64,000 bases of DNA. Origin: Tubulanus polymorphus (lineage: Eukaryota; Animalia; Nemertea). The stretch is from assembly GCF_964204645.1 (NCBI RefSeq), contig NC_134031.1, forward strand, positions 7,750,001 through 7,814,000, in the 5' to 3' direction. The notes beneath the pieces were generated by a model, which was not told the origin of the DNA, searched no databases, and saw only the letters and a program-made list of their open reading frames with translations. Position numbers and translations under genes: made by a program. Below, one piece after another: positions 1 through 64,000 of the stretch. How positions within the stretch are numbered: the first letter of the stretch is position 1; each line of letters starts with the position of its first letter.

Positions 1-1863
1 CCACTGGCTGTTTGGATGATGCCGAAAGTTCCCCCGAGACAGAAGCGATGGGAAATTCGGAGGAATCCTGGGGTTGTCGCACAGCAGGTTGAGAAGTGGT
101 AGGAACCATTTCTGAGCCGGCCAACATGGTGCTACCAGAACTATGTTGCAATTGACTGATCTCTCTATTTGATCCAGTAAGCGCGGCAGGACTGGTGTGG
201 GCGGGAACGCATACGCATGCATCCCCGACCAGTCCAGAGAGAAGGCATCGACCCCCCACGCTTCCGCGTCTGGAAACGGGGACACAAACAGAGGACACCT
301 CCGATTGCACCGGGTGGCAAACAGATCCAGCAGCGGATTGCCAAAAATGCCCCGAACCCGATCGGCTACTTCTTGGTGGAGAACCCATTCTGTCGCAATA
401 GCCTGACCTCGACGAGACAGAGCATCGGCCATCACGTTCCTTTTCCCTGCTAAATGTGCCACAGTCAGGGACACGCCCTTTGTCTGGCACCAAAGAAGAA
501 TTTTGGCCGACAGACCTGTGAGGGTTTCTGAGTGAGTGCCCCCTTGGTTCTGAAGGTAAGCCCTCACTGTTGAATTGTCTGTGGCTAACCAAACGTGGTG
601 GCCCTCCACTCTCCTGTGAAAGAACTTCAGGGCCTTCCACACGGCCAGCATTTCTAGGAAATTTATGTGGTTGGTGGCCTCGTAGCGAGACCATCTCCCG
701 GCTTTGACTCGGTTCTCCAGATGTGCCCCCCATCCTTGGTGACTGGCATCCGTGAATACACGAACTGGAGCCTCTAACGGGGCTAGTGACACCCCGAGCC
801 GAAGATTCGTAGTTGCCGCCCACCACTGAAGATCCGGACTTAGATCGGTTGGAGGTACGGGAATCAAGGCCTCCCAGTTGCCCTTCGACTGAGACCAGAA
901 GCCCTTCCAATATGGTTGCAAGCGCCTGCTTTTGAGGCGGCCTAAGGGCACCACCAGACCCATGGAGCTGATAGAGCCTAGAAGCCGTGACCAGTAACGA
1001 GCTGTTCTCGGGGTTGTGGACACTCCCGCTACAGCTTCTTGAAGTTTGGCTACTCGAACCATAGACGGAAAGACTTTGCCGATTCGGGGATCGAAGTCCA
1101 TGCCGAGATAAGTGAACTGTTGGGCCGGCGTCAACTGAGATTTTTCCCTGTTTACGCGGAACCCTAGCTGATGGACTAGGTCCAAGACTGAGGCCATTGC
1201 CTCCCGACATTCCTGAGCCGAATTCGCGACTATTAACCAGTCGTCGAGGTAAACGAACAGTCGAACACCCCTTGACTGAAGTACCTTCTGAACTGACTTG
1301 ACCAACTTGGTGAAAACCCACGGGGCCGTACTGAGGCCAAATGGAAGAGACCTGAATTGGAACTGGCGGCCTTTCCACTTTATCCTGAGAAATCGCCGAG
1401 ATTTTGGGTGAATTGGAACCTGAAAGTAAGCATCTTTCAGGTCCAATGAAGCCGCCCATTGACCCGGACGGAGCCCTTGAATCACGTCCTTGGGCTTGGT
1501 CATCCGGAACCTTGGAATGTCTAGGTGCCAATTGAGGGATGACAGACCTATCACTGTCCGTTGACCCCCTGTGGCCTTTGGTACCATGAATATTCGAGAA
1601 AACCAGCCGGGAGAAGTTTCGTTGCAAACTGGTTCTATCGCTCCCTTCTCTGCCAGTTCCTTGAGAGCCGGAGAGATTAAGGCCTCCTGACCTGGTTTTG
1701 GCCGCATGTCGGGAGGTGACCTCATCAGGCGCGGTCGCCTTAGGAAACGGAGACGGTAGCCACGAGAGACGACCCGGGAGGGCCAACCGTCTCCAAAGAG
1801 GTCGGACCAGTGGGTTGCTGCCTGCTGCAGACAACCTCCCACTTGTCCCAAGAATTCATTTCG
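1..1863 (-). CDS. DIRS pol: reverse transcriptase - RNase H - DNA N6-adenine methyltransferase-like domain (open to window edge, missing from ORF track)
   Basis: Manual translation: VGGCLQ..W, WFSRIFMVPK, SLDLKDAYFQVPI, LPFGLSTAPWVFTK, VYLDDWL (RT); VFTDASHQGWG, HINFLEMLAV, TDNSTV, NVMADALSR (RNase H); DLFAT, YAFPP, LVAPCWPAQKWF (MT). No stop seen. Confidence 0.92.
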
Positions 1864-2023
1864 AGTTTTTCCGAAAGGAAGAGCCCCTTTTTGGAGCCTT
1901 CCCCTTGCCTCGATACGAACCGGAACTGTTACGACCGGACGAGGCTTGACACGATTGTTGAAGTTGCGCGCTAGTTCTCCAACCGGCATCCGAAGCCGCC
2001 TGAGAAAGCGCTGAAGTTTGAGA

Positions 2024-5000
2024 CAGTGGCGGATTTAGGGGGGAGCACGCGGGGCACGTGCTCCCCCCCTAAAAGTCACAGCAAAAAATTTGGACCTACC
2101 TTTTCAAGCCAAATGAGTAAAAAAAAAATTTTTTTGGGGGATATTTGGGATTCGAACCCTTATGCCTTCTGCTCAACTGGATGTAAACCAGCCACTAGGA
2201 AGTAAATGCATGTAAAAAATAATTTCTCTGCCGCAATAAAATGATCATCTAACTTATATAACGCTTCTAAGGTATGTATAATTATATTTTTGTAAAGTTC
2301 TATTATCTATTCTTCTGTGTATATAGATTGCATTAAATTATGTGAGCCCACAAGAGAAATATTGACATTTCTATATATTAAATAGTCTGTGAAAAATCCC
2401 CTCGGCCTCAAGTTGAAGTAGTCGCGGACTATTACTAATTACATGTACCATTATCAAGGAGCTATGATGTATTTATAATTGAATGTTTATCATAGATAAG
2501 GCCAGTTCTGATTTTACTTTTGAAGTGTGAAATAGACATTGGCTTGCAAGCTTTCTGCCAATTTTTCAACTTGACGAACCAGTGATGAGTCGATCGTGAT
2601 TATCATATGCGAATTTGTTGAATTATTCTTATTTGTGTGTTTTTTTATTTTGCAGATGAAAAAGCAGACGAGAGCATTCACCCCTCCAACCGCACCCAAA
2701 AGAACAAAAAATGACATTCCGATTCCATCTGATAATTGTGATATTGGATTAATTGAAGACATAGCTAGCCTTAATGCCAATGAAAAGTATAAATTATTAC
2801 GGAAACACTTCGTTCCTGGTGAAAATTACAATTTCCCGACGACTCTATACCAAAATAAGAACAGGAGGTTTAGTGTAGATTGGCTAATTAAAAAGCAATA
2901 TGCAGGCCTGGTATATTCAAAGGCCAAAGAAGGCGGGTATTGTATATATTGTTGTCTGTTTGGGTCAAGTGATCTCGGAATACTACCTACATCTCCATTG
3001 ACGGATATGAAACACGCCCATGCTCGATTAGGGGCTCATTACGGAACTGATAAAAAGGAACAAAAAAAAACTCACCTTGAGGCACGTGAAAAGGCATTGC
3101 AGTTTCTAAATGTACATGAAAACAAGCAAAAAACTGTCGTGGAGCTGAGTAATAAGAATGCTTTAGAAAAGATAGAAAGAAACCGTACTGTCTTATCATC
3201 CGTGATAAAAACTGTCTTACTTTGTGGTAGACAGAATATAGCACTGCGGGGCCATCGAGATGATTCCCGACACATAAGTGATCCTGATATAAATTCCGGA
3301 AATTTCCAGGCATTAATTGATTTCCGTATGGATGCTGGGGATTCTGTTCTCTCGGATTACCTTGCCACCGGACCAAAAAATGCCACATACCGTTCAAAAA
3401 CAATCCAGAACAGTATAATCCTGGCCATTGGCGATAACATTGTCGGAGATTTGATTAATGAAATCAAAAGCTCACAATTTTACTCTATATCAGCTGACGA
3501 AAAAGCGGACACTTCACACAGTGAACAACTAAGTGTGGTTGTGCGATTTGTTGATTGCAACAAAGATATCAGAGAGGTTTTTCTTGGCTTTGTCGAAGTA
3601 TCAAGTGATACAACTGGATTGGGATTGTCTTCAATAATTAAGAAAACCCTTGAAGCTTGGGGTTTGTCCCTCGAAAACTGTAGGGGTCAAACATATGATG
3701 GCGCTGGTGGAATGGCTGGCGCTCAAAGCGGATGTGCTGCTCGAATAATTGCTGATTTTCCACTTGCAGTGTACACTCACTGCTACAGTCATTGCTTGAA
3801 CTTGATTCTCAACGACTGTGCTAAAAGCACATTAGTTAGAAATATGGTGGACTGTGCAGAAAAAGTCTATAAATTCTTCGACAATAGCCCCAAAAGAACA
3901 GATTATTTGGAAAATGTGATCAAAGAGGTATGCCCTTCAACGAAACAGAGACTGAAACAAATGTGTAGGACCCGTTTTGTTGAGCGACACGATGCATTCG
4001 AGGTTTTTGTTGAGCTCTATCCAGCGATTGAAAGATGTTTCAGCGATATGTCAACCTCACAGAATTTCAACCGTGAAACCACCAGTGATGCCACGACGCT
4101 TTTGGCAGCTATAACACAATTCCAGTTCATTGTGACCCTGATTACTGTCAAAAACTGTATGGGCTATACAAAAGGGCTTTCAAAAAAGCTTCAAGGCAGA
4201 TCTGAAGATATCTTGTCAGCATACAACAGCATTGAAATTGTTAAGGCAACTATCAAATCGGTTCGTTCAGATATAAATGCAGTATTTAGTAGCTGGTTTG
4301 AGGAGATTACAAATTTGGCAGCACAGAATGGCATAGCACCATCAAAACCACGTACCTGCAACCGTCAAAACTCAGCGTGGAAATTATCCTGCTGATACAC
4401 CTGAAGAATATTATAGGAGAACTCTTGTTATTCCATACATAGATGGTCTTATCAGTGGACTAGAAACCAGATTCTCTACATTGAGTGTCATTGCTTCAGA
4501 GCCACTGAAGTTAATTCCAACAAATGTGCAGAATACCACACTTAATGATCTGAAATCGTTCATCAATCAGTACAAACAAGATTTGCCATCCCCATGCGGT
4601 ATAAGTTCCGAACTCCTCCTCTGGAAAACTCATTGTTCTCAAGTCATTGCTAATCTAGGGAAAGATGACAAGAAACCCAATACTGCAGCTCAGGCATTGA
4701 AATTATGTAATGAGGACGACTTTCCAAATATCTTTATGATGCTGAAACTAGTTTGCACATTAGGTGTGACAAGCTGTGAGTATGAGCGGGCAAACTCTGA
4801 ACTTGGACTACTCAAAACATATTTGAGAAGCACCATGACCCAGTCCAGAATGAATGGTTTAGCATTGATGCATGTCCATTATGGACTTACCTCTAAAGAA
4901 GGCTTTATCGACCGGGTAATAGCAACATTCAGCAGACAAAATGCCAGGAGAATGGTTTTAAATAATATAATTGATGATTGACTTGATTTATTTCAAACCA

Positions 5001-6014
5001 TTGATGATAAGTTTCAAATATAGTAGTTTATTGTATCCATTGAATATTTTACCGGTGATTAGCATAAATTGCTTTTGATAAAGGAACACTGATGTAAGTT
5101 GTTTTTGTGCGGTTTTATGTATTTGTGCAATTTTAAATATGTTTATAAATCTATTCATCTGTAATGTAACCTGCTGATAAGGACTTAAAGAAGTGCAATA
5201 CATTCTTCTTTGTGTTGCCTTAGTCTATACATTATTAAGGTCGTTAATTAACTTGTGCAAATGTAAAAATGTTTTTGTTTTAAAATTTGGATAGTTTTAC
5301 TTTAATCTGATTGATTTTGACTAACTACTCAAAGTTATGCAATGTACAAGTAAATTTAATTAATCAGTGCAAATATAAATATGTTTTGTTTCAAAATCTG
5401 ATAGATAATCTATGATTAATCTGTATTAAATGGAAATATTGAAGGTAACTGCTGATAAAAAGAAAAGAAGTGCAATGTATCCTTCTTTGTGTTGCCTAGA
5501 TTAGAAAGTATTATTATGGTCATCTATTAACCTGTGCAAATGTAAATATGTTTTTGTTTTTAAATTTGGATAGTTCTTTATCTGATTGATATTCTATTAT
5601 TTTAATAGTGTAACTCAAATTTTATAATTGATACAAGTACATTATTAACATGTGCAAGTGTAAATATTTTGTTTTAAATGTGAATAGTTTTACCAGTTTT
5701 ACTTATCTGATTGATTTGAATAGACTTAGTCAAATTCCATGATACCAGTGTTAGTTTCTTTCTACATCTGATAAGTATGATTTAGGCATTTATATCTAAG
5801 GAGTATATTTTTCTCAATATGTTTCAGGGTTTTACCTTCACTTCTTTAACCTCCAGACTGCCCTAAAATGGACACGAGGGCCCCAATTTCCCCCAATGTT
5901 TCAGGGCTTTCCCTTCATATATATGACCATATAACCAATCATCTTTGACCTGAGAAGTGCCCTAGAATGCATCCTGTGGGCCCTAATTTTCAAAATTTTC
6001 TGGGGGGAGAACCC
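2024..6014 (+). mobile_element. hAT DNA transposon, right end deleted
   Basis: Left terminus CAGTGGCGGATTTAGGGGGG at 2024; transposase; subterminal direct repeats 5165-5990; ends abruptly at GGGGGGAGAACCC with no right TIR or 8-bp TSD. Confidence 0.88.
2657..4981 (+). pseudogene. hAT transposase (PRKRIR/THAP12/ZMYM-like, DUF4371 + hAT dimerisation domain) with one frameshift at ~4368
   Basis: CIYC..F zinc motif, GRQNIALRGH, GNFQALI, ISADE..D.S, QTYDGA, THCYSHCLNL, RTRFVERHDA; after the frameshift EEYYRR..IPYID, FPNI..LK, CEYERANS, LRSTMTQSRMNGLALMHVH. Confidence 0.92.
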
Positions 6015-7688
6015 ATGAACGCATGAATGGCGGCGTGAGTCTCGCGAGGCTCACCCGTCAACACCTTAAGTGCCATATCTTGAAACGAACCAACCCTGGT
6101 AAAATTGTCCAGGATTGACGTCATGGCCACCAAACCGGACTTAGGCAAACGAATACCCGACTGTGCTGTAACAGTATCCGGGCTGATCAAAGTATAATCA
6201 GCATCCAGGCAGTTATGACTGTGATCCACAGCACCTGGAGTTGCGTAATACGCCGAGCGAAATGCGCCTATAGGTGGATCGGTTGAACTAAAATATTTCC
6301 CAGATTTCATACCCCGTTCTGGAGGGGGAAATGAAAATGTTCCAGGCCGACATTCACCCCATAATTGCGTATCCAATCGAGCCCATTCTCTCGAAACCGC
6401 TGACGATTCCCGTAAAACGTTAAGATCGGAGTCCGGAGGGCGATAAGCTTCCATTGACTCACCGACCAGAGGAGCTGCTGTGGGCTTAGCGCGAGTTGCC
6501 CCGTGCTTGACAAAGAACTCACTTATCATCGCTCTAAATGGCATGTCCCCCGCTGGTTCGGATAAAACTGAACGGGACGGAGATACATTGCGAGCCAGGG
6601 AAGCCCCCATCGTCTGGGGCAACCCACAATTGCTTGCGACAGGAACGACCCCAGAAGGAATTGCCGCTTCTGGGACCGGATCCTCATTGAAATCAGACCC
6701 TACCGCAGCATCCAGGAATTCAGAGTCAGAATTCCGAAAAACTGAGTGGGCTGGCAAACTTCTAACCGGACAATCAGGAATAGGCTTACCTGTTGTAGAA
6801 GTTGCAGCGACTTGTTGCGACGAAGATAACAAGTTTAAAATTTTCTCCTCAAATACATGGAAATCCTTCTGAGTCAGGTATTTTCTAGTATCCCGACGAT
6901 CATGCCGACTTCGGTGACGGTCCCTCGAACGGGATCGCAACCTACTAGAAGAATCGCTTTCATTGCTAACCGACGTCGACGAACGATGAGAAGACCGACG
7001 GCGAAACTTCCGACAATAACGATCGTAGTCCCTCTCGCGATCAAACCTTGATCTGCGAGAAGATCTTGCTCGTTTATTATCTAGTGGGAGAGCGAGCTCT
7101 ATCCCCGGAGCGACGATCAGAATCAGACGATGAACGTACCGGATGTTTTGAACCGGACGACGTCTGGACCGGACCGGTGGCCGAACCGGACCGGACCGAT
7201 GCCCGACCCGGACCGGTACCGACCGAACCGGTGCAGGCCGTTCGCGACTACCACGGCGCGCGCTCGGTTCCGAACATGTAGTCTGAACCGGCCAAACCGG
7301 CCGAACGACCAGAGACCGGTGAATGACCGGAGACCGGTGAACCAGCGTTCCTCCCCGGTGAACGGAGTTGGGAAGCCGATCGTACCTGAACGACCGGCGA
7401 CCGCTCCGCTTTACGATAAGAAACAGGATTAGAAACGTCGGTTGGCACATCGGCCGAAACCGACGAATCCCTGCTAACTCGACGACGATCTCTTAGTTTA
7501 AGAGCCTTATCGGCCCGAAGCCAAAGGTCCTCGGACCACACGACGCAAATCTTGCAAGGATTGCTCCTTGCACATATTTGACCGGATTTGCGCCTGCACG
7601 ACGCACATGAATCGTGGTTGTCCCAGGCGCCAAACAAATGCCCGCATCCCTCCCCGCCACGATGCTGACCCTTAGGAGGGGGTGGCAT
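6015..7688 (-). pseudogene. DIRS gag-like ORF1, frameshifted; C-terminal remnant at 1856-2023 beyond the hAT insertion
   Basis: ATG at 7688; CGH..DNHDSCASC..C..NPCKIC..W motif, then Arg/Ser-rich region split between ORFs 7248-7709 and 5990-7450. The last residues GSPPRKF of the 5990 ORF come from hAT sequence. Confidence 0.8.
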
Positions 7689-8337
7689 AATTATCCTGTT
7701 ACAAATCAAAACAATTCAATTCAATCAAATTATATTTGTAAATAAAATTCTTACGGAAAAAAAGAAACCAGGGATAACCCCCAAACCGAACGGACTCACC
7801 GTTATGAGAGTGAAAACTCCCTAATATCCTAATTCCCAGATTTTTACGGCGAAAAAATCCAACGCGTTCTACTGCGAGAACGCCAAGAACAAAGATGGCG
7901 GATTTCGCCGGTGGCTAAATGCAATACCGCAGGGCCGGGTCGTATAGAAAAACCATTGGCGATAAATCCAAATTTAGAAAATATTGGCAAAAACCATAGG
8001 AAAGGGTACAGTACTCGACGGAAATACATGTATTTGTAATTCATAAGTAGGAATCTACGGACACCATGCTGACTTGGTGGAATGCGTATACACAAGAACA
8101 CATAGAAAAAAAAAGTATCAGGGAATTCATACGATAGTTGACTCTAAAAAAAATTTCGACTAATTCATCTAATTGCATTAGAAATTTGCAAAAGATAATG
8201 GCATATTATTATTTGTGAAAAGTGACGCATGAAAAAATAAACTTCAATATTGGCTGTTTGATATGCATGATTTAATAACAGATAAACCAGCATTTGTGGC
8301 TAGTTCATAGAACAGCATTAGCGCATATGGCTCTTAC

Positions 8338-8513
8338 CAGTTTTCCATCACTGTCATTGGAACTATCGGTCGGTTGTTCAGCTGACGCCGTGCCCACGGT
8401 GCCTTTCGTTTGAATGATCGACGGAGCAGAACCACCTCTATGAGTTACATTAGGCGTGATATAGTGAAATGCACTGCGTTTGTGTCCGATGGACAATGTG
8501 TCAAATGATGAAC
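8338..8513 (-). CDS. GTF3C5: GTF3C5 coding exon 7
   Basis: ttcag|SSFDTLSIGHKRSAFHY...DGKL|gtaaga, phase consistent with exon 6. Confidence 0.82.
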
Positions 8514-11500
8514 CTGAATTGAACGAACGAGATGTCAAAATGAGAGATATTCAATGCCGCCTGGTGACCAAATGCAGAAACAGATGACCATTCCAATAGG
8601 CTGAGGGTCGAATCATGAATCATTCTAAAACCCATTTATGGTAAACAAAACTAGGGGTCCAGGGACACCATGCCCACTTGGGAAGTGGTTCCAAATGCTC
8701 AACAATCTAACAATTTCAATATTCAACGCCCCCTGGTGACCATATACAGAATCCAATGACCTTGAAACTCACCACAATCATAGAACATGTCAGCAGCTAC
8801 GATTTTGTAATTGATTGTGATAACAAAATATGCCTCGTTACCACTTTAATATGGAAATACTAAGTTATTCTACAACGCCCCCTGGTGACCATATTCAAAA
8901 CCCAATGACCTTGAAACTCACCACAATCATAGAACATGTCACGAACTATAACTTTGTAATTGATCATGGTAACAAAATATGCCTAGGTACCACTTTAATA
9001 AGGAAATACTAAGTTATTCTACTATTCAACGCCCCCTGGTGACCATATAGAATAACTAATGGCCTTAAAACTTGCCACAATCATAGATGGTGTCATGAGC
9101 TACAACTTTGCAATTGATTTTGGTTACAAAATATGCATTGATACGAATATAATATAGAAATACTAAGATATTACATTATTCAACGCCCCCTGGTGGCCAT
9201 ATACAAAAACCAATGACCTTGAAGCTCACCACAATCATAGAACACGTTATGAGCTACAACTTTCTAAACGATTGTGGTAACAAAATACGCTTAGGTATCA
9301 ATATAATGTGGAAAAACTTTTTCCCACTTACGAATGAGTACTGCTGACACCAAGATGGCCGCCAATTGCGTCATAATTGGCTGATGAAAAATACCTGTCT
9401 CAGGTATAAAACATCCCTTTCCAAAGAATACCCATCACAAATTGCAATGAGAAATGATAAACCAGTAGGAAGCTACAGGACTCAGAATTTGGGCCAAAAT
9501 TAACATTTTTGGGCACTAAAAAGGTCATAGGACGGCCATCTTGAGTCCGATCAACCCAATTTTTGTTATGCTAATGGGCCCTGGGGGAATTCACATATAT
9601 CCGAAAGATCAAGGTAATTGATCAAAGCGTCTTCAAAATTTCCCTCAAAAAGTTCAAAAATGTGTAAAAAGTGCTGATTTTGGCGAACAACAATGGCTGC
9701 CAGTCGGCCATCTTGAATCTGACTGGATGACAAAATAACTGGATTCCGTCTACGGACGGACGGATGACGAAAGTGAACGCAATAGCCCGCTGGGACTAAA
9801 GTCCCAAGTGGGCTAAAAACGTGAGCATCTCAATGAGAATTCATGCATAAATATATATAATAATTAATATACATTGTATGAAGCAGAATTTACTATAATT
9901 CTAATTCCCCAATGCAGTAATGTGGGACATTGTCGCGATATGGTTGATACATACGTTGTCTGAATCTGAAGTCGATCGTTTGGTAGATTTTCGCGCTCGG
10001 ATCTTTCCGCGGATCATATCCGTGTCGAATCCACATCATTCTCCATGGTCCGGTGCACATGAAGTATGATACCAATGGCATGATAAACTTCATGAATGTT
10101 TTATCCTCTTTCATATGGTAACACAACGAGTTCTTCGACCAAATTGGTCTCTTTTCGAACATCTGGAAAATGCATACAAAAAAGCAAATGATGCAGTGAT
10201 TTTTACTGCGCGTTAATAGTATAGAGGTGCCATTTGGACATTTTCGAGTTTATATCCATTTTGAGTATTTTTAAACTTTCCTAACTAGGGATGGCCATTA
10301 AGGAAGTGGTTTGAAATAGTCAACAACCAAACTTCAATATTCAACATCCTCTCCTGAATATGTAAAGAAAACTCACCAGTCATATAACGTGTCACAAGCT
10401 ACAATTTTGGAATGGATTGAGGCAACAAAATATGCCTAGACTTAAGTGGGCTAAAAATCTCAACAGTGATTTAGAATAATATGGACATTAGTTTAGGATG
10501 AAATTGGCATTGAGATAAAATTCAAAATATTAGCCTTTGTCATTTCAACATAGTTACACCGTCAATATATCAGTATATGGATATCAAGTCAGAACAATAT
10601 CCCAAATGGGGCCTCATATTTGGGTCTACTAAACATTCTGAAAAATAGGACATCAACCCTTTAGCACCAAGAAAATTCATAGCATCGTTACCGTATTCAC
10701 TAGGAAATTTCGCAACTAAAACAAATCAATATACTCCAAGCCACAGTGGAATCCGCGATTGCCAGTCAAATGCAGTCCTCAGTAGTCTAAGAACCGAAAA
10801 AGAAATTCAGGGCGGCCACTTGTTTTTCCCCTGACTATTCCCTGACATGCAAATTGTTTTCCCTGACTTGATCTGCTAAGAATCCAATCAATTAGCCCTG
10901 TCAAATATGTAAGACAGCAGAAACTGTTTGATTTTACACACAATCTAACAATCTCAACAAATTTCCCGGACTTCCCAGATTTTTAGTTTTTTTTTGTTCC
11001 AAAACTCCCTGCCTTTTTTTAGTAAAGAAATTTCCCTGACTTTACCCTGATTTCCAGGTAAGTGGCCAATGTTAAGTAGTAAATGTTTGGTAACTTACAG
11101 CTTTAGCTCTTTCAACAGCAGCCTCAGCCTTTTCCCTCATGATTGACCTTATTTTATCCCACGCTTCTGGTATTGGTTCCATCGGTATCGTCTTATCCAC
11201 ATGATACACCAGCTGAGTGTAGTGAGATCTTTTGTGTCGAGCTGCAATCAGAACCTTACATTATAAAAATTGAAGCTAAACACAAACAATGGCATATAAT
11301 GGTGTACTCTGATTATCCACCAACATTGGACAAAATAAGTTTTAGTCTAGTGAATTATCAAACAACTAGGGGTCCAGGGACATCTGCCCTCTTGGTGGAA
11401 TGCAGCGCTTGAAAAATCTGGCAATTTCGATATCAGAGACTGCCTGGTGAACATCTACAGAAACCAATGACCTTGAAACTTATGACAATCATAGAACATG

Positions 11501-14500
11501 CAGGGCTGCCAACCTCTAAAATGTACTATCAGTTTTTCTTATTAACATTTCATTGAAATATGAAAGAAAATGTTCAAATTAGTCAGTAATCATCAGTAAG
11601 ACCTTCAGTAACACCTTTCTGTATGCATCAAACAAATCTAATCAGTATCTCTTACCATAAAAGAGTAACAAATACTGAAAATCAGGAACAGTTTACAGCT
11701 CTGAACATGTCATGATCTACATTTTCATAATTGATTGTAGTTATATGATATGTATGGTACCAATTCATATTATTCAACACCCCCTGGTGAACATATATAG
11801 ATAAAACTGACCTTGAAATTCACCATAATCAAAGAGTGCGTCAGACATAAGCCAACAATTGTGGTAACAAAACATGCCTAGTTACCAATAATACAAAATG
11901 TTGTTCCATTACTTAACGCCCCCGGGAAACATGTACAGTGTAACTCGCTTAATTCGGATCGGTTTTATTCGGATGGTCACTTATTTCCCACTAAATTCCA
12001 GTTCCCTCTAGGTTATTTCTATCAAAAATGAGAGAACATAATACGGATTTCATTTAATTCGGCCAGAATTTTGCAGACCAAGGCGATCCAAATTAAGTGA
12101 GTTGTACTGTACAACTAGGGGTCCAGGAACACCAAGCCCACTTTGGAAGTGGTTTCAAATACTCAACAATCAGACAATTTCAATTTTCAACACCTTGGTA
12201 AACATCTGAAACAAATGACATTGAAACTTACCACAATCTGAACACGTGTCATGAGCGACAATTTTACAATTGATTGAGGTAACGAAATATGCATAGGTAC
12301 CAATATACATAGAAATATAGCTGCAAAGCTATAACAGGTTTTCTGCAAAGCCATTCAGGATGATAGGAATTGTAGAAAATGTAAATATCGATACATAGAA
12401 TAAAATGCATTGACAGATACGAATGAGAACAACAATGGCTGCCAGCCGGTCATCTTGATTCTGACAGGGCCAGTTTCTGTTTCTGTGAAGAAACAGAAAA
12501 CCCTAAAAATTGGATTTACTTCAACATACAACTCACCCTGATGGGAACAAAAAATTGGGTAACCCTTATTCCATGTACGGAAATGGGTCCTAAAACAATG
12601 CTGACAATTGTTTATCAATAGTGTTAGTTTAAATCTGTTGATTTTCTGAATTCTTAATAGTAGCAACAGGAAACTTGTGGCAGAAAACCCTTAAAAACAA
12701 TTTTTGCAACTGACAGAGACTAACTTCATACCCTCACTGACGATCACCCCGCTCTTGATTTAAGCACCTATTTGTGACCAGTTGCAATGGATGCACTGTA
12801 GGCCTAAATGGTTTGAAATTGGCCTAAGCCGACCTTTAGTTGAAGTGAAGACAGAAAATAAATTCACATACAAATACAAAAACTTCATCATAAAAGATAC
12901 TAACCAACACCGATCAAATTCTTATTTTTCACACCGTACTTGTTCTCCATTGAGTCACCACGAGACTTCGGCTCAGGTCTATACATGTACTGCGAGGGAG
13001 TGTCACACCTATCATAAGAATATATTGAAAATAAATAATTATTCTCCTACATATATCGCCTTTTGAAAAATATCAATTCATTTATACACATTTGATAAAT
13101 GGAGGAATGGAGCAAAACTCAAACTGAGAGGAAACGTTACTGGCTGGAGAATAGAATAAAAGATTTTTGAAAAGGAATTAGGAATACAATGTTTCCATGT
13201 CTAATATAAGTAGCTAAATCCAAAAGATCTCTCCAATATAGGGACATAATACGTTTTAACTGGTTAAGCCCCTATGACATACGCTACCAAAATCATTCTC
13301 AAATCTGTATGACGCAAATTGCACACATCAATTTTTGTTAAATACTGTACACCCGCAATTGAATTAGTATTTTGATCAAGGCCAGGAATCCCCATTACCA
13401 AAACAGCCGCGATCACACAAGCGTTTTTGACTTATGCCAAATCTGATCATGGCTATCCCCCTACTGGTGCTGTATAGACATGTTTACCATATGCAGACGA
13501 TCAAAATAGCGGTCCAAAGACACTCAGAAAATTTTCTAGACCTATGCCTATTTTTGTTTTTTTCAAAATCTCATTATTTTAGTTATGACTGAAAACTTTT
13601 CTATGCGGCTCATAAGGTATAAGTGGTGCGTGCAGCTCTTTGTTATAATTATTGAACTTTCAGGTACAGTTGGGCCATACCTCAATGAAATCTAGACATT
13701 TCTATGAGTAATTTTTCCCACAATTTGACGAGATCTATTTAAAATGATTTAAACATTTCTGAATTACAAAATTCTTCACTGAATTATGTCCTAGAACAAA
13801 GGATCGCATTTTCTTATTACGTCCTTTACTGGACGGTTTAGTTGAGGAGTAAATCAAAAAGAAGATATCTACCTGGAGAAAAACTGTGGGGGAAGATAAA
13901 GTGTTGTCGGCTTCTGAAGCCAACTCGAATGTTCTACTCTTTTGATGATAAGCTGGTCACGTAGTGATTTATAGCTGTTGTCACCAGTCCTGGTCATTGG
14001 CATATACTGGAAATCTAACAACCCTAAAATGATAAATAAACACAAAATCTAGGGCTCCAGGGACACCATGCCCACTTGGGAAGTGGTTTCCAATGCTCAA
14101 CAATCTACAATTTCAATATTCAACGCCCCCTGGTGACCATATACAAAAACCAATGACCTTGAAACTGACTACAATCATAGAATATGTCAGCAGCTACGAT
14201 TTTGTAATGGATTGTGATAACAAAATATGCCTTGTTACCAATTTGATATGGAAATACTAAGTAATTCTACTATTCAATGCCCCCTGGTGATCATATGCAA
14301 AACCCAATGACCTAGAAACTCACCACAATAATAGAACATGTCATAAACTACAACTTTGCAATTGATCATGCTAACAAAATATTCCTAGGTACCAATCTAA
14401 TAAGGAAATACTAAGTTATTCTACTATTCAATCCCCCTGGTGACCATATAGAATAACTAATGTCCTTAAAACTCACAACAATCATAGACAATGTCATGAG

Positions 14501-17500
14501 CTACAACTTTGCAATTGATTGTGGTATTATGGTCACGGCCCCGTGGGGGATTCAAATATATACGAAAGATCAAGGTAATTGATTTAAGCGTCTTCAAAAT
14601 TTCCCTCAAAAAGTGTAAAGTGCTGATTTTGACGAACAACAATGGCTGCTAGTCGGCCATCTCGATTCTGGCAGGGCCAGTTTTGGGCTGAAGATGTGTC
14701 TAGGGTAGATACATATATAGACTGAATATCAAGACATTACCTTGAAGCGTCTTCAAAACTTCCCAAAATAACTGGATTCCGTCTACGGAACACAATCGCA
14801 CGCAAGAAATAGTGGAAACCGTCCAAACAATATCAACAAATTTCCCTGTCTTTACCTGGATTTTCAGCCTTATTCTACAAAACTCCCTGAGTATTCCCCG
14901 ACTTTTTGATTTCTAGTAGGTAATGGATAAACTGTTAAATCAATTTATTGTTTATGACTGCCACCTGCATTGAACTGACTTTTTCAATTCACTGCTTTTA
15001 CTGCTCAACCCTGAAAATAATCTCTGCATTTATCAGAAGTTTTTTGATCATCAATCTGATCACTGGAACCAGTTGCAGTCACCGCTTAAGAACTAAAACC
15101 AAGGGCCAGTTTTATAGACTGGTATTATCTTTAACCTGGTGGTTAACTGAATTAAAACTGAATTGAGCTAAGCCCTAGGTTAAAGGTAGTACCAGTCTAT
15201 AATATAACCGGCCCAACAGTATATCTACAATCAGCTTAGTTTTATAGCTTATCTAACAACCTTAGACCAAGTTTTCTAAAACTAGATTTAAGGCTACTTT
15301 TGAACATAAGTCACATCCGTGCACCTGGGCCCAGAAGATGTTTTTGGTGGCATAACCAAACTCAGAAATTGAGGCCAGTCTTCAGATTCAAATCGACTTT
15401 TTATCTAGATTAACACAAGGCTCAAGATTCAGACAAGTCCATTAGGAGGCTAAAAACTGAAATATTATCTTAAACTTCTTTTATTTTTCGAACTGAACCG
15501 TAAGAACAAGGCTTCCAGTTTCGGCGGAAATGATTTTTTTACCTTGGTAACGATAAGTGACATTCAGCGTTCCACATATAACCGCTGTATATTCATATTC
15601 TCCATTCGCTTTCTTTTTACGTTTCACTTTCATCAGTAAATTAGTCGATGGATTTCGTTCAGCCCAGCACGAGTTGCAGTAAACATCTTTAGGTCGCCAC
15701 TTGAGTTCCATTCGCTGGGACGGAGATCTATATGTCTAAAATCGAAATATGATCTTAATCATCATCAATAGCGGTAAACAGATGATTGTTACTCAATGGT
15801 TAGGTCTAGTGTATCTTCACGATCTTTTTACACACTGATATCCACCTATATGAGCTGATTCTACTGTTATTATATTAGCTGAAAACAATTATTAATTTTA
15901 CTAACTATTAATTCAATTTAATCTACAAATGTGGGATTTTACATTTTTATCAATTCATCGCGTATATTGTGATACAGGGGAGTCACTTTAATTTGACTGT
16001 CCTTTTTCCCTGACATGCCATTGTTTTCCTTGACTTGATCTGCTAAGAATGCAATCAATTAACACAGTCAAATAAGACATAAGCGAACTGTTTGAATTTA
16101 CGCGCGATATAGCAATCTCAGTGAATTTTCCAAATATTACCCTGATTTTTAGCTTTAGAAGGGCCATATACAAAATTCCGCCTTTTTAAAAAGAAGTATC
16201 CCTAATTACCAGGTAAGTGGCCACCCTGTGATTCATGATTCCCAATGACTTTGCCCTCAAAATGAGGGTCGAAATTAACCTTATAATGAGCACTTTCGCC
16301 CTAGACGTTGTTTGAGGAACGACGGCTAGGTACTAGACTAACTTTGCCCCAAAAATATTTTTCAAGCATCTACACCATTAGCACCTTATAACATTACAAC
16401 AAAGAAATGAGTTTTTTAGGGTTTTTTTAAGTGAAAAATATTTTCTCTGATATCGTCACAGAAGGAAAATTCATGGTTGTTGCTTCAACGTCAAACAAAA
16501 AACAGAGCATTGTGAAAAAGAAAAATACGTTTTTAAGTAGGGGAGGTGAATAGCTTGTCAAAATGAAGGGACAAGTTGTCCGTAATTTGGTACGAGACGA
16601 GTTGACGACCTGCGCTACTGTGCCAGCCGATGATAATAATCAATGAGCTTGAAACTCACTACAACCATATAGTCATGACCTACAACTTTGCAATTGGTCT
16701 AGGTATAGTCTGAATACCAGTCGTTGTTTCCGGTTCCCTGCAACGTCTGACGCTAAAGTATCATAGAAAGGTTAACTCCCGTTAATTGCAATGCAACAAC
16801 TGATTTTAGTATCAAATCAAACCTTTATACTCAAATAAATCAATTTTCTATCTTGTTGACATAGAAAACGAGCTTTATAATAATATTTTTGATGATTTAA
16901 ATCGCGAACCGTAGAATTTATTCATATTTGATTTGAATTGATTGCCACAATCGAGATTTCCAATACGGACTAAATTAATAACATATGAAAATTCAATATA
17001 TCTCTCTAAAATAACTGTAAATGTTATTTTTTGTTGATAAAACGCATAAATTTTGGTAAATTTTATCTTAAGAATTTGAAACAAGAATAATATCTGCATT
17101 GGCATCAATGTCAGTCCAAGTTCAAGTCTGAATCCGTAATTTACACTCCCATCATGCAACACGAGAAACTGTCATATTTGTTATGTTGCTTCACTTCAAC
17201 TATTTTTTGAGGCGACTAGGCAAAAGTTTTGAGTTACTACGATCGTCAAAAGCTACTTCGGATTACAAATTTATGCACACACAATAGTCAACTTCCACCT
17301 GATTACAGAACAGTCAGTTTGAGGTAAGCTGATGGTGTTTTAAGGGGTGAAATAAACGCTCAAAGCCTCATCCCTCAAAATGCGGGACGAAAATTGACCT
17401 TATATGAGCACTTTTGCCCTAGAGGTTGTTTGTGGAATGACGGCTAGGTACTAGACTAGTCTAGGTAAGTCTATAGGGTCTACGTCTTCTAGGTTTCGCA

Positions 17501-20500
17501 AAAGATCAAAAAACGACATAGTTCTGGGCACTGAGTCCGTAAACGGAGTACGATAGCTCCAGTTACGGAGGACAGTTAGCGCATGCACAATACTGCCGGT
17601 GTGTGGGATCTGTTTAACTACTTATAGCTTTAACCTATCTAACCCTATTATAATGCCTCACCTAACCCCCTAATCCTAACCCTACACCTAACCCCAATCG
17701 CAACCCTTCGAACCCTCTAGACCCTAAATCCAAATATGTAAAATATGACTCCAGCAGGCATTTATTACTGATATAATATGATTTTAAGTGTTAAAATCAA
17801 TAAGGAACAAATAAATTTCATGTCATCTCGGTTGATCTCGGTAAATAACGTCATCTCGGTTATAAGGAGGACCGATTTTCTTTACTACGGATTCTACAGA
17901 AACTGAACCGAACACGGCCTACTTTCGTTTTCCAAAGAAACTTGCCACAGTAAGCACACCGATAAATGATAAGCAGGTGTTGCACATGTCGGCCGGAAAT
18001 TGTACTATAAAATATTTTTATGATTTCAAGTGTTAAAATCGATAAGGAATAAATAAATATGTTATATTTCATGTCATCTCGGTTGATCTCAATAAATTAC
18101 GTCATCTCGATAATGAGGACCGGCGGATTGAAAAGATCATTTACCGCATGATACAGTAGAATTCTGACTTGCAATATTGGGATTCGAAGGGCCATCCTTA
18201 TTACCGAGATGACGCAATTTACCGAGATGACATGAAATATAACAAATTTATATATTCCTTATCGATCTTAACACTTGAAATCATATTATATCAGTAATAA
18301 ATACCTTCTAGAGTCATATTTTTCTAGATATTTTGTAAAAAAAATTCGGTTAGCAATAAGATTTCGTTGAATTTGATTGATTGACGATCTCATCTCGGTA
18401 AAGTCAAAAGTTATTTTTCTACAAAAATATCTGACAAAATATGTAAAATATGACTCCAGCAGGCATTTATTACTGATATAATATGATTTCAAGTGTTAAA
18501 ATCGATAAGGAATAAATAAATATGTTATATTTCATGTCATCTCGGTTGATCTCGGTAAAATACGTCATCTCAGTAATAAGGATGACCGGATTCGAAAACT
18601 AAACTAAACTAGGGGTCCAGGGACACCATGCCCACTTGGGAAGTGGTTCCAAATGCTCAACAATCTAACAATTTCAATATTCAACGCCCCCTGGTGACCA
18701 TATACAGAATCCAATGACCTTGAAACTCACCACAATCATAGAACATGTCACGAACTATAACTTTGTAATCGATCATGGTAACAAAATATGCCTAGGTACC
18801 AATATAATAAGGAAATACTAAGTTATTCTACTATTCAACGCCCCCTGGTGACCATATACATTAACTAATGTCCTTGAAACTTGCCACAATCAAAGATGAT
18901 GTCATGAGCTACAACTTTGCAATTGATTGTGGTTACAAAATATGCATTGATACGAATATAATATAGAAATACTAAGATATTGCATTATTCAACGCCCCCT
19001 GGTGGCCATATACAATAACCAATGACCTTGAAACTCACCACAATCATAGAACACGTTATGAGCTACAACTTTCTAAATAATTGTGGTAACAAAATACGCT
19101 TAGGTATCAAATACGCTTAGGTACCTGTCTCAGGTATAAAACATCCCTTTCCAAAGAATACCCATCACAAATTGCAATGAGAAATGATAAACCAGTAGGA
19201 AGCTACAAGGCCAAAATTAACATTTTTGGGCACTAAAAAGGTCATAGGACGGCCATCTTGAGTCCGATCGACCCAATTTTTTTTATGCTGATGGGCCCTG
19301 GGGGAATTCACATATATCCGAAAGATCAAGGTAATTGATCGAAGCGTCTTCAAAATTTCCCTCAAAAAGTTCAAAAATGTGTAAAAAGTGCTGATTTTGG
19401 CGAACAACAATGGCTGCCAGTCGGCCATCTTGAATCTGACAGGGCCAGTTTTTTGGGCTGAAGATGTGTCTAGGGTAGATACATGTGTAACCAAAATATC
19501 AAGACATTACCTTGAAGTGTCTTCAAAACTTCCCAAAATAACTGGATTCCGTCTACGGACGGACGAACGAAAAGTGAACGCAATAGCCCGCTGGGACTAA
19601 AGTCCCAAGTGGGCTAAAAATCATAGAGTGCTTTACCTGCTGAACCACCACACGACTGGAGGTTGGGTGAGAATTTATATATAGCCTCACCTTACCCTAA
19701 CCCTATTCTTTCACGCATGCGCGTACGTAGATATAGTGCAGATTCCCCGTAACCTTAACTGGAGCCAATTTGTTCCATCACAGGCACTTGAATATGGGCT
19801 TTGACCTTGTTGGTGTGTTAAAAATGATTAAATTTATCGTAATCTACAATAAAAACACCAATGGGATTGCCATCTTAATTATCCATGATGCAACTGTTTT
19901 ACCCATGATCCAATGCGCATCCCTCGTCTAACTATACTATACAGAAAGGCTGGAAACGCTCCTATCTCCGTAATGCTTAATTCTACCCACAAACACCGGG
20001 ACAGATGACGTCACAGCAATCCCGAAGAGGCATCAGGAATTTTCAAAAATCAATTTTGTTGCCAGTTAAAATCTTTAATGGAGCTAAAACAGTGTCAATG
20101 ATTCCAAAAAAATCATCTACAATTGAAATTATGAGCGCTCCTTATATTTCAGGATTACATTTGACACTAAGGACGTACTTCGGCAATCATCGGCAGTGTT
20201 CAGATGTCCCGTTAATGGGTCATCCTTATTACCGAGATGACGTATTTTTACCGAGATGAAATGAAATATAGCATATTTATTTATTCCTTATCGATTTTAA
20301 CACTTGAAATCATGTTATATCAGTAATAAATACCTTCTAGAATCATATTTTACATATTTTTTTGATAAACAAAAATTTTGACTTCAAATACGTAAACTCG
20401 GTTAGCAATAAAATTTCATTGAATTTGATTGATCGACGATCTCATCTCGGTAAAGTTAAGTTATTTTTCTACAAAAATATCCGACAAAATATGTAAAATA

Positions 20501-20949
20501 TGACTCCAGCAGGCATTTATTACTGATTGATATGATGTCAAGTGTTAAAATCGATAAGGAATAAATAAATATGTTATATTTTATTTCATCTCGGTAAAAT
20601 ACGTCATCTCGGTAATAAGGATGACCGCCGAGCGGGTAGATTAAAGCATACGGAGATAGGATCGTTTCCAGCCTTCCTGTATAGTATAGTTAAACGACGG
20701 GCGCGCGGGTATGACTGCAGTTTAGGTGTCCCTAATGGTTATGTACCTAACCTTACCATTCCATATGAAAAAAGACCGGGTCGGGAAGAAAAGTGTCAAA
20801 CATACTTTTGAAACTGCAGTTTCTCCACCTAACGTTTCCAAGACTTTGTCAACATTTTTAACAATCCCCGGATATTCAATGTTCATATATCGCTTTTGCT
20901 CTATCGGAACAGATAGCCGTTCCTGCTGTTGTTGTCTATCTTGTTCCAT
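8338..20949 (-). CDS. GTF3C5: General transcription factor 3C polypeptide 5 (TFIIIC63), coding exons 1-7: 20806-20949, 15543-15735, 13873-14023, ~12935-13008, 11099-11241, 9955-10162, 8338-8513; remaining exons lie left of the window
   Basis: Spliced translation contains IEYPGIVKNVDK.LETLGG, MELKWRPKDVYC, GLLDFQY, LYLPPQFFSR, MFEKRPIWSK, SYFMCTGPWRMMWIRHGYDPRKDPSAKIYQTIDFR and KRSAFHY, all resembling Tau95/GTF3C5. GT-AG boundaries and phases are consistent; the exon 4 donor is uncertain. Confidence 0.93.
8648..9799 (-). mobile_element. Non-autonomous Helentron (HINE/DINE-1-like) with internal ~155-bp tandem repeats, copy 1
   Basis: Minus strand: TTTTAGCCCACTTGGGACTTTAGTCCCAGCGGGCTA hairpin, (CCGT)n microsatellite, four CAACGCCCCCTGGTG repeat units, 3' subTIR CCCAAGTGGGC, terminal ...CTAGTTTT. 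Confidence 0.8.
9955..10162 (-). CDS. GTF3C5: GTF3C5 coding exon 6
   Basis: MFEKRPIWSK...GPWRMMWIRHGYDPRKDP...QTIDFRFRQ, ttccag/gtatgt boundaries. Confidence 0.95.
11099..11241 (-). CDS. GTF3C5: GTF3C5 coding exon 5
   Basis: ttgcag|RHKRSHYTQLV...VERAKA|gtaagt. Confidence 0.8.
11934..12111. mobile_element. Tc1/pogo-type MITE
   Basis: TA-CAGTGTAACTCGCTTAATT ... AATTAAGTGAGTTGTACTG-TA. Confidence 0.7.
12935..13008 (-). CDS. GTF3C5: GTF3C5 coding exon 4 (donor position uncertain)
   Basis: CDTPSQYMYRPEPK resembles the LD.P.DY.YRP motif; acceptor phase fits exon 3. Confidence 0.75.
13873..14023 (-). CDS. GTF3C5: GTF3C5 coding exon 3
   Basis: LLDFQYMPM...LYLPPQFFSR, AG/GT flanked. Confidence 0.9.
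14046..14790 (-). mobile_element. HINE copy 2 (internally deleted)
   Basis: Same ends and repeat units as 8648-9799. Confidence 0.78.
15543..15735 (-). CDS. GTF3C5: GTF3C5 coding exon 2
   Basis: tttag|TYRSPSQRMELKWRPKDVYC...YRYQ G|gtaaaa, 193 nt. Confidence 0.9.
17735..18587. mobile_element. Cluster of GGTCATCCTTATTACCGAGATGACG-TIR MITEs (complete copy ~18190-18587 plus two partial arms)
   Basis: Long inverted arms; GGATTCGAA repeated on both flanks; another copy at 20218-20626. Confidence 0.72.
18606..19620 (-). mobile_element. HINE copy 3 (three repeat units); further fragments at ~10290, 11360-11900, 12110-12480, 57400-57660, 62600-63150
   Basis: Near-identical to 8648-9799 including both termini. 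Confidence 0.8.
20218..20626. mobile_element. MITE nested in the TIR element
   Basis: GGTCATCCTTATTACCGAGATGACG ... CGTCATCTCGGTAATAAGGATGACC; absent from the sister copy at ~39390. Confidence 0.8.
20806..20949 (-). CDS. GTF3C5: GTF3C5 coding exon 1
   Basis: MEQDRQQQQERLSVPIEQKRYMNIEYPGIVKNVDKVLETLGGETAVSK, then GTATGT donor, phase 0. Confidence 0.88.
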
Positions 20950-21206
20950 TATATGTTTTTGAACATTTCTAATTTTTAAGCACTGCGCAGCACAGGACGT
21001 GGAAGCTGCTTGAGCGCCAGGTGCAGCAAAATGAAAACTCGACATCTGTTATGCACGAAATGTCAAAATTCATTCATCGCGAAAATGCGGTTTCTTAGGC
21101 TTATATGGTTTTGCGACATCGTGATCAAAGGTAAAATCATGTCTTATCTTGAAATCGTGTTCCATTTTATCGTTTTTGATCATTTCTATGTCAGCACTGA
21201 GCAACA

Positions 21207-22098
21207 TGTGGCGTGGAAGGTACGGAAGCGGCAGCTCTGCGAACAAAATGAAAACTGGACATCTCTTAAGGACGAAATGTCAAAATCCAATCGGGTCCAA
21301 TCGTCCTTAACCTGAAGGCGACCAACAACTCGGACTCCTTCGTTCTGGGTAGCGCGTCCTTATCGGTTCCAGAGTTGTTTCCGAAACTGGTCGAACTGAC
21401 TTGGACTCAGATATCCACTCAATAAAGACATAAGACCGTTATTTGTAAAACGTGACGATGCCATGTTTATTGCCTCAACAACGCACAATTTATAATTGGA
21501 ATGTTGCTCGCTACTCGTGCTCACTCATAATACTTGTAATACTTTTAATACTTGTAATACTTGTAATACTCGTGGATCCCTAGGATAAGGTCACAATATC
21601 TCACTAAAATGACGGCTCGTCAGCCTAATCATGTTCGACTAATATTTCGTACGAAATGTGGTTAACTCACGCTAGGAAAGAACATATATAAGAGGAGAGA
21701 GGGGGAGAGGTACAACTGTGAAATGAAATAAATAAAAGGCTTGAGTCTGAAGCGGAAATGTCAGTGACGATGGACAGATCCCAATATCTTAACCCCGGCC
21801 ACAGGGCCGACTCGATAACACCTCCTCTTGAACTACCACTACAGGGATGCTTCATCTTGGTTGGAATTCGCCTTCACTGGTGGTCCGACGCAGGGACTGA
21901 TCAGTTCCCTGGCCCTCCATTCATTCTTCGGGACGCTCATCTCCGGTCCTCTTAGGAAGTAACACATCAAGGGAAGACTTGGTTTCGACCTGGACTACCA
22001 CTGGCAGAATGGCTAATCGTCACCCGACAAATTCCGAGACTCAAGAGGTATAGTTAAACCAACGAATTATAATGCAATTAGAATGGTACTCTCACACC
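21207..22098 (-). repeat. Probable 3' LTR of the Gypsy element
   Basis: Purine tract AGGGAAAGG then TGTGAGAG (~22098); TATA-like at ~21685, AATAAA at ~21468; ends ...GCCACA at 21207. No second LTR is available to confirm the bounds. Confidence 0.55.
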
Positions 22099-22321
22099 TT
22101 TCCCTAATATAATAACTCGAAAAAAGACCGCACGCAGCTTTGCTTACGGGTATAAATGCACAAAGCCTATTGACGGCACCCGACTAAAATAATAAAGGGT
22201 TAATTCTACCCATATGATATATACGCGGATTAACGTGAGAGGTAGCCCGAACGGTTAGATCCGGTAGGTTCATAATTCTAACGGCCAGACGGCTAAACTG
22301 CATGATTGTCACAAGTTTAAA

Positions 22322-23415
22322 CTAGACTAGCTCGAAATATGAGCGACTGGGAGACTGAGAGGAATAACCCTCGCCGTGTCCCAGTCCCAGCATCACAATG
22401 ACAATACTTAATACTTTGCAATTTAATACTAGAACGGTCGATCGTCGATTGATAATACTATACGAGATATAGGACGGATAGCCCCGATTAACACAGGAAG
22501 GATTAAGGTCGAGGGGGGATGGATCTAGCGACAGGGTCGGTACCCGGCCAGCCTGCAGTCTCTGCAGAATCTCATCCTGCTTTCTCTTGTTTTCCAATCT
22601 ACTCCTTTCCTTCTCTCTCTTCGCCCTCTCCTCTTCTTCCAGTCTTCTCCTTCGCTCCTGCTGCTTACCCCTCTCCTCTACTACTTTCCTCCGATGCTCC
22701 ACGTATTCTGCGTTACGCCATTCACGACTGGCCGCCGCGATCTGTGCAGCCCGCTGGCCCCACGTTTCTTTTTCTCTCTTCCTCGTCTCCACTTCCGCCG
22801 TTTTCTTCTCGACTACCGTCCGCACGCATCCACCGATCCTCGCTCACTATCGCCATCTCCTCCATGATCTTCCCCACTTCACTCACACCGCCTTCCACAC
22901 CGACACACTCTCCCGGACCTGCTCCCTCCTCGCTCCTACCAGTATTCACTTCCTCTTTCTCTGTATCTTCGCTTTTAGTTACTTCCTCCTCTGTTCTCTC
23001 TTCCAATAGCTCCACTTCTACGCTCTCCAGCTCTTCAACTATTTTCTTTCTCCTTCTCACACTTCTCCTGGCTCTCCTTGCTCTTCTCGCTCACTTTCTC
23101 TCTACTCTCCTTCTCGCTTTCCTTCTTTCTCTCACTCTCATCTCCGCTCTTCCGCTTCTTCGTCAACGGCTCCCCGGTACTCTGACGTCTATCGGGCGTT
23201 CAGTCGCGAATTGGGACCTCGACGACCTTCACCGTGGTGTGGCGCCGTCCATCATTATGATCTCGACGAGCGTGGCGCCGAATTGAATCTGCCCGTGGGC
23301 CCACAGGTCGTACGCTTGTACGACACCCCTCCCGGGGAATGCAGTCACATTTTTCCTGATGCGACGATAAATCCGCAAAATAATCATGGCAACCGTGGCA
23401 CTTCTGTCGTGTCCT
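22322..23415 (-). pseudogene. Extra Gypsy ORF between pol and LTR (Cys/His motif + E/K/R-rich coiled coil), frameshifted
   Basis: Acceptor TTTTCTTTTCTTGCAG at ~23416-23431; CDC..EGC...RADSIRRHARRDH, then fragments 22722-23060 and 22322-22825. Confidence 0.55.
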
Positions 23416-23448
23416 GCAAGAAAAGAAAATGGGGTTTGGTTGGTTTGG

Positions 23449-26190
23449 TTATATAACAGGTTCCCGTTCCAGCCTAATGATACAAAAATGAGTTGTTCCG
23501 TCGTTGCGAAGGAACACGTGAGCTCCTCCTCCGAGTAGTACTCCTCCGCTACAATAAGCGTCAGGATTCAGACCCTGGTATTGAGTTCCCACGTATGGTT
23601 TGAGTCGGTCGTAATGAACTGTTTTAGGGACGTTGTTGGGCACGTCCTGTATTTCATATACGGTTTCTGAGTGTCTCTGTAAGATGGTGTACGGTCCGGT
23701 CCACCTCAACTAAAACTTCCGGGAGGAATCGCAGCCCGTTATCTTCGGCTGATACAGCCAGACAGGATCTTGGGCCTCATAGGGTTTTCCGTATCGCCGT
23801 TGGTCGTGGAGATTCTTCTGACGAAGAGTATTCTTTGCTAAAGCTTTCCGGGCATCACGGTGCGCCGTCTCCATTCTTTTCCGAAGCTGACTGACGTACT
23901 CGGTGGCGGACGGATAGTTGTCTTTAGGTGGAAGACCAACTACGAGATCTACAGGGTGATCCACCTCCCGTAGCAGCATCAGATAGTTCGGAGACGCTTC
24001 GGCCGTGTTATGGCGGGCCGCGCGATAAGCCATAGCGGCAAAAGGTAACTGTTAATCCCAGTCGAAAGGATCGTCGACGGACATCAGAGATAACATCGAT
24101 ATCAGGCTGCGGTTAAAACGCTCGACCATCCCATCACTATAGGGCCTGTATGGAGTAGTACGGGTTTGTTTGATACCGAGGAGAGTGCAGACTTCTTTGA
24201 AATGTTTGGATTGAAAATTCGAACCCTGATCGGTGTGAAGCTCACGAGGTACGCCAAAACGGCTGAAAAATTCCGTCACTAGTTTGTTAGCTACCGTCTC
24301 GGCGTCCATGTTGGGAATAGCGTAGCATTCAACCCATTTGGTAAAATAGTCCGTAGCAACGACGACGTAGATGTTGCCGGCTGTGGTCTCTTGACGGGGG
24401 CCCATAATATCGACGGCTATACGCTCCATGGGTGCTCCTACGTTGTAGATCTGAAGTTCAGCCTGAAATTTCATCGCTGGGGATTTCTTCCGAGGACAGA
24501 GCTCACATTGTTGCACCCATAACTCAATAGCTTCCCTCAATCCAGGCCAATAGTACCTATGTTGCAACTTGAGAGAGTTTTCTCGATCCCCTGGTGTCCC
24601 CCAGTCCGAGCTGAATGGTGTTGGTAAAAAATAGTACGGCGAAACTTCGGCGGGACAATCAGCTGAGAAAATCCACCCTCCGATCTACACTCCCTGAACA
24701 GAATACCGTCGTTGAACGAAATGAGTTCCCACTGAGCCCAATATCGTTTGGCGTTTTGTCGGAGACGTCTCGCCAAGGTGGCTTGGGGTTGCCGGCCATC
24801 AGCCCGTCGATCGCCCACTCCAGGTCTTCATCAGTTCGCTGGGCTCTCTTGAGCTCTTCCAAGTCCCATGTCTCATCCAGTTGAGATTCAACGGTGCCCT
24901 CTTCGATCACGTGTATGTACTCTATCTTATCACACTGCTTACACGGCATCCTCGATGCCGTGTAACCCGTCAGCGTTACCGTGTATTACTCCTGGACGGT
25001 GTTCAATCTGGAAGTGATAAGTCGACAAGGCTTCCAGCCATTGAGCAATTTGCCCTTCGGGTTCCTTCAGATTCATCAGCCAACGAGGGGCGCTGTGATC
25101 GATACCGATGCGAAAGTTCTGTCCATAGAGGTAGTGCTTGAAATGCTTCACAAATAACACGACAGCTAGTAAGTAGTTCGCGCCGAGTCACGCAGTAGTT
25201 TTGTTCCGCGCGGTTAAGCGTACGACTTCCAAACGCGATCGGTCGCACCTCGTTCTCATGTATCTGACTCAATACTCCACCGATAGCAAAGGCACTAGCG
25301 TCGCAATCCAATACATACGGGTCCGTGACATTCGGGTAGGCTAAAATAGGTGCGTCGGTCAACTTCTCCTTCAGCTCCCGGAAAGCTTGTTCCTGCTCAT
25401 CGCCCCAAATAAAATCCTGGTCTTTAGCCGTGAGTCTATGTAGAGCTACCTGCGATCTTCGCGAAACCGGCGACGAATTTCCTGTAGTAAGTGACAAGGC
25501 CCAAGAAACTACGAACCTCCTTGACGTTTTTAGGCGTTAGCCAATCCCGTATACACTGGATCTTGGACAGGTCCGTCTGTATGCCCTCGTGACTCGCCAC
25601 GTGCCCGAGAAAAACTACCGACTGGAAAAGCGAGCACTTGCGGGGTTTAAGCTTGAGTCCGGCTTCTTCCAATTTACTGAAGATTAGCCGTTCGACCATC
25701 TCTTTCACCGAGCTACTAAACACCGACACGTCATCGAGGTACATTAAGCTTATCTCCCATTGGAGGCCAGTTAGTACCATTTCCATCAATCTTTCGAAAG
25801 TTCCCGGAGCTCCGGACATACCGAAAGGAAGTACAGTGAATTCCCCCAACCCACTCTGAGTTATAAAGGCGGACTTCTGCTTCGCATCATCGCTCAACGC
25901 AACCTGCCAATACCCGCAATTAAGATTAAGGGTGCTGAACCAGACGGCTCCTCCGAGACATTCCAGCGAGCGATTGACATTCCAGCGCCATGCTTTCGAT
26001 GGTCGTAATCTCATTAAGCCGACGATAGTCCACACAGAAGCGAGTGCTTCCGTCTTTCTTGGTTACCAATACGATCGGGAACGACCAAGGGGAGCGGGAC
26101 CTCGTGATCAAACCGCGGCGATGCATGTCTTCAATCAAATTTTCTGTCTCTTTACGCTAGGTTAAGGAAGGAAGTCTCGGCGCCTGTCGA
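23449..26190 (-). pseudogene. Ty3/Gypsy pol (RT, RNase H, integrase, GPY/F), many frameshifts and stops
   Basis: SPWSFPIVLVTKKDGSTRFCVDYRRLN, LPFGMSGAPGTFER, YLDD, LDCDASAFAIGGVLSQ, GHQG, IAVDIMGP, TDYFTKW, HTDQGSNF, GMVERFNR, WTGPY. Confidence 0.95.
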
Positions 26191-26355
26191 ATTGGTAAAA
26201 TATTATAAAACATGGCGGATTATCGAAGTGGGAACAACGTATCGCTGGTGAATTATTATATATTTATCCATTATCAAAGCCCATATTCAAGTGCCTGTGG
26301 TTCCATCCATCCATGGCAAGAAAAAAGACCGGGTCGGGAAAAGTGTCAAACATAC

Positions 26356-26472
26356 TTTTGAAACTGCAGTTTCTCCACCCAACGTTTCCAAGGCTTTGTC
26401 AACATTTTTAACAATCCCCGGATATTCAATGCTCATATATCGCTTTTTCTCTATCGGAACAGATAGCCGTTC
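26356..26472 (-). pseudogene. 5'-truncated duplicate of GTF3C5 exon 1 with intact donor and ~45 bp of intron
   Basis: ERLSVPIEKKRYMSIEYPGIVKNVDKALETLGGETAVSK|gtatgt; 3 amino-acid differences from the 20.8 kb copy; native ATG missing. Confidence 0.9.
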
Positions 26473-26730
26473 AGGACTGTATACTCCTCGCTCAATCGCT
26501 TCCTCACTCCCCATCGACTGTCAGTGGAGTGGGCCCGAAACCCCGTGGCGTTGGACCGAGAACTCTCCCGACAGTAGTTACCCCACCAACAGTTATTTTG
26601 CTGTTACTTGGTCCGAAGAGTCTCAAGTCGGATGTTTTTAGCCGTGGGCGGTGTGACTTTGGTATAGCTTCGTACGCGTCTCTTGAGAGTATAGTGCGGC
26701 AGGCGCCAGTATCTACCAAGAGGGCCGTCT
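26473..26730 (-). pseudogene. Gypsy aspartic protease fragment
   Basis: LLVDTGACRTILS motif. Confidence 0.8.
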
Positions 26731-27101
26731 GAACTTGTCCTATCTCGGTAATTATGTAAAGTCCATTAACGACGATTTTATCTGGGTGGCAATTAGCAAT
26801 TCGGACGATGCTTGTTGGAGGGGGCTACTCAATTTGATGAACGTCTCAGCGAAGCTGGTCTCAAGATTAAACCTGAAAAGTGTAGTTTTTTTCCGAAAGT
26901 CAGTCATATATCTCGGACACAAGCTGTCTGCTGCAGGTATCGAGCCGGATCCTGCGAAGATTCATGCAGTGAAAGACTGGAGTAGACCGACGACGGTGGC
27001 AGAAGCTAGGAAATTCCTAGGATTCTCTAGCTATTACCGAAAATTTATCAAGTCTATGCAAGAATAGCTGCACCATTAACTACTCTTCTCTCGGGGATAT
27101 C

Positions 27102-27491
27102 TGTAACCGGCTGGTTGTTGTATCGGCAGGCTGGCTGGGGAACTAGCATTTACACCAGCGGTACAGGATTCCATCCATCAGGAACAACAAGGCAGTTAAA
27201 CCTTATATGTACAATCTTTTTTGCATCCCGGAATGAGAATGATTATCATAGCTTTACATAGTCTTTATATACAGAATCATGAGTATAATGTGAGAACTAG
27301 GTGTCAGACAAGTTGTAGACATCAGGACTCACAAACAAACACCTAGTGACATGTTTGAGAGACATTAATTAATTATCGATGAGCACTGACTATAGCTAAT
27401 TATCGTGAAAACATGTTGAGTAATGTCACATGTTGATTACGACCTTAAAGCACATATTGACACTATAGTCATAAGTTATATTATATTATTA

Positions 27492-27586
<95 letters not shown>

Positions 27587-27639
27587 GTTATTGTTATTGT
27601 TATTGTTTTTTGTTATTGATATTGTTATTGTTATTGTTA

Positions 27640-27680
<41 letters not shown>

Positions 27681-27878
27681 GTTATCGTTATCGTTATCGT
27701 TATCGTTATCGTTATCGTTATCGTTATCGTTATCGTTATCGTTATCGTTATCGTTATCGTTATCGTTATCGTTATCGTTATCGTTATCGTTATCGTTATC
27801 GTTATCGTTATCGTTATCGTTATCGTTATCGTTATCGTTATCGTTATCGTTATCGTTATCGTTATCGTTATCGTTATC

Positions 27879-27929
<51 letters not shown>

Positions 27930-28019
27930 ATGTAGTAGAGCTATGAAATATATGAACTGTTCGATGTGACATTGTAGATCTATATGATTATGAAATATGC
28001 AAATTATATCAGGGTGACA
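27102..28019. mobile_element. Solo LTR containing an expanded microsatellite
   Basis: TGTAACC...GGGTGACA termini, 4-bp TSD TATC (27098-27101 and 28020-28023); the interrupted pol continues across the site. Confidence 0.85.
27474..27927. repeat. Compound microsatellite (TTA)n-(GTTATT)n-(GTTATC)~33-(TTA)n
   Basis: Directly visible. Confidence 0.98.
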
Positions 28020-28677
28020 TATCTAATCAAAAAGGGAAAAGAAAGATCGCAGAACAGAGCATGGCAATCGAGTGGTCAGGTGAATACGAATATAACAAGG
28101 CTTTTCTATACTTGAAGGAATGCCTCACTTCAACACCGGTACTAGGGTTTGCTGGCTATAAAAGTCGTCCCTTCGAACTGCACACGGATTGGTCTCATGA
28201 TGGTCTCGGAGCTCTGCTATATCAAGAGGATCTGGATGGTAGGTGTCGGGTGATGGCATACGCGAGTCGTGGGCTTAACTCATCGGAGAGAAAATATCCA
28301 ACGCATAAGCTGTAATTTTGGGCCTTAAAGTGGGCGGTTACCGAAAAATTTCATGATTACCTGTATGGTGGACCATGCCTCGTCAAGACGGATAACAATC
28401 CATTGACGTATTGTAAGACTTTGGTACACTTTTAAGAAAAAAATTAACTATTTATTTTTTATTATATTCACTAATCCAAAAATAATTGCACAGCACAACT
28501 GTAATTAAAGAGAAAATTGTATGTTCAGCAGCAAAGTTAGTGATATTTCCAGCAGATTTTAAAACAAAACCAACAATTGATGCTATAACTCCAGTAATTG
28601 GAAAAGTGGGGTTTCAGATCAGAGGTCGAGAGGTCGACACATCACTCATCACCACAAATAATTTTTCCCCACAATAA

Positions 28678-29025
28678 ATGGGAGATAGAAAAGCATTCTT
28701 AGCAACAATAAATAACAGAATAAAACCAGCAAAAAAACAATTTGAAATAAAAAAGTTAGTTGATGTTACAAAAGAAAGTGAACATGAGATATTAAAATTA
28801 GAAAAGGTAAAACTAAATATGGAGATAAAATATCAGCAAATTTAAGTTACTTTAATGTTAGTACATGGCGAGAATTTAAAGTATTTTTACCTGATAAATG
28901 GGTTTCATTGAGTACAGAGGAATTAAAAGATTTAGAAGGATTTATAGGATTTTTTAGAAGGATTTAAAATAATCTATCATGGAAAAAATGAAGCAGGGCA
29001 TCATGATTTAGAAATTGTTGATTAA
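28678..29025 (+). pseudogene. Small viral ORF, frameshifted, unknown function (possible OB-fold)
   Basis: TAAATG start; MGDRKAFLAT...ILKLEKV/KTKYGDKISA...FKVFLPDKWVSLSTEELKDL...YHGK. Confidence 0.5.
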
Positions 29026-29201
29026 TTAAAAAAATAGAAAAATGAAATAATAAAAAAAATAAGAAAATAGAAATAATGAATATCAAGAATCCGAAATGAC
29101 TTATCTGGACAATTCAATTGCTCCACGTAGATAGACAAAAGTAGTGAGATATTTAATTAATTAAAAATAAAATTATTTTGTTTGCTTTTTTCTGCTTTTT
29201 T

Positions 29202-29576
29202 CTAAAATATCACTCCATTTTTTATTATGAATTTTGGAATTTCAGAAGTATTTTCATTTTTAGTAGCAGTAGTTTCAGAATTATTAATATCATAAATTTT
29301 ATTTGATTTCTTATACCAACTACACCCAATCAAAATGAATACAACTTCAAATCCAGTTTTAAAATATAAATATTTATCAAATATTCTCTTATTAGAAGTA
29401 GTAGAAATAACAATATTTTCACCATTTTCATTAACATTTTTATTATTTATTTTTTCTTTTATAGCTTTTTTATATTCTAGTGATCTAATTCCTAATTGCC
29501 GAGACCAGTCAATTTGTTTCTGAGTTCTCGGTTTTTTCTTCACAGTTAATTCCTTCGCTTCCTCCACCTCGCTCAT
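29202..29576 (-). CDS. Viral hypothetical protein with basic N-terminus and one hydrophobic segment
   Basis: 124-aa ORF, TAAATG start directly after the upstream stop. Confidence 0.6.
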   Translation of the reverse strand: MSEVEEAKELTVKKKPRTQKQIDWSRQLGIRSLEYKKAIKEKINNKNVNENGENIVISTTSNKRIFDKYLYFKTGFEVVFILIGCSWYKKSNKIYDINNSETTATKNENTSEIPKFIIKNGVIF

Positions 29577-29579
29577 TTA

Positions 29580-30113
29580 TTATAGAAAAATTTTACTTTC
29601 AATATTTGAAAATGTTATAACTCCAGTTGATAAAAATGTCATAAATCCACCTAATTGAAATGATAAATATCCAATCCATTTATTTAATTCAGCCATAACT
29701 AAATAATCATTTTTTAAATCGGAATATAATTTATTTTCATCTTGAATTGGTAGCATATAATTACATAATTTACTATAACCTATTACTACATTTTCTGATA
29801 CCGCATCATTAATTCTAGCTGTTCTCGCAGTTTCATAAATCTTAAATAATCTAATAATTTCATCTGATTTCATTGTATCTAATTCATTATAAGTTAAATT
29901 TTTACTAATAAAATTTTTACATTTCCCAGATGCAATTAATATTTCTAAGTGATGTTTGCAATAAAGATAATATTCATAATTATTATTTGTTGTAACATCA
30001 TTAAAAGCACCATCATCTGGAGTTAATTTTGTTTCTGTTATTCCTAAATCATCTAAAGTTTTTTCAATTGCAACATCACTATTTTTATATTTCATTTTCT
30101 TTTCACCACCCAT
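29580..30113 (-). CDS. Viral hypothetical protein with hydrophobic C-terminus
   Basis: Intact 177-aa ORF in very AT-rich DNA, TATATAAATG start. Confidence 0.7.
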   Translation of the reverse strand: MGGEKKMKYKNSDVAIEKTLDDLGITETKLTPDDGAFNDVTTNNNYEYYLYCKHHLEILIASGKCKNFISKNLTYNELDTMKSDEIIRLFKIYETARTARINDAVSENVVIGYSKLCNYMLPIQDENKLYSDLKNDYLVMAELNKWIGYLSFQLGGFMTFLSTGVITFSNIESKIFL

Positions 30114-30344
30114 TTATATAACAAAAAATTTATTTGTTTTGTTGCAACTAGAATTGAACTAAAATTTAACTAGAATGTAACTAAAAATATACTAGATTAA
30201 CAAGCTAGTTAAAATATTGTTGTTTCTATTTATTTCTTGTTTAATTTTATTTGATTTTTGTTTCAACTACTAACAACTAGAATTCAACTAGAATGTAACT
30301 AAAAATATACTAGATTAACAATCTAGTTGAATTTGAATAAATTC

Positions 30345-30939
30345 TTATTTAAATGGGTGTTTTAATCGAAATAGTAATTTTGATCTTTTATTATTTTTCA
30401 ATTTATCCATATATTCATTATGTAAATCATGTGGAATAACATTATTTTCCTCAAGTGCATTTTTCATCGATTTTCTATCTTTATTGTAGAATAAAACTAG
30501 AAATCTTATAATCTCCCTAAAATCTTTAACAATTGGATTATTTTTTTGATTTAAAACCCATGATGTTATGCCAAAATGTCTCCCAGAGAAAGCTAAATAG
30601 CACAACTCACTTTTTCTAACTTTTGAATCATGTAAATTAGCACAATCATCTATGATGAATAATATATTTGATCCTTTATAAATATCAATTGCTATTTTAA
30701 TACAATTATCTAAATTTTCTTTAACTGTTTTAGGATCTAATACAATAAATTTATTATTTCTAGTAATATTTCTATCATAAGTTTGATTAAATTCATACGT
30801 TGGACAAAATAATACTATATTATCAAAATAGTTTTTATAAACAGTTTCTAATAAATTTAATATAAAATAAGTTTTTCCACGATTTGTTACGCCTGAAATT
30901 AACATATTATGAGGTTCAAATATAAAATTCCTTATTCAT
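30345..30939 (-). pseudogene. A32/FtsK-like DNA packaging ATPase (frameshift near the start)
   Basis: Walker A ISGVTNRGKT, Walker B LFIIDDC, SGRHFGI...NQ Arg-finger/sensor motif. Confidence 0.9.
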
Positions 30940-32062
30940 TTATATATTTTTAATTTTCCTTGATAATATCCATTCATTAAATTTATCTGGCCATCCAACC
31001 CATTTTACTAAAGGATATTTTTTTCTATTAACAGTTTTTGTTTTTAGTACCTTTTCAATTTTATATTCATGTTCTAGATTTTCAGTAGTTAAACTTAATT
31101 CTTCTTCATAAAAATACCTATCAACTTCTTCACCATTTAAATCTTCTAATTTATAGACATATGGTTTTGTTGTTATTACCTCTTTTATTTTATATATTTC
31201 TCTAGTAAAATTACGATCGTATCCTTTGTCAAATATCTTTCTATACTTAGAAATTCTAACATTTTGACTCTTTAAATTTAGGTTCACCAAAATCATCTAC
31301 AAGAAATGCCCCATACAAATTATTCCAAACAATTTCAGCATTTTCAGGGTTTCTAGCAACAATAGGTTTCATTCCAATAGAAGAATGATAAGAATAGTTA
31401 TATCCTTCTATCAATTTTGGTAAAACATCCATTTAAAAGTATTATTTGCTGTAAAATATTTCCACATTGTTGTTCTTAATGTTCTATTAAATCGTTCAAC
31501 AACTGCTGCTTTTTTATCCGATTTTGTTGAAAAGTATTGAATGTTATGATTATCTAAGAGTTCATGAACAAGTGAATTATCAAATTCTTTTCCATCATCA
31601 AATTGTATTTTTTCTGGTTTTAGTTTATCATCCGAAAGAAATTTTCTTAAAACTAATGATGTTTGTGCAGCATCTTTTCTATAAATTGGGAAGCTCCATA
31701 CATAACGACTTAAAATATCAATTATATTCAATATCCACCAATAATCATCATCATCTTTCTTAACATTTTTCATATCAATTAAATCTCCTTGCCACTGTTG
31801 ATCTACATAACTTACCATAGTTTTACGAGTTCTATATTTTCTAAAAAAATTTTTATGTGTTGTATATATTGGTAAGTCTAACATAAATTCACTTATATCT
31901 TTATATTTAACTAAATTTTGTGGGATTATCTTATCTAATTTATCTTGTTTTACTTGACGCCATATATCTTTTACAGAAGAATAAGCAACCGAACTCTCAG
32001 GATTATAATATAATTTTCTTAAATATTACTCTTTAGTATTAGGAGTTTTTTTTATTCCCCAT
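30940..32062 (-). pseudogene. Polinton-type retroviral-like integrase with C-terminal chromodomain (frameshifts)
   Basis: LYYNPES, YTTHK, QWQGDLIDM, IIDILSRY, IQFDDGKEF, AVVERFNRTL, NVRISK..IFDKGY..NFTREIY, chromodomain YKIEKVL...LVKWVGWPDKFNEWI. Confidence 0.93.
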
Positions 32063-32092
32063 TTATATATCGTTAATTTTAACTTAATATTT

Positions 32093-33335
32093 CTAATATT
32101 GAATACTATATAATTGAGAATTTATAATATTTAATTGCGCGTCAGATATAATATAAATGTCCATTTTGAAATTTTTGATCCCTTTTTTCTTTTTCATGAA
32201 TAATTGGATTCCATCGTTTGTGTTCTGTAGTTTTTTTACCAGAACCATGTAATGAATTATCCTCTGTTGTTCTAAAATCTAACCATAATGCGTATTTATT
32301 GCCGGTATAATAATCAATTTGATTAATATTACAATTTTCAGATGATTTTACTTTTTCATTCATAAAATGTTTTCTAATTTCTGGCCACTGATCTATCATT
32401 CTCATTCCTTGACAAAATATTTTATTTGCTATACCTTCAATAGTTATTTCTACCTTTGATATTTCAGGATTATAATAATTATCAACATTCATTGCACCAT
32501 TAGAATATGTTGCAATGGTAAAAAATATTAATATACCTTTAATAGATTCTTAATTCTTGGGAAGTTAATATTCTCATTAATTATTTCATCATTTGCATTA
32601 ATAGTTACAGTTTTAAATTTATCAATGTAATCATATGATAATGAAAATCCTTGATTGTATTGAGTTTGAATTATGCTTGAAATATTTTTATCAGTTACTG
32701 TATCATATTCTAAACATTTTGTAACCCATATCTTTAACTACACTTGATAATACAATTTCATTAACAGGAGCAAATGTTATCTCGAATATAATATCTTCTT
32801 GAATTGCGTATTTATATAAAGGTGCATTATTATTTATCAATTCAAAGTCTAATGGAATTTTATATTTGCTTCCATTAATCTTTTCCATCAAATTATCTGT
32901 AGCATTAGTTATTATTGCATTATTAGCTTCTGATCTTAATTTATTATGGTTTTCTGATTGGATGCCTTGAAAAATCATATTATTTCTATTTTCTTTAGTT
33001 AACCATAAATCTTTATAATGCATAAATAAATTATAATCATCTAATGAAAAAACTGTTTCTGGTCCAATCTTTATAGTCAATTTTTTAATCAAATATCTTC
33101 CAACATTATCAACAACATAATTATTATCATGGCCAGTTACTTTTATATAAACTGACAAATAAATACTATTTGGAACATAAAAAGTATTTTGATTTAATCT
33201 CGGGATTCTAACATATAAAGTTTCATCATGATTAATATTAGAAGGATCATGAGTAGTTATATGATGAGATCTCTCTGCTTTAATAGCATTAGATATTCTA
33301 GAATTCTTAGAAGGATTTATATAACTACCACTCAT
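32093..33335 (-). pseudogene. Putative major capsid protein (fragmented, ~410 codons)
   Basis: Beta-rich ORF pieces 32703-33335 and 32142-32492 joined across frameshifts, ending ISDAQLNIINSQLYSIQY*; size and position typical of a double jelly-roll MCP; fold not verified. Confidence 0.6.
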
Positions 33336-34845
33336 TTACTTGACAAAAAAATTAATTATTTATTTTTATCATATTCACTAACCCAAAAATAATAGCACTA
33401 ACAATTGTAATTAAAAATAAAATAATATGTTCAGCAGCAAAACTAAGAATATTTCCAGCAGAATTTAATACAAAACCAACAATTGGTGCTATAACTCCGG
33501 GTTAAGCGGCAGCAGATTTTTAAGATAGTTCCCATATATATTTTGCTAATTTTTTTAAACCATCCTTAACTTTATCTTGTATGAATTATTATTTGGAGGT
33601 GGTTTATCCGGTTTATTGGGAGTTAGTGTAGATTTCAGTGAATTTGATATGGCTAAACATATTGTTGTGAATACCATAGTTACAGCTGTTAGAATTGAAA
33701 GAATTGTGATACCTTCTAATTCAAATAATAATTTTATTCTATCTTTCAATGATATTTCAGAATTTGGTTTATCAACAAATCTTTAAAAATAACTTTTAAT
33801 CTATTAATATTATAATATATAATTATATTAATATCATTAATATAATAATAATTTAATTTCTTCTTTCCGAAATTCTATGTTATATTCTAAATCATCTTTT
33901 TCTTTTTCTTAATATGCATTTCTTTTTTTTAAATTCAATTTCTTCAATAACTTTATTATCGCTATCTTATTTTAATTGTTCTATTTCTTTAATCTTATCA
34001 GTTCTATCTTTTTCTAAAGTTCTAATTTTAAAATCTCATACTTTTGTCATGCGCAAATTTATCAGCTATATTACTAATACTAATAATTTCTCTAATTGCT
34101 TTATCAGAAAATATATTTAAATCTTCTAATTGTTGATCTGTTACATCAAGTAATCCATTTGGTAAAATTTTTTCAATTGGAACTTTATTTGATTTAAGTT
34201 TACTAGTTTTGGAAGTTATATTCTGTTCAGAAGTTGTTTCTGTTTCTAAATTATCATTGATTGTTTCAAATAATCTATCAATTCTTTCTTTAAATACTCT
34301 TTTATTTTGATTTACTTCTTCTTGTGTTACATTTTCTATTTCATTACTTTTACTTATTCTTTTAATTCTAGATGGTTCTAAATTACTCAAAGTTGATTCT
34401 GCTAATATTTTATTTTGATTTTTATAAGTGATATTAATATGATAATCATCTTTCAAATGATAATAATATTCACCATCTAAAAATTGCAATTCTCTTGCTA
34501 AATATCTGGCACCTGTATCATTTATATTATACCCAGATTTTTCAAATATAGGTTTAGAATTATTTATATATTCATTATATTCTAAATATTCATTATATTC
34601 TAAATTCTGTCTTACTAAATCTGGATTTTCATTTTCAATGTTTATTCTTCGTCCAGCTCTTCTATCAAAATCGCCTGTTGATATTATATTATCATTAAAA
34701 TCACTATCTGCTAAATTATTATTATATATTCTGGCTCATTACCATCATTAAAACTTGTTTCATGAAAATCAGGCGGTTGTTCTTCAGTTATGCCAGGTTC
34801 ATCAAAAGTATCCATTCCAATATCTTCTCCACCTTCTACATCCAT
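33336..34845 (-). pseudogene. Large viral ORF: acidic N-terminus, coiled coil, C-terminal hydrophobic/amphipathic helices (fragmented)
   Basis: Starts MDVEGGEDIGMDTFDE..ETSF; ends RIKLLFELEGITILSILTAVTMVF...PGVIAPIVGFVLNSAGNILSFAAEHIILFLITIV. Confidence 0.65.
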
Positions 34846-35098
34846 TTATATAATAAAAAAGATAAAATTTAAAATATAATATTCCCCCTATTACAATTCC
34901 TATACAAGTTATAGCTAATTTAGTATTTTCATGTGTTTTATTATCAATATCACTTCTAATTATTTCATGCTGAATATTATCAGTTTTTATATTTTCTGAT
35001 GTATTGTAATCTTTTATTTTAGAATCATTATTTAATTTAATATTCTTAGTTTTAGTTTCAGTTGATTGAATATGTTTTTTAATTTTTTCACCTTCCAT
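34802..35098 (-). CDS. Small viral protein with one TM helix
   Basis: LAITCIGIVIGGILYF segment. Confidence 0.5.
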   Translation of the reverse strand: MEGEKIKKHIQSTETKTKNIKLNNDSKIKDYNTSENIKTDNIQHEIIRSDIDNKTHENTKLAITCIGIVIGGILYFKFYLFYYINGCRRWRRYWNGYF

Positions 35099-36110
35099 TA
35101 ATTTTGGAGCAGTAATTATCTTTTTTATTTATATCATTTAATCCAAATGAATTATGTATTGTTGCAGTTTTAATTAGATTATTAAAACCAATTATATTCC
35201 CCATTTTTAATATTAAATCATCAGAAATAATTAATAAATTAGGACCTATACAATAATTTAATCTTACATAAGATTTATCTAAATAATTTTGATATCTTAC
35301 TATATTGTCTGGAATTGATCTATTTTTATCATTATGAATTGAATCTTCAAATAATTGTTTTTGTGTATCAAATGATGTATTTAAATTTCCAATTATAGGG
35401 GAGCTTGTTTCAACCTGTGATCCTAACATACAAATCAAATATATTTTAATAGATTGATTTATTCGTTGTATACCTATTTTTGTAAAACCTTCACTATTTT
35501 CTATAATAAAATAAACCCAACCATTATTATTTTCTTGTTTTAAATTATCATAAAATTTCGGCAATTTATTTAAATTTAATTTTTTTAAACTAAATCAATA
35601 TTTTCTATTTTACCATAACCTAATTTATTATTATACATATTATAAAAACTATAATATGGTATGGGAAGTGTGCAATGTTGTAAAATATTTTCAGGACAAG
35701 GAATTGATCTTATTATTCCAATTTTTGTTCGAAAATCAGAATTATTTATATTTATATTAAATTCATCACGAACTTTATAAAACTTTGATAAATCAATATT
35801 ATTATCTAATTCTTTAAAATATCTAGATCCTGGTAAAGGACATTCTAATTCATTTAATATAAATCTAATTTGATAATAAGTATGAAATCGAAAAAAACTT
35901 TAATTTATATTTTGAATTATTTGAATGATCGTTCCAACTATTTCCACATCCTGTTGTTGCACAATAAACTGCAAAATTTAATTGGTTCTGCCAATACTTC
36001 ATTTTGATAACCATTGCTTTTCATCTTTCAATTTTTTTTTAATTATTGAAGTATTTTGTTGATAATTGCTGTGAAATCAAATTTGGGGGGATTTTTTTTT
36101 TATTTGGTTG
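35088..36110 (-). pseudogene. Viral hypothetical protein (YWQNQLNFAVYCATTGCG motif), fragmented and 5'-truncated
   Basis: YWQNQLNFAVYCATTGCG, FFRFHTYYQIRFILNELECPLPG, GFTKIGIQRINQSIKIYLICMLGSQVET. Confidence 0.65.
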
Positions 36111-38289
36111 GTAAATTTCGTTTGATTTTCTGATTGAGTGTCCCTTAGAGACCCACCACGGGTTTGATTTTGAAATCGGAAATCGAAGTACAGATATAGT
36201 TGTGTGACCGGCGGTCGAGTTTACATATTTTTTTGTTTAAATCGAAGTACATGATTGGGAAATTCGGTTCCGGTTCATTCAAACAATCTTCCAACCAGTC
36301 TGAACCGGCAAGCGACTGATTGGGGTGAATTTTTCTGGCTGCCTAATTTAATACATCGAAATTTTGGAAATAGTTATATTACAAGGTTGAAGATCATTTG
36401 TCCATTTTTATATTTTTTTGGTCGGTTTCTGTGTGTAAACAGTCCGATAATCTAGTTTTTTTTCTGGTAGATATTGATATAGAAAGTCCTCTAAGTTGAT
36501 TGTCCCGCGTGTTGACTAGATAGAAAGGAAGCACATTTCAAAACGCAAATTTTCCAGATGAGAGTAGGGTCCTTTGGTATCCGAAGTGTAGTTTATGACA
36601 TCGACGGTGCAGCTCCGATGAGGATGGGTTTCTCCGTCAAGGGGTGCGCGATCGGTACTTCACATCTGGTGCTGAGTTTGCCTAAAAGTAAAAGTTTTTA
36701 CACGGAGAGCAGTTTTGTGTTTCTTATATACAGTGCATGGTTAGGTCTGTGGGTGCGTCGCAATCGAAGGGACAGTACTATGTGCATTGATAGACCGTCA
36801 GTAAGAAAGGCGGCACAGGCACGTGAATATTGAATACATATTTGTACACTAACGTATATACAGTCTTGATCGGGTTTTATTTACAGTCACAATTATGTTT
36901 TTGGTATTTTTCAATGAGACCGACGTCAAGAGGCAACTTTCCAGTCATCATTGCGCGCAGATAGACTGAGCTTGCTATCCTGAAGCCAAAAAAGGAGGCA
37001 GCTTTCCAGCTATCGCGGCAATTAGACCGAGTTACAGTCAAAACATCAGAAACAGTAAACTAATGAACACGTGGTGATATAAAACAAAAGTGGTCAGACA
37101 GTTCTATGCGTATTGATAGACCGTCATCCCGGTTCGATCTAAATCAGAACATACCTCAAGTGTCAAAGTCGGGTATGTAGGTGTATGGCGTTGGGTTTAA
37201 TTAATAGACATCGACTCTGTCGAAAATATTGTGTGTATTTATGTTAGCAAATGGGCCCAAACGAACAAATACAACTTGAACTCATTTGTATTTTGTTCAT
37301 GCTGATGATAATGATTCTTGCCATGGATTTCGAGAATTATATTTTCATTTACTTTTAGATTCTTAATTCGTAGCGCTTAATTAGTACCGGTATCACGTAA
37401 TTGAACAATAACTTCCCGGCATGGCGTTTCGTTGCTATTTGCTAAAGCTTATTCTAGAACGCTTCGCAGCCACGGAAGAAAAAGCCACGGAAGTTAGGAA
37501 TGATCCAAGGTCTGACATCTAAACTTAGGCTTGCGGTTAGTCCTTGCGGTTTCCATCCTGGATATTTATAAAAATAGTTGAATAGTTGAAGTGCCCTCGA
37601 AAATTGGGGGGAAGGTGTACGAAGGAATTATCCGACATCTGGCAATCAAAATAGACCTAAGCTACTAGAATGGTATTTGACAAATGATTAGAACGCCGAA
37701 AACCATATCCTGTACTTTTTATTTTTTTCTCTAAAATTTTTCAGTGGAAACTTTTCTTGAATAAAAATAAAAAAAGGCCGGCCTGATGGAAATATGTCAA
37801 ATTTCATACTTTTTTTGTGGAAAGAATAAAAATGAAATGCTGCCTGCCGGGTCACTTTTCGTCATACAGTTTCCCTTAATAAATGAGAAACAAGGTATAA
37901 TTTGTTTGGCCTCAGACGGGAAAGGGTTAATTGATCTTTCTGAAATGGACGTTGTGATTTGAAAATTCTCGGAGTCATCCCACGTGCCACTGTAGTTCCT
38001 CTTTCTTCCAGAAGGGTGGGCAGCGATCGCTGATTCTGGCTAGCGCTCTGGACATCTCCTTTTCAGGGTAGGTTGCGCTGATGCGATTTAATTTTCTATC
38101 GTCTATTTTTGATGCATTTTAAACTGTTTTTGAGAATTGCAACATATCTTCTACATTGAATGGGGCTGAATCATAGAAAAAATACACCATTAAGTTCAAC
38201 TTGAATTGATTGTTCCTCGTGCAACTGAATCATCAATCCACTAAAAAAAGTAAAATAAAACACGATCACTGTTTCAGTGTTTGCAATGC

Positions 38290-39591
38290 CACAGGCACTT
38301 GAATATGGGCTTTGACCTTGTTGGTGTGTTAAAAATGATAAACTTAATCGTAATCTACGATAAAAACACCAACGGGGTTGCCATCTTAATTATCCATGAT
38401 GCAACTGTTGGCATTCCTTTACTTTCGCACCGCACTATGTTCCACTCTGTCTACGTCCTTCAAACTTATGTCACTGGTGTATTTTTGTATGGGGAATCTT
38501 ATGGTGTAGTCCGTTTTTTAATATCTCTCAACAGAAAATAAAATTCGCTTTTTTATAAAATTTTCTTCCTCCAGTTTTTACGTGCTGCAAATGGTCGCCA
38601 TGTTGGGAATCAGTAAAAGTCGGACTATGGCCTCCGGTCTTACTAACTACCGACAGAGATGCCCAGGATCCCAGTAGCCGCCCGTGTGACTTTCCCATAT
38701 CAAAAAGAAAAACAACCTATTTAAGGAAAATTGTAAATTTATTTTTAGGATTTTATGAACAACGTTACACATTTACAAACATTATTTGTTAGATGTTGAA
38801 TACTTGAAATATTTTTCATACTTTTCTGTATCAATAAAATCAATTGAAATGAATTGATCCTATTACGACTTTTTAACACAACCAAAAAATAATTGCTGAC
38901 GAGATGACCATCACCTGTGAAAAAAAAGCGAATTTTATTTTCTGTTGGAGATATTAAAAAACGGACTTCACCATAAGATTCCTCATACAAAAATACAACA
39001 GTGACATAAGTTTGAAGGACGTAGACAGAGTGGAACATAGTGCGGTGCGAAAGTAAAGGAATGCCCAACTGTTTTACCCGATGCCATGATCCAAAGCGCA
39101 TCCTTTGTCTAACTATACTATACAGAAAGGCTGGAAACGCTCCTATCTCCGTAATGCTTAAATCTACCTGCAAATATAGGGACAGATGACGTCACGGCAA
39201 TCCTGAAGAGGCATCGCAAATTTTCAAAAATCAATTTTGTTGCCAGTCAAAATCTTTAATGGAGCTAAAACAGTGTCAATGTTTCCAAAAAAATCATCTA
39301 CAATTGAAATTATGGGCGCTCCTTATATTTCAGGATTAAAATTGACACTAAGGACGTACTTTGGCAATCATCGGCAGTGTTCGGCTGTCCCGATAATTGC
39401 GGGTAGATTTAAGCATAACGGAGATAGGATCGTTTACAGCCTTTCTGTATAGTATAGTTAAACGACGGGCGCGCCTTGCATCATGGGTAAAATATTATAA
39501 AACATGGCGGATTATCGAAGTAGGAACAACGTATGGCTGGTGAATTATTAAATATTTATCCATTATTAAAGCCCATATTCAAGTGCCGGTG
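38290..39591. mobile_element. Second copy of the P-like TIR element, without the 5.5-kb insert
   Basis: Same CACAGGCACTTGAATATGGGCTTT TIRs; 7-bp TSD GCAATGC (38283-38289, 39592-39598). Confidence 0.9.
38410..39065. mobile_element. MITE with ~140-bp TIRs nested in the P-like element
   Basis: GGCATTCCTTTACTTTCGCACCG arms; 8-bp TSD CAACTGTT; empty site visible at ~19891. Confidence 0.9.
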
Positions 39592-39647
39592 GCAATGCGT
39601 AGCGTAGTTTATTCTTCTTTAAATGAAACGTCACGATTGACTGCAAG

Positions 39648-40385
39648 CACAGGGGTTTGGCGATGGGTTTGGATTTTATTTCGGGGTTGTTGATAATCTC
39701 TCGAGAATGGCGCTTAATATGAACTGCGAATAAATTCAAAATATCACGGAAATATCTTGTGTTTGTATTGTTTATTTATCCGCTTTAAAGTTCCGATAAA
39801 AAATCATTATCACACGGTCGTGACGCTATATATAAAATCACAAGGGATGCAACGCCAATTTTCAGCCAGAAAGTAGGGACATTCACGTGACAGTCTGATG
39901 ATGTCATCACATTTAAAACTTCAACATGAAAAGTTAACATATTCACTGACCGATATCAATTGTCAGATTATGATTCATATGAAGTTAATAGCTTATAAAG
40001 AATAAATTATGATCAAATTTATAATTCATAGACAAAAAATGCATTTGAATGTAAGTTATCTCAAATATTTTTCGTATCATAGTTTCCATCTTAGATGCTT
40101 CAGGTTCACGTCAGTCAAATAAGAAGTGTTAAGTCACGTGGCTGTCCCAACTTTCTGGCTGGCGCGACTTGAAGGCGTTTCATCCCTTGTGATTTTATAT
40201 AGTAAAGCGTTGCGACAATGATGACCAATTGTTTATCGGAACTTTATAGCAGATAAATAAACAATATAAACACAAGGTATTTTCCGTGATATTTTGGATT
40301 TATTCGCAGTTCATATTTAGCGCCATTCTCACGAGATTATCAACTACCCCAAAATAAAATCCAAGCCCATCGCCAAACCCCTGTG
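39648..40385. mobile_element. Foldback-type MITE with ~250-bp inverted arms
   Basis: CACAGGGGTTTGGCGATGGG ... CCCATCGCCAAACCCCTGTG; TSD ACTGCAAG/ACCGCAAG. Confidence 0.85.
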
Positions 40386-43300
40386 ACCGCAAGTCAAACA
40401 AAATAAAGCATTTACTAAAAATTGCATATCAAACATATTCAAAAACTGACAAACAGGTGCTGCCATCTATGGATATCATAAGGCACTAAAATCAAAGTCT
40501 CAAAAACTTTAGAAAAAGGCTCTGAAGGCGAGCTCAAACGCTTAGTACAAAATATAACTACTCGGAAAGAATGGCAAATGTTATAGATAATATATGTGAG
40601 TTGTAAAATGTCTTACCAAAGCATATGACCGTCTAAAACTTCTAAAAAGATGTAGGCCTACGCTAAAATACTAAAAGAAACGATTGATCCAAATTTCCAC
40701 AAAGCCAAACCATCACCACTTCCGCTCACCAGGTGGCGCCACACCACCACCCAGGCCAAACACTAAAACAAGGGAAGTATTTGCCGCAACATACCAGCCC
40801 CCCAAATGGGCAAGGTCCTATGACATCCTTACATAACGGGTCAAATGCTTTGACGCCTCTAAACATACAGCAAATTATGACTTATTTCACTTAACACAAC
40901 CATATAAATGCAACTCAAAACACTAAAAAATCTCCTTAAGGGGGGGTAGAAACCTTGCATCGATTATACTAAACTAGATCACTACATAACTACTAAAATA
41001 CAGTATAGACTACATGTAGGGCCTATAAAGAATTTAAAAAGAAACTGCACTTGATTTAATAGGTAGACCGATTGTCCTAAAACGTAAGTTATTGCAGCAA
41101 CATAGTTAAAATGACAGATTAAATGCTAAGTACGAGTGTACAAAGTCTTACGGCTAGTCTGCTTCTACTAATACACATAGCTTGGCTACAGGTCTACGAA
41201 ATTCACTAACAGCTCGAACATAACCTTTAGAGTCGGGCTCAACACTGACTACCCTACCGAGGGCCCACGAGTTACGCACCCTTGAATCCATAATAAGGAC
41301 AACGTCCCCAACTACGACATTTTGACGCAACCGAGACTATTTTGACCGAACTTGAAGCAGCGCCATATATTCCTCACACGATCTTTTCCAGAACAACGAT
41401 GCCTAGTATTGAACCTGACGCCATCTATGCTTCGCATACCCATCTTCTTTCGTGAAAACGCCAATTGGAAATCGAATTTTGGATTCAGGAGCAGAAGATG
41501 ATTTGGAGTGATGGGTCTTGGATCATTAGGGTTGTTCATGTCCATTTCGTACAGCGGACGATTGTTGAGTATTGACTCCGCTTCACAAAACACTGTGCTA
41601 AGCATTTCGTTGTTCAGGGCTTTTGATTGTCCGCGCAAAAAGTGGAACACAATTTTGCGTACCAATCTGATCATTCGTTCCCAGATGCCGCCGAAATGTG
41701 AGGCTAGCAGAGGGTTAAAGCTCCACTCAAAATGCTTTTCGAGGCAAGACCGTGATATCATCCTTATCCAGACTCTCCAACGCATGCTTCATGTCGGCAC
41801 TGGCGCAAACTAGGTTGGTGCCTTTATCAGACCGCATTTTTTTGATTGCCCCACGCCTAGCTATGAAGCACCTTATATCATTGAAACATGAATCCATATC
41901 TAACGAATTCGCGACTTCCAGGTGAACGGCCCTGCTGGCCATACACGTAAAAACGACGCCATAGCGCTTCGCAACGCTGCGCCCGGCTTTTACATCGAAG
42001 GGGCCGAAGTAATCCACGCCGGTGTTTGAGAACGGTAGTTTGTCAGTCGCTAAACGCTCTTTCGGTAAATCGGCCATCTTTTGGTCGACCTTATCGTCAC
42101 GATATTTCCGGCGATCGACGCACTCGTTATTATCGATTTGATAAAGCCGGGGCAATGAGTAATCCGGAACCTTTGTCCCACGTATCGCAGAATAGAATTC
42201 TTGCCCATGTGCCCTACGGCTCTGTGCGCGTCTTCCGATATGAGCAACGATATGCGAGAGGTTTTTGATAATACAATTTGGTGTTTCTGGTCGAAAGGCC
42301 CTATTGCGCGTTCAAGGCGAACACCGACCCGAATCACATCATCGTTCAGGAATACGTCGAGACCTTGCAGCTGGCTAGCTCGTTTTACCCGTGCATCGGT
42401 TTTCAGCTGCTCGTGCTCGGAGCTGAAGGTCTTCTGTTGCGAATGCTTTACTAGGAGCAACTCTGCCTCCTCTATGACGGATCGATTTAAGAACACGGTT
42501 GTCGCTCCGGCGGGTTTCGTCGGGCCAAGTTTTCTTGGCCGAACAGTAGGAGCCACGCCACACCACGCTTCAGATGCCACCAATCTGAGTAATGTTCAAT
42601 GAGCTTATCAATAGGCTGCGTAATACAAACGACCAAAGTAGCAGCGACGGGTCTTTTTAATTCACGACTGTCGACTAGACTTCGATCCACGACGTCGAGC
42701 GGCCATTCTGATCAGTCTTTGATGAGGAATTCTGGTCCGTTAAACCAGATCTCATCCTTTACTGGGGACATCTCATCCTTTACTGGGGACTTGCTTGGTT
42801 GCAAACCTCTTGAGACGAAGTCTGCTGGCTCTTATGACGTTTACTCGGTTGGTCACGAATGTTTGGTATCTCGCCGTATCATTTGCGATACATCTTAGGA
42901 CACTCATGCTGTCCGTCCAGTAGAAGACTTCGTCGAACTCGATATCTAGTTCTCTGGCTACCATGCTGTGCAAGCGAACTGCAAGAGTCACAGCGATGAG
43001 CTCCATGCGTGGTTATCTTCTTTAGATGCGCAACCCTAGATTTCGAGATTACCAAGCTACACGTGACGTTGCCGGATGGGTCAGCTACTCACAAATAACA
43101 AACAACACCATGCCCCGTTTCACTTGCGTCGGTGAAGTAGTGGAGTTGGTACTTTTGGCGCGTCTGATCGTTGAGGGGCGAGGCATCGTGGAATCGAGAC
43201 TAGTTCTAGAGTGGTAATTCTGTCGGCCTAGGCTTCGAATCGCCTTTGTTGGACTCGGGTGATTGCTTCATCCCATCTGATGCTGTCTCTGTACAACTCT

Positions 43301-45119
43301 TGCAGCAGGATCTTGGCTGGCAGAATATACGGTGACACTAGCCCTAAGGGGTCGTAAACCGAACTAACGACTGACAAAATACCCCGACGAGTGGCAGGTT
43401 TGTTTCGATCCAAGCTAATGTTAAAGGTTAGGCTGTCGTTTTCAACGTCCCAGGTGACACCTAGGGCGCGCTCTGTTGGCAGTCGATTATTGTCCAAGTC
43501 TAAATTGACGCTTGGTGACCATTCTTCGTGTTAGAACGCTTTCATGACGGCGTGACTAACCGCCTTCCATCTGTATACGATGTCTCCCAGGATGCGGATG
43601 GCTTCTTCGTCAGAATTGAGAGACTTCAGGCAGTCATCTACGTAGAACGAACGCTTAATTCCTTCTACAGCTTTGGGTCTTCTTTCGACGTCCCCATTCT
43701 CGGCTGTACGACGCAAGGGCTAGATGTAGCCAATGAGACACCACCGAAAAGGTGCACTTTCATGCGGTAACAGGTGGGCTCAGAATTGAGGTCTCCGTCT
43801 TTCCACCACAGGAACCTAAGATAATCTGTGTCTTCTTTAGGCACTAAGACTTGGACACTAAAACATTGCCTCGATGTCCGCAGTGACCGCTACTCGATTT
43901 TGCCTGAATCTGAGGTGAACACCGACAAAGGCGTTAATCAAATCGGGTCCCTGCATAAGTGCATCATTTAGAGAAACTCCATGGTACTTCGCCGCGCAAT
44001 CGAAAACCACTCTTATCTTGTTCTTCTTTGGGTGATACACCCCGTAGTGCGGTAGGTACCAAACGTCTGTCTCTTTGTTTAATTCGCAATCAGGCACGAT
44101 TTCAGCGTATCCCTTTTCGATAACTGACTGCATGAAAGACGTATAATCTTCTCGGAACTTCGTGTCGGCGTTAAGCCTTCTCTTTAGGCTATTCTAACGA
44201 AGCATGGCCATCGACTTGTAGCATGGCATCTTCGCGTCCTTCAGAGGCAGACGTATCTCATAATGGCCGTTCACTAGCTCGACTTTGCCGCTTATCTTAT
44301 CCATGAAGGCTTTGTCCTCTTGCGACCACTGCTTCTTGTCTTCAATTATTCTTTCCGGAAAGTCGTGATTGAACATTTCTGTCAGGCGACGATCGATTTC
44401 ATGTAGCTGCTGGTTATCCGATATCGAACTCGTGACTATCATGTGAGCCTGATCCATGGACTGACGAGTTCGGCGGTGCACAAAGATATCGAACTTTCCG
44501 GGTCGAGGAACACATACGTGACTATTTCTGCAAGTTCGTCTTTAGCTCGGACTCTGACCGGTATCAGGGCCATTATGCCGTGACCGTCTCCTGTCTGTCA
44601 TGCACTGGTTGCTCCGCTAGCTTTCGCATTCTTGTTTGATGCTGTAAATTGCGCCATTTTTTGCCCGATTTTCCCCAAAAAAATCAATAGTCGAGGGGGT
44701 GAGAAATTTTTTGGAGCTACCCCCTTAACAATTAAGACCTATATCTGGTACCAAAACTGATTTGAGCTCTGATGCCCTCTCAAGTAAAGTTGAAGAGGCC
44801 TATAAATGATATTGAAGTGGATGATACATGTTGGTGTTGTACGGTACGCCTAGTATTAGTTCAACCTAATCTGGATTACGCTATAATTTCATAGGCCAAA
44901 TATTTTCTAATCTAAAGTTCTAGGCAATCAAAATTTATGCATTTTGTCTACAAAATGTACAGCCCTACAAGGGGAGGATCTCTGCATCCTCGGTTCCTGA
45001 GTAGGCCTACTTCTCCGTCACAGCACCACAGATGTTTGAAATTTGGAAGTGGATATTTTGTGGATAACTCGCTCTGATTGGCTTATCCGAACCACGCAGT
45101 GGAGGTTAGAGTTAGATAT

Positions 45120-45192
45120 AGTAGACCAGTATTTAAACCCGGGCCAGCATATTGCAAGCATTGCGCCTGACCACTTGACCACCAAGGCTCAC
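45120..45192 (-). repeat. Degenerate tRNA-derived (SINE-head-like) sequence
   Basis: A-box-like TGGTCAAGTGG and B-box-like GGTTTAAATAC at tRNA spacing; no good cloverleaf. Confidence 0.4.
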
Positions 45193-46034
45193 TGAATTTC
45201 ACCAAATGTTTTATAACTACACCTGACCCTAATCCTAGCCCTAAAATGAACCCTCTTTTAGACTTTAATCCTAACCCTAAAATAATCATTTTATTATCAA
45301 AATCAGTATATCTTATTGAAGTAGACAAAATACCCTTAACACGCTGACGAGATAAATCGTCATGGTGGGTGCACCGCAGTTTGCCATGACGAGTTATATC
45401 GTCATCGATTCAATGTCATTTCATAGCGTTATGAATGACCTGGCAGAGGCGAGAAAACAGCTTACAATTGTCTGGTAGTATGGAGAGACTAAGATATTAT
45501 TTAATGGGGGTAACTCAAGTCTGGTGCACACTTGAAATTTTTTCAAAAGAATCTTCAGAAAGCAATGAATTTTAGCTTCTTTTTCGGCCAATATTTAGAG
45601 AGAATATAACGACTAAAATCATTCTATATCATTTTTACAATAAAACCTTTATTCTTTTAGATTTTTATTTGATTTTTCACACTTTTCACTGGCAATGGGG
45701 ACAAAAAAAAATTGAGAATCTCTTCACCATTGCCAGTGACGAGTTATCTCGTCATGTGGTTTTTTATACTAAAATAGATCAGTGTATTGATTTATCAACG
45801 TACAAATAGTGCTGGCAGCATATAAATTGTATAATGTCAAAAATTAGCGTTGGCAATGGCGACCGGACCTTAAACCACTAGGTGGCAGCGAACGTGTTAA
45901 CTGGATAGGCCCTACATATTTTCCCCAAAATTACTGGTTACTGTAGTGCCTATAAATTCACTTGAAAGAAATCATGAATTTTGCAGAAGAGTTGATGCAG
46001 TAGACTCCACTTATCTTGGATCGTGGAGAGTTTT

Positions 46035-46333
46035 TTAACCTAATAGACTGCAGAATGTCCGTCGACATTCGACTTGTATCTCTGCAGTACATCCGCTGTA
46101 CTATAGCGCCACCTATAGTTTGAGGGTGTCAAAGGTCAAACTTTTACTATACAGCTGCAATAATAGAAAGCCTGTATAATTATCCTCAAAATAACCAATG
46201 GTTGTTATCCATGATTTTCAGTAGTTTTCACACTGCAACTCTACTTAATCTTTATATGCAAATTGGATTTGCTAATTAAGCGTGTGTTATACAGGAATAC
46301 ATATATGAAGTCGCAGCGTCTATAATGGGTTAA
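46035..46333. mobile_element. piggyBac-type MITE (inverted sister copy at 58763-59020)
   Basis: TTAA-CC...GGG-TTAA ends; shared internal sequence between the two copies. Confidence 0.75.
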
Positions 46334-46657
46334 TCATAGAAAAGTGTATATTACACTTGATAGCTCTAGCCTGCTGTTTCCTGCTTTAGTTCAGCAACAA
46401 TTCTATAGGACTATAAGCCATTGAAATCTGAAGTCATTTAATACAATAATGTTGTAGATCATGACCTGTTCGATGACTGTGGTGAATTAACAACATAGTC
46501 ACTGGGTTCACCGTTCTGTGTTCACCAGAGGGGGTTGGAATTGTCAGATTGGCGCGCAATTCAGGCGTGATGTTCCTGGATCCTTAGTTTCTGTTCCCTC
46601 TCAACTATCCCATGTTCTATATCCTGTCTACTGTTTGCACTGGAAATGCAGCAACTG

Positions 46658-46941
46658 TTAACCCTTTCAGTGCTGGCTAATTGATACCCTATAGTGCTGA
46701 AGATAATTTGAAAATTCTGAAAAATTCCACCCTACTGTGTTGAATAACGGGATTACCACTATAGTGCGTCGACACTGCGGCGCGGTATATTGTTAGTTAC
46801 TAGTATTTCACTATGTTTGACAGGTGCTGCCATCTTTCAAAAGAGATAATTAGTAATTACTAATTAAATCAATAATGTACTAGCAAAATCCATCACTGAT
46901 TCGTACACCGCACTGTGGTGTAGACGCACTGAAAAGGTTAA
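46658..46941. mobile_element. piggyBac-type MITE
   Basis: TTAACCCTTTCAGTGC ... GCACTGAAAAGGTTAA. Confidence 0.75.
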
Positions 46942-48229
46942 ATTGGTCTTAAACAAGAAAATTAATTTTAGAAAATTATTTGACGCCTGCGAAAAAAATG
47001 TATAATTTCTGGGCTAAGCTCATGTGGAATTGCAAATTTGAAATCGACGTTTTAAAAAATTTGGGGAATAATGAGATTTGGCGATTGGGTAGATGATACA
47101 GCGGGTCTTCGACTCTAGTAGTGGTTTAAATTTTTTTATTGAAAATTCTCAATAATTGATCGCGAACTTGCGACCGACTTCATTTACTTATGCCTCTAAG
47201 CTGGTCTGCAACTTCATTGCCTCCATGGTTGAAGAACGAGCTCTTCTGATGTCTGCTTCATCATGTCTTCGAGCATATCGTGTGGCCTAGCCAGCCGGCC
47301 CGGGCCACGGGTTTGGCTGTCACTCGATATCCTAGAGTCTTGAGTCTGGGTGGGTTGAAGTAGACATTGTCATTTAAAATAACATGCTTATGTTGTTCTG
47401 TATGAATTACCCGTGTGTCATGTATGTTGCATTAATTTATTTTAAAATTTGTATTTATTGAATTTGGGAATTTTATCCCGAAATTTCAATGTAATAAGGA
47501 TCAATAAAGAATTGAATTGAGTTGTCACCTAATACACATGCCATCAGAGGACGTGGAGCCGTATATGATAGCTATGCTATTATAAATTGCTAATCTCACG
47601 AAACCTGCATACTCCTGATATCAAACATATTTTCTAAAACGTTTGAATATTGAAATTATATGTTTACACATTTTCATATTGACCGCTTGTAGCCGCTGAT
47701 GAAATTCACGCCGGCCCTACACACATCGTAGATAGCTTCGTCATTCCACCGGCATGCCCACGTCAGGGTCTGACTTTTATATCAGACTTCCAAATCGTGT
47801 ATACATCCGCCCTTTAACCGAATAATCCGATTTACTTATCATTTCTATTTATGCCTGCCGCTTCTGATATAATCATACATCCTTTACTATTACAATACGT
47901 CTTCTTATGATATTCATTGCAATATAACATTTTGACGTTCAAATATAGGTCATTATATAATCAAAGGAAGCCATTCTACATCTATGTCAATAATATTTTG
48001 CCAGATAGCTTATTTGTGTACACATAGACCTGTGACGTTTTGCACATCGATTTACGGCTGTCGTTTGTAAAATGACGCTGAATGGTTAACATTGTTTAGG
48101 TTTCATAATGGTAACGTTTTATAAGGCGTCAAAAAATATGTTTAATAATTTTATTTGATTGATTGTAGGATCATCAAGACGAGGTCAGAACTGTGAATCT
48201 GCTTTAAACACTAAAATAGGAACGACAAA

Positions 48230-48811
48230 ATGATGTCTTTTCGACAAGGCGAGGCCAGACCATCCGGTTCAGATGGCAGCGATTTTGCTCATCGTGAGCG
48301 AGTAGCGATGCATTACAAAATCAGCGTGCTCAACAAATCACGATTGAAAAAGATCGGCGCTCTACACGCAAGTTTGTTCGTCCTCGTTCTCGTATCGTGT
48401 CTGGAGAGTCTCATGAAAGCCGTGAACATGAAGCCACCGGCAGCCGTGCTTGACCTACGCTTACCCGCGGCTGAACCGTGGCAGTTTATGTGGCTGATCA
48501 GTATAACATCCACCGTATTTGGACTACTGTCGCTGTCAAAAAATGCATCCGTTCTACTGAAGCAGTGTATCGTCGGTAATGTCGTATTCGGTATAATGCC
48601 CGTCACGTACGCTGTGTTTTATAAGGGATACGAGTTGATGGACTTCGTCAAGGAGCGCAAGGTGAAGGCTTACGTACTCGGTTTCCCGTACGTTGTGCTG
48701 ATGTTTATTTTCTTGACGATCGCGATTCAAATTCACATGTTCGCGATATATTTTTCGATGCAACTGCTCAAATCGTGGAGGTCGACGACGACGAATAAGA
48801 AGAAGAAATGA
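48230..48811 (+). CDS. JAGN1: Protein jagunal homologue (ER membrane protein)
   Basis: GSDGSDFAHRERVAMHY signature, four hydrophobic segments, C-terminal W...KKKK dilysine ER-retrieval motif. Confidence 0.95.
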   Translation: MMSFRQGEARPSGSDGSDFAHRERVAMHYKISVLNKSRLKKIGALHASLFVLVLVSCLESLMKAVNMKPPAAVLDLRLPAAEPWQFMWLISITSTVFGLLSLSKNASVLLKQCIVGNVVFGIMPVTYAVFYKGYELMDFVKERKVKAYVLGFPYVVLMFIFLTIAIQIHMFAIYFSMQLLKSWRSTTTNKKKK

Positions 48812-51800
48812 TCGCCGTGAACTTGCTGCGCGTGTCGTCACAGAGAATAATTTTTTAAGGGAATGGTTTCGTAGATGTGGATTATGAATGTGGTGGGAAG
48901 TTAAACTTCCAGATGAAAATGGATGAACGTTTCGAATCATTAAGAATACAAATATCTGTCTTACTCGGTAGCGTTGGGACTGGAAATATTTCACCGAGTT
49001 GAGAATCGGTGCATATTTTTTACCGAATTGGTCGGTACAGGCTTGTAGCCAGCCCTGTCTTGCAGGGGGTTTGATATTTGTGAAAGTTTAACTTAGATAT
49101 CAGTTGTTAATATCACCTAAGTCTACGGGGCGTAAAAAATTTTTCTTTTAATTTCCTTTTTTTAAAAATGATTATCAAGTTGTCTATAGGCTGACATCTG
49201 GGGAGAACGTCATCGATAAGCGGGGTTTCTTTCGAACCCCCCGAATCCCCTCTAAATACGGGCCTACCGTACTGAGTTAGGTGGAGTCTACAGTGTGTTC
49301 GGAATCTTTGAGAATTTAAATTCAATTTAAGATAAAACTAAAACTTCATCTCATTATTCAATTACTCTTCATTCAGTCACCAGTCCTGTCTATACCGGTA
49401 ATAAAACACGGCTTAGACTCTGATGATCTTTTTCTGATGATAACATGTCATCGATATCAGTAATCGTAACTGGAATTGCAAACTCTCTCTTGCATTTTAC
49501 ATAAATCAAAGTTAGCTGGAGAATTCAAGTGATGAATGATTTCTGCTCCAAAGTTTGAGATGATATTCAAATCATTTTGGGCCAGCTCAGTGGAATATGA
49601 TCAGCATTTACACGCACTTCAGCCGAAGTGAATCATCGCTTTCGAGAAGTCTACGAAACCAATCCAAAAATTCCCCCGCCCAAAATCGTTCATCTATAAT
49701 TTTTAAACGAATGCAGCAAATAATCCCAAACAATCAGCGATTAACTCATTGCCAAAATGGCTGCTGTTATGTGTGATTCTTGGGCAGCCGTCTTTCCTGA
49801 AAGGGTCTTTTGAATTATAGTCGATCCGTGCTGTAATGAATTAATTATGCAAGTTACCGGGTATGTCTTCAAATTGTAAGCGTTAAAATCATGAAATTAC
49901 ATTGAATTTTTTGGTACTTTTTACTACATCTTTCATCCTGTTTTCCTGCATGACTCTTTTCTTCTTGTCGCTTCAAATGGATTAATCAATGTTTTTCTTC
50001 TCGATATTTCTTTACTCCATTGCCTATTTTTCTTCAATATCTCTTCTCTTCAGAAAGTTCATTGCCATAGAATTTTTCTGCTGTCACTTATAAAGACTTG
50101 GTGTTTTACATCTACCATTGGCCAGAGCATTTAATCACATGTCAAAGGGTATTATGTACAATCAATGCTATTAAGTACATGGAGATTTTTTCAATATTGT
50201 TCATTTAACCTTATTGCTTTTTAAGCATATTTTTGTCAAGACCTGATTAAATAAAATCTATTTATGTCGTTTAAATTGAATTGACACGTTTTATATTTGT
50301 TTAGCATCTCCAAATTTTTTACTTTCATGCATTTGTTCATGCATTTGTACAGTCTAAGTGCTTACTTATGGAAAAATTTATGATAGGCCCTGATAAGTAT
50401 TTTGTTTTTAGGCCGTAAGATTCTGAAAGTATAGTCAAAATTCACCTATTGCCAAGAATTTCCTTGTGCACAGTTCATTTGGTATCTATATGTATGTAAA
50501 TAGCTCTTGTTATACCACCTCTCACCCTTTGCCATACCGCCAATGAAATCCTAGAGCTTTGTCGGAAAAGTACTGTCGACCTTGTTTTGATCGTTTTTAT
50601 CTGATTGACGAATTGCGCATTTTGACTTTCTGACTCTTATCAGCAGGCTTTGTTTTACTTAAAGAACCTGTGTTATCATGAGATCTATCTGACTGGCTTG
50701 ATAATTTCCATGCATTCATAAAGTGTAGTGAAAATAAAAATTGGTACGTAGTTATCAGGTACCCATTGATATCAAAATAAACATTGGTTGGACCAGCAAT
50801 ACAGTGAGGATTAAAGCAATATGACGAATTAACCACAAAAACGGTAAGGAATTATCAAAGCATTTATCCGTTCTTGAAGAAAAATGATGATAATGCTGGA
50901 ATCACAAATTACACGCTGACGATTAAGGTGAGGTCGACTGTACTTACTGTTAGGATTTATTCAGGCCCCGCATCGAGATGCTCTATAGTGATCGCCTTGT
51001 CTGTTTTTTGTTTGGCTCGTATATTCGTATGTAGGATTGTTGCAAAGATGGCCGTCACAGCCATATTTGTTTGCAAAATTGGCATTTTGTAGGCGAAAAG
51101 GCTTTTTGAAAGCATTTCCGGCTATCTCAATACTTAGATTGTATGTAGGATCTTGAAATTCTATAGTATAGTTCATGATGATGTCATAGATCGAAGTTCG
51201 ATGATGTCAATCACTGACTTGAAATGTCTATAGGTTTTGTCTTGGAAAAAATTTGATGGTCATAAGAGGTTGTGACGTATATATGTGTTATAACTGGTTG
51301 TAAATTTGATGAAGTGGAGCTTATAAATCTTTCTATGCATTTATGCGATATACAACTGACAGACGTAGAAAGTATTTCATTCACCCCTGTCTGTTAAGAA
51401 ATATGGTAGGCGGTGGCCATTTTGAAAGAGCGAAAAATGGTATTTCAACGGTAGTTATCTGTGGACCTAGCCCATCACAACTTCCAAGTTTCAAGAAATC
51501 GTCACTTGGTGTGTGTAGAAAGCTAACAGATAATTAAAGATGTCTATTTGGGGAGTGATAAAGCTGATTTTCAGGTAGGTGTAATCCATGGACCAGCCAA
51601 TTTTCAAGAACATGGAATTACTGTACATTTGTAGTGTCCAGAGCAATGAGAAGGAATTCATTATGTCTGCCACAGTGGCCATATCGGAAGAGCCTGAAAC
51701 AAACGATGTGTACTTTGAAGTGTAGAGCGCCATAGAGAATTGCCAAGATTCCACCTTGGGGGCCATTCTGAAAGAGTGAGTAATTTGAAAATGGATAACA

Positions 51801-52102
51801 GCTAATTTTCAAGGAAATTACACGCCCTTCGTAGTATCTACAGCGTTAACAAGAAATTCAAAATGACTGCTGTGGTGGCCATAATAGAAGAGTGAGACAC
51901 TTGATTTCCAATTGGTGTAATTGTTGGGCCTAACCTCTACACCTACCAACGTTGAAAAAAAATTGCATGTAATGTGCAGAGCAATAAACGAGGGAAAATT
52001 GCACAATGCAAGTAACAAAAGATGTCACCCGCTCTACGGGGGTCACATAATAGTAATGATCTAAGCATTGAGCTATGAGTCTATCATGGAGGTTGTCTGT
52101 GA

Positions 52103-52582
52103 TACAGTAGAACTGGCGTAAGTCGGAAAATCGGCAAAGTCAGTTGAAATTCCAAGGCCCCCATTTTTTCAGTTCATTTTCCTATCAAAATCTGTCTCAA
52201 AGTCGGATTCTAGGAGTCAGAAATTCGGCTAAGTTGGCTAAAATATATGTTCCGAAAGTTTCAAAGCAATGCATTTTCCAATCTCTAAGTCGGTCGGCTA
52301 ATTTCAGTTCTTTTCAAAAAGATCGTCACTGGGGTGCAACGTCTATTATACACCGGTAGATCAATTTTTCTGTCGATGGACACATGTTGAGCATATATTT
52401 ACAATAGTCGTCGGCTATAGAATTAGAGTATTGACCCCGTGTCATTCAGTTGTTAGGGTTTAGGGTCTTAATCTGTAGCTAACTCAGATTTTTCGTAGGA
52501 AACCCCCAAAATCCGACTTACTTTTCTGAGTTGGACATTTTCCCATTGTCCCAACGTGTCCGACTTACGCCAGTTCTACTGT
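52103..52582. mobile_element. pogo/Tigger-type MITE
   Basis: CAGTAGAACTGGCGTAAGTCGGA ... TCCGACTTACGCCAGTTCTACTG. Confidence 0.78.
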
Positions 52583-53384
52583 TCTAACTTTAGGTGATTT
52601 AACTCTATTGATCACGCAGGTGGAAGTATAAAAATCTTGCCTAGGGGTTCGCTGAATTGAATTAGTTTAGTAAACAATTCTCCATTAACAAAAATAACTT
52701 TAAACCTCGGCAGACGTAGGTGTCAATTAACAAAAAGAACATAAGATCAGACAAGATATATTACAAACCTAAGACCCCCTAAACATAAGACCTAAAAGGT
52801 CTTTCGTAGGTTTAGGGGGCTTAGGTTTAGTCACACCCGCAGTCGTCCAGGTCTTTGGGAAAATTTCACTGCAGAAACAACAAACAGGTCTCGATTATCT
52901 AATTCTCAACAATAACAATTTTATTTTCAAAATAACAATCCCAAAACTATATCATTCATGATTAGCAACATTGGAAGGGTATAAACGTGTGTGTAGAAGG
53001 CATTTCAAAAGCTTAATATCTTCTCATCAGTAGCAAAAATCTAACGATTCATTATCTTTATCCGCGATCACACAAGCAATTTTGGCCAGGAACAACTGTT
53101 CACACGGGCCCGTGCCTATTTTGCCCGACCAAAAATGGCGGACTGGGCCCAAGCCAAATTTTAGCACAAGACAAATGATTGCGTTTGAACTGCAACTGGT
53201 TCCGGAAATAACTTGCTTCACTTTGTTCGAGCATTGTTTAGTATCGAGTGAGTGCTCTCTCCAATTAGGCACAGATTGTCTCCGTGTGATCGCGGCTATA
53301 ATACGTACAATCCAAATCTTCAATACAGTTGAACCTCATTAACAAACATGTTTCGGTTAATTGGTACGAAAACCATTGATACAA

Positions 53385-53945
53385 CAGTCGAACCTCGTTA
53401 GTACGATGCCCGTGGGAAAATAAAAGATCATCGTATTAACCGAATTTCGTATTAATCATTTAATAAAAACAATTCCATATTACCTTAACCTACTAACAGA
53501 CAACCCATCAAGAAGTTTATTGCAGGTGTTTTTTAACTTGTACTTTTATAATGTAGTTTTAGAATGTAAAGCACAGTGTTTAAGATTTTATAACCGCACT
53601 ATATAAGATAATATATAATCATTATTATTATTAGGTGTGGTCAGCGCTACCACACAATAGATAACTCAAGACAACGCATAAACAATACGAACTAGTCTGA
53701 CTTTTAGAAAGGGGGAACTCAGTACGGACCATCGTACTAAGCGTGCTAATTTCTAGGATAGAAATGAATAGGAGCTAGTAGGAGCTAATTTTACGTCTTA
53801 TTACCAGGAATTTCGTATTAACGTGATCGTACTAAGCAAACATTTTTATTGGAAAATGCTATAACAAAAGCCAGGATTTCTTAAATTTATCGTATTACTA
53901 AGGTTTTCGTTGTTTGCTGAATGGTACTAACGAGGTTCAATTGTA
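53385..53945. mobile_element. pogo/Tigger-type MITE
   Basis: CAGTCGAACCTCGTTAGTAC ... GTACTAACGAGGTTCAATTG-TA. Confidence 0.7.
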
Positions 53946-55883
53946 TGAAGACTTTATATATCACGAAAGACTTCTATTAACCCACATCTGGATAATATGA
54001 AATCCAAATTTTGCCTAGGATATCCATATCAAACGGATTCCGTTTTACAATTCATTCCCATTCAAACTTAACCCTTGGATCAAACTCAATCATAAGTAAC
54101 TTCATACACTATATTCAACTATTGGTCAATTGCATTATTCGATGGGTAAGCTTTTTCACTGGTTTATAATACCGGCACCTGCATAGAAACTGTACATCAT
54201 TCCAAAGGAAAACAATTTTTTTATATAAGGTGGATAAAGCCTAGAAGTTGATCATCACAAGCATTGGCAGAGATTAACACATGATATATTGATGCAATTC
54301 CACACTTCCATCATTTGTGAAATTGGTTTGAACTACACTTGTATCTAACAAATTTCAAGTAAAATATGTGAAAAATGAAAGCAATAGAATAGAAAATATT
54401 CATTAAATCGACAGATATGCTTTTAAATTCTTTGGTTGATAAATATTCTCTGTAACCTCTGCAGAGGTGGTTGACTCATCCCTTAATTAAATAAAGCCAT
54501 ACACTTCATAAATTGTGGCCATTAACTTTTTTTAAAAATATTTGACCTTGATACATTTATTTACATATATACAGATCACGGCCCAGTTCATGAAAAGGTT
54601 TGAGCTTAAATCCGTAAAAATTTCAATTTTTGTTCTCATTGATACTATGAAGTAAGCAATAGCAAGTAAACCAAAAATTTTAACTTTCTCGTGAAACTGA
54701 GCCTACTCAACAGAAGAAATTTCATTGAAAATCTTAATAGGGCCTAATATAGAACTCACTTTGGATGACTAGGGACTGCCCAGATTTTACCGAATTAAGT
54801 AGAATCCGAATGATAAACAATAGTTCACTTGGTTCCAGGTTAAATGGCCAAAATGTATCATCAAAATACAATGTATTTCAACCAAATTGAAAATCCGGAT
54901 CCGATCCATGTACATTTTGTCACCTAACATATTACACAGCACTTAGTACATGTTCATAAAGGATCCGTTCATAACAAGTTAAGTCCACATGCATTTAAGG
55001 GATGTGGGTGGTCGACTGATGAAAGGAAGAATTGTAAACTCAGATATTATAGATATATATTCAAAATATATTCAACATGAAACCACATGTATTCATTATC
55101 AGTATTCTGTGTGGAGGTCTATGTGCTCTTCTTACTTTTATCGATTGTAGTATCAATTTCGACCCCTTAATGCAACAGCTTTTCAGACTACCGGGTGCAT
55201 CCAAATTATGGCAAGCTATACTCGGTAATGAAACCTTGGTAAGACTGTGCCCCGTTCAGTGGGACACCACGGGAGGTGACCCTGATTTTTTATCTACTGA
55301 ATGAAATACAACGCAACAACAGAAAACAGGATACTTTAGGCTAATACAAATTGATACCTTGTTACCAGACTCACAGCTGTAAAGCTGTACAGTATGTGGG
55401 CAACACTTCAAAGCCGTTGTGAGGTTAATTGAATAAGCCAATAGTGTTAGTCTTGGGAAACCAAGATCCAAGCGACGTAAAGCCAAAAAAACAAACAAAT
55501 GTAAATATTTCTCATCTCTGCTGACCTTTAAAGTTAACTTGACTAGCCGCCTTACCCTGTACATAAGTTTTTTTCAAATCATGATCAAGCTAACAATAAC
55601 AGACCTGGCAGTTATAGAAATACACCGATTGCAAATCTTATATTTCAGTTTACAAACGTGACCTGGCCAACTACGAGAAACGAGGTATCATTTTTGTTAA
55701 GCCTAATCAAATACATATTTTACAGTTATTCTAGTCTGTTTTACGATTACATCTTGTACTTCATTTTCAATGTAGGCTGATTTGGAATATAATAACAGTA
55801 CATTGACGAAGAAATTAATACAATTCAGGAATGCTTTCATCAGGGAATTAAAATTAAACATTCATATTTCGAAAATCACCCAC

Positions 55884-58800
55884 TCACAGATGCGTCGTTC
55901 GATGATTCAGTTCCATTTCCTCATCGTTAATTGCAACAAATCTAATGTCACCAGCTTCCACGTCAGATTCATCCGTTGTAGTTCCATTTATAGATATTAC
56001 TGGCCTCGTCAGGTTGTCTTCTTGATCTGCTCCACGATCATAGAATTTCGACGTTTCCCCAGCCACTGCATTTCTAACCTACAGGAAAATAACAAGCAAA
56101 ATTTACATTATCTAATATTTTTCTATATGTAAACAGTGTGTCCCAAAAAAATGTACACATATACCAAACTGAAGCCGTACCAGGTATCATTACTAATAAT
56201 CTTTCTACACACGTACGTTTCTTTCCTCATGAAAAACATTTTCTATGTGTTTTGTTATGCCGTGTGTGTTGGAGTTAAAACACAAAACGCCAAACAGAAA
56301 AACTTTTTTCACAAAATGAGCACTGCTTGATTTGCAAAAAACATTAACAAAACGTTATTCGTCTGTGTGTTTTGCAAAACATCCATGGCCGTATAACCAA
56401 TCAGGGAGCATCACTGCATCACATGACATATACATGAATTGATGTGAATTGTCTCCATGGATTCCACGGTGCAAGAAATGTTTTCTGCTTGTTTTCGTTA
56501 AGCCGTGTGTGTGGAATGTTTTATCGTCTGAGAATACAACGTTTTGCTAAAAAAGTTTTGTATTTTCTGTTTTGGTGAAACAAACGTTTTGCTGTGAGCG
56601 GTGGGCTTTATAGATTTGAAATTGAACATTATTCATCTTTCAAATGAGCTATTTAAAGCTTTATTTCGTTCATGGATTGCTGAGCATCATGGGAATGGTG
56701 TAGAATGGGAATGGTGCATTTTTAGGATCCAATACGACCACCAATCAGCCATCTTGAATGCTAGTATCACCATAATCAATAGGTTTTTTGAGCTATATAC
56801 GATACAACACATATGTCAAAATAAAGGTTAATGCTGGTAACATCACAGCTCATCATATCGGTCTTATAATGCATCCACAAGGGCTGGTAGCTAACTGATT
56901 TCAAAAGTCACAATTGACGGAGAATATGATGCACACATCGGATTTGTTTAGATGAGAAACAAAGGTATTTCTTTGCATGATCTTAATGTTATTTGAAACA
57001 ATCTAAACAATAAATTGATAAAACATACCTCAGCTAAAGCGACAACTCCAACTAATCTACCAGTGTTTGTAACGTACGCATGATGTAAATTCAACAAGGC
57101 AAACATTGAATGAACCTATGAATAAAGAATGACTATAAATTCAAATTAATCTTACCAGTAAGTGAACCTGGCCAGTCTATAACAGGTGTGTCCCAAGCCA
57201 TAGTCCTGGATGGATTGTTTAATCTAGGGGTTCACAGATTAGGTGAAATTCTTGATAGTCAGACAATTTCAATACCCCTGGTGAACAAATACAGTAATCA
57301 ATGAGCTTGAAACTACAATCATAAAACTTGTAGATAAGTTGGAATTCGTTCGAGTTGGTATCTTGCAATTGATGCTTAGATACCAACATAATATATATTG
57401 AAATACCACATAATCCCACCAATGCCCCCTGGTGAACATACACAGAAACCCATGACCTTTATGATCACCACACACATAGAACATGTCATGAGTAACAATT
57501 GTTCAACTGATTGTGGTTACAAAACCTGTATAGGTATCAATGTACATACCGGTATATGGAAATACCATATTCAACGCCCCCAGTTAACATATACAGAAAC
57601 CAATGACCTTGAAACTTACCACATTCATATAGCATGTCATGGACTTCAACTTAGCTATCTATTGCGCAGTGAAACAGGGCCATTACATAACAACTACCAA
57701 CTATATTTATCATTCTAGACTTGATTTCAAATTGGGAAGGACAGAGAGTACTTATACTTAAAGAGTAGAAAGTGAATCTATGTTTTTATTGTATGTACCT
57801 TGTAAAGTGAGGTTCTTTCAACTAGCTGGAATGGTGCTGGATCAATCTGTATGTTGTTAAAATCAACCGGTTTCTTCAACAAAGCTAGCTCCCATGCCAC
57901 TTGCTACAGAAATTTCAATGATACAATAATCTAATACATTTATAGTTTTGTCTGTTCAAAATTACCACACTTATTATGCATAGCGATTTTTGATTGATAG
58001 TACACAGGAAAGTTTTCTTCCTCATTTAGGTCAGAAGTTTTTGGTTTTTATACCCGATAAATCATTAGACCCAATCTAATTGCAGTATTTTCGTTAAGCT
58101 CTCATAAAATTACCTCTTCCTTAGTAAGATCCATTACTCTGGCTGGTGGCTGTAAGAGAAATCAGATTTAGCCATACTATAGTGAGTTTCCGACACGAAG
58201 GTGAACAGTCTGTGTCAATTTAAATCATTTTGATCCATTGATTTTGTAATTAACAGAAGCATAATCAGTAGTGCTTACCAACTTCAGTCGTTTAGGAACA
58301 CGGAGTGTAACATCTTGTGAACTCTTCTCATTTTCACTCTAAAAAAATACCCAATGATTTACATCAAACGGGGCACCATCTACATCTTCGTAGTGTTATC
58401 TCATGAATACTATACCTCAGAACCAGCGTCAGAGCTGTCGCCAATTCGAAATTTCTTCTCTGAAAATGGAGAACATATCAGTGCCGATGGACCAATACAA
58501 TGATGAAATCCTGCAGTAAGTTACCGATTATATTGTGTCGTGATTGAGACATTTTCCTACCTTGAACTGGAGTTGAAACTGGACTTCCATCCGGGGTTTT
58601 GTTTTTGAGTATTGATTTCTTTGGTTCGGTTTCAAGAAGTTCTTGAGCACTGAGACTTCGAACATACTGACCAGGCTGAAAACATAATAGTGAAATGATT
58701 TAAGACACTCTATGGCTCCTCTTTGTAAAATGGATATTTTGCCCCTTCCAAATAACAAGACGTTAACCCATTAGATGCCGCGACTTCATATTTATGTTCC

Positions 58801-61800
58801 AGAATAACAAACACTTAACTAGCCAATTTGCATATAAAGATTAGTAGAGATGCAGTGTGAAAACTACTGAAAATAATGCATTACAACCATTGGTTATTTT
58901 GAAGATAATTATACAGGCTTTCCATCGCTGCATAGATTTGGTCAATCATCAAAGTATAGGTGGCGCTATAGTACAGCGAACGTCGAACGTCGACGGACGT
59001 TCTGTGGTCTAATGGGTTAATATAGCTTAAAAAAATATAAGATTTCAAAACGCACATATTTTATTTATTCATTTTAGATGAATGCATCTTGGACATTTCA
59101 ATTGGCTAGAACAATGATCAATTCATGCAAAACAGAATTCCAATTTTGAGCAGTTAGTAAAATGAAACTTTTTATGAAAGGCTTCTAAGCTGACGGAAAA
59201 GCAAATACCAGTACATGTAAGTGAAAGCGAATAAGAAGGAATGTACATTGATAAAGATCAAAGTGTGAAAATATGACTCTCCGAATCTGGATTCATCGAT
59301 GATATATCTGGTAGACTTAAGATAAGCATACGGACAAGTACTCAAAGCAAAGCGATTTTATTTAATTATGTACTTCTCTAAGTAAATTGCTGAATGTGTA
59401 GGGGCGTTCACACGCGGATTTCAGTATGGTACCAAGCGTTCACACGGTATAATTATTCGAGGTCTATTCGCGGCTTATTCAGAACTGTACTGAAATACCG
59501 GATTATTAAGCGCAGAAAATGATTCTGCACCGAAGACCTGAACTCAGTACGGCTGAGCTGGCTGCGTATTTTCTGTAGTGTGGAACGCATATTCGGCGCA
59601 TAGCAAGCTGCATATTGTAGTACACTACACTTAACCAGGGGATAAGTGTTGTTTATTCACGTACATGGCAGCTTTTACTCGTTTTTTACTCCAGTTTTTA
59701 ACATAAGAAGCCCATAAAAAGAATTAAGATATGTAGGTAGTGTATTCAAATTATTTGATGCTAACTTTCTACAATATGCGTGTGACGAACATATATCGCT
59801 CGTACAGATTGTTACACTAAATTGACAATTCAAACTGCTATTTCGAAGGCAGGAGAGTAGGTTAAGAATGGATTTGACACAAGAAAACAATGATAGCATG
59901 GAAAAGCCATCCTGAAATCACCCTAAATATCAGCATAATTAAAGCGGGCATACTAATTGTCAAATCGCGTGTGAACACAAACACTGTAAGCGTGATATTC
60001 TGGTAAATTCGGCATCACTGAAGTACGGTAATTTGTGAGTGTCGAAACTCGGGTGAACGAATGTTGGATTTGTTTGAATTTGCTTTTCCACACAATCTGC
60101 GCTTCTTCAGATATAAATACTAACTACTGTCTGCTCGATCTACAGTCAAACTCGCCTAACTCATCTTGCTACCAGTCGTAGAATCATGTAGCAGGCCTGC
60201 TTAATTTGTATTTTAAATGAGTAAGCTGAAGTTTGAATGGATTTCTAAGGAGTAAGTTGAATCTGTAGAGATCAAATGAGATATGCATTTTTGCATGCGC
60301 CAAGATAAAAGTTCAGTTGTTTAGCTGACACCGTACATTAGCTAATCAAATATCATTATACACGTAAAACAGGAGCAGGTTCTCATTGACCATCAATAAT
60401 GGATGAATTTGATTTCTTTACATTATCTATAAGTGTATTGCGATCGATTTTAATACATGTACATGTTAAAATGTTAATGGTCTACTGTGACTTTGAGTGA
60501 GCTTTGGGTAATGAAAGAAACTGTCTCTCTATCGTACCCTGAGGAACTTCAGTAAGAAATAAGTTACAACACATTTCACACATATCATGCATGCCACGAA
60601 GATATTTCCGACATTGCAATTGGGCAAACCTTCTCTAAGACTGATTAGAGGAGACCAGAGCAAGACATTCAATACCCTCACATAGGACTTGCCCATTCGA
60701 CCCCTATCAATCCCAGAGATTTTGCCCAAAACAGAAAAAGAGAAACTATTGAGAAACTTAAGATGACACTGAGAGAAGCAACTGACAGGTGTGCAGTCTA
60801 AAAAGAAAAACTCTTGTAGGCCTCTACTATTTAAATTCTCATTTCTAATATATACTATCATCAAATATTTACCACTTCCAAAAAATCCTGCAATATAAAC
60901 AACGTATTTCTAAACGATTAAACAAAATCATAGCTATTGAAGAGATCTGACATGGTTTACCTTACTTACGTTTTTGGTACAACAATAAAATTTAACAATA
61001 ACGAAACAAGAGATGGTTTAAGTAAATAAGCGACTTGACCGTGTAACTGGATCATGCAACAAAACCAATTTGACTCAATAGCTCATGCAACCCGCATTTG
61101 AAATTCAAGATGAGACTTACTCCTTTACGTTTTGCTTGTAAGCGCTTGACACTGTCCTTCCTTGCTTGGTTCATCATTCCTGCATGAATTGTCCACCTAG
61201 AGGCAGTTTCTGGAACTAACTGAAAACGATTTGATAAATTTTAACAATTTACTCTGACCCATTAGTTTCATCGAGATCATTTTCTTTGGTTTTGCACACA
61301 CGAAGCAAAAATTTGGATACCAGCAAGGTAAATCATTATCCTGTTCAACTTATCTTATTTCGAACAATACCTTAAAGTTCTCAATCATTTTTTCTCTCTG
61401 ATCGGGAAGTTTAATAGGATCCTCTTTTGCCTTTGTAACCGCAAATCTTGATGGCTTTCGAGTTAGCTAAATACATACATATTGGTTATAGATGAATTCA
61501 CCACCGGAAAACGAGTAAATGAACTCATGATGTTATACTGAATCCAGTTCCACAGTTACGAGCTAACACTTGACTCAAAGCCATCGAAAATGAACTAATT
61601 CTAACTCAGAGTTAACTCTAACTCACAACTGTGGAACTAGACCCTGGTTATAAAGCATGGTACCCAGGATAACCATTATCAAAACTGGATATCTTCAAAT
61701 AGATAATCAATCTTTTCATATATACCCAGTACCGGTATATCATCTTACTTCTGACATGTGACCGAATATGTAGATTACACGTTAAACACAATTCCCAGTA

Positions 61801-63609
61801 ATTCAGTGCAGTAAGTATAACTGATATATGTGCTTTGAATTGTAATACACCCAATGATATTCATCGAGACTACTTTTCTCTAACGTACTTGAAAACTTAA
61901 TCGTCGCATGTTCTGCTCCGCATGAAAAGCATCAAATCATCTATCAATTTCAGTCAAAATTGATATAGCATAGTCATACAAAATTGATGCTTGTTGTTTG
62001 TTGGTAGTAAATTAAGCATGCGGAATCCTGGCATGTATGATAATAACCCCTTTCTAACATCAAAAGGTATTTTCTAATGTTGGTTCCTTCATTGCAAGTG
62101 AATCTTTATAAAAAGTAAATCTCACCAGTTTTTTTGTGGCACCATCATCAGAATTATTGTTTGCCTTTGTTGGTTCTGATTTTCCAGATGGCGCCGGATT
62201 TGCGGCGGCAGTATCAGACATCGTTGGGGTGTCGAGAGATGGCAAATCGACAAAGCTACGTCGAGCTTTCACACCAAACGTCGATCTCAAAATACGCTCC
62301 AACTCGGCTCTTTGAATCGATCCGAGAAGAATCATCGACTCTGAAAGACACGAAGACGATCAGAGGTGGTGTAATATGATCTGAACTCTGATCAAGTTTA
62401 CCGATAAACTTACTAGGACTATCGACGAAAGGAAATCCACGATAACGATAGTTCGATAATAGATCTTTTATTTCCTGATACGTCGACTGGAAGCTGACAA
62501 ACTTTATACTCTTAACCATGATGTCTTCAACAAACACTAAATGAGCCCTGAAGTACAGAAAACATCATTCACTCTGTACATAGCATCGCAAACACATATT
62601 TAGGGATCAAGGGAGACCACGCCCACTTGGGAAGTTACAAGTTTCAGAATTCAGGCCAAAATCAATTTAGATACAAAAAGAGTTACAGAACAGCCATCTT
62701 GTGTCCGATTGACTCAATATTTCTGATGCTGATGGGTCCTGCGGGATACAAACATACGTAAAAGATCAAGATAATTGATTGAAGCATCTTCAAAATTTCT
62801 GATTTTGATGAACAACAATGGTTGCCAGTCAGCCATCTTGATTCTGGCTGGGCCAGATTATGGGCTGCAGATGTGTCTAGGATGGATACAGGTACGGTCA
62901 ACGTCCCTTGGGACTGTGGTTTTTTCTAAGAATTAGACATTATACAGATTATACGTACGGATGGATGGACGCAAAATGAATCCAATAGCCTGCTGGGAAT
63001 AAAATAATTAAATGACCAGGTAAACTGTAAGATATTATTGAAACTGAGGGACCAGGCACCAGATGACAATTTGAAATTCAACGCCCCATGGCGAACATAT
63101 ACAAAAAATAATGACCTTGAAACTGCAGTACTCCAAGTCCCAAATGGATAACGAAACACTAAAATATCAGGTCATATTTAGCTAAGTTAAGATCATTGAC
63201 GAGAGAAACTATTGGCCATCATCAGTATGCCAGATGATGACTAATAGTATTTAGCCGAAACGTTGCTCGAAATATATACCATATTGATATATAGTATAGA
63301 ACTTTTCTTTTTTGGCTGAATCTATTGTGGGATTTTTTTCACTATTCATCTTACAAGGGATATTGTGTATCTTCTCGACCCATAAGATCATTAACCTGGC
63401 TCACAAATTGACACAAGGGCTAGAATTCAAGCCCATTTTTGAATCAAGTAAGGATTATATGAGAATAGGTTCTGATTCTCAACTTACATGTTTTGTTGAC
63501 CTCTAGTTGTAATATCTGGCAGAAATGGCAGACGCTTTATTTGTATAATGCTGTCATATATTGATGGCATAAGAGCTGTCGCAATTGCATTCGATATCAA
63601 TACTGCTAT
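55884..63609 (-). CDS. CLCN2: CLC-2/ClC-a-like chloride channel, last 12 coding exons: 63488-63609, 62414-62547, 62126-62340, 61371-61466, 61121-61219, 58561-58675, 58416-58459, 58279-58338, 58114-58149, 57799-57903, 57029-57115, 55884-56078
   Basis: [29 protein letters not shown]; CBS1 [27 protein letters not shown]; PKKSILK; CBS2 [39 protein letters not shown]. All junctions GT-AG with compatible phases. Confidence 0.92.
58763..59020. mobile_element. piggyBac-type MITE
   Basis: TTAACCCATTAGA ... TCTAATGGGTTAA. Confidence 0.75.
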
Positions 63610-64000
63610 CTATATATGGAAGAAACAGCTTTTATTCCCGTTCTTTGACGTCAGAGCTGCAAACTTAAAGATTCTTACCAGGGCATTCATTAGTTAGGGA
63701 AAGAATGCATTTGGCAGGGACGGTCACATATTACAATTATGTCAGGAACTCTAAGACAGATAGCAACAAATAAACTTTTTCTAAGCCAGAAATTTTTCAT
63801 TTCTATCCATCATCTAAGTCGAGTCCCTCCCATGTAAAACCAACACAAGCAATTGCCTTATCAACTGTAAGTAGCACAATTAATTTGTTTTGAATGATTA
63901 TGTAAGCGCATCAAACGTAGGTGCAAGTCAGATTTCCCATGTGACCCTTTAAGTAGGTCTACAAACAGTGAATTGGTCGAGGTCATAATCGGGATGGTTA

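Follow-up and report, generated by a model that had tools for sequence, protein, structure and literature searches.

A decayed viral fragment with a predicted Polinton-3-type capsid in a likely animal genome, from a clade whose genes share a start motif resembling poxvirus late promoters

Known virophages rely on the late promoter of their helper, and what switches on the capsid-encoding Polintons of animals is an open question. Polinton-like viruses (PLVs) occur together with insect poxviruses (PMC11296320). The capsid of the Nematostella element Polinton-3_NV (P3_NV) has been grouped with PLV capsids, outside Maverick/adintovirus groups 1 and 2, since 2014 (PMC4028283, PMC4642659, PMC10120064), and Polinton-3_NV and three Polinton-N1 elements of Nematostella are listed as protease-less. 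Here we describe an endogenous virus of the Polinton kind within a stretch of 64,000 nucleotides (the window). Very probably it is a remnant, decayed and rearranged, of a small integrating DNA virus with a predicted capsid of the Nematostella Polinton-3 (Polinton-like-virus) type. Its clade carries a candidate promoter of poxvirus late type throughout, a feature that bears directly on the question of activation.

The viral fragment (28430..36120, no strand assigned) is an AT-rich, decayed block of 7.7 kb without termini. Its GC content lies between 0.21 and 0.26 in every 1 kb bin from 29001 to 36000; the first bin to the right reaches 0.39, and the Gypsy remnant that adjoins the block left of 28400 has 0.38-0.51. 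The block is colinear with L001, an 11.5 kb metagenome contig, at a nucleotide identity of 74-80%; together with the GC profile and matches to Pox_A32 and rve, this bears out the AT-rich viral block of the original prediction. The roughly nine abutting intronless ORFs claimed there correspond to nine pieces in the comparison with L001 (seven minus-strand gene remnants and two fragments at the left end), but the ORFs are mostly not intact: the capsid, integrase, ATPase, QNQLNF and tail genes each contain stops or are spread over several frames. Besides these stops, deletions of at least 10 bases, one inversion and a partial second copy are marks of decay. The window copy is a dead fragment, and dN/dS ratios of 0.16-0.32 against L001 in five gene stretches indicate that its genes had been under purifying selection. 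Both ends are truncated, as had been proposed: the window copy displays neither terminal inverted repeats nor a convincing target-site duplication (6-bp type tested), and with both ends cut the intact element may differ. In the rest of the window, outside the block, the viral proteins compared found no match.

The QNQLNF gene remnant (34802..36008, minus strand; tblastn 67-76% to L001) has lost its first ~80 codons and changes frame several times. On the same strand lie the remnant of the amphipathic-tail gene (33346..34845; matched to its L001 homolog), with stops and frame changes, the major capsid protein gene (32093..33335; four frame segments) and the gene for an rve (DDE) integrase with a C-terminal chromodomain (30940..32062; three frame segments; homolog in L001). 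The A32-type packaging ATPase gene (30333..30939, minus strand; 77% to L001) has a frame break near its start and a stop near its end. Two further minus-strand ORFs of 177 aa (29580..30113; 64% to L001) and 124 aa (29202..29576; 48% to L001) are homologs of conserved genes of 206-225 aa and 126-177 aa, respectively, which are also present in L003, L008 and L014. At the left end, comparison with L001 identified the remnant of a 114-aa gene (28678..29022, plus strand) that contains stops and is inverted relative to the main block; in L001 this gene sits upstream of the penton candidate. The end of the amphipathic-tail gene recurs there in a second, diverged copy (28437..28600, minus strand), 87% identical to 33345-33498.

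A profile scan of 17 window ORFs matched the ATPase to Pox_A32 (E 5e-11) and the integrase to rve (E 1.3e-8) and Chromo (E 1.4e-4, below the curated cut-off). With the Walker A, Walker B and GRH motifs and the three acidic DDE residues visible in the window translations, these matches substantiate the proposed pairing of a packaging ATPase with a DDE integrase carrying a chromodomain, an integrase that is intact in L001, L003 and L008. PolB and a cysteine protease had been reported as not visible, and neither PolB nor an adenain-type protease was matched in the 17 window ORFs; the protease also had no match in 29 ORFs from relatives that are all incomplete elements. At the contig end of L005, a relative whose capsid is 49% identical to that of the window, a polymerase fragment displays B-family motifs by eye and has no Pfam, PHROG, PDB or phage match. 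The single jelly-roll penton gene is deleted from the window copy. The L001 penton candidate (L001:565-1329) resembles N1-type pentons by eye, and the penton candidates gave no PDB match and a weak DUF5901 match in two of five. L001 and L006 encode a deoxynucleoside kinase. A PulA_N1 match on a 144-aa ORF of L001 was set aside as likely compositional. Scanning viral_contigs with the capsid, ATPase and QNQLNF proteins revealed no relative.

The capsid places the lineage. P0002, an intact homolog 73% identical to the window capsid (over the N-terminal half), yielded a model (pLDDT 81) with a double jelly-roll that Foldseek matched to iridovirus and PBCV-1 capsids (E 1e-14; TM 0.54-0.62). The assignment of 32093-33335 as major capsid, for which this fold had been expected, is thereby upheld through the model of its homolog. 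A count by eye on Fig S3 of PMC4028283 gives ~73 of 173 residues (~42%) shared without gaps between the capsid and P3_NV, and the C-terminal motifs of both agree, again by eye. This alignment assigns the capsid to the Polinton-3 type of Nematostella. In a tree built from metagenome relatives without named references, the window's clade of 8 sequences forms a separate branch (support 0.999) nested in a 32-sequence group (support 0.958).

The original prediction called the element adintovirus-like. An ordinary Maverick of group 1 or 2 (adintovirus) that lost polymerase and protease by truncation would share the rve-chromodomain integrase, the ATPase and a SLATT gene, for which L001 has a weak match (E 0.001). 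However, the capsid matches P3_NV, which is published outside groups 1 and 2; among the best 50 BFVD matches of the capsid model a single one, at rank 22 and 10% identity, is named as adintovirus; and the relatives' ORFs, from incomplete contigs, contain no protease match. On the evidence at hand the element is not an adintovirus-type Maverick, and we consider an ordinary group 1 or 2 Maverick very improbable. As the P3_NV-type capsid has been published outside these groups, the lineage is already noted in print. It is therefore known but little described, where the earlier notion had been a possibly poorly described lineage. The clade may already figure in the fasta supplement of PMC4028283 or in the HMM sets of two 2026 preprints.

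The accessory genes, putatively a morphogenesis module as earlier proposed, are linked to the capsid gene and, as had been claimed, have no canonical counterpart among named families. The QNQLNF protein comprises 442 aa in L001 and ends in a C-terminal hydrophobic segment. Its family is large (1,321 homologs matched), occurs in clusters of 20-105 members, many of them truncated, on contigs of up to 8.9 Mb, and follows the pattern of multi-copy endogenous families. We found no Pfam, PHROG, Atlas or PDB-sequence match. A confident model of a homolog (pLDDT 83) had no structural match either, with a best BFVD E of 0.12 and a best VIA Z of 4.6 over 93 residues, none of 48,161 chains reaching at least 5. 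Judged from this model the protein looks new, though a new fold is not thereby proven. An 'archaellin' label on two homologs was set aside because the model lends it no support. The amphipathic-tail protein (485 aa in L001) has three hydrophobic segments and, close to its C-terminus, an amphipathic helix. Small membrane proteins had also been proposed; the 124- and 177-aa window ORFs contain no 19-residue hydropathy segment of at least 1.6, and of their L001 homologs the 130-aa protein has one such segment and the 206-aa protein none, which weakens this detail of the earlier account.

The window also contains a Jagunal gene (E 1e-55) along with retrotransposon remnants, and the host genome is likely that of an animal. 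A virus of a protist or other non-animal host, present here as an accidental germ-line insertion or an assembly chimera, would fit with environmental contigs being the closest relatives, with the missing termini and target-site duplication, and with a left edge next to a truncated Gypsy RNase H that does not continue on the right. Yet stops, deletions, inversion and second partial copy are the decay expected in a genome, sea anemone genomes are known to contain this capsid type, and the QNQLNF clusters with their truncated members sit on contigs of up to 8.9 Mb. We therefore regard a non-animal origin as improbable. In a search of sequencing runs, four of the ten rows listed, all from one study, contain 0.14-0.28 of the words, and no RNA run is among the rows listed. 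A scan of genome_contigs found two short contigs in bacterial MAG bins, which probably reflect contamination during binning rather than bacterial hosts.

The genes of the clade share a fixed start context, a T-run at -14 to -12 followed by TAA-ATG. It is present at 6/6 main-block genes: on the minus strand at the capsid gene (33333..33349, a candidate late-type promoter), the amphipathic-tail gene (34843..34859), the integrase gene (32060..32076), the ATPase gene (30937..30953), the 177-aa gene (30111..30127) and the 124-aa gene (29574..29590). The 114-aa remnant carries it on the plus strand (28664..28680). Across the clade 51 of 55 starts have it; orthologous starts are not independent, and the cleanest count is 14/14 different genes in L001. 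TAA precedes ATG at 33/35 near-clade and 18/20 mid-clade starts. AT-rich DNA favours words such as TAA-ATG. Elsewhere in the same upstream 40 nt the frequency is 8% (near-clade) and 4% (mid-clade), and in controls TAA preceded 30 of 449 non-gene first-ATGs and 53 of 2,058 host-flank ATGs. T occupies positions -14, -13 and -12 in 38, 44 and 48 of the 55 starts (background 0.45). As a clade-wide feature the motif looks new. Every gene class carries it, integrase and kinase included, and no early class was seen.

In vaccinia late promoters TAAAT(G) overlaps the start codon, and ten bases upstream there is a T (PMC11980589). The motif fits this layout within one base, its strongest T lying at -12 and the vaccinia position being read as -13. 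This resemblance suggests transcription by a helper virus. The mimivirus late motif is not enriched (3/49 versus 4.2 in shuffles), the mimivirus early motif was found once, and the poxvirus early terminator occurs five times in 12 L001 ORFs, which is uninformative. None of 19 starts of distant relatives, including those most like P3_NV, has the motif, and reliance on a helper should therefore not be generalised to the type as a whole. Nor did the analysis encounter a transcript, a helper or a complete element.

The same element might instead be autonomous in the nucleus, relying on host RNA polymerase II, with TAA-ATG as a lineage-specific core promoter or translation signal and perhaps an element-encoded factor. 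Integration into nuclear DNA by a chromodomain integrase would suit such a life, TSV-type PLVs replicate in the nucleus, many start contexts contain TATAAA or AATAAA, and expression of coral Polinton core genes has been reported (PMC11131425). Poly(A) signals or stop-start coupling, however, do not explain the T-run or the head-to-head starts, nine of ten of which have the motif, with the paired ATGs 19-64 nt apart; only one of the 14 L001 starts follows the stop codon of a gene. Moreover, a TATA box overlapping the start codon would place the transcript start inside the gene, and animal ribosomes favour a purine at -3, the opposite of the motif's T. We see nuclear autonomy as possible but not probable.

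Helper-driven transcription of the lineage's genes appears to us to fall just short of an even chance. A large cytoplasmic helper virus would supply the RNA polymerase that reads the poxvirus-style late promoters, and the element, silent in the nucleus, would be expressed late in the factory of the co-infecting virus, as virophages are; these two steps are suggested by the motif. Going by their families, the integrase would insert the viral genome into the host chromosome, a protein-primed polymerase, seen as a fragment in L005, would copy it, and the ATPase would fill an icosahedral capsid with the DNA. Speculatively, the amphipathic-tail and QNQLNF proteins might be membrane-associated virion proteins for entry that replace the protease-matured system of Mavericks. 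Taken as a whole, a Polinton-3-type fragment in a likely animal genome whose genes a large cytoplasmic helper transcribes seems to us as apt to be right as wrong. More tentatively, the clade could represent virophages that exploit a pox-like cytoplasmic virus infecting aquatic invertebrates, with all genes on a poxvirus-type late promoter, copies that wake only upon helper infection, and a virion in which a conserved, membrane-anchored protein of 440 aa with an undescribed fold takes the place of the protease-matured Maverick system. To our knowledge, a poxvirus-like helper of aquatic invertebrates is known only by inference. If true, virophage-style parasitism, perhaps with host protection, would extend to aquatic invertebrates and would point to undescribed pox-like viruses there. 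The abundant, capsid-linked QNQLNF family is a second, smaller lead.

Among known systems, the yeast pGKL virus-like elements (PMC6211774) are linear pPolB elements whose TAAAN initiator gives 5' poly(A) leaders by slippage; they differ in encoding their own RNA polymerase, which was not seen in the window element or the available parts of its relatives, and in having neither capsid nor integrase. Like virophages and helper-dependent PLVs (mavirus, Sputnik, Gezel-14T and the entomopoxvirus-associated PLVs), the element has a small integrating genome with no RNA polymerase in the parts seen, and its putative promoter resembles in shape the promoter of a large cytoplasmic virus; it differs in that no helper was found. 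The motif is poxvirus-like, and the main text on the entomopoxvirus PLVs says nothing about promoters (PMC11296320). Mavericks/Polintons of groups 1 and 2 (Polintoviricetes; PMC8502044, PMC11071296) share the rve integrase with C-terminal chromodomain, the A32 ATPase, the double jelly-roll capsid and an animal host; the element differs in having a capsid of another lineage and no protease seen, and PLA2X, GasderminX and other named adintovirus genes gave no match by Pfam or fold search. Closest are Polinton-3_NV and Polinton-N1_NV of Nematostella vectensis, with a capsid of the same length (412 vs 415 aa) and the ungapped ~42% identity over 173 residues counted by eye, an ATPase, no listed protease and, for Polinton-N1_NV, the penton likeness of L001 judged by eye. 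From these the window's clade is set apart as a separate, very AT-rich branch, by the deoxynucleoside kinase of its relatives L001 and L006, and by TAA-ATG on nearly every gene, which is absent from the P3_NV-like loci L016 and L017.

The AT-rich block at 28430..36120 is genuinely viral, a defunct piece of an animal-integrating Polinton-like virus (PLV) whose type is known but neglected. GC content is 0.21-0.26 across bins 29001-36000 of the block, against 0.38-0.51 in the Gypsy remnant left of 28400 and 0.39 in the adjoining right bin. A Pfam scan of 17 window ORFs identified a Pox_A32 ATPase (30345-30935, E 5e-11) and an rve integrase (31411-32025, E 1.3e-8) as well as a chromodomain (30940-31296, E 1.4e-4, under the cut-off) and a weak Capsid_N match (32703-33335, E 0.001); the remaining ORFs gave no credible match. 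The original prediction of an AT-rich viral block carrying an ATPase and a chromodomain integrase was thus borne out. No terminal inverted repeats were found at the block, and the two 6-mers that could be paired across broad candidate ends as a target-site duplication are at chance level, neither lying at both edges. The fetched viral proteins matched nothing in the window outside the block.

We infer that the host is an animal because the block shares its window with a Jagunal gene, a DUF4371 ORF and remnants of reverse transcriptases and integrases. The Jagunal homolog (48215-48808, +, Pfam E 1e-55) is a single uninterrupted frame and represents a retrocopy or a gene without introns. The host flanks further contain a reverse transcriptase ORF (1-2034, -), the DUF4371 hAT-like transposase (2575-4978, +), two opposed decayed LTR-retrotransposon remnants with reverse transcriptase, RNase H and integrase (23700-27100) and a host-like exon piece between them, a BEL/Pao-like remnant recognised by eye (41315-42595, -) and self-complementary, foldback or MITE-like repeats (39648-40385, 20218-20626 and 18190-18587). 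A Gypsy RNase H remnant (27956-28413, +), directly downstream of a long ATT/ATC microsatellite (27480-27930), breaks off at the block's left edge, and its continuation was not found to the right of the block.

A query with the N-terminal half of the capsid returned 28 full-length homologs (46-73% identity), whose alignment yielded 24 loci in metagenome contigs, and the capsid profile matched 2,467 representatives at E <= 0.001. In one of these contigs, L001 (11,483 bp, GC 0.196), the gene order follows that of the main block, at 74-80% nucleotide identity: QNQLNF, amphipathic-tail gene, capsid, integrase, ATPase, 206-aa gene and 130-aa gene, the last two corresponding to ORFs of 177 and 124 aa in the block. 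The gap that separates the ATPase from the 177-aa gene does not align to L001 and contains, at 30126-30331, two direct repeats of 90 bp that are 86% identical. Further genes of L001 are a penton candidate, a weak SLATT match, small ORFs and a deoxynucleoside kinase (10340-10981, -). The relative L006 encodes such a kinase too (2895-3380, -), the matches having E values of 1e-31 to 2e-31; this enzyme would fit genome replication in cells that do not divide or outside the nucleus. In L003 and L008, which carry the same genes, the integrase-ATPase part is inverted. L005 terminates in a fragment in which B-family polymerase motifs are seen by eye and which gave no library match. Three relatives have variable ORFs (L003 5568-6083, L005 3289-4023, L006 1717-2448) that are related to one another and match HNH weakly; inserted at differing sites in the module, they possibly encode a homing endonuclease. 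On the distant contig L025, QNQLNF, capsid (31% identical to that of the window, E 4e-34) and a penton-like start are linked again, with a weak tail-gene match (E 0.002). The virus-family genes on L025 and L026, short contigs in bacterial MAG records, likely reflect binning contamination. No complete element was found among these relatives.

The window copy has decayed. Each of its genes for capsid, integrase, ATPase, QNQLNF and tail protein is spread over several frames or interrupted by stops, and QNQLNF lacks its first 80 codons. At the left end, an oppositely oriented piece aligns to L001 161-498 and continues at 2430-2526, so that the penton candidate is missing; beside it lies another copy of the tail-gene end, with 87% identity to the first. 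Sequencing error may account for some single-base breaks, but it does not explain the larger deletions and the inversion. Taken together with this damage, dN/dS values of 0.16-0.32 between block and L001 (five unbroken stretches) indicate genes that were under selection and later decayed.

The original prediction had placed the major capsid at 32093-33335, and a fold check on P0002, an intact homolog, confirmed this call. The P0002 model (pLDDT 81, pTM 0.83) gave 210 structural matches at E <= 0.001 and matched the capsids of iridovirus, PBCV-1, mavirus, Sputnik and PRD1 (best E 1e-14). Among the best 50 BFVD matches, identity was 8-14% throughout and one was a named adintovirus (rank 22, 10%). 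A poorly described lineage had also been proposed: the lineage is indeed neglected, but its capsid type is already published. Residues 19-191 of the window capsid align ungapped to 22-194 of the Nematostella Polinton-3 (P3_NV) capsid printed in Fig S3 of PMC4028283, with about 73/173 identical by hand count. Table S1 of that paper lists Polinton-3_NV as positive for capsid and ATPase, penton not found and protease absent, and three Polinton-N1 elements as protease-absent; the Nematostella capsids are placed there with PgVV. According to PMC4642659, the Nematostella elements are possibly chimeric, combining a PLV-type capsid with pDNAP and RVE integrase, and in PMC10120064 the sole metazoan capsids outside groups I and II are cnidarian. 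Of two 2026 preprints (10.64898/2026.06.19.733378 and 10.64898/2026.10.13.758929), one describes ATPases of Octocorallia, Hydrozoa and Bivalvia as nearest to Aquintoviruses and the other describes tandem polinton and PLV insertions in anemones. In a FastTree of 102 capsids (N-half columns of the window, midpoint root, only unnamed relatives as references, matches < 380 or > 460 aa left out), the window fell into an 8-member clade (support 0.999) nested in a 32-member group (0.958); L016 and L017, most P3_NV-like by eye, lay outside it.

Homologs of the QNQLNF protein number 1,321; ten clusters looked up had 1-105 members, many truncated, on contigs of up to 8.9 Mb. Its model, built from 115 sequences, is confident (pLDDT 83, pTM 0.78) and mainly helical; it contains a disordered linker, has a hydrophobic helix at the C-terminus and found no structural match in BFVD or VIA. 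An amphipathic helix accompanies three hydrophobic segments in the last 120 residues of the tail protein. Linkage and hydropathy may point to a virion-membrane role for both proteins.

Most likely, the virus would have inserted itself via its own rve integrase, been copied by a protein-primed polymerase and formed icosahedral particles with no maturation protease, as in the Nematostella type. How its genes were read may be reflected in the start context, a feature that the original prediction did not note. TAA directly precedes ATG at 6/6 remaining minus-strand starts of the block and at its one plus-strand start. For the window and 15 other loci, sorted into groups by the identity of their capsids, we scored the starts of those genes that homology or length marked as genuine. 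Left out were L002 (a near-duplicate of L003), L011, L015, L018-L024, L026, a small ORF of L008 and, for the split integrase of L001, its second piece. The motif was present at 33/35 near-clade, 18/20 mid-clade and 0/19 distant starts; elsewhere in the upstream 40 nt, TAA frequencies were 0.08, 0.04 and 0.07, respectively. As controls, first ATGs after a stop in non-gene frames carried it in 30/449 cases and host-flank ATGs in 53/2,058. T occupied positions -14, -13 and -12 in 38/55, 44/55 and 48/55 starts (background 0.45), and -12 in 9/19 starts of the distant group. L001 alone has TAA at 14/14 different genes, 13 of them with T at -12, and just one of its starts directly follows a gene's stop. 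Where genes start head to head (five pairs, ATGs 19-64 nt apart), 9/10 starts carry the motif, which argues against stop-start coupling or a poly(A) signal of the upstream gene. In the distant relatives L013, L014, L016, L017 and L025, the ATG is preceded by a different AT-rich sequence, often TATAT or AAAA, which could mean that another transcription system is used.

The promoter layout suggests that a helper virus provided the polymerase that read the genes, a cytoplasmic one of poxvirus-like kind; judged from the motif, we consider such transcription possible, if slightly less than evenly likely. Nuclear, host-driven transcription is a real rival to this reading. Mimivirus promoter motifs were not enriched at the starts. 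We found no report of a TAA-ATG or late-type promoter in a Polinton or PLV in the literature within reach, which included few subscription papers. Two features look new, the promoter signature specific to this clade and QNQLNF, a conserved protein that is uncharacterised; the capsid type is already known. PMC11980589 gives the vaccinia late promoter as TAAAT(G), which extends over the start codon; ten bases upstream, in a group of Ts, lies a conserved T. That T corresponds to -13 in our numbering if the motif-adjacent base counts as first. Sputnik and mavirus use late promoters of their helpers, and a helper reading is proposed likewise for PLVs found with entomopoxviruses. Yeast virus-like elements have a related initiator, which according to PMC6211774 is read by their own polymerase.

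Follow-up and report, generated by a model that had tools for sequence, protein, structure and literature searches.

Mavirus, an integrating virus of the protist Cafeteria, encodes an rve integrase. Its promoters mimic the late promoters of the large virus CroV, whose late motif is TCTA (PMC5294985), and the provirophage is proposed to stay silent until this helper arrives (bioRxiv 10.1101/068312). Polinton-like viruses (PLVs) of animals have been found in entomopoxvirus occlusion bodies and are proposed to be hyperparasites of poxviruses (Barth et al., 2024, PMC11296320); they have lepidopteran hosts, an A32 ATPase, divergent capsids outside the Maverick groups and a cysteine protease in all four, two of them without detectable integrase. 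The main text of that article contains no occurrence of "promoter", "TAAAT" or "motif". Other PLVs outside the Maverick groups, likewise integrated in animals and with a divergent capsid and an A32 ATPase, are represented by ATPases from Octocorallia, Hydrozoa and Bivalvia (bioRxiv 10.64898/2026.06.19.733378, in the available part of which no promoter analysis was seen) and by Polinton-3_NV (PMC11296320).

In the portions of the literature available here, the vaccinia late promoter comprises a TAAAT initiator overlapping the ATG (PMC4542343), a T core with a spacer of 5–7 bp (PMC5294985), and a T at the tenth nucleotide upstream of TAAAT (PMC11980589). The AT-rich linear virus-like elements pGKL1 and pGKL2 of yeast cytoplasm also use a TAAAN initiator, with slippage, and pGKL1 relies on the poxvirus-related RNA polymerase of pGKL2 (PMC6211774).

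Results

A decayed polinton-like virus

The window is a stretch of 64,000 nucleotides from the nemertean Tubulanus polymorphus. Within it, an AT-rich island at about 28413–36100 (GC about 0.24) encodes an integrase, an A32 ATPase and a double-jelly-roll capsid protein and, by this gene content, represents a polinton-like virus that was integrated and has since decayed. Gene sizes below refer to the related locus L001 where so indicated.

27956..28412 (+): left flank, LTR-retrotransposon RNase H fragment stopping at the element
28413..36100 (no strand): endogenous polinton-like virus, truncated, rearranged and frameshifted; boundaries approximate
28437..28592 (−): 3'-terminal part of the 485-aa gene in a second copy, diverged (87%)
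28678..29022 (+): broken homologue of the 114-aa L001 gene (51% identity), function unassigned
29202..29576 (−): conserved gene of 124 aa, homologous to L001 130 aa
29580..30113 (−): conserved gene of 177 aa, homologous to L001 206 aa; C-terminal part hydrophobic
30126..30331 (no strand): duplicated AT-rich non-coding repeats, about 90 nt, 86%
30345..30939 (−): A32-like packaging ATPase, frameshift near the 5' end (Pox_A32 E=5e-11)
30940..32062 (−): rve integrase with C-terminal chromodomain, split over several frames (rve E=1e-8; Chromo E=1e-4)
32093..33335 (−): double-jelly-roll major capsid protein gene, split over several frames, assigned from relatives and the fold of relative P0002
33355..34845 (−): homologue of the 485-aa L001 gene, broken; C-terminal part hydrophobic
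34859..36002 (−): homologue of the 442-aa L001 gene, broken and truncated at the 5' end; includes an internal Met at 35098

The window capsid fragment is 73% identical to P0002, whose model (pLDDT 81) matches the SGIV and PBCV-1 capsids in Foldseek at E=1e-14; in this ranking by fold, NCLDV capsids come ahead of those of mavirus and Sputnik. L001 carries repeats at the position matching those of the window, and its 442-aa protein has no family match and no Atlas match. The element shares with Maverick/Polinton groups 1–2 (Polintoviricetes) the rve integrase, ATPase and double-jelly-roll capsid; candidates for a penton and for pPolB are present in relatives, whereas neither protease nor terminal repeats were detected in the window. 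A cysteine maturation protease has no match among the ORFs scanned in the window and relatives, all loci being incomplete, and neither terminal inverted repeats nor a target-site duplication occur at the ends of the window copy, which look truncated. Protein-primed DNA polymerase B was not found in the truncated window or in L001; a candidate is a fragment of locus L005 that is 32–43% identical to long ORFs of L028 and L057, the pPolB label being given by motifs, with no polymerase Pfam match. The penton candidate, found in L001 (565–1329) and not in the window, gives a poor model (pLDDT 42) that best matches the mavirus penton (E=2e-4, TM about 0.2). PDB sequence searches returned no significant match.

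TAAATG at the gene starts of the window

All seven true gene starts of the island are preceded by TAA, as the preliminary description had stated, and four of them share the identical 10-mer TATATAAATG, which occurs nowhere else in the 64 kb.

28658..28680 (+): promoter-like site with T run, spacer and TAAATG (ATG 28678)
29574..29596 (−): T run and TAAATG (ATG 29576)
30111..30133 (−): T run and TATATAAATG (ATG 30113); nearest upstream stop 231 nt away
30937..30959 (−): A-rich upstream DNA and TATATAAATG (ATG 30939); TAA doubles as the integrase stop
32060..32082 (−): A-rich upstream DNA and TATATAAATG (ATG 32062); capsid stop 30 nt before
33333..33355 (−): T7 run and TAAATG (ATG 33335)
34843..34865 (−): T6 run and TATATAAATG (ATG 34845)

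Position 35098 (TTAATG), previously counted as an eighth start, is instead an internal Met within the frameshifted homologue of the 442-aa protein: residues 361–442 of that protein map to 35110–34859, and no match to its first 80 residues was detected at the right end, where the element is truncated. The tally of true starts with TAAATG is therefore seven of seven. Six of these are backed by intact relatives aligning from or near residue 1, and the start at 34845, for which the tblastn match begins at residue 77, by its position and a similar N-terminus. Enrichment over the AT-rich background and over other ATGs, which had been set as a check, is borne out. TAA precedes 16 of the 274 ATGs in 28412–36100, that is, 7/7 starts versus 9/267 others (Fisher p=5e-10), and against the TAA frequency of upstream DNA (6.4%) the window starts give p=4.5e-9. 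In addition, T occupies position −13 at all seven starts, an upstream T core that had been overlooked.

Conservation of the motif among relatives

In the window and 12 related metagenomic loci, TAAATG is present at 53 of 58 starts versus 83 of 2081 other ATGs (a background of 4%), counts that pool orthologous promoters across loci and are hence not independent. TAAAT lies within −8 to +2 of the start in 56/58. T is found at −12 in 48/53 TAAATG starts versus 29/83 non-start TAAATG (p=4e-11) and at −13 in 44/53 versus 30/83 (p=7e-8), and the spacer from −11 to −7 is unconserved, with no base above 58%. Within the single genome L001 all 15 non-homologous genes have TAAATG, 14 of them with T at −13; when one start is taken per gene family the figures are 21/21 and 19/21. 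In divergent gene pairs the two ATGs, each within TAAATG, lie 19, 28, 28 and 30 nt apart, which leaves almost no room for 5' leaders.

The loci with TAAATG form one capsid clade (SH-aLRT 95 in a quick tree), and L005 retains the motif at a GC of 0.44. Capsid relatives outside the clade have TAAATG in 0/14 and TATA, which resembles the late initiator of ASFV, in 12/14; these sister loci are themselves AT-rich (GC 0.29–0.33). Related copies are numerous in run X1, from which 2842 contigs align to 3.4 kb; a run presumed to be RNA gave a single aligned contig. ATPase and capsid scans of the viral contig collection found no relatives, the integrase scan of the same collection matched L028 only, and scans of the genome contig collection found none.

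Discussion

The reading of these sites as promoters is well supported on sequence grounds: the motif is conserved across the clade, its T core is placed as in vaccinia (about 10 nt ahead of TAAAT), the divergent spacers are short, and explanations by coupling or by Kozak context fail. By sequence, poxviruses are the best match and not the only one. TAAATG stands at 118 of 948 starts (12%) in 79 giant-virus Rpb2 loci, and at 10 of 19 starts (2 of them forced by the search) in a 505-kb giant-virus contig, L055. Unlike vaccinia, as far as the available descriptions go, the signal here marks almost every gene of a small element in which neither an early class nor a polymerase was seen.

Virophage-style mimicry of the promoters of a cytoplasmic helper virus is the best reading of this pattern and probably the correct one. 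The ORFs scanned in the window and relatives yielded no subunit of an RNA polymerase, which counts in its favour, nor any capping or transcription-factor family. The T core, spacer and TAAATG would be recognized not by host polymerase II but by a large cytoplasmic DNA virus infecting the same cell, through its RNA polymerase and late factors; transcription would start inside AAA, where slippage would produce a 5' poly(A) leader, as it does in vaccinia. The whole gene set, integrase and nucleoside kinase included, would be expressed at the post-replicative stage of the helper, and integrated copies would be silent until it infects the cell, as for mavirus and CroV. The dependence on a pox-like or NCLDV helper that was proposed in the preliminary description thus stands as the likeliest explanation, argued from promoters, while no helper gene or helper genome was found in the sequences examined. 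A poxvirus-like helper is the leading candidate, though short of an even chance overall, followed at a somewhat lower probability by another nucleocytovirus with the same initiator. The element is, from its genes, a polinton-like virus, and its placement among virophages in the taxonomic sense goes beyond present support.

Mavirus and the PLVs of entomopoxvirus occlusion bodies are the precedents for such a lifestyle. The element differs from mavirus in its initiator, in its animal host, in a clade capsid closer to NCLDV-type folds by Foldseek, and in that helper dependence is proposed here from promoters. With the entomopoxvirus-associated PLVs it has in common an A32 ATPase and a divergent capsid that falls outside the Maverick groups. 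The element clade may belong to the same group as the animal PLVs outside the Maverick groups, to which it is likened by description.

Alternatively, a TATA-less promoter that is compact and leaves hardly any 5' leader could be read by host polymerase II, perhaps with an element-encoded activator, or the motif could be a relic of past helper dependence in a family that now spreads as a nuclear transposon. We consider this unlikely, despite several observations in its favour. Integration through an rve-chromodomain integrase is nuclear. Two other observations also count against a helper: the many copies in run X1 would fit efficient nuclear spread for which a helper is unnecessary, and RNA-seq shows expression of polintovirus genes in coral, in a clade that may differ from this one, no helper being mentioned in the available text (PMC11131425). 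On the other side, the motif is evidently under selection, as it is kept by intact relatives at 52–83% capsid identity, and divergent ATGs are only 19–30 nt apart. The T at −3 that TAAATG imposes is a disfavoured Kozak base. Coding strands contain 127 AATAAA where 136 are expected (z=−1.4), which is no depletion, a weak point that has no host control.

A polymerase supplied in the manner of pGKL1/pGKL2, by a cytoplasmic plasmid-like partner or by full-length family members, appears decidedly improbable. The clade is known from incomplete genomes only, the longest being 11.5 kb, so that transcription genes could still be encoded by the element itself; those gene families are nevertheless absent from the ORFs scanned. 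To our knowledge, pGKL1/2 have neither capsid nor integrase. The shared TAAAN initiator with slippage speaks for this source, but the yeast elements encode their own polymerase, their upstream element resembles poxvirus early promoters whereas the core here is late-like, and such genes are stated to be unreported in polintoviruses in the part of the article available (PMC6211774).

A role of TAAATG in translation, through stop-start coupling on polycistronic RNA or as an A-rich start context, is already largely refuted and highly improbable, as is an artefact of AT composition. In favour of these readings, the start of the ATPase directly adjoins the integrase stop both in the window and in L001, G follows the ATG in 37/53 starts and the element DNA is very AT-rich. 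Against them, the TAA closes an in-frame open stretch of at least 50 codons in only 4/53 starts, to which coupling is thereby limited, the motif is present at divergent starts, translation offers no explanation for the T peak at −12/−13, and the low background and the AT-rich sister loci speak against composition. The earlier argument that coupling does not explain all starts is correct, since only 30939 abuts a real upstream stop in the window; the TAA at 28678 closes an open stretch of 63 codons that runs antisense to a gene fragment, and the start at 29576 lies one codon after an upstream stop.

No TAAATG motif in polintons was found in print in the literature accessible here: animal polintons are absent from titles and abstracts matching TAAATG and polinton, and a term search of PMC8097293 gave no occurrence of a TAAATG-type promoter. 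With a copy of a cytoplasmic late promoter that is clade-wide and exact in position, it becomes directly testable whether animal polintons live as autonomous viruses of the nucleus or as parasites of larger viruses, and a large DNA virus that has so far escaped notice is to be expected in the host. More broadly, and as a tentative and rather doubtful proposal from sequence comparison, a clade of integrating polinton-like viruses of aquatic invertebrates may be provirophages of undiscovered poxvirus-like viruses, with TAAATG clades using a pox-type polymerase, TATA sister clades an asfarvirus-type one, and helpers switched by rewiring about 20 nt at every gene. If true, the contrast between sister lineages would offer a way to predict helpers by sequence alone, and high-copy integration could be a heritable antiviral defence in animals.

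Two further features of the sequences were considered. Depletion of T5NT, the poxvirus early terminator, in coding strands (11 vs 30, z=−4.7) was rejected as a specific signal; T5, T6, A6 and A7 runs are also depleted, reflecting general homopolymer avoidance, and T5NT follows only 5/44 stops. A clean split of starts into T-type and A-type by gene class holds only partly and has exceptions: upstream DNA is A-rich for the ATPase, the window integrase and a 408-aa family, as in the vaccinia intermediate class in the descriptions available, and mostly T-rich for capsids.

A dead polinton-like virus in the window

An AT-rich island at approximately 28413–36100 in the window has a GC content of ∼0.24, against 0.35–0.50 in its flanks, and the ORF fragments inside it have Pfam matches to an rve integrase carrying a chromodomain, to the Pox_A32 ATPase and, weakly, to Capsid_N. 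A metagenome scan returned 24 loci. Full-length capsid relatives, mostly of 414–420 aa and at most 73% identical to the window capsid, have a predicted double-jelly-roll fold (pLDDT 81), and the top Foldseek matches of the modeled relative are NCLDV capsids. Synteny with L001, one of these loci, comprises the 442-aa and 485-aa genes, capsid, integrase, ATPase, repeats, and the 206-aa and 130-aa genes. Most element genes in the window contain frameshifts, the right end has been truncated, and at the rearranged left end an LTR-retrotransposon RNase H fragment adjoins the element, which is a polinton-like virus (PLV) present as a dead copy. The transposon landscape and a jagunal gene on the 21.6-Mb contig indicate that the host is probably an animal. 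In sequencing run X1, possibly from the sample that yielded the window, 2842 contigs match 3.4 kb of the element (486 at 99% or above, 921 at 95–99%, 1069 at 90–95%, and 366 lower), which suggests many copies in that run, the depth not being a copy number.

A two-part signal at gene starts

The seven window starts named in a preliminary description all lie in TAAATG, and TATATAAATG, present at four of them, occurs nowhere else in the window. The eighth start claimed there, at 35098, is an internal methionine, giving a window score of 7/7. The enrichment over other ATGs that it had proposed to check is found (7/7 starts vs 9/267 other ATGs, p = 5e-10).

Starts in the relatives were picked by hand from ORF lists with the motif visible, taking the first ATG of ORFs that had family membership or a Pfam match, or were long and unshadowed. 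ORFs lacking an N-terminus and antisense shadows were left out. Near-duplicates (everything in L002, plus the capsid of L009 and the ATPase of L014) were excluded as well, together with L014:1203 and the L017 integrase, two sister ORFs whose starts are uncertain, and the degenerate loci L018–L024. Across the window and 12 loci, TAAATG is present at 53/58 starts vs 83/2081 other ATGs, and TAAAT falls within −8 to +2 of 56 of the 58. T occurs at −12 in 48/53 TAAATG starts vs 29/83 non-start TAAATG, and at −13 in 44/53 vs 30/83; A is at −18 in 81% of the 53, and positions −11 to −7 lack conservation. Because orthologous promoters are related, the counts were repeated within a single genome and with one start per family: L001 alone has TAAATG at 15/15 starts (T at −13 in 14), and the one-per-family set at 21/21, of which 19 have T at −13 (p = 2e-7). 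Four more starts at contig ends, outside the 58, likewise have TT at −13/−12 and TAAATG. In a quick IQ-TREE capsid tree of 68 rows, the careful search being unfinished, the window groups with the 12 TAAAT loci in a single clade (SH-aLRT 95), and the sister loci L013, L016 and L017 lie outside it. The TAAATG start pattern of the element is real.

Likeness to poxvirus late promoters

The vaccinia late promoter is TAAAT(G/A) with T 10 nt upstream and a 5–7 nt spacer (PMC11980589, PMC5294985), and salmon gill poxvirus has the late element, with the slippage mechanism stated (PMC4542343). The poxvirus likeness first proposed for TAAATG holds for the full two-part signal, T core plus TAAATG, which is closest to the published poxvirus description; TAAATG itself is used more widely. 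A scan of viral contigs for the head-to-head promoter pattern gave 31 loci, 9 of them without TAAATG at any ORF start. One, L028:1-9034, is a second polinton lineage with a different ATPase (27% identity) and an extra N-terminal domain on its integrase; it has TAAATG at 7/7 ORFs, one forced by the search, and a weaker T core (T at −13 in 2/7). It also encodes a probable pPolB, labelled by its motifs, in which an endonuclease VII domain is present. Two giant-virus contigs, which we take to be of pithovirus/iridovirus-like affinity, combine a T run with TAAATG: L055 (505 kb) at 10/19 starts, 7 with T at −13, and L044 at 3/14 starts, beside an Rpb2 gene, with two starts forced by the search in each. 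An unselected sample of giant-virus Rpb2 loci (79 of at least 6 kb among 120 returned, early and late genes mixed and unclassified, presence of a poxvirus among them not known) has TAAATG at 118/948 starts, with T at −13 in 50 of the 118, far below the PLV clade (p = 5e-7); it shows that TAAATG is in wider use and does not tell which virus fits best.

How the signal may be read

Judging from the signal, a helper's cytoplasmic polymerase probably reads it. Transcription would start within the AAA of TAAAT, the slippage leader would put A at −3 of the transcript, all element genes would be expressed post-replicatively, and copies deposited by the integrase would remain silent until infection, as proposed for integrated mavirus (bioRxiv 10.1101/068312). 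Counted against this proposal are that no helper virus was found, that no locus holds a complete element, that the host has many copies, and that coral polintoviruses are expressed (PMC11131425). T5NT depletion, considered as a specific signal, was rejected, the depletion being non-specific.

That Pol II reads the signal, or that it is a relic, is unlikely; against Pol II, only 19–30 nt separate the ATGs of divergent pairs in L003, L009, L010 and L012 (64–72 nt in other pairs). A polymerase supplied by a partner or self-encoded is more doubtful still, none having been found among the scanned ORFs of the element and its relatives. A translation signal is very improbable: the TAA closes an open frame of at least 50 codons in only 4/53 starts of the window and 12 loci, which also bears out the earlier remark that stop-start coupling is no general explanation, and T at −3 runs counter to the Kozak context, which favors a purine there.

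Promoter mimicry is already known in protist virophages (bioRxiv 10.1101/068312), and PLVs are known from entomopoxvirus occlusion bodies (PMC11296320), in a report whose main text contains none of the terms promoter, TAAAT and motif. A 2026 preprint (bioRxiv 10.64898/2026.06.19.733378) describes PLV ATPases from corals, hydrozoans and bivalves that lie outside Maverick groups; these PLVs possibly belong to the family of the window element. Among the papers and passages covered, none reports animal polintons with TAAATG promoters.

Sister loci with TATA

At similar AT content, L013, L014, L016 and L017 have TAAATG at 0/14 starts and TATA at most 12 nt from the ATG in 12/14 (background 51/500, p = 3e-10), resembling the TATA of the ASFV late initiator (PMC7163114). 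L013 and L016/L017 are on separate branches of the capsid tree. A related capsid cluster, P0208, lies outside the TAAATG clade and has 135 members; the contigs that carry those listed range from 55 kb to 1.05 Mb, which suggests mass integration in another genome.

Cargo genes and surroundings

L001:10340-10981(−) and, in another related locus, L006:2895-3377(−) encode a deoxynucleoside kinase as cargo (Pfam dNK, E = 1e-31); the L001 copy begins at TAAATG. L001:2541-2975 encodes a SLATT-like two-transmembrane protein with weak Pfam and NCBIfam matches. The window also contains the following features, of which the mobile elements are nested.

Features of the window around the element
1-2034, −, RT/RNase H element, which we take to be DIRS-like
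2656-4395, +, DUF4371 hAT-type transposase
8640-9330, 14040-14570 and 18600-19135, dispersed family of ∼154-nt tandem repeats
23700-28412, both strands, gypsy-type fragments
27480-27930, (TAT)n/(TTATCG)n microsatellite
41300-44550, −, presumably a BEL/Pao-like element, without Pfam match
48230-48811, +, uninterrupted jagunal host ORF of 193 aa (Pfam E = 1e-55)
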